A DNA stretch of 24,106 bases, taken from positions 2,083,925 to 2,108,030 of the forward strand of contig ML992502.1 of NCBI GenBank assembly GCA_010093995.1. Direction: 5' to 3'. The notes beneath the pieces are model-generated. The model saw nothing but the letters and a program-made list of their open reading frames with translations. It searched no databases and was not told the DNA's origin. The DNA is from Elsinoe ampelina. Taxonomy: Eukaryota. Both the position numbers and the translations under genes were made by a program. Numbering within the stretch: the stretch's first letter is position 1; each line of letters begins with the position of its first letter. Shown one piece after another: positions 1-24,106 of the stretch.

Positions 1-1
1 T

Positions 2-586
2 AGCCCGTTTACGAAGAGGCTCCTGCTCCGGGATGGTTTGGTCGCTTGTTTCGAGATCGTCTTCCACTGGAACTTTCGACAATCTCGAAGGAGTGCTGTG
101 CCTCGTCTCGTGCGTGTCTTTCCGTTTTTTCCTGCCCGGCAGGTATTTGTCTTGTGGATGATGCTTCCTACTATAGTTATGGTACTTCTGCGCAGCCGCC
201 CGTGAAGAACGCCTTGTGGCATTTGCATCTGGCGAGCGTGAGGTCGGCATTTCCTCATCCGAGTGTTGATCCGTTGGAGGCGTATCACTGACAGAATCGC
301 CATCGTCGCTTACGTCGGAATGGTTCGAAGAGGAGGAACGACTGGAGACATCGCTCGCTGCGCTGGAAGAACGCCATGACTTGGGCGATGGACGAGGCAG
401 ATCCATCAACTTTGCGTACTGTGTTGGCTTCATCGCCTTGTCGTAAGACGGATGCAATCGCCTGTCGTAGTTGATATGCTTGCCCTCGTTGCGGGCCGAG
501 CGACGAGGACCGCTTTCGCATGAAGATGTATCGTCAGGACCTGGTGTAGACATATCTGCCTGGTTCGAGGATCGCGAAGGAGGCAT
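2..586 (-). CDS. Hypothetical protein, 5' part (runs off the window start); Ser/Arg/Asp-rich with a twice-repeated RRSxR...NYxR(R/K)xHPxxD motif
   Basis: Manual translation from ATG at 586 gives MPPSRSSNQADMSTPGPDD...RRSARNEGKHINYDRRLHPSYDKAM...RRSSRAAAQKYHNYSRKHHPQDKYL..., open for 195 codons to the window edge. It is missing from the ORF track because there is no stop in the window. Confidence 0.75.
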   Translation of the reverse strand, partial: MPPSRSSNQADMSTPGPDDTSSCESGPRRSARNEGKHINYDRRLHPSYDKAMKPTQYAKLMDLPRPSPKSWRSSSAASDVSSRSSSSNHSDVSDDGDSVSDTPPTDQHSDEEMPTSRSPDANATRRSSRAAAQKYHNYSRKHHPQDKYLPGRKKRKDTHETRHSTPSRLSKVPVEDDLETSDQTIPEQEPLRKRA

Positions 587-1013
587 GCTGGTGGTTGTGG
601 AGTCATGCAAATCTCCTACCAGGATGTGTGAAAGATAGAAGTGCTGTGTTTACCAAAAGTGAGGTGCTTTGCGAATCGGCCATGTCGCGACGCGACTGAA
701 TCAGGCATCAATTGCGTCCATGTCACGCCGATCACGTGCATGAAGCGCGAGAGCCGGGGTCGGCGGTAACGACAGCCGCGCTGGAAAGACGTCGTGTTGC
801 AAGGGCGACTTCGAGGTTCTCACCGAATACGGCTTAGTCCAGTCGTGAACTGCTTCCGTGTTTTCTAGCAAATTAGTTGTGCCTCATTGCTGGCTGTGAT
901 ATGTTCAGTTGAGTGAGAGCTAGGGAAACCAAACATCATTGAGACTTTCTTGCTGTAGCGTAGCATGAGTGAGATGGGCTTGATTGCTTTTGATTGTTGT
1001 AGAATGTAAAGCG

Positions 1014-1896
1014 CTATGGCCAAAGCTCGTCCTCAGACCATGCGCCAGTCTTTGAGTCGTAAGTGAATTTCTGCCTCCGTGACTTTTCAGGATCACTGAG
1101 ATCAAGTTGCTCGACCTCCTCTGGTCTGATGACAACGACGCGAAAGTGCTTTCTCGCCACAGGATCTTCAAGGTCCTCAACTTTGGTACCGAGCTTCAGG
1201 TTCTTGTCATCGTACGGCTCAGATGTCGGCTGGCCCGGCGGTGGCGCCTTGAAGCTGCCTGTAAAGTGTCAGGTATGGGCCAATTGGGACCATGAATGTC
1301 GCGAACAAACCTCTGAGACCTGGAGAATTATTGCCAAAGTGTGCTGTCAGCTCTTTTGACCAGCTCCAACCATCCTTTCCGTCCTCCTTTACGACTCTCA
1401 TCCTTTGTCCCAGCTCACTCTTGACTGTCCTTACGCCACTGCTCTCTGTGGCATCATCGATATCTGGACCCACGATGAAAGCCTCGCCCTTCATCCTCCA
1501 CTGCGTCATAGTATCCTTCACCCACCATACCGCCTCAACTGGGCCTCCTCCTCCACTACCCTTTGTCTGCTCTGGCTTCTCGGCGTGGCCGTGACTGCTC
1601 ACAAAGATCTCCGGGACCTTCATCATGCGGACGTCGGACGTAAATGTTGGCAGCTCGCTCTCATATACCCGCTCATTCTGGGGTGCATCATTGTGCTTGT
1701 TCTCTGGTAATTCCGCCCAGAAGCCCCTGAAGATGCAGTATCTTGCTCTCGGGACATAAGGTGTGGGAGCTCCCGCAGGAGCAGTGTGCAGGGACGAGAA
1801 GACGAACTCTGGCGAGTCCATCTTGCCCAGATGGTCAAGGAAGGCTGACTTCCATGGAGCCGGCTTGGGTTTGTCTGAGGTCGAGACTGAAGCCAT
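1014..1896 (-). CDS. Pyridoxamine 5'-phosphate oxidase-like FMN-binding split-barrel protein (Alr4036/Pyridox_oxase_2-type), ~276 aa; exons 1896-1311, 1258-1014
   Basis: Motifs APWKSAFL, PRARYCIFRGFW, TSDVRMMKV, GGGGPVEAVWW and TQWRMKG. Intron 1310-1259 (GTTTGT...CTGAC...TACAG) restores the frame into GSFKAPPPG...ARKHFRVVVIRPEEVEQLDL...WSEDELWP*, the typical family C-terminus. Confidence 0.85.
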
Positions 1897-3095
1897 GGTG
1901 CGGGATCCAAGGGCACGATTGACCAAGGATAGTCGTCGACTGATTGTTTGAGAAGCTATGTTGGGCGAAGTAGCGACTGCTTGGAGGAGAAATGCTTGGT
2001 AGGAATGGGCACAGCTGTCCTACCTGAAGTCAGAGTGTATTGTCAGGGGAATTGCAGGTGAAGATGGATGTGTACCACTTTCAACATGACGGCATAGCTG
2101 CGACACTAGGAAAGCGAATCTCGGTGCAGCCGATCTCAGATCTGATGCGGCTCTGCTCTGCGAGAGGCTCGAGCTTCTCTCAAAGACGCATGTGGCTGCG
2201 TGGCAGTCTGGCTGCATGACATCTGCGGAAGAGGCGTGCGGAGACACGAACTGCATCCTTCTTCCATCAACCATGGCTACGCTCCAATCGTCAGCAGCGT
2301 GCTCTGAGGTGCCGTGTGGCGGTCAGACAATCGCCAACCATGCCGCTCTGGAGTTTGCCGGATGTGCAACCCCGCATTGACATGAGGCATCCTTGCGATA
2401 AGTACTTCATTGGAGGTTTCTATCAGGCTCCGGAGGAACACGCGGTCACTCCGGATGGCCGCATTGGAAGCGAGCACAGGACGATAGATCCATTACAGAA
2501 GCCTCGAGCAAGCAATCGTTTGTGTACCATTGGACTTATCAGAACGCTACATGCCCTTCGGTCTGCCAGCCTGATCACAGATTTGACAGTAGAGCTCGAC
2601 ACTTCACTGCTGCTTCATACGACGACGATAGCTCGATATGATGTGCGCTGTCAGACACGGCCATCTCTCGGCCTGAACAGGGCTGCGTGATATCACGTCC
2701 AAGCTCGCCATGAAATTAGTTCAGGTCGCTTAGCCTCAATTCGCGCCAATCAAAGAAAAGCTCATTTGCGGCAAAGCCAGCATCCTCTCTCTTCCGTCCA
2801 CGCCATCAACGCAAGCGGCATTTTGACAGCTCGCCATGCAGTAAACTAGCTCCAAACCTGCAGCTGTCAAACATGCTATGCCGAGATCAGTCAAGACTGC
2901 CATTCTTCTCTGACCTGCTAAATTGCATACTTTTGTCTCATCACGGCTGATCTGCTTCTGTATGGAAGGCCAGGGAGAATTCTTCCTGCAGATCGGGATT
3001 CGTAGGCTTGACTCGTCTCAAAAAGGTCTGACCGCCCTTGCGAACTCGATAGGTCTCTTCGTTTAATTTACACTACTGGGATCATCAACGCCGCC

Positions 3096-3998
3096 ATGCC
3101 TGGATTCAACGAAGAGCCATTAAGTCATGAAGAGTCCATGCAACTCGTACACTCGAAAATTGATGAGTGGACCAGATCACTGGAGAGGATCAACAGCACA
3201 GTGCAGCGATGGCGGGAATACCTCTCAAAACATCAAGAAAGTGAAGCACGTGACCAAGCCCCTCGCCTGACACGAACTCGGTCAGACTCATTGCAGTCTA
3301 TCAATGAAGAGAAGCACCACTTTACAAAGTCTACACAGATTCGATTCGAAGATACCCGATCAAGACGGCAGCCGAGTCCGACCAGCAGAACTCGTGAAGT
3401 GAAGCAAGTGGTCTTTTTCGATTCAACTTCTCAGAAGCAATTCGAGGAACTGGTCAAGAATGTTCAGTACGTGAGAAGCCGAGTACTCAGAACAATCGCC
3501 GTCAGCGAGCTCGCCGCCACGTCGCAATCAGTGAATGCAAAGCGCAGCGTTTCGAAGACTCTATCCCTCAGGACCGGTGGCACCACATCCAGGCCTGAAA
3601 CGGTCAAGGAGGAAATCAATCCGCTGGACAAGGATGTACGGCGACTCGAGTACTTGCTCAAACAGAGCATGGACCAGTGCGAAGAAGCAGCATATCAGCT
3701 TCTGCGGAAAGGAATTTGTGACGTCCAATTTCAGAATATCAGGAGACGGCTGAAAGAATGTTCGGAAATTGTAAGGAGTCACGTGGTAGCACTCACGCCA
3801 CCCCGGGCATTGTCAACTCGATCTGGCACTAGTCCGTCCCGGCCACCTACACAAAATGCAGCCACATCCGCTATAGAAGTACTCGAGGTCGACGATGAGG
3901 ACGATGACAGTGGCGATGAAGGTGAATTGGATGCTAAGCTCGACGCTCTGAGGCTCAAGTCGAAACAGATGGCGTCGAGGGTGCCCACGTCAGGATAG
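3096..3998 (+). CDS. Hypothetical protein, 300 aa, helical/coiled-coil, uncharacterised
   Basis: Intronless ORF with a good start context (GCCGCCATG). The blocks VFFDSTSQKQFEELVKNV and LKQSMDQCEEAAYQLLRKGIC resemble conserved uncharacterised ascomycete proteins. Acidic patch near the C-terminus. Confidence 0.75.
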   Translation: MPGFNEEPLSHEESMQLVHSKIDEWTRSLERINSTVQRWREYLSKHQESEARDQAPRLTRTRSDSLQSINEEKHHFTKSTQIRFEDTRSRRQPSPTSRTREVKQVVFFDSTSQKQFEELVKNVQYVRSRVLRTIAVSELAATSQSVNAKRSVSKTLSLRTGGTTSRPETVKEEINPLDKDVRRLEYLLKQSMDQCEEAAYQLLRKGICDVQFQNIRRRLKECSEIVRSHVVALTPPRALSTRSGTSPSRPPTQNAATSAIEVLEVDDEDDDSGDEGELDAKLDALRLKSKQMASRVPTSG

Positions 3999-4031
3999 TC
4001 AACGTCGTAATCTATACATGCTGTGAGGTAT

Positions 4032-4832
4032 CTACTTCGTCCTGACCTGCTTGAGCTTTCCCGGGCTGTGCACAAATTGAGTCGCGTATGCCTTGGGAAT
4101 GATCCTCCTCTCGTTTGGCTCCTGAACGAAGTACTCGTATCCTTGCTTCTGCGCAAATCTGATCGCATCGTCCTTGGAAGCAAAGCTGAGATGTGTGCCC
4201 TGCATGAAGTCTGCCGATGATTGCCAGCCCATCAAGGGGTTCTCCCATCTGTGTCCCTTTGATAGAATGTCCCAGTCCATACGCCATTGGTGGCCGTGCC
4301 AGTCCCCAGATTGCGTCGCGGTCTTAGCAGGACGGAAAATGCTATGATCAATATCAGCTACTGAGCTCGGTGAGGTTGGGAGGGGAAACAGACCGGACTG
4401 TGCGAGCTTGAAGGTCGGTTGGTGCTCCAGACAGCACAGCGGCTGGTACGTTATCGCCTGGCTCGCTGCCATCCATCACACGCATCGGTACTGGCGAGAA
4501 AGCACTATTATCGTTAGTCCCACCTCAAACGATGTCCGCTCTTCCACTGACGATGTTCGATAGTCGACTGCCACATTATAGTCTGGCGAATGCTTGGCCG
4601 CGCCCTCAGCTGGCCCCTCTTGCCTGATCAGAGCAGCCGATCCGGGCTTGTATCCAGGAGGCTCGGATGTCGAGGCGTGAGGTCGGTCTCGTTGCCCTCC
4701 TTGAGATGCGGGCGGGTTGTGTGCTTGGGTCTCCCATCTTACGGCGATGGAGCTGGTGTTGGCATTTGTACCTAGACGCAGTCGCGACGGCAGCGACAGT
4801 AAGCCCGATCGCAGAGGTCGAATGGCCGCCAT
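4032..4832 (-). CDS. NDUFS4: NADH:ubiquinone oxidoreductase accessory subunit NDUFS4 (21 kDa / AQDQ family), ~233 aa; exons 4832-4552, 4504-4394, 4341-4032
   Basis: Arg/Leu/Ser-rich mitochondrial presequence. The spliced product contains VLSGAPTDLQARTVRIFRPAKTATQSG and RWENPLMGWQSSADFMQGTHLSFASKDDAIRFAQKQGYEY. Introns 4551-4505 and 4393-4342 have GT..CTAAC/CTGAT..AG signals; total 702 nt in frame. Confidence 0.95.
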
Positions 4833-5002
4833 CTCGAATCTGGAGAGTGTGTGCAGTGCAGCTCAGTGGTAGTGAACATGGCAATCGAAGTTCGAGATCT
4901 TGGCTTCCACGTGATCTGCACAGACCAACGCCCTAATCAACCTCATCACTTCTTCAAGTCTCATAGGCACAGGAAACACTACGACCAAGCTCACACATCA
5001 CC
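4833..5002. promoter_or_regulatory. 170-bp divergent promoter shared by NDUFS4 and ATP17, containing CACGTGA (bHLH/Cbf1-type E-box) at 4908-4914
   Basis: The start codons at 4832 (-) and 5003 (+) face away from each other, and the E-box is near the middle. Confidence 0.55.
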
Positions 5003-5569
5003 ATGGTGTCAACACTCATCCCTCCAAAGGTATGTTTCTATTCAATTGACACCCACGCGACACCAGCTGACCCAATTCAGATCGCCTCGCCCAGCGTACG
5101 TACATCTCGAAATCTTCAACTCCCGAACCTCCCCGAATAGCCGTAGCATTGCGACATGACCACCCAAAGCATCCACACGAGACCACAATATGGAATTTGA
5201 GCTCTGACATGGATATTACAGGGCATCGGCGCCGCTAAGGACACCGCGCGCATGCAGCGGATAGTGTCTTTCTATGAGAGACTTCCCCGTGGACCCGCTC
5301 CAGAGGCTAAGCCACGAGGACTGCTCGAGAGATACCAGAACCGATACATGGGCAAGAAGCCATCTGGCATGCGTGCGTAGACAGACATGTATCAGAGATT
5401 GGAGTATTACTGACGCCGACACAGCCCTCGTTCACCTGATCGGCGGTCTGCTTGTCCTCGGCTATGCCCAGCAGTACTACTTCCACTTGAGTATGCGCCA
5501 GAGTTTCCCACAAACTTCCGAACGTGGCTCTGACATGATACAGGGCACCACAAGAACAACGCGCACTAG
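5003..5569 (+). CDS. ATP17: Mitochondrial ATP synthase subunit f, 94 aa; exons 5003-5029, 5081-5095, 5222-5372, 5425-5490, 5544-5569
   Basis: Spliced translation MVSTLIPPKIASPSGIGAAKDTARMQRIVSFYERLPRGPAPEAKPRGLLERYQNRYMGKKPSGMPLVHLIGGLLVLGYAQQYYFHLRHHKNNAH*. Four canonical introns, including a 15-nt micro-exon. Confidence 0.95.
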
Positions 5570-6347
5570 ATGGATGCATGGGGAGTGTTTTGACAGGAGG
5601 CAAACATGTATAGGATCGAGAAAGACTCTCGGCACATGCCTGAGACCGATAGACAGTTCTCAAATGCAGCAGCTTGTTCTTAATCAACCAATGTGGCTTC
5701 TCTAATCCTATGCACTTGTTGTTTTCTTACAAGACTTGAGGTGGAATGAATCATGTGGACGTCGATTTATGATCATGGTCATGGTATCACAATCACGAGC
5801 CTACTTCGTACTACCTACTTGTAACATATAGTCCATGTAGCGAATGACTGTTTCGGCAGCCCTAAATACGTTCCTTGTATTGCCGCGCCTGATGCGACAA
5901 AGCTGTGATGACAGGATTCAGGCGTGGCCCGTGCACCTTCAAAGCTTGGCCGGCTGTCATTCAGCAACGTCCTCCCTACCACAGCGACGGCCTTTGTCCT
6001 TGAGTCACACCTCACACTGATCAACCTCACCGAAGGGATCACATATCTCGCAACTCACGAAAGCTACAAGCAAATTAGCGACAAGGCCGAAGAGCCTCAA
6101 ACCCTTCTAGCAGGCAAAGCGATCAGCCTGCGCAACCAGGTCCTAGACCAACCCTGAAGGCGCGATTCCATCACGCTGGATCATTCAACGGGATAAGAGA
6201 AGGTGTGTACAATCTTGACAGCTCGGACGAGACATCTTCAAATCTCAATTCCAAGTCTTTGCGCGACTGGACATCTTGCACGGCTTTCCACCTCAGCCAG
6301 GGCTTTCAGCTGAACTTTACTGACAGCCACCTATAGTCAAACCTGTT

Positions 6348-9300
6348 ATGGCCTCTTCAGACACCCAAAATGTGGTGGTAAACTCCCAGTCGGTGGACGC
6401 TTCGTCCATCGACGCGCATGACAAGACATCCAATACTGCTTCCGCCGTCAACGGCACCTCCGAAATCTCCGCGCCCGCCGTACAAGAGCCCCCGAACACT
6501 GATACCGCCGATCTGAATGCGAACTCGACACTTGCAAATGGGAAGCTCTCCAATCCTTCACAGTCCTCGGACTTATTAGACGCACACGTAAATGGGAATG
6601 GGCAGCATGCAGATCATCTGAGCGTTGCGGACACAGCTTCGGTACAGGGGTCGGTGCCTGATTTTGACTCAAGAGATGCTGGGAGTGTCGGAGATGCGGC
6701 GATATCAGATACGGACAGTCGTGGTGACGCGGGCGAGCAGGGAAAGGATACGAATGGAAACATCAAATCTGGAGCTGTGAAGAAGCCGACTACGTTCAAA
6801 GCCGTCTCGGTGACCAAGAACTTCCTCGCCAAGACAGCGACCTCGACGCCTTCGGTCAAGGTGGGAGAGAAGCGTAAGGAGATATTCGGTCTAAGAGGGG
6901 CGGACACGAACTAACAATCATAGTCACGGCACCCGCAGTGAGCTCACCGCAGACTATGGCAAGACCTCGTCTGGTCGCAAAATCGGGCAGCGGTCTCCGA
7001 GATAGCCCTCGACCACGACCAGGGGCAGAAGGACCTTCAGAGGGAAACACGGTGTGGAATAAGAACCGACGTACGACTCGCTCTGGGCTTTGCGTTTTTG
7101 GCTACTAACACATCTCAGCCGCACCACCACCCCCTCCGAAGCAATTCACGGACGAAGAACTCAAGCAGCAATACGGGATTCATCTTGCATCACGCATACA
7201 AGCCGATGATGAAGGCTCTAAACAATCCAAGTGGGCTGACATGGAAGATGAAGAGGATGACTGGGCGCCAGAGACGATCGAATGGATGGACGGGACAAAG
7301 TCAAAGACGAATCCTGAGCCGGTACAAGCATCAAAGCCAGCAGAAGAGCCTCGACCTCTCGAAACGAAGACTAATATGACTCCGCTGAAACGACCAACGC
7401 CGACTGGACCCCCAAAGACCATTCTGCGACCCGGAGCTGCTCAACTAAGCAAGCAAGATGCATTGGGCGGAAAGGATACGCCAGAGCAGAGGGCTACCTT
7501 AGGTTCAAAGGCTTCTGCTGCTCCGCCTGTGAAATCACCATGGGCGACATTACCGCCAGTCGACAAATCGGTTCCGATGTTTCAACCACCACCTCCACCA
7601 GCACCAGCCTCGAAACCAGCTTTTGGCTCACAGGATGCTAGATTCATGGATGATGCGTCATCAGCAATACGCCATGAAATTGAGGCGGATACCTTCGACC
7701 GTTCCTGGCGGGATTCCAGCGGCCCACGAGAACTTTTCAACTCGCAATCAGGTCGCTATGAGCCAGCTCCTGAAGGTGGACGACGTGGATCTATGCGACA
7801 CGATCAAGGATATCGCCAACCAGCAGTCTTGCAACGACCTTCAGAAGAGGACGCTTCATCGCAGCCAAGGTCACAAGCGGAGGGCAGTCCTTGGAGCCGC
7901 CGACGGTCTAGTGTCAGTCATTCAGTGCAGAGTTTCGAGAGGCGGGTGTCGATTCCACCAAGCACGGATGCAGTCACACCATCGGAGAATCGCACTGGTA
8001 TTGTCATCGGCCATGACATTGGACCGCAGGGCAGGAAGTCTTCAGATGCAGCACAGAAACTTCAACAGCAGATCAACGATCGCAATGAGGAATTGGCAAA
8101 GCAGAAGAAGATCATGCAAGAGAAGCGGGAAGCGGCAATTCGTCGCCGGCGTGAGGAAGAAGAACGTGAGGAGGCCGAGCGTCGTGAGCGCATCCGCATC
8201 AAGCTCGAATCTCTCGGCATGTCGTTGCCTGACAAGAAGGAGTCAGAGGTGAAGGCCGAAAATGCGGAATCCCCGCAACAACAGGTTTCAACACCAGCCC
8301 CCTCACAAGCTATTTCGTCACCCGCACCTCCTGGTCTATTGTCACAACAATCGGAACAAAAGAACCATGAGCGACCTCACACCAGCCCTCTAAAGGCACA
8401 GCCACTTGAGAATGTGCGCTCGGACCCCGGCACTCAACATATACCTCCCCCTCAACAACCTCCTTTTGCAAACCAGGCAGTCCGTCCGACAGCGAATTTA
8501 CCGAGCAGGAATTTCCAAGACACTTCTGTCCCGGTCTCTTCGTACTCTTCTCCTGGCGAACAGAAAGCTCAACCAGGTTCTTTCAAATCACCAGCTCTCG
8601 TCGCAGATTCGTTTGCTACGTGGGGTACTCGCACTACCTCGGGTCACGCCTCGCCTGCATCCAACGTTTGGGGACCTCCGGGCGCAACAAGAGGCATTGG
8701 TAACGGCGCTTTTGACTCGAGCTTCTCCAGAATCCCACCACGTTTGCAAAATCAAAACATCATGGGTCAAGCATTTGGTCCGCAGAATAACCGCAGCCCG
8801 TCAGCCGGCAACCGCCAGCAGGAAACTTCACCAATGCGTCATCAGCAGATGCTGTCAGACCAAAATCTAGCTGCGCTTGGCCTGGTCGACACCCCGACTG
8901 ACAGCTTCCCATCAGCACCTTCTGCCGGGCCATCACCTATGCCTGCGCAAGCTCAGCCCGTCGCACTACCTCCGATCGGACCGCCTCCACACCGCCAAGT
9001 CAGCCAGCCATTCCAGCAGCAAGTTCCACCGCGCGGACCTGCATCTTGGGGTCATTACGCAGCTACGGCAGGCACTGAGCACCGTCCAGGCTACCCGCAG
9101 GCTCCCCAGCCTACCCACACCGGACCTGGACAACAGTGGAAGGAAACCTTCAAGCAGACCAAGGTCAGCAGCTGGACCGGAGCAACTCGCAATGTTGTGG
9201 TTGCCGAACCGGTTATCCACGCACAAACACAGGCTGGCCGGTCCGCACCGAGTCCAGCACCACCAGTTTCGCAAACTCAGCAACCAGCTGGCGCACAGGT

Positions 9301-10429
9301 TGCCGGGGATGACCAGGAGAGCACCGTCCGCCTTCCTACTGGCCCTGCTGCGTTCAAGAATCAGCCACCACAAGCGCCAATGCAGCAGCGTACTATGCCG
9401 AGCCTGCCGGCCCACCCCGTTGGTGGACACCAATCACGATTCTTCCCCATCGCCATTCAATACGGGTCGCCACCGCCCGAAGAGGCCAATCACCCTGCTC
9501 AGAGTGGTGACAAGGTCCATCCCAAGGTCAACTTGCCGCATCCCAAGCCAAAAGTCCGCCTGCCACAATCAGCTTCGCCGGCAGGTGTTCCAGGCGCACA
9601 GCCAAGTCCGGTCATCATGCCACAGCGCACACCGTCATACCGCGGTGTTCAGCCCCTCGTTCAGTCTTCCGACTGGCAAGCAAGGTTCAACGGACTATTC
9701 GGTAGAATCAGCACCACTACGGCTACTCCTCCATCGCCGCCCAAAACTCCGCCCAAGATGGACGCTATGCCATCTCCGGCTCCCATCTCGTCGTCCAAGG
9801 CGGATGTGTTCGAGGCTCCGGCGAACTTCTCGGCAACAGTCTCTCTACCAAGCAAACCTGGTGATGCAGCGCCTCAGCCTACCGGGCTGATTGTCAAGCC
9901 TTCTGCGGATGAGCTATTCGACGGCGAGTTGTCTTTCGGTTCTACTCCAAAGATCGTTGTCCCTCGCAACCCCAGCTACGAATTCGGCCCCGAGCGCAGA
10001 GGAATCCACATCCTGCGCATGTACCCCAATGCGAAATTTGATCGCCGTGTCATCTCACTTACCAAGGACTCGGACGTCGACAGCGATGACAATGTCACAG
10101 TCGCAACCATCAAACTATCATCGGAGGCAGACAGCAAGGAGGTTCCTCTACCACTGGCCATCACCAGGTCCAGGTTCAACGAAAAGCGCAAGCCATCAGG
10201 CAAGTTCGCCAAGTCACCCAAGATCGGATCAGAGAAGGAGAACGATGCGAGCCCCATCACCACACCCGTGAAGCTGGCAGATAGGATCGAAAAGACCAGA
10301 CCCAATCTCCAGAACAAGCCGACCCGCGGACCAAAGAGCTTCAGCAAAAGGGATGGTGAGCTCAAGTGGGCGCCCAAGACAGGCAAGGTCAGTCCAGCTC
10401 AGGCGACTGGTACACAGCAAGCGGCTTAG
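6348..10429 (+). CDS. Large Pro/Gln/Ser-rich, mostly disordered protein with a central charged coiled coil, ~1327 aa; exons 6348-6873, 6924-7070, 7119-10429
   Basis: Introns 6874-6923 (GTAAGG..CTAAC..TAG) and 7071-7118 (GTACGA..CTAAC..CAG) join the 188-aa and 1062-aa ORFs in frame. Conserved-looking islands: FKAVSVTKNFLAK, RPRLVAK, VWNKNRP, FTDEELKQQYGIHLASRI, KWADMEDEEDDWAPETIEW, RELFNSQSGRYEP, DWQARFNGLF. Confidence 0.85.
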
Positions 10430-10992
10430 ACGGCGGTGGAGCTGAAGATGAATATCGAGGTGGAGATTGGGACGGTGTCGCCGTAAGACGGCATTGAGGG
10501 TGGATGTAGGATACAGGAAGGGATGGAACGCAGTCGCAGAGATCATGGACGTCGTTCATTGAGAGAGGAAACACTCATGTATGCAGGAGAGGAGTCGGGT
10601 CGCCACGGTCAGTAAACATGCACTTGCCGGTGTTACAGCGGAGCGGTCATTAGCGATCTGGCACGATCGTAGTAGCGCAGATTTTGAGAATTGAGAGAAC
10701 AATCACTGCAATTATCTTCTTTATCAAGCGTGACATGATTAAGTGCTGAGATGGTGATTCCAAATTGTGACGCTGACCCTGCGGCTCCGAGCTGGGGTGT
10801 ATTAGGTGCGGAGAGATTCCGCACTCCACAGATGGAAGTCTGTTTTGTTTACACCTCCGCGAGCCCAGCTTCAACTTCACCATTCTTAGCATTTCACGAT
10901 TCACGACAAGACAGATCGATAGCGCGACATTCCTGGCGGCACAATAACTTGCGGCACTCTAGATTGTGTGAGATTTGGTCGAGCATAAAAAG

Positions 10993-12612
10993 ATGGCATA
11001 TAACGGGCGCATGAGCATGGCGCGCAGCTCACAGCAGTCCTCGCAGGGACGGAAGAAGGAAGATGACAGCGACGCTTTCATGACATTGGTACGTTGATTC
11101 CGCCGTCGCATGGTTTGACCTCGCCATTGGAATTCGTTGCGGTCGCATGTGCAAATGCCTCATATCTCCCGCACCCAGCGCAAGCATTCTCTACTACTGA
11201 TCCACTCCATGATTCTGCCAGGTATACTGACATCGCCAGCCTGATCGCGAAATTGCTGGCTGCATATCCGACATTGGCATTCCCTTCAGTGTCTCAGACC
11301 TCCAGAAACCAAATCCGCAACAGATCCAAAAGGTCTTTGAATGGTTCGCCGAACTCCTCCTCAACACGACGCGAGAAGTCGTTGCGCCAGGCATGTCCGC
11401 CGCAGCCTTTGCCATTTCCGGCGACGACGCAGACAGGATCTTCACGGCCGATACAAGAGAGCTGATGGGATTCTTCGTGATGCTGAGGAGACTGTTGGCC
11501 GAGTGTGGTGTCAAGGACTTTACATTCAGCGACCTCTACAAGCCAACGCATCCTCGCCTGGTACGAGTTTTTAGCTACATCATCAACTTCATTCGCTTCC
11601 GGGAATCCCAAACCCCAGTCATCGATCGCCACTTCAACAGCCTCGACGAGACCAAGCGCCGCATCGAATCTCTCTGGTCCGAAAACGAATCCCGCCGCGA
11701 CACGCTCGAAGACATGGAACGCAACAAAGACCGCCTATCCGAAGCCATGCGCGAGAAGGAGCGTCGCAGCCAGGACCTCAAAACCCGCCTCCTCGAACTC
11801 AAAAAAGGCCAAGAACGCGTCGCCGAAAAGCTCGAACGCGCCCGCGCCGAGCAATCCCGCCTCAAACTGGTCCTCGAAGAGCGCAACACCGACCGCATGA
11901 CCATCCGCAAAGAAGTCGAAAAGCTCCGGCCCTACGCCAGCCAATCCCCCGGCCAACTCGAACACCAACTCCGCGAGCTAGGCGACCAACTCGGCCGCGA
12001 GCGCGGCGAGATCGAACGCCTCGAGCGCCGCGACCGCGCCCTGAAAACCAGCCTCGACACGTTCGTCCTCGTCCACGCCGACGTGACGAGCCTCACGCGC
12101 CTGGCGACCGACGTCGCGGAGGAGTTGCGCAAAGAAGAAGAGGAGCTGTCGCGGGCGAACCGGGCGAGGGACGCGTTGAGCGAGCGGAGCAACAACGTGC
12201 GGGACGTGGAGCGGCAGGAGAGGTTCCTGGGGAAGCAGTTGCAGAGTTGGAACGAGCGGACGGAGAAGTTGAGGCGGACGGCCGAGGAGAAGCAGGAGGT
12301 GGCGAGGGTGAGGGTGGAGGAGTTGAGGGGGGTGCATGAGGGGTTGGGGAGGGAGAGGAGGGTGAGGGGGGAGGAGGTGGAGAGGAGGAGGGTGAGGATT
12401 GAGATGGTGGAGAAGAAGGTACGTCTTTGTTTCTTTGTCACTTTGGTGAACGGGGTTGGGGAGATGAGACATGGGATCGTGCTGACTTGTTGCAGATGGC
12501 GGATTTGAAGGATAATATCGAGAATGAGGTCCAGAGTGCGAGGGAGGAGTACATGAAGATGGAGAGCCATATTAAGCTTTATATCACGGAAATGGAGCAG
12601 AGTCTTGTTTGA
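10993..12612 (+). CDS. NUF2: Kinetochore protein Nuf2 (Ndc80 complex), ~463 aa; exons 10993-11088, 11240-12418, 12496-12612
   Basis: CH-domain motifs [29 protein letters not shown] and [34 protein letters not shown], then a long coiled coil ending [17 protein letters not shown]. Introns 11089-11239 and 12419-12495 are canonical. Confidence 0.95.
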
Positions 12613-12689
12613 GACAGGGCGAGAAGGAATGGTCGGTTTCGGTTTTGGTTTTGGATACCCTTCTTCGCTAGTATTTTCTCCCACAGACG

Positions 12690-13478
12690 CTATGATTCAA
12701 CGAATTCGCACCATTTTCCGGCTACCTCTCGGATACTGACTGTTCGTCCTTGCCAGCCTATTTCTCTGCTCGCGGCACCTTTGGCTTTGACGTTGGTGAT
12801 GGGGATTTGTTCGTCCCATGGCGATGGCGTTGCTTGTCGGTTGGTAGCGTCCTCGGCTTCGGCGAAGAGGTCGCCAACGTAGAGCGCTCGAGGGGTTTGT
12901 GGGACGCGGCACTCGGCGATGATCAGTCTTGCTCCAAGGTCATGCGCTGTTGAGACTGCGGCTGCGAAGAACCTGGTGAGTCCTTGTGCGGAGTAGGATC
13001 GGGTGCCGTCGTGTTGCGTGATTGGGTTTAGTACTGCGAGAAGGGGTGGGCCTGGGGAGTCGACGTTGCTGGTGGAGGAGGAGTCGCGCTTCAGTGGTAG
13101 TGAGGCGAGATATGCCAACGTGTGAGGTGTGCTTGGGCAGAAAGCGACCTTGAGTTTGCTGGCGGCGAAGAGCATATACAGAGTTGGTTGTAGGAGAGGG
13201 TGCTCTGCCAGTCTGCTTCTGTCTGCCTCGTCTTCGTCGAAATCTGGGTCGTTCATTTCGATGTCGATAGGCTGGTCTGCAGTGCCATGCTGCTTCGACA
13301 GCTTGTTGTCCGTCACGATGGCGTTGTACAGGAAGTGCATGAAGTCGTCTTTGGAGCTGCAGACGACCAGAGTCGACGACGATGTAGCATGTTTCACTAG
13401 GCTTTCCAGGACTCTGATCAAGGACGCGTCATCGAGTACTACGGACGCCGTGGTGTTCCAAAGTGACGTGCTAGCCAT
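12690..13478 (-). CDS. Conserved fungal hypothetical protein, 262 aa (alpha/beta pattern)
   Basis: Intronless ORF with motifs TLVVCSSKDDF, HPLLQPTL, KVAFCPSTPHTLAYL, SAQGLTRFFAAAV, WDEQIPI and WQGRTVSIREVAGKWCEF, typical of an uncharacterised Pezizomycotina family. Confidence 0.8.
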   Translation of the reverse strand: MASTSLWNTTASVVLDDASLIRVLESLVKHATSSSTLVVCSSKDDFMHFLYNAIVTDNKLSKQHGTADQPIDIEMNDPDFDEDEADRSRLAEHPLLQPTLYMLFAASKLKVAFCPSTPHTLAYLASLPLKRDSSSTSNVDSPGPPLLAVLNPITQHDGTRSYSAQGLTRFFAAAVSTAHDLGARLIIAECRVPQTPRALYVGDLFAEAEDATNRQATPSPWDEQIPITNVKAKGAASREIGWQGRTVSIREVAGKWCEFVES

Positions 13479-13656
13479 TGACGCATGTGGGAAATGTCCG
13501 AGTGAGCTGCTCCGACATTGTGCATCAAGATGGACTACTACCGAGCTGGGATAGCTACAGTATTTTGTTCAATAGCTTTCGTATGGTACCTTGCTTTCCG
13601 TATCGTGCAAAAGAGGACATGACATGAGTGTATGATCGATGTAATGGAGGGGATGA

Positions 13657-13798
13657 TGTTGTAATGGAAGGCTGGTACAGCTTCTCTGGTACTGAAGAAC
13701 TGGCACTGATGAGTCAGCGCACGTACAGTAGATAAATCGGTTACTGTAACTCTCTGAATGAAACACACGTCTCTTGATCCGATTTGCTAGTTATAACA
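13657..13798 (+). repeat. 5' LTR (142 bp) of a Ty1/Copia retrotransposon
   Basis: Begins TGTTGTAA and ends TTATAACA (TTACAACA with one RIP C>T), i.e. short inverted termini TG...CA. It is immediately followed by a copia-type PBS. Confidence 0.75.
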
Positions 13799-13810
13799 GG
13801 TTATAAGCCC
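13799..13810 (+). other. Copia-type primer binding site GGTTATAAGCCC (RIP form of GGTTATGAGCCC)
   Basis: Directly abuts the LTR CA end and matches the GGTTATG(G/A)GCCC PBS used by copia-like elements primed with an initiator tRNA-Met fragment. Confidence 0.75.
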
Positions 13811-14201
13811 GGCGCTTCTATAAAAGCACTTAAAGCTGTAGCAAATTAAGCGTGTTATTATTAAAAGGATTACTAAGCTGCCTATACTAAATTCTAGACT
13901 AGCTATATTAAGACAAACACTTGTAGTAGCCTGTATTAACCCTTTAATCTAATAGCTTAAACGGCTTAAACAAGCTAATTACATTAATTAAATTAATAAG
14001 CCTTTAGCTAATTACTATTATTATATCTAGATTAGCAAAAATGCTTAAGACTTAGATTCTTAAGAGAGAAAGTAACTATAATACTTAGAGATTAACTCTT
14101 AAGGTAGCTCTCCTTAAAAAGGATATACTTAGATATACAATTTATAGCATCGACTAGATACTAGTAGTTATAAAGCCTAAAGAACTAGCTCTAGATACTA
14201 G

Positions 14202-14218
14202 TAGAGTAGTTTTTAGGT
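14202..14218 (+). repeat. Left terminal inverted repeat of the hAT element
   Basis: TAGAGTAGTTTTTAGGT, preceded by the TSD GATACTAG. Confidence 0.9.
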
Positions 14219-14578
14219 TAGGTTAGGTACTAGAATTACTACCTATAACCTAACCTATAGCGATACTAGTACTTAAAGCTTGGTAACTGTAACTCTCTAA
14301 GCCTTAGGTAGTGTTACTTAGCCTTAGGTATATAGTTAGTTATAGTGTTACTTATAACACTACCTAATAGTACCTATAGGTACCTAAGAGTTAAGGAGTA
14401 GATATATATCTTAAGAACTTAAGATTTAGGAATTAAAATTTAAAAGTTAAAGGTTATAATTACATTTATTAATTACGCTAATCTTGCTAGTACCTCCTAT
14501 CTACTCTTATAGCCTACGCCTTACTTACTTATCTACCTTTATAGAATAATTGTCCTTACTATAAACTATCTAATTGTC

Positions 14579-15113
14579 CTAGTTATATATATTAAACTTT
14601 GTATAATAGCGACAAGTAAGCTATAAATCTTTCTAGTTAATAGTAACTTACTTAGCATAAATACAATTAAGGTTCATATCTAAGAATATTAGTATCTATA
14701 ATAGCATTAAATTTAAATAATAGATACCTTCTATATACCTAATAATAAATGCTTCTATTGCTTCCTAAAGTGCTTTAAGAGCTTTAGATTAGATATAAAA
14801 GCTTTTACCTTAATAAACATAGTCTTTAATAATCTTATAGACAAGGTAGCTAAAGAGAAGCTTATAGTAGAGAAGTTTAATTAACTTCTAGTAGCAATAA
14901 ATCTCTCGGAGAGCAATAGCTATATAGTATTAGTAATGTAACATAATAATTAATTGTAATAATTATACTACTAGCCTTAAACTTGTTCTTCTTTCTAGAA
15001 GCAATAGTTATCTTATAAAGTTACTTAGTAGTAGAAGCCTTAGGTCTACTAGACAACTTACTCTTATAACTATAACTATAGGTTAGTACTATAGTACCTC
15101 TCTTAGGAGGTAT
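14579..15113 (-). pseudogene. RIP-mutated histone H3-like gene inside the hAT; exons 15113-14969, 14919-14728, 14679-~14579 (~145 aa)
   Basis: Literal translation: ...RKKNKFKAST IALREIYCY*KLIKLLYYKLLFSYLVYKI...FYI*SKALKAL*EAIEAFIIRYIED MNLNCIYAK*VTIN*KDL*LTCR. Using only C>T/G>A reversions this becomes KFKAGTVALREIRRYQKS.ELL.RKLPFSRLVREI...RIQSEALEALQEATEAF.VG..ED.NLNCIHAKRVTINQKDSQLARR. Two 48-49 nt introns have TACTAAT branch sites. Confidence 0.9.
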
Positions 15114-15751
15114 AGTTACTATTACTACTAAGGATAGAGTCTTAGGAGGTACTTATAATATAAAGTAATCTTATAGTAGTAAGGGTAAGGTAGTAGAGGG
15201 TATAGAAAGTAACGAGGTAGATATAGTAGTAGTATAAAGAAAGATAAGTAGAAAGAGAAGAGGTAAAAGGGATAGAAGAAGAGAAATACGTAATAAGAAG
15301 AGAAATGTATAATAATTTAGTAGCTAGTAATAGCATAGCTAACAATAGGAATATAATATTATAATAGAAATATAAAATTAGTAAATTAGAAATATATAGT
15401 ATATAGAATACTTGCTTATTATAATATTATTTATAATAGTAAAGTATATAATATTAGATTTATTTAAACGCTTAGAAGAAGAGGAATCTAGACATTATAG
15501 AGTACTAATAATAAGTATATAATAATCTAGCGTAATAATACAATACTAATTTAGTATACTATAATTCTTAAAAACCTTACATTTTATATTTTATATTCTA
15601 CCCTAGCTACCTTATTGTTACTTTATACATAGTAGAAGGCTATATTACTCTTCTCTATTCTTCTTCTTCTTCTATTAACTTCCTTTTTTCTTGTCTCTAT
15701 TGCCTTTTTGTTTCTACGCTCTTAAGTTTAACTTTTATATCTTATTTTACT

Positions 15752-17095
15752 ATAGTAACCTCTCTAGATACTTCTATAGCTAATATACCTTCTAATACTT
15801 CTCCTAGTAGCTTTCCTAAGATTAAGAATAAGTTTAATAAGTTTAAAACTATAATAGAGATAATTATTATAGTGTTTTATTACGAGTATTAAGCTAATAG
15901 GTATAGGGCTTTAGGTCTAAGTAGGCTAAAATCAAATACTAGATCCTTTAGTATAGTTAAGGTAGCAAGGCATATCGTAGTTGTCTAACTAGTTTTAAAG
16001 CAGGTTTAAGTAAGCCTTTAAAGTAGAATATTTAGAATATTATACGCTAAGATAAAGATGCTTAATAGTTAGCTAAGGTTAAGGCACTTAAAGTAGCTAG
16101 AGATACTAATTGTAGTATAAAGAGGAATTTGCTTAAGAAGTTTAATATAAATACTTAAGTCTAGAACCTTAGTAAAGAAGCAAAGGTAGAACTCCTTATA
16201 GAAAAGATTAAGGAAATAGAGTAGCGCCGTTTCGACGCCTAGTAAAGCTATATAATTATACTACTATATTATCACATTTAACACTAATAGATTATAGATA
16301 AATAGCTATCTAGCAAGTTTAGAAAAGTCTATGTTAAATAGTAGCGCATTAGAAAATTTGCTATATGTTAAGAGTATATAAAAGTCCTTATAAAGGCAAA
16401 GGTAGCTTATACTACTAAGTCTAGCAAGGAGAATAACATGTTAAGAGTAGCTAAGTAGATATATAGTTCTAGCGGAATTCTCGAGAAGCTTAAGTATAAG
16501 ATCTATATAGCTAGCGCTACTAAGCTTACTATTAATAAAGGTACTAATAAGAATACTAAGAAGAAGTACTTAAAGTTTGTCTAGAAACTTAGTAAGGAGG
16601 GTAGGCTTACTACTATCTCCGATCCTAACTAGTAGTAAGTTCCCTATTATTATTATATATTATTATTACGTTAGTATACTAATAAATAGCAGAGCTTATA
16701 ATTCTATACCTCCGGCTAAGTATTAACTACTCGAGCTAATCTATCTTATAGATAAAGGTAAATATATAAAGCCTAATAACAATAACAAGTGTAAAGAAGT
16801 ATATAAGCTAGACTATAACTCTAAGATTAAGAAACTAGCTAATAAGTATAAGACAGACAAGTAGTATATAGAGTTTAAGAGGTTTTCCTCTAATAAGGAT
16901 AAGATTATTAATAAGAGAGAGAGGGTTAAAGTAGAAAGTTCTTTAGAGGGTAGAGATAAGGAGAAGAATAATAATAAGAATAATAATAAGAATAATAATA
17001 AGGATAATAATAAGGATAATAATAAGAATAATAATAAGGAAAGGGATAAGGAAATAGTCGATGCTAAGGAAGATAAATTTACTAGCTTTAACTAG
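15752..17095 (+). pseudogene. RIP-mutated cargo gene for a ~409 aa acidic protein with a long D/E C-terminal tail; probable exons 15752-16009, 16069-16634, 16690-17095
   Basis: One frame is maintained across introns GTAAGC..TAG (16010-16068) and GTAAGT..TACTAAT..TAG (16635-16689). All internal stops are TAA/TAG. The tail (aag aat/gat aat aat)n de-RIPs to EDDD repeats and ends EEMVDAEEDEFTGFD*. Confidence 0.65.
16960..17040 (+). repeat. 12-bp tandem repeat AAG(A/G)ATAATAAT, about 6 copies; RIP-altered GAG GAT GAT GAT acidic coding tract
   Basis: Directly visible, and in frame with the acidic cargo gene. Confidence 0.8.
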
Positions 17096-17199
17096 TAGAT
17101 TTTCTATACTATAATCAACTACTAAGTAGTTTAATCTATAGTATAGTCCGGCCCTTTTATAGATTTAAGTTTTATAATAAGATCTTTTCCTATATAGCT

Positions 17200-17869
17200 A
17201 CTATTATTATTTATGCTTCTAATTGTTACCTCTAATAATAGTAAATTATCTATATTATTACTTCTAACAATAGATTTCTATTACTATTGTTACTATAAAC
17301 AATAGGAGGTACTAGATATATATACTATCTCGTTCCTATTTATTCTTTTTTCTAAAACCTCTCTTTCTTATTATTATAGCTTCTCATGTATAACTCTATT
17401 CTAACTTAGAAGATCTAATCCTCTATTAGCCTTATACTATAACTTATAGTAACTACGCTAGGCTACTACACTTACGTTAGTATAAAGCTTATATCTACTA
17501 TATAACTAAGTAATTTATTAATAGTAAGGAAAGGTAGACTACTTATATCTATAATAACAATAGAGGCTTCGAACTTTGCTATAAGGCCTATTACTCTTAT
17601 AATACCCCTTATAACTTTATTAGTATTCCTAATCTAATACTACTATATTCTCTAATAAGTATTAGTACGACAGCTTCTAGACTAATAATATTTTTAACCT
17701 TATCGACATATAGCGTACACTTAATCGTTACTATCTTAATCTTATCCGGGATTAGATTACAATCTTTAATATACGCTATAGCGTTAAACGCTAGTAGGAC
17801 AAGCTAGATAATTCTAAATCCTAAGGATCTTAATAGTTCTAATTCTTCTAGTAACTAGTTTAGTAGTAT
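17200..17869 (-). pseudogene. Probable third RIP-mutated cargo gene of unknown function (3' end uncertain)
   Basis: The minus-strand frame from ATA(ATG) at 17869 de-RIPs to MPPNQLPEELEPLRSLGFRIIQLVPPAFDAVAYIEDCNLIPDEI.... Two candidate introns (GT..TACTAAT..TAG and GTAAGT..GCTAAT..TAG) preserve the frame. Confidence 0.45.
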
Positions 17870-18369
17870 AATATAAATAAAGCATTAGCGGGCTAATAGC
17901 TTTAGTAGGTTTTTTATAATATAGATATGCCTTTAATTTTAAAAATTTTCTACTCTACCCTAATATAGACATGCCTTTAATTTTAATTATGTTACCTATT
18001 CCTTAGCCCCTATATAATATAAGTCTAGCCTATAGAAATTAATATACCTCTTACTTTAAAGTTTCTATAGTATAGTATAGGATTTATTATTACATATTAT
18101 AAACACGTTAATAAATATTCTATAATAAGTTATCTACCTTTATTAAATAATATAATCTATACTAATTAACATATCTAGAGCTTCTAACTCTAAGTTAGTA
18201 CTTAACCTATAACTTAGAGATACTATATATTTCTCTCTAGCTATTCTAGCAGAATTACGTAGCTTTATAATCTCCGCTTAGAATGTTAGACGCAATAGTA
18301 GAATACAACAATTATAACTCCTTAAATGCCTGCCTTTTTAATCTAGTAAGAGATTTAAGAATTAACCTC

Positions 18370-20800
18370 TATAATAAGCCTAGAAAGACTAGTAGAGTCG
18401 AATAATTATAGTATCTATATATAAAGAAGGCACGAAAATTGTACTAAATTAGAATTCTAAAGCACGTTCTAGAGGTCTATAGGCAAATATCATAGAAGCT
18501 ACTAAGATTTATAATAGAGAACTATAAGTTATTTATAATAGGTATAGTAATATACTTACTTATTCTACTTACTGTTATACTAGTAATAAAGCAATAGAGA
18601 GACATCTTAAGTCTTAGAAATACACTATAGTTGTTAAGTACTGCTATAAGTAAAGCTCTACCTAAAAAGCCCTTAAGCAATTATAATAGTATATAAAGAG
18701 TATTTACTAAATTATCTCTCTATTCTCTACTAATATCTTCTACTATAAGCTTATTCGTATAGTTACTAACTATAACTAGTCTTTCCGCATAGTTAAGCGT
18801 TCTACCTTTAGCTAATTCCTCTACTTCCTTCGACCTAATATTACTATACCTAGCTAGACTCTTTTTTAAGTAACACTAGTAGTATAATTTAAAAGGTTAT
18901 AAAAATTACTACTCTCTAACCTCGGTAAGAACACTAAGCTTTTAATAGCGTTAGATAGATAGTCTACTAATAACTACTTAGGGTTTATTATAATTAAAGG
19001 CTATTTTATTAATAACTAATAGCAATTACAAGAGTAGCTCCTAGAAATAACACCCCTTTAAGGTTGCTACACTAGTAAAGCTATAGCAAATAAGGTAATA
19101 TAGGTACTAAAAGATGTATCGGTTAAGTAATAACTACTTATAGTTATAGCAGATAATATATTAAATAATAAAACACTCCGAGAGTCTCTCGAAAGAAGCC
19201 TAGGTACACTAGATATTAAGTAGAATATAAAGGAGAATATAATTCTATACCTAGTATATATTATTAATCTTGTTATATAGGACATTATTAAGCATCTAAA
19301 ACTTAAGACAAGCAAAGAGATTAACATAGTAGAGAGGTTATAAAACTACTATATCTAGAATATTATAATATTAGTCTCTGTTCCGAATTTACTATAGAAG
19401 GTATATAACATTTATTACATTGTTTTATTACGTCCTAATATTAGTAAGCTCTATGTAATATATATTATAATTAATAGTTCCCTATAATAGTTTAAACAAT
19501 TTATAGACCTCTAGAAGCATCTACTACCTAAGAAGAGGTACTAAGTTATATATAATGTTAAGACACGCTAGAATTTAACATATAATATATATAAGCAAGT
19601 ATTAAAGCTTAAACCTTTTATTAAGAATTAGCTCGAGAATAAGACTATACTCTAAGTACTAAGAACTTCTTCTAAGGTATTAATATCTAAACTGCTCTCT
19701 AACATTAACAACTATAACTTTACTAAGTTATTACTTAATCCGAATAAGTAGTAGTATCTTAAATCTATTATAGTAATACTAGAGAACTTTAAGAAAGTAA
19801 TAACATAGCTAAGTACTAGTAGCTAACCTCTTCTCTAGCATATATAGACGATGTATAATGTACTCTTTAACTTCTTAGATAAAATTAAAAAAGGCCTAAT
19901 TAGCACTAAGAATTATAACAATCTACCTATATAGCTAGCTACTATATAAAAGGTAGTAGTAAAAGGACAAGAGAAGCTTAAGAAATACTATATATAAACT
20001 AAGGATAGGAAGGACATACTCTATAACTATATAACAATTCTTAACCTCTCTAAGAAGCTTATAGTATATAATATAAGCGCCTATAGTCTTTCTAGTAAGT
20101 AGTAGCTAATAACACTTAGGATATAGAGACTTAGAAACCTTACTATAAAGACAACTATTATAAGAAGTTCTTATAGTACCTTTGTTAGTATAATAAGATA
20201 GACCCCTTAATTGCTTTACTAGCCTCTACCTCTAAGCTATTACGTCACTAGTAACGAGACTAGTTTAACTAACCGAAACGAAAGAAGTAAGATTATACCC
20301 TATTACTATAAAGCGATAGTCTATACTTCTTATTTATTCCCTCGAAGCGTACTATAGTTAAAGAAGGTAAGGACTACCTTACGACACTACTAGTCTATAT
20401 TTAGAAACTCGATGTCTTATAGTAGTAGAAAGAGAAGAAGGAAGAATATCTATTACTATTACGTATAGCAAAAGATATTCTAGTAATTCTAATTATAGGG
20501 GTTAGAGTCGAGTAAGTGTTTAACATTATAAAGAATATTATTAGTGCGCGGAGGCATAAATTAGTAGCCTAAACTATTTAGTAGCTTATAATGTTAAAGT
20601 ATAAGCTTAAAGCAGCTTTACTATTAGGACAAATTAATATAGAACTAGAGATAGAGGATAAGGCTACTAATACTAATAATTTGCTTAAATTGTTATTAAG
20701 GACTAATATAAATTAACTAGACAATATTACTATAGTACTAAGCTATAGTAATAATAACTACTCTAAATTAGAGAGAGAAAGAGTATAGGGAAGTTAATAG
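18370..20800 (+). pseudogene. hAT transposase, RIP-mutated (boundaries approximate)
   Basis: De-RIP motifs: BED-like MERHLKSQKH (~18595), first catalytic D SIALDGWST (~18943), GHFIDNQWQL, second D TADNA (~19146), PCLAHIINL (CxxH, ~19245), DVKTRWNST (~19555), and the hATC dimerisation domain DVLQWWKEKKEEYPLLSRMAKDILAIPIAGVGVERVFN (20411-20524). Confidence 0.92.
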
Positions 20801-21283
20801 TATTCTAGTAGAAAGCGTTAGCAGATTTACTAGCTAGATTATATTTGTACTTCTAGTATAATTTGTATATTTTGCTTACTACCTCCCCTTACGTAATAAA
20901 GTAGCGTAATAAAGTTAGGCCTAAAAATTTGTAAGGTATAGTAACGCGCTAAGCTATAGAGTAAGNNNNNNNNNNATAAGGCTACTAATACTAATAATTT
21001 GCTTAAATTGTTATTAAGGACTAATATAAATTAACTAGACAATATTACTATAGTACTAAGCTATAGTAATAATAACTACTCTAAATTAGAGAGAGAAAGA
21101 GTATAGGGAAGTTAATAGTATTCTAGTAGAAAGCGTTAGCAGATTTACTAGCTAGATTATATTTGTACTTCTAGTATAATTTGTATATTTTGCTTACTAC
21201 CTCCCCTTACGTAATAAAGTAGCGTAATAAAGTTAGGCCTAAAAATTTGTAAGGTATAGTAACGCGCTAAGCTATAGAGTAAG
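20658..21283. other. Assembly gap (10 N at 20966-20975) flanked by an identical 308-bp direct duplication (20658-20965 = 20976-21283)
   Basis: The two copies read identically and meet exactly at the N run, as expected for unmerged overlapping contig ends. Confidence 0.85.
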
Positions 21284-21464
21284 TGCTTTAACTACTAACC
21301 TATTAGGTACTATTAGGCAGGTACTAGGTTAGGTACCCCCCCCCCTAAGGGCGACACTACAACTATATACTAACCCTACCTACCTTAGTATAGTACCTAA
21401 CCTAGAGCAACCTCTCTCTACTAAGCTTTTATACCTAACCCCTACCTAATATAGTGCTATATCT

Positions 21465-21481
21465 ACCTAAAAACCACTCTA
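21465..21481 (-). repeat. Right terminal inverted repeat of the hAT element
   Basis: Reverse complement is TAGAGTGGTTTTTAGGT, followed by the TSD GATACTAG. Confidence 0.9.
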
Positions 21482-21489
21482 GATACTAG

Positions 21490-24106
21490 TAAAGGCACTA
21501 AGGTAATCTATAAGGTTAGGAATAAGACCTAGTATAAGAATAATAGAATTACTTATAGTATTATTATAATAAGGATTTATAAATCTATTAGACCTTACTA
21601 TAGTATAACTTAGAAGACTTTAAAGGAACTTCTAGACACTATTAAAGCCACATTTAAACCTATTATTTTATATAAGCTATATATAGCTATCTATAACCTT
21701 AACAAGGTAATTATAACAAGTTATAACACCTAAAGGTACTATAAAGATTTTATAAAGTACTATTATTAATACACTATTACTATAGAGCAAAGAGCAAGCA
21801 CTATTAGTACTAAACTAGATAAGTTTAGGCTCCCTCTATACTATATTAAGACTATATTTATTATAGGAATAGAGACTACTAAATAGTTAAGGAGCTAGAG
21901 ATCTAGCCTTAACTATAAGAAGAGTCTTAAAGAAATAATAAGCTCTCTTAGAATATAGAAGCCCCTATATAATAGAAGAACTAATCTAAACCCTATTTAT
22001 AGAGTAGCTAGTTATATTAAGAATTAATACACTTAGTATACTTATTATATCTACTCTAATATAGATTACTTTAAGTAGTACTCTAAGAAAGCACTAAAGA
22101 GTTAAAGTAAAAGAGATAACAAAGACAAGTTAAATAATAAAGGTATAAAGGCTAAAGGTAAAGGTAACAAGTTAAAGACTAAGAAAGTTAGAGGTTAAGT
22201 AGCTATTAAAGAATCTAGAGAACCTACTAAGGTAGGTAAATTAGATAAATACTCTAACACTAATATTAATATTATTATACTAGTCTATAGAGTAGTAGTA
22301 GTATCTACATTATTATCCTTAACCTATAGTAAGAATAGAGCAATCTATAACTCTAGTATATTAAGGTACTTTATTAAAGACAAGTTATAGTTCTTAATAA
22401 TTAAGGTATATAAAGGTATTCTTAAGTTTAAATAAGCTATTAGTATAAAGAAGCTACTTAATATAGAAGTTAGTATAGTTAGGCTTACTCTAACTAATAG
22501 TAAAGGCAAGAAGTTAATTATTAAGCTTTATAATTATATATACTTACTATTATTACTAAACACCCTTATATCTAATCTTTAGAACAAAGAGGAACTTAGT
22601 ATCTCTATAGCTAGCAAATCCTTAATAAAGGATAGAAAGGAAGTTAGCCTTATTAAACACTTTAAAAGAGTTAAATAGCTTAAGAACTTTAAAGTCTATA
22701 AGCCTTAGAACTATAAGGAATTACCTATAAGGCTAAAACTATAGAAGCTATAGGCTATAAGAGCAAATCTAGCTATTATAACTACTTAAAAGCTAACATT
22801 AGAAAGATAGTACTAGAGGTTAGGCTATATTAGTAATACTATTCTCTCCCTTACTAAAAGTTAAGCTATTAGATTAGAAGAACTTTAAATATTAGATCTT
22901 AGCTACTATAAACTATATACTATATTAAAGGCATAGAGAGTAGTATTAAGAGAACTAAGAGATATACTAAAGTACTTACTAGATAAGCTCTATCTAGACC
23001 TTGTTAGTCCTATTAAACTATAGTTAAGTAAGGGCTATAAATACCTTCTCTTTATAACATATAGTAAAAGCAAGTACAAGTTTATTACTATTCTCTTTCT
23101 TAAGAGTAATACACTAGTAGTAATTAAACTTATCTATACAAGGAATAAAATAGCCTATAATAAGCTTTTATTTATCTTTATCTCTAATAGAGGAGGTAAA
23201 TTTAAGAACTATAAACTAGTAATAGCTATTTATCTTAAAGGGTAGAGATAGAATATCTCTATACCTAATACTTAATACTAAGATAGTAAATCTAAGGCTA
23301 CTAATAAAGTAGTTATTCTTAGGATAAGGTATATCTTTGTTAATTATAGAGCACCCCTTAAACTCTAGTATATAGTTATAGAGTTTATAATCTATATTAG
23401 TAATAGAATTACCTATACTAAAACTAAGAAGATTCCTATATAAGAGCTAAGAAAGGATCTTCTTAATAATAATAGGCTAGTCTTATTAACTTACATTAGA
23501 CGCTTTAGCTATAGAGCCTATATCTATAACTAACATGTTTCTAAATTATATAAATTCTAAGCTAGAGCACTACTTAGTTAGTATATTAGTATATAAAATA
23601 ACTTAACGACTAATTACCTTATCTAGATACTCTATTAGTATTATACTTAGTAAGCCTAGAAGGAAAAGATTATTATATTACTCTATGTAATATTTAATAA
23701 GAATATAATCTATAAAGACTAGGTAATATAAGTTATTAAATAGCTATATATCTTATAGGTATAATAACCTAAGGCTTTATAGCTTTAGGGGGAGTAGACA
23801 TTTAGTAGTAATTATAATTAAGGCTATAGCTATAATTAACTACCCTTTAGTTATAAGAATCTATAAACTACTTAGGCTAAACAACCTTAAGTTAAATAAC
23901 TAACATCTAACTACCCTTTAATCCCTAGATATAAATAACAATTATCTACCCCTATTAAAGAATAGAAGGAGTAATACTAACATCCTAAACTAGATCCTTA
24001 ACCTGTTAATAAACAGGGGGAGTAACTTAATATTACTAATTATAAAGGTAAAGACCTTATAACACTACTACCTAAAGTTATTAGTAAACTATATTTAACC
24101 TTTAAT
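21490..24106 (+). pseudogene. Copia gag-pol (gag C-terminal part, protease, GAG-pre-integrase, integrase), RIP-mutated
   Basis: Motifs as listed for the element. The stops at motif positions are TAA/TAG, replacing CAA/CAG/TGG/CGA codons. Confidence 0.85.

What the first reader, a model, noticed from the sequence alone, without database searches (positions are those of the whole stretch)
14194..21489. Complete four-gene hAT element with intact TIRs and TSD, organised as two divergent gene pairs
Seen: TSD-TIR-[H3-like <-][-> acidic protein][ORF3 <-][-> transposase]-TIR-TSD, about 7 kb. The perfect 8-bp TSD shows that the whole cargo-laden unit transposed as one. Uniform heavy RIP across the cargo implies the cargo was multicopy. 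Typical autonomous fungal hATs encode only a transposase, so this looks like a stable multi-gene transposon lineage rather than fragmentary Pack-type capture.
Basis: partly seen in the sequence, partly recalled or inferred. Interest (0 to 1): 0.75.

Follow-up and report, generated by a model that had tools for sequence, protein, structure and literature searches.

The report
Dead histone-carrying fungal hAT transposon
This is a mutation-killed copy of a fungal jumping gene from an old lineage that always carries its own histone H3-like gene and a partner gene of unknown function, here with one extra passenger segment.

Summary
The element is real. It has 17-bp TIRs and an 8-bp TSD (single in empty sites), and 11 of 12 two-ended copies in this genome carry the cargo. 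Every copy examined is RIP-dead. True length is about 6.95 kb; 318 bp is an assembly duplication. It is a four-part variant of the published Pyrenophora tritici-repentis (Ptr) H3L-hAT: the acidic ORF2 is homologous to Ptr's 'central ORF', with the same order and H3L intron positions. Two sister families in this genome and two unRIPped metagenome contigs keep the head-to-head H3L/ORF2 pair, so the stable-lineage reading holds for three genes. 'Two divergent pairs' is doubtful. ORF3 is absent from Ptr and family C, lies elsewhere in family B, is about three times less diverged than the transposase, has no homologue found, and more likely reads on the + strand (~65%). A heptamer repeated at 13-bp period marks introns and inner ends, and its core differs between families. 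Best mechanism (inferred): an element-encoded chromatin system, VANDAL/VANC-like, that loads H3L lacking intact K9/K27 motifs onto the element. The scan noted this lineage and the motif before, on other pieces of this genome.

The parts
14194..14201 (.). left 8-bp target-site duplication
   Evidence: single copy in empty sites
14202..14218 (+). left TIR, 17 bp, followed by short GGTTA-type subterminal repeats (RIPped)
14457..14476 (+). 13-bp-period heptamer pair (TWATCAC type, RIPped), left inner end
14579..15113 (-). H3L histone H3-like gene, RIP-dead; start at 15092 or 15113; introns 14968-14920 and 14727-14680; motif pair in intron 1 (14943-14962)
   Evidence: PF00125; 41% to unRIPped L115 H3L exon 2, E 1e-7; coordinates
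15519..15538 (-). heptamer pair in the shared H3L/ORF2 upstream region
15752..17094 (+). ORF2, homologue of the Ptr 'central ORF'; helical core plus acidic tail; three introns (about 15860-15906, 16242-16305, 16635-16692), pairs in introns 1 and 3; RIP-dead
17376..17930 (+). ORF3: conserved ~570-bp gene-like passenger shared with family B; strand (+ about 65%) and exon structure uncertain; no homologue found
   Evidence: null searches
18171..20821 (+). hAT transposase, RIP-dead; introns at about 19401-19445 (motif pair 19412-19431) and from about 20095
   Evidence: PF05699; 30% to unRIPped L116 transposase exon 2, E 2e-18
20958..21275 (.). assembly artefact: 10-N gap and exact second copy of 20658-20957
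21211..21230 (-). heptamer pair at right inner end (artefactual twin at 20893-20912)
21465..21481 (-). right TIR
21482..21489 (.). right target-site duplication

Best explanation
Shown: a cut-and-paste hAT of the Ptr H3L-hAT lineage spread to at least 12 sites in this genome, here into an older multicopy repeat, and was then killed by RIP. Its inherited core is H3L(-) ORF2(+) transposase. ORF3 is a later passenger, exchanged between or separately acquired by families A and B. Inferred mechanism: H3L and ORF2, expressed head-to-head, form a self-directed chromatin system. An element-encoded protein (ORF2 is my pick) recognises the 13-bp-period heptamer pairs laid through introns, leaders and inner ends. 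It brings H3L, whose tail lacks intact ARKS motifs at K9 and K27, into the element's nucleosomes, keeping the element expressed and its ends accessible in vegetative cells. It does not protect against RIP. Confidence: lineage identity 0.95; inherited functional three-gene core 0.85; this particular mechanism about 0.3.
For: ORF2 profile finds 26 proteins at E<=1e-3. Of 10 looked up, 5 are named, all Pleosporales. A second search returns Ptr P0028 and Ptr ORF2/hAT-dimer chimeras, the chimera described in PMC3538342. The H3L/ORF2 head-to-head pair occurs in families A, B, C, in L115 and in the Ptr consensus (by eye). Both H3L introns sit at the same codons in the window, L115, Ptr and C. zeae-maydis, and differ from the host H3 introns. 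ORF2 between L115 and L116: pN 0.35/0.41 against pS 0.71/0.78. TTATCAC: 7 in L115 (0.28 expected), 11 in L116 (0.56), 0 in 13.5 kb of host genes. Pairs at 13-bp period: 7 loci in A, 7 in C, and 7 of a TTCTCAC variant in B, against 7 and 5 pairs in 236.7 kb of other RIPped DNA. H3L tails of L115 and Ptr have no intact ARKS. VANC21 binds short family-specific motifs in introns, intergenic and terminal regions of its own element (PMC5735166, passages).
Against: No binding, expression or chromatin data. ORF2 has no Pfam family in common, no known fold and no recognisable DNA-binding domain. All copies found here are dead, so nothing can be observed in this genome. The motif could be read by the transposase or a host factor. 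L116 keeps ORF2 and the transposase but only a possible H3L fragment, so H3L can be lost from a copy. The motif patterns were chosen after seeing the sequences. In the window copy the spacing control is not clean (10 hits at gap 5, 9 at gap 6), probably because of TTA-type repeats; it is clean in B and C.
Confidence: 0.35

Rival explanations
1. The heptamer pairs are transposase (BED finger) sites used for autoregulation or synapsis. H3L and ORF2 serve another purpose, such as steering insertion into heterochromatin or repeats.
For: hAT transposases bind short internal repeats (recalled). Pairs sit at both inner ends, pointing inward. Most fetched flanks of copies are AT-rich RIPped DNA.
Against: A separate GGTTG-type subterminal repeat class already exists. 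Pairs lie in introns kilobases from the ends. Survival of insertions in repeats is also expected from selection alone.
Confidence: 0.25
2. The pairs are sites for a host transcription factor (the reverse strand reads TGATAA, a GATA site) that co-activates all element genes; H3L and ORF2 act elsewhere.
For: TTATCAC is the complement of a GATA consensus (recalled); pairs occur in leaders and introns.
Against: Family B uses TTCTCAC at all 7 pair loci, and C. zeae-maydis uses an unrelated GCCGAC-type core with the same 13-bp period (by eye). A conserved host factor would not switch with the family.
Confidence: 0.1
3. The pair is a by-product of introns copied within the element (a splicing or intron-gain signature), and H3L/ORF2 have unrelated roles.
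For: Intronic pairs always lie in the transcribed orientation.
Against: 3 of 7 pair loci in A are outside introns, and those behind gene ends are antisense. H3L intron 2 lacks the pair in the window, L115 and Ptr.
Confidence: 0.15
4. Published view: H3-like cargo results from independent, recent transcript captures (transduplication) and drifts as a passive passenger.
For: PMC6710886 reports no host introns in P. fijiensis copies and no DNA similarity between Ptr and Mycosphaerellaceae elements.
Against: H3L has two introns of its own at shared positions in four lineages, including that paper's own C. zeae-maydis and Ptr consensus. Same partner gene and order in Ptr and here; ORF2 under purifying selection.
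Confidence: 0.1
5. One reading: ORF3 is a minus-strand gene forming a second divergent pair with the transposase.
For: An R/Y codon model prefers that frame by 4.6 (A) and 10.1 (B) log units over the + frame. It has the fewest stops in the 3' half (2.7 against 4.9 per copy).
Against: That model ranked the true frame first in only 4 of 7 controls. A/B transversions avoid 4-fold sites in that frame (0.10 against 0.20, p=0.97) and lean towards them in the + frame (0.14 against 0.09, p=0.21). Amino-acid identity is 0.81 (+) against 0.72 (-) in the main block. An in-frame start after a CT-rich leader is shared by A and B only on +. In family B the segment is not next to the transposase start at all.
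Confidence: 0.3

Closest known systems
H3L-carrying hAT of Pyrenophora tritici-repentis (Manning et al. 2013, PMC3538342; section 20 part 1, passages and supplement hits seen)
   Same: hAT transposase + central ORF + H3L between TIRs; same order and orientation; homologous ORF2; same two H3L intron positions; same TTATCAC pairs (Ptr consensus)
   Different: 6.95 kb against 5.6 kb because of ORF3; RIP-dead here, near-intact in Ptr; three coexisting families with different gene orders here
H3-like-carrying hATs of Mycosphaerellaceae (Dhillon et al. 2019, PMC6710886; parts 1-4 of 7 and supplement 2 parts 1 and 5 seen)
   Same: RIP-dead multicopy hAT, short TIR, 8-bp TSD, H3-like cargo; C. zeae-maydis H3L shows the same two introns and a 13-bp-period motif (by eye)
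   Different: about 9.5 kb, other motif core; whether they carry ORF2 was not tested; the authors infer retro-capture, which the introns contradict
VANDAL/VANC anti-silencing system of Arabidopsis (Hosaka et al. 2017, PMC5735166; passages seen)
   Same: accessory gene plus short family-specific motifs in introns, intergenic and terminal DNA
   Different: MuDR not hAT; no sequence relation of ORF2 to VANC found; no histone; VANC binding is shown, here only inferred
TET/JBP-encoding fungal DNA transposons, including hAT7 (PMC12730594; passages seen)
   Same: fungal DNA transposons with whole epigenetic accessory genes, passed between families without boundary signatures (as ORF3 appears to be)
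   Different: different cargo, 7-bp TSD, rust fungi

Membership tests
hAT superfamily | short terminal inverted repeats | tested here: met
   17 bp, 16/17
hAT superfamily | 8-bp target-site duplication | tested here: met
   6 perfect and 3 transition-only among 12 two-ended copies; empty sites
hAT superfamily | transposase with C-terminal dimerisation domain | tested here: met
   PF05699 E 7.8e-6
hAT superfamily | DDE triad and BED finger | tested here: inconclusive
   D, D and E motifs visible by eye in RIPped translations; Cys/Trp erased by RIP; motif names recalled
Ptr H3L-hAT lineage | divergent H3-like gene inside the TIRs | tested here: met
Ptr H3L-hAT lineage | central ORF homologue | tested here: met
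   direct window match to P0028 E 1e-4
Ptr H3L-hAT lineage | order H3L(-) ORF(+) transposase(+) and shared H3L introns | tested here: met
   (by eye)
Ptr H3L-hAT lineage | three genes, about 5.6 kb | tested here: not met
   extra ORF3 segment, 6.95 kb; hence a variant. Family C (5.75 kb) has three genes in another order
Ptr H3L-hAT lineage | monophyly of H3L and transposase with Ptr | not tested
   no tree built; the H3L search was swamped by canonical histones
Pack-type (fragmentary host capture) | non-autonomous element with host gene fragments | tested here: not met
   transposase present; whole intron-bearing genes; no intact host source for ORF2 or ORF3 among 9 and 34 matches
VANDAL/VANC | MuDR transposase and VANC-family protein | tested here: not met
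   hAT domain; no such Pfam family in 8 ORF2 homologues
VANDAL/VANC | family-specific motif arrays in non-coding parts | tested here: met
VANDAL/VANC | accessory protein binds the motif and removes silencing | not testable with these tools
   needs EMSA/ChIP
CenH3 | CATD/loop-1 and centromeric location | not tested
   L115 H3L has a loop-1 insertion relative to A; Manning et al. place H3L in neither H3 nor CenH3

The most novel reading that the evidence does not exclude
An old Dothideomycete hAT lineage encodes its own sequence-addressed histone-replacement system: ORF2 reads a co-evolving 13-bp-period DNA label and deposits a K9/K27-motif-less H3 variant on the element. The published 'independent H3 captures' would then be one vertically inherited system, with ORF3 a swappable extra module.
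Probability: 0.3. Interest if true: 0.85.

Novelty: new variant of a known kind. Interest (0 to 1): 0.48.

Why it matters
The element type is published, and this copy is dead. What it adds is comparative: three coexisting families with reshuffled gene order separate the inherited core (H3L, ORF2, transposase, motif pairs) from an optional passenger (ORF3). Shared introns and the partner gene argue against the published picture of repeated passive H3 capture. If the motif/ORF2/H3L link holds, it would be a fungal transposon anti-silencing system built on a histone variant, and a compact sequence-specific chromatin tool. My searches found no paper that makes this link; the library lacks most subscription journals and Repbase reports.

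Tried and rejected
De-RIP from 28 aligned pieces reached only 35% GC in A (39% B, 35% C): too saturated to recover open frames. ORF3 homologue search: none of 5373 candidates scored E<=0.01; no Pfam hit in 17 members; in the own genome 34 matches, all at A- or B-like identity, none unRIPped. The RIPped query makes these weak negatives, and the minus frame was searched only against Pfam. No TIR or TSD around ORF3 was seen, so a nested insertion is not supported. H3L homologue search returned only canonical histone entries among the best 120 of 6584. ORF2: model pLDDT 67, pTM 0.34, all helical; no Foldseek match at E<=1e-3; best VIA Z 7.3, generic helices; no Atlas hit for P0028; nothing in viral contigs. 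Complex prediction of an H3L exon + host H4 + ORF2 gave no verdict (score 0.00, alignment not used, H3L lacked its last helix); it is not evidence either way. Transversion periodicity is flat in ORF3 (15/17/20 by position), while clear in the transposase (81/58/131). A possible ORF3 intron near 17617-17663 could not be settled. TSDs of L002, L003 and L004 do not match; recombination or assembly chimeras were not tested. Supplements of PMC3538342: files 13-31 not searched; PMC6710886 supplement 2 parts 2-4 seen only as search hits.
Full report
Observation. The 8-mer at 14194-14201 recurs at 21482-21489, and 17-bp TIRs lie inside it (16 of 17 match). The element interrupts an older repeat with at least 40 copies (40 of 188 candidates scored). 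In three other copies of that repeat the flanks join over a single 8-mer, so the TSD is real. A 300-bp exact duplicate across a 10-N gap is absent from five other full-length copies of 6919-6974 bp and is an assembly artefact. With stops read as X, Pfam finds a histone fold on the minus strand and the hAT dimerisation domain on the plus strand, and nothing else in 21 frames.

Copies. The genome search scored 40 of 182 candidates and listed 45 matches. Twelve family-A copies have both ends. Six have perfect TSDs, three differ by one or two transitions, three do not match; all target sites differ. Eleven carry the cargo (one with 1180 N over part of ORF2); one lacks 14443-19543. The six uninterrupted copies are 93.1-94.3% identical, and 98% of differences are transitions. 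No unRIPped copy turned up, though counts from these searches are lower bounds. A ~470-bp palindromic MITE family shares the TIR alone and has 8-bp TSDs.

Two sister families. Fifteen matches at 71-72% over 17277-17925 led to family B: 7.6-7.85 kb, a different ~26-bp TIR, TSD perfect in 5 of 7 copies with both ends found. Its order is H3L(-) ORF2(+) transposase(+), with the ORF3 segment behind the transposase and inverted relative to A. The histone search led to family C: 5.75 kb, TSD perfect in 3 of 3 (by eye), order transposase(-) H3L(-) ORF2(+), no ORF3. The only constant neighbours are H3L and ORF2, head to head.

What ORF2 is. A profile of 22 RIPped pieces found 26 proteins at E<=1e-3, one of them an unrelated repeat protein. 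Five of ten looked up are named: Alternaria, three Pyrenophora species, Boeremia. A profile of the intact hits returned 17 proteins, among them Ptr P0028 and four Ptr proteins fusing its N-terminus to the hAT dimer domain. That is the chimera Manning et al. describe for their H3L-hAT. ORF2 is therefore the Ptr 'central ORF'. One metagenome scan gave two unRIPped loci: L115 with H3L(-) ORF2(+), and L116 with ORF2(+) transposase(+) and at most an H3L fragment. Between them ORF2 has pN 0.35-0.41 against near-saturated pS 0.71-0.78. It folds as long helices with a disordered acidic tail and has no structural match.

H3L is inherited, not freshly captured. Its two introns (phase 1, after KxG and after the E that precedes D-x-N) sit at the same codons in the window, L115, the Ptr consensus and the C. 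zeae-maydis consensus (the last two read by eye from PMC6710886 supplement 2). The host H3 has its introns elsewhere. This conflicts with the retro-capture and independent-origin reading of Dhillon et al.. The second intron is 48 nt in the window and L115; the 16-aa 'insertion' that paper reports may be this intron (inference, untested). I built no tree.

ORF3. The segment 17345-17940 is shared by A and B only. At 4-fold sites of the best frame A and B differ by 0.14 transversions against 0.46 in the transposase, so it moved between the families, or entered both, after they split. It holds no motif pair in either family and shows no boundary repeats. Its strand is open. For -: an R/Y codon model of modest reliability and fewer stops in the 3' half. 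I put + at about 65%. No homologue was found. 'Four genes' should read 'three genes and a gene-like passenger'.

A label through the element. The unRIPped relatives hold TTATCAC 7 and 11 times (0.28 and 0.56 expected), mostly as pairs at 13-bp period in introns. RIP-tolerant pairs occur at 7 loci in A and 7 in C; B has none of this type but 7 of a TTCTCAC type. Other RIPped DNA has 0.15-0.21 per 7 kb. In the window four are in introns, one between H3L and ORF2, and two at the inner ends pointing inward. By eye the Ptr consensus has pairs in 6 of 7 introns, and C. zeae-maydis shows a different core at the same period. The patterns were chosen post hoc, and the spacing control is blurred in the window copy. 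I saw the motif before looking it up; the scan had noted it on other pieces of this genome.

How it most likely works. Transposition is ordinary hAT cut-and-paste (shown by TIR, TSD and domain). The long conservation of H3L, ORF2 and the label means they served the element (inferred from selection and synteny). My preferred mechanism is VANC-like: an element protein reads the family's label and loads H3L, which lacks intact K9 and K27 ARKS motifs in L115 and Ptr (role of these motifs recalled), so the element stays expressed. Each step of that is inference; I give it about 0.3-0.35, ahead of transposase-binding, intron by-product and host-factor readings.

Verdict. A new four-part variant of a published element, dead in this genome. 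Interest 0.48.

Noticed in passing
window 20658-21275: Exact 300-bp duplication across a 10-N gap; assembly artefact that inflates the element by 318 bp.
   Followed up: yes
window ~13790-14193 and 21490-24106: Host of the insertion: a RIPped repeat with at least 40 copies; by eye Ty1/copia-like gag-pol motifs (label recalled; Pfam found nothing in three frames).
   Followed up: partly
L047 2146-2617, L048 2153-2625, L045, L049, L026: ~470-bp near-perfectly palindromic MITE family sharing the family-A 17-bp TIR, with 8-bp TSDs; one copy nested in another (L045).
   Followed up: partly
L051-L065, L103-L106 (family B): Second H3L-hAT family, 7.85 kb, at least 21 ORF3-bearing copies; extra coding-like DNA beyond ORF3 and ~800 bp unexplained near its right end.
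   Followed up: partly
L107-L114 (family C): Third H3L-hAT family, 5.75 kb, transposase placed downstream of H3L, no ORF3.
   Followed up: partly
L002, L003, L004: Full-length copies whose flanking 8-mers do not match; possible ectopic recombination or assembly chimeras.
   Followed up: no
L116 1-560: UnRIPped relative with ORF2 and transposase but only a possible H3L N-terminal remnant next to the left end.
   Followed up: partly
PMC6710886 supplement 2, Czm and Smu consensus: GCCGAC-type motif repeated at 13-bp period, also in the first H3L intron of Czm; same period as here with another core.
   Followed up: partly
window 14189-14206: The left TSD is flanked by a short palindrome resembling the TIR end, so the direct repeat at the two junctions extends to 15 bp.
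   Followed up: no
window 11231-12508: Host ORF that looks like kinetochore protein Nuf2 (recalled, not tested), 1.7 kb from the repeat island.
   Followed up: no

Follow-up and report, generated by a model that had tools for sequence, protein, structure and literature searches.

Transposons of the hAT type bearing a gene similar to histone H3 are already known from fungi. Manning et al. (2013; PMC3538342) described a hAT element with an H3-like gene, H3L, in Pyrenophora tritici-repentis, the gene being transcribed according to ESTs. Dhillon et al. (2019; PMC6710886) found H3-like copies within hAT elements, in AT-rich blocks, in six Mycosphaerellaceae (Pseudocercospora fijiensis, P. musae, P. 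eumusae, Cercospora zeae-maydis, Sphaerulina musiva and S. populicola), where RIP had inactivated every copy. On the basis of ten near-full-length de-RIPped copies from P. fijiensis, they took the captured sequence to be a spliced H3 transcript or a retrocopy and the copies to be intron-less, and they called a 16-residue block in them a mutation that had arisen before amplification. They also stated that the Mycosphaerellaceae and Pyrenophora element families share no sequence similarity. The terms centromer, CenH3, variant and Cse4 are not mentioned by Dhillon et al. A search for later literature on hAT-borne H3-like cargo found nothing beyond these two papers. Since hAT elements with H3-like genes have thus been published, the concept behind the locus described below is not new. 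The first-pass annotation of this DNA had called it not entirely new on the strength of the Pyrenophora case, and had missed the closer one in Mycosphaerellaceae.

We analyzed a stretch of 24,106 nucleotides from Elsinoe ampelina, hereafter the window, which contains a hAT element at 14202-21481 with a true length of ~6.95 kb (Table 1). The two identical 300-nt copies around a run of Ns inside it are an assembly artefact and have no biology. The element is recognized as a hAT by a target site duplication (TSD) of 8 bp, its short terminal inverted repeats (TIRs) and a PF05699 dimerisation domain. The two TIRs agree exactly at 16 of 20 positions and at 19 of 20 when transitions are tolerated, and the exact matches of TIR and TSD combined number 24, against at most 22 in the ten best-ranked of 100 shuffles. 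The terminus consensus of hAT elements is CAGAG, which RIP would turn into the TAGAG that begins each end here. The empty site was found among paralogous copies of the host repeat. Four contigs of the DNA run diverge from the window after 14203, and their consensus beyond that point equals 21492-21508 at 16 of 17 positions, a sequence with no other occurrence in the window. The element is inserted into another repeat, and it lies inside an AT-rich block. Its copy number is high: 3025 contig pieces of run X1 were placed on 12800-20640 at a likeness of at least 85%, and the summed depth was 634-7650 in bins from 14372 onward compared to 150.7 in the single-copy flank. An initial pair of ends at 14299 and 23777 (common AAGCCTTAGGT, span 9479) was dropped as it lacked a TSD and its motif recurs at 15035; transition-tolerant alignments of such AT-rich ends score 34-67 even for unrelated pairs. 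The 13-mer inverted pairs 14304/14367 and 21303/21383 gave no element ends.

The hAT dimerisation domain was detected in two Pfam searches (24.4 bits, E 2.6e-05 and 25.6 bits, E 1.1e-05; cutoff 21.4). Neither an RNase-H-like catalytic core nor a BED finger had a Pfam or PDB match in the transposase region, including a putative catalytic-core-like stretch at ~18950-19600 that was picked out by eye from its motifs. No DUF659 was found in the element by the Pfam searches. The central part of the element contains the repeat families D2 and D3.

Table 1. Positions in the window of the hAT element's termini, its H3-like cargo and its other parts.
Feature	Position	Strand	Remarks
Left TSD	14194..14201	no strand	GATACTAG; 8/8 identical to 21482-21489
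Left TIR	14202..14221	+	20 nt; starts TAGAG
H3-like exon 3	14679-14579	-	D106 to C-terminus; terminal TAG 14581-14579; 3 premature stops
Predicted intron B	14727-14680	-	48 nt; gtatct...tactaat...ttcttag; phase 1 in D106 codon
H3-like exon 2	14919-14728	-	T45 to E105: alphaN, alpha1, loop 1, alpha2; 4 premature stops
Predicted intron A	14968-14920	-	49 nt; gtataa...tactaat...tatatag; phase 1 in T45 codon; shifts reading frame
H3-like exon 1	15113-14969	-	non-canonical 48-residue tail; first codon ATA; 1 premature stop
Central part of element, no recognisable domain	15114..18899	no strand	six-frame Pfam search empty at E<=0.1
12-nt tandem array	~16950-17057		inside central part 15114..18899
RIP-degraded hAT transposase remnant	18900..20602	+	dimerisation domain (20372-20602) at its C-terminus
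Two 100%-identical 300-nt copies	20658..21275		around 10-N gap (20966-20975); start-to-start spacing 318
Right TIR	21462..21481	-	20 nt; also starts TAGAG
Right TSD	21482..21489	no strand	GATACTAG; perfect 8-bp match to 14194-14201

The cargo is a three-exon gene of the H3 family on the minus strand at 14579-15113, 377 bp inside the element. Exon 2 by itself, its stops replaced by X, matched the Pfam Histone family PF00125 at E 1.8e-05 and 25.4 bits, slightly below the cutoff of 26.4. The same exon gave 150 distinct matches to PDB sequences at E<=0.01, and the 60 of these that were listed are all histone H3 or H3/CENP-A chimeras; the top match, 5zbx_A (E 1.1e-06), covers H3 residues ~47-104. 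Exon 3 matched PDB chains over H3 residues ~104-130 with a best E of 0.011. The spliced reading, again with X at stops, scored 75.4 bits against a canonical H3 profile and 82.5 bits against a fungal CenH3 profile (E ~1e-24 to 1e-26), and the alignment crosses the splice ~12-15 residues into exon 1, starting at cargo residue 34 or 37. From alphaN to alpha3, the cargo thus shows a histone fold whose sequence is H3-specific. Its tail opens I-P-P-K-R-G rather than with the canonical ARTKQTARKS, and has ~48 residues compared to ~44 in canonical H3; the tail is longer in one CenH3 checked (T61 in P0113). No second H3-like copy was found in the window by self-search or with H3 and CenH3 queries, and a weak H3-tail match at 58-240 is a K/R-rich ORF and no histone. 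A word-index search with the RIP-mutated exon returned no matches, and a full HMMER search returned 16, mainly concatenated H3 models.

The element bears a strong RIP signature. TpA/ApT is 1.81 in the element versus 0.50 in the flanking genes, and (CpA+TpG)/(ApC+GpT) is 0.26 versus 1.31; the usual thresholds of these indices are ~0.89 and ~1.03, respectively. Among contigs of run X1, copies of the element differ by transitions at 199 of 200 differing places. The cargo carries 8 premature stop codons, each of them TAA or TAG. Four are at Q codons conserved in both the H3 and the CenH3 panels described below, one is at R116, one is where CenH3 has Q and H3 has P, and the remaining two are in unalignable regions. 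Its first codon, ATA, is possibly a RIP-mutated ATG. Transposase and cargo are both riddled with RIP transitions and nothing in this copy works any more. Runs X3 and X4, presumed to be RNA, and run X7 had no cover within the element save for a simple repeat, and have no bearing on expression. The first-pass annotation had reported a complete H3-like gene of three exons on the minus strand, just inside the left TIR of a hAT transposon and with a non-canonical tail. Its placement, family and tail are borne out by the matches, termini and empty site above. The word complete holds for the structure of the gene, but with 8 premature stops and ATA at its start the gene is not intact; it is dead, and this copy cannot make protein. 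We consider it probable that the cargo is a RIP-inactivated H3-like pseudogene, a passenger in a non-functional ~6.95 kb hAT of the known H3-transduplicating class of Dothideomycetes.

The element resembles the Mycosphaerellaceae form, as reported by Dhillon et al., in having an H3-like copy within a hAT whose TIR is 20 nt and whose TSD is 8 bp long, in its AT-rich block, strong CpA-to-TpA RIP, RIP-type stops and high copy number, and in a 16-residue block within the H3-like copy, apparently at the same place. By description, it is shorter (~6.95 kb versus 9.5-9.9 kb) and has one H3-like copy versus up to two in the P. fijiensis form; a dimerisation domain but no DUF659 is detected here, which is the reverse of their element. 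Because of these differences, the element may belong to another subfamily or species, and the results obtained here need not hold there. In the Pyrenophora element, too, there are TIRs, a dimerisation domain in the transposase, another central region and a gene similar to H3. H3L, like the cargo here, fits neither canonical H3 nor CenH3, and ESTs show it to have introns (Fig. 5 legend, PMC3538342). Unlike the present element, again by description, the Pyrenophora elements are 5.6 and 2.3 kb long, nearly identical and show little effect of RIP, and they have an intact H3L that is transcribed. Pack-MULE-type plant transposons, which PMC6710886 takes up in its Discussion, are also DNA transposons that took host gene DNA between their TIRs and amplified it; those belong to the Mutator superfamily and hold fragments, whereas here a hAT appears to have taken a whole small gene that was then subject to RIP.

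The two segments that interrupt the cargo were examined as candidate introns. Both have GT...AG ends and a TACTAAT 9 or 8 nt from the 3' end (8 nt in B). As the two strands of the window together hold 28 occurrences of this motif, its two placements are unlikely to be due to chance. The 5' splice sites gtataa and gtatct match the common fungal consensus weakly. Removal of both segments restores frame and colinearity, as expected of introns, and the unspliced reading scored 44.6 bits (canonical H3 profile) and 52.9 bits (CenH3 profile), below the values given above for the spliced one. The exact junctions had the best profile score of 12 variants, and all 8 controls shifted by 3 or 6 nt scored lower. 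No contig that skips intron A or B was found in the DNA run. Among fetched loci, none of 9 fungal CenH3 loci has an intron at either cargo site, three of them being interrupted between RLV and REV instead; none of 80 loci, a set biased toward uninterrupted matches, is interrupted at the D106 site, and the one split canonical H3 gene among 80 metagenome loci is split at K14. The sequence features suggest that the 49- and 48-nt interruptions behave as retained introns. The second of them is the published '16-aa insertion'. Since two phase-1 intron-like segments were kept at the T45 and D106 codons, we infer that the cargo reached the element either as genomic DNA with its introns or by way of an unspliced transcript.

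To place the cargo within the H3 family, a RIP-invariant comparison was made in purine/pyrimidine (RY) codon classes, which can be applied to a single RIP-mutated copy and gives a simple classifier for heavily RIP-mutated genes with no consensus needed. Where the H3 and CenH3 consensuses agree, 57 of 68 cargo columns fit, and the de-RIPped residues of the first-pass annotation are, where compared in this way, mostly possible. Where the consensuses differ, 8 columns favor CenH3, 7 favor H3, 4 fit both and 14 neither. The log-likelihood ratio (LLR) of the cargo is +5.3 bits, compared to -68.6 to -42.6 for canonical H3 and 31.8-90.4 for 53 held-out CenH3; an earlier version with size-dependent pseudocounts gave -16.5.

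Diagnostic sites were scored against panels of 52 CenH3 and 15 H3. At the variable site of VTIx?KD, the cargo TAG is reachable from CAG (Q, 52/52 CenH3) and not from CCN (P, 13/15 H3). The cargo has S in PF?R, as do 40/52 CenH3 (Q in 10/15 H3), and F in EAxEA?, as do 37/52 CenH3 (Y in 12/15 H3). The spacing from LVREI to LQE is 20 in the cargo and in 36/52 CenH3 versus 17 in 8/15 H3, and the MPPK-like start of the cargo is shared with 17/52 CenH3 and 0/15 H3. At the LV[R] site, the codon fits G as in H3, and the H of 51/52 CenH3 is unreachable. The cargo is thus CenH3-type in 5 of 6 diagnostic features. Its loop 1 is three residues longer than that of canonical H3, in which the loop-1 region has 13 residues; in the core alignment fungal CenH3 is gap-free to the cargo, whereas canonical H3 needs a 3-residue gap. 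The departures from canonical H3 lie in the tail, the loop-1 spacing, the P of VTIMPKD and the LLR. With fungal CenH3 (cse4 / hH3v) the cargo shares the longer loop 1 and a CENP-A-type alpha2 region, S in PFSR, F in EAxEAF, Q in MQKD and the MPPK-like start. It differs from CenH3 in a whole-core score outside the CenH3 range, the lack of H in LVH, a short tail and intron positions not shared by the 9 CenH3 loci. Judged by these residues of a single RIP-mutated copy, the cargo is probably not canonical H3 and is best placed between H3 and CenH3. The donor would have been no ordinary H3 gene but a variant whose loop 1 resembles that of CenH3 and which has several residues of the CenH3 type.

Intact relatives of such a variant may exist. 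Among 187 fetched proteins of <=200 aa, three from metagenomes (P0016, P0022 and P0023) are unspliced ORF calls interrupted at both cargo sites, with residues as expected from phase-1 intron read-through; at the intron A site all three show the same transition from junk to 'A-[VL]ALREI'. Like the cargo, they have the longer loop 1 and intermediate LLRs (-1.4, -6.4 and -5.6, respectively, versus +5.3); unlike the cargo, their ORFs are intact. Their RY compatibility with the cargo, 60-69/87, is not clearly above that of H3 (64.2/85) or CenH3 (62.8/88), and P0016 falls in generic histone clusters only in the protein atlas. A tentative proposal, which we regard as possible but somewhat unlikely, is that the cargo was copied with its introns from the genomic DNA of a separate lineage of H3 variants with a loop 1/alpha2 region like that of CenH3, and that intact members of this lineage, such as these three, still exist and are possibly live transposon cargo in other fungi.

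We also considered whether the cargo could be a captured copy of the CenH3 gene proper. The 5 of 6 diagnostic features point this way, as do the H3/CENP-A chimeras that are the best PDB matches of exon 2, a CenH3 profile score 7.1 bits above the canonical one (82.5 versus 75.4) and tblastn scores of 45.4 and 48.9 bits with CenH3 queries compared to 42.7 and 38.5 with canonical queries. However, the LLR of +5.3 is under that of every one of the 53 held-out CenH3, the H of LVH cannot be reached from the cargo codon, the tail is short and the 9 fungal CenH3 loci lack an intron at either cargo site. A capture of CenH3 itself is accordingly unlikely.

The published model would have a hAT element capture the spliced mRNA of an ordinary H3, with the two segments as later insertions and the CenH3-like residues as drift. 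In its favor, the de-RIPped Mycosphaerellaceae copies are reported to show exon-exon junctions without introns (Results and legends of Figs 7 and 8, PMC6710886), the 16-residue block was described there as a pre-amplification mutation, and the cargo tail of ~48 residues is near the canonical ~44 and LV[R] fits the canonical G. On the other hand, two independent insertions would both have to be phase 1, GT...AG, TACTAAT-bearing and intron-sized with exactly colinear flanks, and both sites are interrupted in intact H3 variants as well. In addition, agc (S), ttt (F) and the TAG from CAG are unreachable from canonical H3 residues by transitions alone, and the loop-1 length differs from that of canonical H3. 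Capture of a spliced H3 retrocopy is thus argued against because the interruptions appear to behave as introns and the second of them is the '16-aa insertion', and we consider it quite unlikely here. Acquisition at the DNA level rather than by retroposition, which the first-pass annotation had favored, gains from the two intron-like segments, contrary to the retrocopy conclusion of PMC6710886. Kept introns and a variant-type donor, as proposed here, thus stand against the canonical H3 retrocopy of that paper. In the sequence of events that we prefer, a hAT element would have captured an intron-containing H3-variant gene, the gene would merely have been amplified along with the transposon, and the amplified copies would then have been mutated by RIP at meiosis.

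The first-pass annotation had further suggested that an H3-like protein with none of the K4/K9/K27 contexts could serve in anti-silencing or in the targeting of chromatin; the linkage of H3-like genes with hAT in two fungal orders and in mutually dissimilar element families (PMC6710886, PMC3538342), the EST-supported transcription of Pyrenophora H3L (PMC3538342) and the lack of a canonical N-terminus in the cargo tail would fit such a role for the element, present or past, but it finds no support at this RIP-killed copy, which cannot make protein, every copy in the six species is reported as RIP-inactivated (PMC6710886) and the element family was RIP-silenced regardless, which makes the idea very unlikely.

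The find itself is ordinary, being one more dead copy of an H3-amplifying hAT element destroyed by RIP. What it would add to the literature is the reading of the interruptions as retained introns and of the cargo as non-canonical and variant-type. If the introns were kept and the donor was of a variant type, the published account, in which a spliced housekeeping H3 was captured and RIP put pressure on the 'original' gene, needs to be revisited. The recurring pairing of hAT with a non-canonical H3-like gene in fungi would then be a question of selection and not of accident. If the variant lineage proves true, what hAT elements of two fungal orders recruited would be a variant histone and not an accidental housekeeping copy, and a function in chromatin, be it that of the element or of its insertion sites, would be worth testing.

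Reading the minus strand between 14500 and 15200 in three frames, we could recognise the core of histone H3 despite many stop codons. With stops written as X, exon 2 matched the Pfam Histone family (E 1.8e-05; 25.4 bits, slightly under the cutoff of 26.4) as well as 150 distinct PDB sequences at E ≤ 0.01, spanning H3 residues of about 47-104; all 60 of the 150 PDB matches that were listed are H3 or H3/CENP-A chimeras. Exon 3 corresponds to H3 residues of about 104-130 (best PDB E 0.011), and the two H3 pieces meet exactly between E105 and D106. A frame change upstream of exon 2 parts it from exon 1, the end of which, K-K-x-K-F-K-A-S, aligns with the KKPHRYKPG region of H3. The gene was then spliced by script at the two GT...AG boundaries, with stops as X, and scored against profiles of canonical H3 and fungal CenH3. 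The product was a single domain of 75.4 and 82.5 bits, respectively, versus 44.6 and 52.9 bits with both segments left in and 58.9-68.5 bits with only one removed. Scores were lower in each of the eight controls, where the junctions had been moved by 3 or 6 nt (68.1-73.0 and 74.2-80.1). These results confirm the H3-like gene proposed by the first-pass annotation, and the non-canonical tail described there holds up as well. A self-search of the whole window together with H3 and CenH3 queries found no second H3-like copy. The first codon of the gene is ATA, which could be an ATG after a G-to-A change. Two copies of the 12-nt string tacctcctaaga lie 39 nt from each other, one at this presumed start and one a little upstream, and read V-P-P-K-T and I-P-P-K-R in one frame. 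The pair may be a small duplication, and the true start is therefore uncertain.

Features of the window and their positions
Feature	Position	Strand	Remark
Pyridoxamine-phosphate-oxidase-like gene	1219-1926		
Nuf2 kinetochore protein gene	11393-12508	+	Pfam Nuf2 E 4e-23; Nuf2_DHR10-like E 4e-29
MITE-like unit	13657-13800		144 bp, GC-normal
Host repeat	13801-14201 and 21482 onward		
hAT element	14202-21481		7280 bp
H3-like gene (cargo)	14579-15113	-	
Exon 1	15113-14969	-	
Intron A	14968-14920	-	49 nt
Exon 2	14919-14728	-	
Intron B	14727-14680	-	48 nt
Exon 3	14679-14579	-	
tacctcctaaga copies	15141-15152 and 15102-15113	-	
Tandem array	16950-17057		12-nt unit, about 8 copies
Catalytic-core-like stretch	about 18950-19600		our own reading
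hAT C-terminal dimerisation domain	20372-20602	+	24.4 and 25.6 bits (two scans), cutoff 21.4
Pair of 300-nt copies	20658-21275		
10-N gap	20966-20975		

Both intervening segments begin with GT and end with AG, and both break a codon past its first base, that of T45 in intron A and that of D106 in intron B. Each carries TACTAAT 8-9 nt before its 3' end. The fungal branch consensus is TACTAAC, and TACTAAT could be this motif changed by the repeat-mutation defence RIP, its final T being followed by A. Since TACTAAT occurs just 28 times on both strands of the window, its presence at both 3' ends is unlikely by chance; as a rough estimate, the chance of two such placements is a few in 10,000. We also screened 187 fetched proteins of at most 200 residues for interruptions at the cargo sites. 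Three metagenomic sequences called as unspliced ORFs (P0016, P0022 and P0023) pass from junk to 'A-[V/L]-ALREI', and the Ala in this position is expected when a phase-1 intron within the T45 codon is read through. Between FE and D.NL they carry a block of 16-18 residues, the initial G of which is the expected reading of g/gt..., the slash marking the junction. The three are intact H3 variants with a longer loop 1, interrupted at the two intron sites of the cargo. Against introns, the 5' splice sites of both cargo segments are weak. An intron at either site was absent from all nine fungal CenH3 loci from metagenomes: three (L002, L006 and L009) have a common intron between RLV and REV in alpha1, and the histone fold of the other six (L001, L003-L005, L007 and L008) is without an intron. 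The D106 site was interrupted in none of 80 fetched loci, a set biased toward uninterrupted matches. The boundaries, the TACTAAT motifs and the best profile score at the exact junctions nevertheless uphold the claim that the introns were kept.

A six-frame Pfam scan, in which stops were written as X, detected only two families in 13501-24106, Histone and the hAT C-terminal dimerisation domain; the remaining transposase had no Pfam or PDB match. Our first guess of the element ends, 14299 and 23777, was rejected because it had no target-site duplication (TSD). When every left end in 14100-14400 was combined with every right end in 21300-24098, one pair was outstanding, 14202 and 21481. Its 20-nt terminal inverted repeats (TIRs) both start with TAGAG, match at 16 of 20 positions (19 of 20 with transitions allowed) and are bordered by a perfect 8-bp duplication, GATACTAG; the combined exact matches were 24, versus at most 22 in the ten best-ranked of 100 shuffles. 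As an independent check on the ends, contigs of public runs were compared with 12800-20640. Four contigs of the DNA run X1 track the window to 14203 and then diverge into a shared consensus, which agrees with 16 of the 17 bases shortly past the right TSD (21492-21508) and with nothing else in the window. Since these contigs leave at 14203 and resume past the right TSD, the site is empty in the host repeat's other copies, which makes the hAT element a true insertion; contigs of other host-repeat copies cross the insertion site uninterrupted. The host repeat, itself RIP-mutated, is present in even more copies than the element, with a summed depth of about 107,000 at 13848-14109. Domain, TIRs, TSD and empty sites together establish the gene as cargo of a hAT element.

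The gene lies 377 bp inside the left TIR, oriented outward and divergent from the transposase. The element centre holds a tandem array with a AATAATAATAAG-like unit, which reads as N-N-N-K repeats in one plus-strand frame. Near the right end, a gap separates two 100%-identical copies with a start-to-start spacing of 318. Since perfect identity is odd for RIP-mutated DNA, this pair is an unmerged contig overlap of the assembly and no real tandem duplication, which makes the real element length about 6.95 kb.

The window has ordinary genes and a GC content of 50-61% up to about 13,500, and 25-31% GC from about 13,800 to its end. RIP indices confirm this contrast, with TpA/ApT at 1.81 and (CpA+TpG)/(ApC+GpT) at 0.26 in the element versus 0.50 and 1.31 where the genes lie. 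At the border of genes and AT-rich block sits a very abundant unit, with a summed depth in the bin 13586-13847 of about 123,000 versus 150 for unique sequence; the contigs of three other runs, including those of 'organism B', stop at its exact ends. These ends form imperfect inverted repeats (TGTTGTAA... and ...TTATAACA), so that the unit resembles a MITE. About 1.3 kb separate the Nuf2 gene from the AT-rich block that holds the H3-variant relic; this closeness is probably a coincidence.

In run X1, 3025 contig pieces match 12800-20640 at a likeness of at least 85% (871 at ≥99%, 1161 at 95-99%, 843 at 90-95% and 150 below 90%). Summed depth was 634-7650 in bins from 14372 on versus 150.7 in the unique flank, a figure that is not a copy number. 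Transitions account for 199 of 200 differing places among the pieces, the only deletion listed is of 1 base, and no piece was seen to skip either intron-like segment. The cargo reading of 145 codons is broken by eight premature stops, each of them TAA or TAG. Four hit Q codons that the H3 and CenH3 panels both conserve, one hits R116, one a position with Q in CenH3 but P in H3, and two are in unalignable regions. The cargo gene is dead. While its cargo status, hAT setting, introns and odd tail stood, the anti-silencing or chromatin-targeting role that had been suggested is supported by nothing in the analysis and is impossible for this copy.

Because RIP makes transitions only, the purine/pyrimidine (RY) class of each codon outlives it, and we compared the cargo on this basis with 52-53 named fungal CenH3 and 11-15 canonical H3 proteins. 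Five of six diagnostic features are of the CenH3 type, the exception being the residue after LV.

Diagnostic features of CenH3, H3 and the cargo (question mark, residue compared)
Feature	CenH3	H3	Cargo
VTIx?KD	Q 52/52	P 13/15	TAG, reachable from CAG (Q), not CCN (P)
PF?R	S 40/52	Q 10/15	S
EAxEA?	F 37/52	Y 12/15	F
LVREI..LQE spacing	20 in 36/52	17 in 8/15	20
Protein start	MPPK 17/52	MPPK 0/15	IPPK
LV?	H 51/52	G 12/15	R (agg), fits G, not H

Where the two consensuses differ, 8 columns fit CenH3 only, 7 H3 only, 4 both and 14 neither. The RY log-likelihood ratio of the cargo was +5.3 bits over 85 columns (-16.5 in an earlier version with size-dependent pseudocounts), compared with -68.6 to -42.6 for held-out canonical H3 (n = 11) and 31.8 to 90.4 for held-out CenH3 (n = 53); P0016, P0022 and P0023 gave -1.4, -6.4 and -5.6. 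From the mixed columns and the intermediate ratio, the cargo is neither canonical H3 nor orthodox CenH3. It belongs with the few intermediate H3 variants in which the same two sites are interrupted.

The hAT elements known from Pyrenophora tritici-repentis, 5.6 and 2.3 kb long, bear an intact, transcribed H3L gene that fits neither H3 nor CenH3 (Manning et al. 2013, PMC3538342), the same verdict as we reach for the cargo. Judging from the accessible text, the closest match to the present element is found in Dhillon et al. (2019, PMC6710886), who reported 784 RIP-inactivated H3-like copies in 471 hAT elements within AT-rich blocks of Pseudocercospora fijiensis, and similar copies in five further Mycosphaerellaceae. 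Their full-length elements measure 9.5-9.9 kb, have a TIR of 20 bp and a TSD of 8 bp, and carry one or two H3-like copies differing by 'an insertion of 16 AAs'. The present intron B keeps the frame and spans exactly 16 codons, which explains its publication as a 16-residue insertion. Dhillon et al. concluded that ordinary H3 was captured, as a spliced transcript or a retrocopy; a term search of the accessible text returned no mention of CenH3, centromeres or variants. The present element is of the same kind, although it differs in length, in its single H3-like copy and in its detectable transposase domain. No later work on hAT-borne H3-like cargo was found in the literature searched.

In the best-supported account, a hAT element would have acquired a small H3-variant gene, introns included, between its TIRs (transduplication), and the composite element would have multiplied. 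RIP would then have mutated every copy, the present one among them, leaving inert DNA that enlarges the AT-rich block. The phenomenon of hAT elements with H3-like cargo is already known, and the present element is another member; what this single RIP-mutated copy adds is an argument that the introns were retained and that the donor was of the variant type.

Follow-up and report, generated by a model that had tools for sequence, protein, structure and literature searches.

Does a histone gene carried by a fungal transposon descend from the centromeric histone CenH3 of its host or from canonical H3? This question is raised by a 24,106-nt stretch of Elsinoe ampelina DNA (contig ML992502.1; the whole stretch is called the window below), in which an earlier interpretation of the bare sequence (the sequence-only reading) recognised a histone fragment with CenH3-like diagnostic features. 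The fragment was taken to be the cargo of a mobile element and was suggested to derive from, or to mimic, CenH3.

A RIP-degraded hAT element

The mobile element is a RIP-degraded hAT DNA transposon of 7280 bp (14202-21481). Its left terminal inverted repeat (TIR), TAGAGTAGTTTTTAGGT (17 nt, 14202-14218, plus strand), pairs with the right TIR (21465-21481, minus strand) at 16 of 17 bases, the sole mismatch being A/G, and a perfect 8-bp target site duplication, GATACTAG, flanks the element at 14194-14201 on the left and 21482-21489 on the right. A remnant of the transposase, the hAT C-terminal dimerisation domain (Pfam PF05699), was detected at 20372-20602 on the plus strand and scores 25.2 bits, the cut-off being 21.4 (E 1.5e-5); outside this domain the transposase is unrecognisable and riddled with stops. 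The short TIRs, the 8-bp target duplication and the dimerisation domain together identify 14202-21481 as a hAT element.

The GC content of the window drops from 53% to 27% at about 13.5 kb, and the RIP signature of the element is clear, with a TpA/ApT index of 1.81 and a (CpA+TpG)/(ApC+GpT) index of 0.26, compared with 0.49 and 1.32 in the flank. The element is present in high copy number. On 13300-20650, 3045 contig pieces were aligned from run X1 and 6466 from run X12, and their differences are nearly all transitions (255 transition versus 4 transversion places in run X1, and 283 versus 28 in run X12). The run X1 contigs that match up to 14203 carry on as window 21491 onwards, which indicates that the hAT element sits within another repeat. 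This different repeat, comprising 13546-14201 and 21482 onward, was the target of the hAT insertion; its summed run X1 contig depth is about 60,000-110,000, versus 2,000-5,000 for the hAT element. The 13650-13800 part of the target repeat is also found in run X6 and in run X3, a run guessed to be RNA, whose coverage reaches only about 14077.

Two further repeats were observed within the element. A 318-bp tandem duplication (20657-21283, plus strand) has a 300-nt core that is 100% identical despite the heavy RIP of the element around it, and either postdates the RIP episodes or is an assembly artefact. A repeat with a 12-nt period, AAGAATAATAAT (16950-17057), consists of N/K-rich low-complexity codons in the plus frame upstream of the transposase remnant.

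Structure of the H3-like gene

The histone gene, an H3-like pseudogene (H3L), occupies 14579-15092 on the minus strand and is broken by eight in-frame stops, each either TAA or TAG. Its exon 1 (15092-14969) opens with a putative ATA start at 15092, which would derive from ATG; exon 2 (14919-14728) coincides exactly with the fragment first noticed, and exon 3 spans 14679-14579. Both introns lie on the minus strand in phase 1 and have the form GT..ACTAAT..AG; intron 1 (14968-14920, 49 nt) interrupts the T45-equivalent codon and intron 2 (14727-14680, 48 nt) the D106-equivalent codon. The ACTAAT motif in both is the RIP form of the branch site ACTAAC. With the two introns spliced out, a RIP-aware alignment of H3L runs colinearly along the whole of H3. 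The gene is located 380-890 bp inside one end of the hAT element, near a terminal repeat, and reads outward. Its position between the TIRs bears out the view that the histone is cargo. The window contains no second copy of H3L, which is the sole histone-like match in six frames, and the copy in the window is dead and mutation-riddled.

The Pfam Histone match to H3L has an E value of 0.0032, under the gathering score, while PDB H3 chains match H3L colinearly over 63 residues with E values of 1.7e-6 to 3.6e-4; the histone assignment is weak but real. The low Pfam score would also be expected of a chance H3-like frame in AT-rich DNA with no gene remnant behind it, an explanation that we consider rejected in view of the 63-residue colinear match, the three colinear exons, the restriction of stops to TAA and TAG and the singularity of the match in six frames.

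Canonical H3 has a near-invariant sequence, and H3L does not fit it. Across H3 positions 45-135, 39 residues of H3L are identical to H3, 27 are RIP-reachable and 25 of 91 are unreachable when a plant-type H3 serves as the reference, about 5 of the 25 being reachable from fungal H3 as judged by eye; three extra codons are present in addition.

Loop 1 and diagnostic codons

The codon observations that had suggested a CenH3 were all reproduced. Loop 1 of H3L (14798-14830, minus strand) reads I K D Y V Y * G K S F and has 11 codons as proposed, versus 8 in H3; it is bounded by the REI-equivalent TAT AAG ATT at 14839-14831 and by the R.QS-equivalent at 14797-14786, and the RIP-aware alignment places a 3-codon insertion in it. 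Because no indel is among the contig differences listed for 13950-15632, the 11-codon loop is probably common to the element copies, although their sameness is not proven thereby. The Q68-equivalent codon AGC (14849-14851, minus strand) can have only S or G codons as RIP ancestors, and the F84-equivalent codon ATC (14792-14794, minus strand) only A, I, T or V codons, so that Q and F are excluded, in agreement with the sequence-only reading. The T107-equivalent ATG is indeed ambiguous; its ancestors may encode A, M, T or V, and T is thus possible (ACG). RIP is compatible with xQKDxQLARR, the terminus previously read, as the origin of the C-terminal codons N * K D L * L T C R.

CenH3 proteins are recognised by a longer loop 1 and by the absence of the residues numbered Q69, F85 and T108 in the literature (PMC4359364, PMC7598501). 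H3L has the longer loop and lacks Q68 and F84. As to T107, its ATG may come from ACG, and the fungal CenH3s in Fig. S3 of PMC3029354 retain T, so this residue does not discriminate in fungi. A divergent tail had also been named among the criteria for CenH3, and H3L does not show it; its tail is of H3 length and colinear with H3. The RIP-aware score of this tail against that of H3 is 78. Shuffling the codon order gives 54.6 +/- 9.5, with 8 of 500 shuffles at 78 or more, and none of the element's 174 other stretches attains 78. These values lend modest support to a tail that would be colinear with H3 from the putative ATA (ATG) onward.

Comparison with fungal H3 and CenH3

The Pezizomycotina rows of Fig. 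S3 of PMC3029354 (Yun and Nishida 2011), a set with no Dothideomycete, served for a manual comparison with H3L. An 11-residue loop 1, the length found in H3L, was counted by eye in the CenH3 rows of Neurospora, Magnaporthe, Botryotinia and Sclerotinia, and a 13-residue one in that of Aspergillus. Pezizomycotina CenH3s (rows H3_2/H3_3) have A or S at position 68, EAAEAF and MQKD, and H3L is similar; S68, A95, F99 and Q121 of H3L are CenH3 states and not Pezizomycotina H3 states, S68 being found in the CenH3s of Botryotinia and Sclerotinia (PMC3029354). Moreover, QGEG, with which loop 1 ends in Botryotinia and Sclerotinia CenH3, is a possible pre-RIP state of the H3L loop end * G K S, against a background of 16 QGEG-reachable sites in 14538 codon starts. 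By hand count over positions 83-131 (alpha 2 to alpha 3), CenH3 fits 36 of 49 residues and H3 34 of 49.

Other parts of the gene are closer to H3. Over positions 45-75 (alpha N to alpha 1), canonical H3 is compatible at 29 of 31 residues and three CenH3s at 23-27 of 31 (hand count). The Pezizomycotina CenH3 hallmarks W84 and D59 are not RIP-reachable in H3L, nor is K49 of CenH3, and neither the long PGDP-containing tail nor the GVWGG C-terminus of these CenH3s is matched. The introns also differ in place, at sites 12 (tail) and 22 (L70) in Pezizomycotina CenH3 genes and at the T45 and D106 codons in H3L; intron 1 of H3L lies 2 residues from site 18 of Aspergillus canonical H3.

In the PDB, the top matches to H3L are H3.1 chains carrying the CENP-A loop 1-alpha 2 (31.6 and 27.3 bits), compared with at most 26.3 bits for H3 chains. 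The best 60 of the 173 PDB matches include neither native CENP-A nor Cse4, and the loop 1-alpha 2 part alone has no significant match to the PDB.

Relation to published hAT elements with H3-like genes

The window element belongs to a known hAT/H3-like transduplication kind, as it carries an H3-like gene between its TIRs, and it is the same kind of element as those in Pyrenophora, Cercospora, Pseudocercospora and Sphaerulina. According to Manning 2013 (PMC3538342), a Pyrenophora tritici-repentis hAT element with a dimerisation domain bears an H3-like gene, as the window element does, and that gene, which the study set beside CenH3, matches neither H3 nor CenH3 completely. The Pyrenophora copies are described there as intact, nearly identical and expressed, in contrast to the RIP-dead copy in the window. 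In P. fijiensis, 9.5-kb hAT elements hold 784 RIPped H3-like copies, and such elements also occur in five relatives (Dhillon 2019, PMC6710886); no nucleotide similarity was reported between the Pyrenophora and Mycosphaerellaceae element groups in that study, which takes the H3-like gene to be a retrocopy of canonical H3 that lacks introns and whose text has no occurrence of "cenh3", "centromer" or "cenp-a". Among the matches listed in a literature search on H3-like genes, hAT, transduplication and centromeres, only these two studies were relevant, and a search joining Elsinoe, histone H3, transposon and RIP found none.

The window element resembles the elements of Dhillon 2019 in its TIRs starting TAGA/TAGAG and the 8-bp duplication of its target site, in the H3-like gene placed by one end and reading outward (Czm, Peu), in a (GGTTAG)n...(CTAACC)n subterminal motif (by eye), and in being RIPped, high-copy and confined to an AT-rich block. 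It differs in length, being 7.3 kb with only one H3L copy as against 9.5 kb, and in loop 1, which has 8 residues in the Czm and Peu consensus and 11 in H3L.

The consensus sequences of that study (supplementary file 2 of PMC6710886) were compared by eye and not by computed alignment. In the Czm and Peu consensus, GT..AG introns interrupt the T45 and D106 codons in the same phases as in the window, and intron 2 measures 52 nt in Czm and 48 nt in both Peu and the window. One copy in Spo has intron 1 at the window site and the second is intronless, as are the H3-like copies of Smu and Pmu. The "16-residue insertion" described for second copies would, by inference, be a 48-nt intron. The introns in the published consensus elements stand in contrast to that study's own conclusion of an intronless retrocopy. 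Loop 1 in the family has 8 residues in Czm, Peu, Pmu and Spo copy 1, 11 in the window and 13 in Smu, the last resembling Aspergillus CenH3, and both Smu and Pmu show EA.EAF and QQKD. The Peu gene retains Q68, F84, Y99 and T107, and the Czm tail motifs GKAPRK and GVKKP are canonical tail motifs (by eye, PMC6710886).

The hosts differ as well, being Mycosphaerellaceae in Dhillon 2019 and a Myriangiales-like Dothideomycete for the window. A 1062-residue open reading frame in the flank of the element (7241-10426, plus strand) has PF27955 relatives throughout the Dothideomycetes. Its protein is 73% identical to Elsinoe (best named match Elsinoe fawcettii), 64% to Sphaceloma and 56% to Myriangium, but only 33-36% to Cercospora and Pseudocercospora (Mycosphaerellaceae), which places the host outside the published clades.

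Protein searches for further relatives yielded no intact close one. A word-based search with the RIPped exon gave 47 candidates and no scored match, and a HMMER search gave 15 matches at E <=0.001, of which the 7 examined are repeated or fused canonical H3. A search for CenH3 with canonical H3 returned H3 clusters only, and tandem canonical H3 dominated a length-filtered CenH3 search (of 8000 matches, 120 were listed). In a metagenome scan for intron-bearing fungal H3 genes, all 80 kept loci were intronless.

Origin of the transposon histone

The published P. fijiensis reading, applied to the window, would make H3L a recent intronless retrocopy of host canonical H3, captured by a hAT element and blurred by RIP alone. 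It is the conclusion drawn in the Results of Dhillon 2019 (PMC6710886), and 66 of 91 fold positions of H3L are indeed H3-identical or RIP-reachable. Nevertheless, splice and branch signals mark two introns in the window copy, and the 49-nt length of one is no multiple of 3, which contradicts an intronless origin for this copy; the 25 of 91 positions and the 3-codon insertion lie beyond RIP (from the plant-type reference, with about 5 of the 25 reachable from fungal H3), and the consensus files of the same study contain introns at the same sites (by eye). This reading is therefore very improbable for the window. Because the gene position and the two introns are shared with elements of another order, H3L appears to be a gene long kept by the transposon and not a retrocopy.

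A derivation from CenH3 was upheld only in part. The cargo histone may come wholly or partly from the host centromeric histone, for example as a recombinant of an H3 tail and alpha N-alpha 1 with a CenH3 loop 1-alpha 2, and may once have marked or targeted element chromatin. The loop of 11 residues, S68, A95, F99, Q121 and the reachable QGEG speak for such an origin, as do the H3/CENP-A chimeras at the top of the PDB matches, the slight CenH3 edge over alpha 2 to alpha 3, and the EA.EAF and QQKD shared by Smu and Pmu with the long loop of Smu. Against it stand the H3-like tail and alpha N-alpha 1, the unreachable W84, D59 and K49, the lack of native CENP-A and Cse4 among the best 60 of 173 PDB matches, and introns unlike those of the sampled CenH3 genes, a sample with no Dothideomycete. 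In the sister genes that share the introns, loop 1 has 8 residues, and Peu has Q68 and F84 as well; the Pyrenophora H3L falls in neither H3 nor CenH3 according to Manning 2013 (PMC3538342). Taken together, a CenH3 origin is possible but doubtful. The loop 1-alpha 2 part is the centromere-targeting part of an H3 variant and decides its chaperone and chromatin destination. A stronger proposal, that H3L is a natural H3/CenH3 mosaic, a transposon-encoded variant kept with its introns across Dothideomycete orders for shaping the chromatin of the element or its landing sites, seems unlikely to us, and the earlier idea that the histone steers the element toward centromeric or AT-rich chromatin is speculation. 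Since the copy in the window is dead, any chromatin role would belong to the past of the family.

The explanation that we favour, with about an even chance of being correct, is that the fragment is exon 2 of a RIP-killed H3L, a resident hAT gene with a canonical-type H3 ancestor that evolved fast within the transposon and gained its CenH3-like loop by drift or remodelling. The anatomy of the gene, its cargo status, the RIP, the high copy number and the shared intron sites are established; as to ancestry, past function and timing, we infer that a canonical-type H3 was most likely acquired by a hAT element long ago. The transposon would have retained the gene over a long time, with rapid change wherever the canonical constraint was lost, and the loop 1-alpha 2 part may have drifted or been remodelled until it satisfied the criteria by which CenH3 is spotted; in the end, RIP would have inactivated H3L along with all copies. 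Family members that share both intron sites have 8 residues in loop 1, and Q68 and F84 are retained in Peu, so that the CenH3-like traits may have arisen within the transposon lineage. The CenH3-type traits are real and concentrated in loop 1-alpha 2; elsewhere H3L, like the related genes, favours descent from an H3 of canonical type.

In summary, H3-bearing hAT elements extend to a further fungal order, with the gene position and both introns as in the elements of another order. Fungal transposon-borne histones have so far been read as accidental captures of housekeeping genes. With its CenH3-length loop 1, H3L turns a past manipulation of chromatin by such elements into a concrete, testable question, and the mosaic reading, if true, would make H3L a transposon-encoded histone variant instead of a passenger gene.

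Follow-up and report, generated by a model that had tools for sequence, protein, structure and literature searches.

The hAT transposon described here, from the fungus Elsinoe ampelina, carries a second gene beside its histone H3-like (H3L) gene, and this middle gene is very probably real: a once-functional coding gene from a fungal family that has not been described before. The window, i.e., the whole stretch of DNA that was analyzed, comprises 24,106 nucleotides of contig ML992502.1 (assembly GCA_010093995.1). Histone-H3-carrying hAT transposons have until now been treated as accidental gene captures, and the one published study of a RIP-degraded H3-hAT family noted nothing further in the element, as far as the available part of that report goes (PMC6710886). 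The gene found here is conserved and its tail was strongly acidic before RIP, such that an H3-carrying hAT with this second gene looks like a three-gene unit. The middle protein is a concrete candidate partner for the transposon's histone.

Boundaries and gene content of the element

The hAT transposon is complete but RIP-inactivated; it occupies positions 14202-21481 of the window and is approximately 7.0 kb long after an assembly duplicate is discounted. Three genes were found in it: the H3-like gene on the minus strand, the middle gene on the plus strand (approximately 15856-17095), and a transposase remnant. The features of the element other than those of the middle gene are as follows:

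14194-14201, no strand: left TSD copy, 8 bp, GATACTAG; 8/8 positions identical to 21482-21489
14202-14218, plus strand: left TIR, TAGAGTAGTTTTTAGGT; 16/17 positions complementary to 21465-21481, the lone mismatch being a transition
14579-14998, minus strand: H3-like gene, RIP-inactivated; histone-fold homology at 14609-14920 and stop codon at 14579-14581
14680-14727, minus strand: in-frame 48-nt insertion in the H3-like gene with the intron hallmarks GT...TACTAAT...TAG
14999-15855, no strand: region between the two divergent 5' ends, delimited by orientation and frames; neither start codon was located
20372-20602, plus strand: C-terminal hAT dimerization domain, belonging to the RIP-degraded transposase (PF05699 in Pfam; E 1.1e-5, 25.5 bits with the cut-off at 21.4)
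20658-21275, no strand: assembly artifact, an exact 300-nt duplicate (100% identity in a repeat search) flanking a 10-N gap at 20966-20975
21465-21489, no strand: right-hand TIR, 21465-21481, followed by the second TSD copy, 21482-21489, confirmed by a strict script check

The ends of the element were located by eye and then verified by the strict script, and they form the sole pair of TSD and TIR lying 2-12 kb apart in 13600-24106. Three hallmarks of the hAT superfamily, namely, TIRs, an 8-bp TSD, and the dimerization domain, are all found here. The first-pass annotation had tentatively placed the H3-like gene and the second gene on one transposon, and both indeed lie inside this bona fide hAT. 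A Pfam search of the RIPped sequence did not detect the further transposase domains (catalytic, DUF659, and BED). The region is heavily mutated by RIP, with a GC content of approximately 27%, TA/AT ratios of 1.6-2.1, and (CA+TG)/(AC+GT) ratios of 0.17-0.36, compared with 0.3-0.7 and 1.0-1.8, respectively, in the left flank.

For the minus-strand gene, the earlier assignment to histone H3 was borne out by a phmmer search against the PDB, in which 170 different sequences of H3 scored E<=0.01, the best of them 5.1e-9, and query residues 27-130 aligned to H3 residues 45-129. The Pfam Histone model matched with E 3e-3 and 18.2 bits, which is below the cut-off of 26.4, as expected after RIP. Over the aligned span, the query has 19 residues more than H3, and the hallmarks of the 48-nt insertion suggest that it may be a spliced intron. 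A six-frame Pfam search did not find a second H3-like copy 3' of the tail of the middle gene. The divergent arrangement reported previously was also recovered: the plus-strand gene has its end at 17095 and stands opposite the minus-strand H3-like gene, which ends at 14579. The two genes are head to head within one TIR-bounded element, with a gap of roughly 0.7-0.9 kb between their 5' ends where approximately 640 bp from the H3-like start had been given, and 14999-15855 is presumably their shared promoter. The whole 3-kb stretch with both genes is covered in public runs from organisms X1, X3, and X5 (30/30 bins each), of which X5 is the less RIPped; because the same element family is present in these runs, they are not independent evidence of linkage.

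The middle gene and its protein family

The middle gene and its parts are as follows:

15856-16634, plus strand: main coding part, with the region of a basic GRP-type motif and an all-helical core (phmmer, hhalign, and RIP-aware alignment)
16635-16692, plus strand: last intron, 58 nt, with GTAAGT, a branch-like TACTAAT, and CAG (homolog stops and Alternaria models)
16693-17095, plus strand: last exon, which codes for the tail, aromatic-studded and acidic before RIP; EF.GF motifs occupy 16865-16891 and the C-terminal stretch 17069-17095
16943-17050, plus strand: 12-nt tandem repeat (AAT AAT AAT AAG)n in the tail (repeat search, two families)

A phmmer search among 1.84 billion representatives with the read-through translation of the middle gene gave four matches at E<=0.001. 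Three of these, P0003, P0004, and P0006, belong to one family (E 1.1e-7, 2e-6, and 2.8e-4 among the three), and the fourth is an unrelated repeat protein. Aligned to this family by hhalign, the gene reached a probability of 97.6 and an E-value of 4.6e-12 over 205 columns. A profile search of a 5.8-billion-protein collection identified 15 family members at E<=0.01 among 7,240 candidates, including proteins of Alternaria alternata (A0A3G9H9B5), A. gaisen (KAB2107039.1), and A. arbusti (J4E86_011826), and no member from the many other annotated fungal proteomes. Word-indexed searches yielded 261 candidates with the RIPped translation, none of them at E<=0.01, and P0004 as the sole match when P0004 alone was the query. 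Intact relatives of the gene persist in Alternaria and on multi-copy contigs from environmental samples; the first-pass annotation had named intact homologs as a check on the gene, and they were found by both phmmer (E 1e-7) and the profile search (n=15). One member sequence, P0019, occurs on 23 contigs, one 90% cluster comprises 11 distinct sequences, and three members are on contigs of 5.9-6.2 kb; P0003, P0004, and P0006 have contigs of approximately 6 kb, and P0027 has one of 22 kb. The A. gaisen homolog is on a contig of 2.3 Mb.

The homology can be traced in the 5' direction to approximately 15856 and no further by RIP-aware alignment. In the raw sequence, the main part has 22 stops in 228 codons, and the RIP stops sit where the homologs have W (three columns), R (five columns), or Q. 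One of them, the TAA at 16048-16050, reads CGA in other copies from the public runs, which is the conserved R of the family. Two motifs that had been quoted as a helical-looking core are present at 16477-16509 (ILEKLKYKIYI) and 16561-16590 (KKYLKFV.KL).

A gene model with three exons and approximately 409 codons had been proposed, and it stands in part. Its last intron is supported by the Alternaria models, the RIP-aware alignment, and the RIP-context test, but the intron-looking stretch at 16242-16313 aligns to conserved coding sequence. The segment concerned, SGKLSQ..IT..YLQ..AEWL, is kept in all 11 non-NCBI family members that span the position and skipped by the three NCBI Alternaria models. 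At the last intron, all nine of the ORF-called homologs that reach it stop at the same alignment column, as expected if a conserved GTAAGT/GTGAGT yields an in-frame stop. Two intron-aware Alternaria models of 342 aa run past this intron into a D/E-rich tail ending ETEFEGFSD.

A RIP-aware alignment with controls was used for the last exon because RIP turns D/E into N/K and plain BLASTP of the exon gave no significant match to the Alternaria protein (E 12). The alignment to the Alternaria tail scored 111, compared with 69.9+-8.1 for shuffles (z 5.1), and this score was reached by none of 200 composition-preserving shuffles and none of 90 other RIPped stretches. The dinucleotide context of the tail has 45 A and no G after T, compared with 10 A and 20 G elsewhere (p<1e-4), which shows that most of the N/K codons were D/E before RIP. 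In the tail, RIP converted most GAT/GAG codons to AAT/AAG. Two intact tails were available for comparison, and these are near-identical (the proteins are 92% identical); the Alternaria tails have 26 D/E, 4 K/R, and 7 aromatic residues in 77. Of the 25 aligned positions that are D/E in the Alternaria tail, 13 are N/K and six are D/E in the window. The AGG at 16880 reads GGG in other copies, which gives EF.GFS. Taken with the alignment (z 5.1) and the context test, the D/E-rich tails of Alternaria show that the tail was acidic before RIP, in agreement with the first-pass annotation. That annotation had also set out beforehand whether intact copies would have Asn/Lys or Asp/Glu at this place, and the Alternaria tails have Asp/Glu (26 in 77). 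Within 16952-17068, the counts are 21 A and no G after T, compared with 5 A and 8 G elsewhere (p=1e-4). The tandem repeat in this part, which encodes (NNNK)n, is lineage-specific; the Alternaria homologs lack it, and in the window a copy of the terminal EF.GF motif stands on each side of it.

The protein consists of three parts, namely, a basic N-terminal motif, an all-helical core, and a disordered tail with many D/E and aromatic residues. The conserved N-terminal motif is RGQGGSRKGRPTNF.PFKG.LS..RAIAQR, with an AT-hook-like GRP core. All 13 aligned members that span it have [RK][KT]GRPT (KKGRPT or RKGRPT in the NCBI Alternaria proteins and RTGRPT in one ORF-called member), and Pfam AT_hook matched none of 14 members at E<=0.1, a search in which short motifs score poorly. 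The core is predicted to have approximately 180 residues with one helix of approximately 50 residues, and the tail after the last intron ends EF.GF(S)D. An AlphaFold2 model of P0004 is all-alpha (pLDDT 77.1), and in that of P0015 the pLDDT falls below 50 in two parts of the tail, residues 271-302 and 331-342.

The family had been described as unrecognized, and it remained so in our searches. No Pfam family is common to any two of 14 members at E<=0.1, Pfam families of chaperones such as NAP1/SET, nucleoplasmin, ASF1, and Spt16/FACT had no match in the 14 intact members or the two window translations (E<=0.1 to 1), and the family profile had no match in the PDB at E<=1. A Foldseek search of the PDB with two models gave no match at E<=0.001, although a missing match does not exclude a fold. 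VIA-align wide found generic helical hairpins only (best Z 6.8), and the best scores in the protein atlas, 0.77 and 0.79, are leads only. A match to Flp_N in one of the 14 members (E 3.3e-4, below cut-off) was rejected as chance. The possibility that the middle gene is a degenerate H4 or other histone was rejected as well, given the lack of a Histone Pfam match, the all-helical model with long helices, and the absence of histones among the fold matches.

Candidate functions of the middle protein

From the existence, structure, and composition of the gene, which the comparisons above establish, we infer that the middle protein may be a histone chaperone. The function that we tentatively regard as most likely is that of an element-encoded chromatin accessory that works with the element's H3-like histone. 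In this mechanism, the acidic aromatic tail would bind the basic face of an H3L-H4 dimer or that of H2A-H2B, and the basic N-terminus and helical core would tether the protein to AT-rich DNA or mediate oligomerization. In this way, a variant histone and its escort would both come from the element, expressed from a single bidirectional promoter region. A D/E-rich segment like those with which chaperones contact histones is present (26 D/E in 77 residues of the Alternaria tails), which is a feature not specific to chaperones; an acidic tail with aromatic residues would suit a histone chaperone, an activation domain, or another binding tail equally well. Evidence against the chaperone reading is that no Pfam, PDB-sequence, or fold similarity of the protein to any chaperone was found.

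Several other explanations bear on the same observations. If there were no gene at all, both the apparent frame and the N/K tract would simply result from low-complexity, AT-rich DNA degraded by RIP, and the density of stops in the main part, as well as the simple 12-nt tandem repeat that makes up the tract, could be cited for this. Such a reading is highly improbable and is refuted for the gene as a whole by the significant homology to intact proteins (phmmer and hhalign), the alignment of stops to W, R, and Q of the homologs, and a tail homology that beats 200/200 shuffles and 90/90 other RIPped stretches. Among the functional alternatives, a role as a transposition cofactor of the "second ORF" type, with the H3-like gene as an independent passenger, is possible but doubtful. 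The GRP motif would bind subterminal AT-rich DNA, the helical core would oligomerize, and the acidic tail would act on the transposase or its nuclear import, by recruitment or regulation. This is consistent with the conserved basic motif at the N-terminus, the long helices, the multi-copy, transposon-borne behavior of the family, and the contigs of approximately 6 kb that resemble a whole element. It also has precedents in two-ORF DNA transposons, i.e., PIF/Harbinger (Myb-like ORF), En/Spm (TnpA), and MuDR (mudrB), and in acidic-tailed DNA benders such as HMGB1, which assist some transposases. However, the protein has no recognized DNA-binding domain (Pfam AT_hook in 0/14 members at E<=0.1), no second ORF is known for hAT elements in general, and the head-to-head position with the H3-like gene would be left unexplained.

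A role in transcription is improbable, although the tail, with 26 D/E and 7 aromatics among 77 residues in Alternaria, has a composition typical of acidic activation domains and the gene is located at a bidirectional promoter region. Acidic activation domains are typically rich in D/E and aromatic residues, and such tails are common there and in many other binding tails. As a regulator, the protein would bind the intergenic promoter through its basic motif and drive H3L, itself, or the transposase through the tail, but it has no recognizable DNA-binding domain and all copies here are dead. It is unlikely, if less so, that the middle gene is itself a passenger, i.e., a captured host or foreign gene amplified with no role for the element or H3L. 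Transduplication is the published interpretation of the H3-like gene in the available parts of two reports (PMC3538342; PMC6710886), and the A. gaisen homolog on its 2.3-Mb contig could be a normal gene. However, a conserved host gene would be expected to be more widely distributed than this very sparse family (15 members at E<=0.01 in the 5.8-billion-protein collection), several members are multi-copy, and specific tail motifs are conserved between Alternaria and the window.

The chromatin accessory may also be considered at a larger scale. It is conceivable, though we consider it unlikely, that a hAT lineage found over at least two orders of Dothideomycetes encodes a self-contained chromatin module, composed of a variant H3 and a dedicated acidic-tailed escort of an unrecognized fold family that share a divergent promoter. 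If true, the element could use nucleosomes of its own to package or mark its DNA or the sites where it inserts, and the H3-like gene would belong to an old pair of co-adapted genes instead of being a recent accidental capture of the host gene. If the partnership of the two proteins is real, this would be the first known case of a cut-and-paste transposon that comes with a histone-handling system of its own; otherwise, the family would still be an uncharacterized transposon accessory protein worth naming.

Comparison with known systems

A long, disordered, D/E-rich C-terminal segment with aromatic residues is a likeness between the middle protein and acidic-tailed histone chaperones, such as NAP1/SET, nucleoplasmin, fungal Asf1 (in its tail), Spt16/Pob3 (in their C-termini), and DAXX. 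The likeness to DAXX extends to the combination of an all-helical domain with an acidic segment. However, no sequence or fold similarity of the middle protein to the folded domains of any of these chaperones was found. With the Myb-like protein of PIF/Harbinger, TnpA of En/Spm, and MURB of MuDR, it shares being a non-transposase protein encoded in a cut-and-paste element, with parts that may contact DNA (basic) and protein. HMGB1, an acidic-tailed cofactor that a cut-and-paste element recruits for transposition, is a comparable case. In contrast to these second-ORF accessory proteins and HMGB1, the middle protein showed no sign of a Myb, HMG, or other known DNA-binding fold.

The H3L-carrying hAT of Pyrenophora tritici-repentis, as described in the available part of the original report, has the same three-part layout as 14202-21481, and the observed likeness is one of layout (Manning et al., 2013, PMC3538342). 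Its copies are intact and expressed, whereas the copy here is RIP-dead. No Pyrenophora protein is among the 15 family members from the profile search of the 5.8-billion-protein collection. The accessible part of a 2025 preprint, which gives an accession for the element hAT-1_Ptr, reinterprets the 5.6-kb Pyrenophora element as a hAT of 2.6 kb that contains a second, nested hAT (10.1101/2025.11.13.688278). The "central ORF" of Pyrenophora may therefore be part of a hAT-dimerization-domain protein and need not belong to the family of the middle gene.

A RIP-inactivated H3-carrying hAT family is known in Pseudocercospora, Cercospora, and Sphaerulina (Dhillon et al., 2019, PMC6710886). The available part of that report contains no description of the middle gene, a difference from the element studied here. 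Five G+C-rich 10- to 12-mers and one 18-mer of the left subterminal repeat from the window had no exact match in the consensus file of that study, which published six consensus elements, as far as the file was available; for six further short strings, two had no match and four, some of them very short, matched without locating the gene. The likenesses in the published description are several: an H3-like copy within a hAT, confinement to AT-rich RIPped blocks, an 8-bp TSD, TIRs of the TAGAG type, and, in some of the H3-like copies, an insertion of 16 residues.

Composition, boundaries and histone gene of the element

The window has an ordinary fungal composition (GC about 0.5-0.6) in positions 1-13500, and GC drops to about 0.27 from about 13600 up to its end. 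In this low-GC half, TA/AT is 1.6-2.1 and (CA+TG)/(AC+GT) is 0.17-0.36, the hallmark of repeat-induced point mutation (RIP). The start of the RIP block is about 100 bp or less from the end of a long open frame that looks intact (12690-13568, minus strand). Based on the terminal repeats with their 8-bp flanks and a PF05699 domain, a complete hAT-type transposon (7,280 bp as assembled) lies in this half.

Features of the element:
14194-14201 and 21482-21489: 8-bp direct repeats GATACTAG, copies identical
14202-14218: left terminal inverted repeat TAGAGTAGTTTTTAGGT, 16/17 complementary to its right partner
21465-21481: right terminal inverted repeat, sole mismatch to its left partner a transition
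14727 down to 14680, minus strand: 48-nt in-frame stretch in the H3-like gene, starting with GT, with TACTAAT inside and ending in TAG
20372-20602, plus strand: hAT dimerisation domain PF05699 (25.5 bits; cut-off 21.4)
20658-21275: exact 300-nt duplicate, flanking a 10-N gap (20966-20975) on both sides

The ends were first spotted in the sequence by eye and then verified by script; across 13600-24106, this is the only pair with 8/8 flank identity and at most three mismatches in 17. The 300-nt duplicate, which adds about 318 bp to the element length, almost certainly arose where two contigs with overlapping ends were joined into a scaffold, and is not biology. The flanks (13570-14201 and 21490-24106) are other RIP-degraded repeat DNA that hosts the insertion, and contain no Pfam-detectable domains.

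A PDB search with the minus-strand frame that ends at 14579 recovered 170 distinct histone H3 sequences with E<=0.01, the best at 5.1e-9. In the PDB sequence alignment, query residues 27-130 pair with H3 residues 45-129, and the 19 surplus residues of the query include the 48-nt stretch, which looks like a small spliceosomal intron. The accessible text of Dhillon et al. (2019; PMC6710886) mentions, for some of the H3 copies carried by hAT elements, a "16 amino acid insertion" and argues that the captured H3 is intron-less. In the Cercospora zeae-maydis consensus of that paper (supplement 2), we read by eye an acidic D/E-codon tract followed by a K-codon run; the tract lies directly upstream of the H3-like N-terminal tail, in frame and on the same strand. 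In this species, an acidic extension may form part of the histone copy or be fused to it.

Homologues and structure of the middle gene

Divergent from the H3-like gene is the plus-strand middle gene (about 15856-17095). Its main part (15952-16635, read through with 22 TAA/TAG codons set to X) was used as a phmmer query against 1.84 billion representative proteins and gave four matches at E<=0.001. Three of these proteins (187-238 aa; E 1.1e-7, 2.0e-6, and 2.8e-4) cover most of the query and belong to one family; the remaining match, a repeat protein, is unrelated. With a profile built from this trio, 15 of 7,240 candidates reached E<=0.01; they are mostly unnamed and from JGI, Logan, and ENA, and include three NCBI models (Alternaria alternata, A. 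gaisen, and A. arbusti). Profile-profile comparison of the middle gene with the family gave a probability of 97.6 (E 4.6e-12, 205 columns). The window stops fall opposite W (3 columns), R (5), or Q in the homologues, exactly the codons that RIP changes to TAG and TAA. These comparisons identify it as a real gene; the divergent acidic-protein gene proposed in the first-pass annotation is mostly borne out, its gene model excepted.

Nearly all differences between the window and contigs from public sequencing runs are transitions (127/127 in X1, 170/190 in X3, 189/199 in X5, and 60/66 in X8), and the window TAA at 16048-16050 is CGA in such contigs, i.e., the conserved arginine of the family. Over 14202-17200, X5 contigs have A>G at 87 and T>C at 75 positions, outnumbering G>A (12) and C>T (15). 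The X5 organism (organism C) therefore has less-RIPped copies of the same element and is a good source for the original, pre-RIP sequence.

All nine ORF-called homologues reaching the end of the main part of the middle gene stop at one alignment column, right behind a conserved W, where the window reads TAG TAG TAA and GTAAGT begins at 16635. We infer a conserved intron with GTAAGT or GTGAGT that gives intron-blind gene callers an in-frame stop. Two intron-aware Alternaria models (342 aa) run on for 77 residues beyond ...DKDWE and end in ...ETEFEGFSD.

Features of the 3' part of the middle gene (plus strand):
16635-16692: last intron, after which reading resumes in a different frame
16693 to stop 17093-17095: last exon, in a frame that differs from the main part, given this intron
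16865-16891: terminal motif, copy 1, YIEFKRFS
between the two motif copies: 12-nt tandem repeat (AAT AAT AAT AAG)n
17069-17095: terminal motif, copy 2, EDKFTSFN-stop

The earlier three-exon model of about 409 codons holds only in part: this last intron is supported, whereas an intron-looking stretch at 16242-16313 pairs with SGKLSQ..IT..YLQ..AEWL, conserved coding sequence in 11/11 non-NCBI members spanning the segment. The 16-17 residues of SGKLSQ..IT..YLQ (columns ~162-178 of family alignment A4) are skipped only by the NCBI Alternaria models (P0014, P0015, and P0016), probably because of a mis-predicted intron in these annotations. RIP-aware alignment, in which a window codon stands for any possible RIP precursor (allowed changes: C-to-T if A follows, G-to-A if T precedes), is a permissive method and traces the Alternaria N-terminal region in the same frame to about 15856; it did not reveal a start codon. 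Between both genes, a purine-rich stretch (about 15235-15310, plus strand) encodes in one frame a very basic peptide, RKISRKRRGKRDRRREIRNKKRN, without homologue support; it may be chance or an upstream exon so far unrecognised.

Family members have in common a basic motif near the N-terminus, RGQGGSRKGRPTNF.PFKG.LS..RAIAQR. The AlphaFold2 model of the homologue P0004 (14 aligned sequences, pLDDT 77.1) has an all-helical core (helices 53-78, 87-107, 112-163, 187-205, 211-223, and 226-233). Searches for relatives gave no Pfam family common to more than one of 14 members at E<=0.1, no PDB sequence match to the profile at E<=1, and no Foldseek match at E<=0.001 with either the P0004 or the Alternaria model. 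An exhaustive structural scan returned generic helical hairpins (top Z 6.8), which are background for helical proteins, and scores in a protein atlas search did not exceed 0.79. These comparisons make the family an orphan. Its behaviour resembles that of transposon cargo: one member sequence occurs on 23 contigs, 11 distinct sequences fall in one 90% cluster, and the contigs of three members are 5.9-6.2 kb.

Former acidity of the tail

Ordinary BLASTP detected no significant similarity between the last exon and the Alternaria protein (E 12). RIP-aware alignment with the Alternaria tail scored 111, compared with 69.9±8.1 (maximum 93) for 200 composition-preserving tail shuffles and a maximum of 68 for 90 other RIPped window stretches. 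Of the 25 D/E residues of the Alternaria tail that are aligned, 13 correspond to N or K in the window and 6 to D or E; the intact tails are D/E-rich, as predicted. In a homologue-free test, A/G-A-N codons of the last exon were split by whether T precedes the first base. After T, the RIP context, there are 45 A and 0 G, versus 10 A and 20 G after other bases (Fisher p<1e-4); the repeat-rich part (16952-17068) has 21/0 versus 5/8 (p=1e-4). The N/K-rich tail was therefore formerly largely D/E, and the claim that it de-RIPs to such a tract holds. The 12-nt repeat has no counterpart in the Alternaria tail. Other copies in public-run contigs have G at 16880, which gives the Alternaria-like EF.GFS. 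In the Alternaria model, residues 271-302 and 331-342 of the tail have pLDDT <50, and two short helices (305-311 and 320-330) are modelled with low confidence.

Possible function and relation to published elements

We tentatively favour the reading that the middle-gene product would act as a histone-binding escort, given its acidic tail with aromatic residues and the head-to-head arrangement of its gene with the H3-like gene. The same facts suit three other readings almost as well: a transposition cofactor, which we consider somewhat doubtful, a passenger, which seems unlikely, and a transcriptional regulator, which is improbable. The histone-binding escort, and with it the chaperone idea of the first-pass annotation, may be regarded as an attractive hypothesis, part of whose background is published.

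The H3-like-gene-carrying hAT of Pyrenophora tritici-repentis shares the three-part layout of 14202-21481 (Manning et al., 2013; PMC3538342). It has a 5.6-kb form, which the available part of a 2025 preprint (10.1101/2025.11.13.688278) describes as a hAT of 2.6 kb that contains a further, nested hAT. For six Mycosphaerellaceae, the accessible text of Dhillon et al. (2019; PMC6710886) describes fully RIPped H3-carrying hAT elements with 8-bp TSDs and no other identifiable domains. Literature searches on a transposon-encoded histone chaperone or on the middle gene returned nothing beyond these three sources. The layout is therefore already published, but, as far as these searches reach, no publication recognises a conserved family with an acidic tail in the middle gene.
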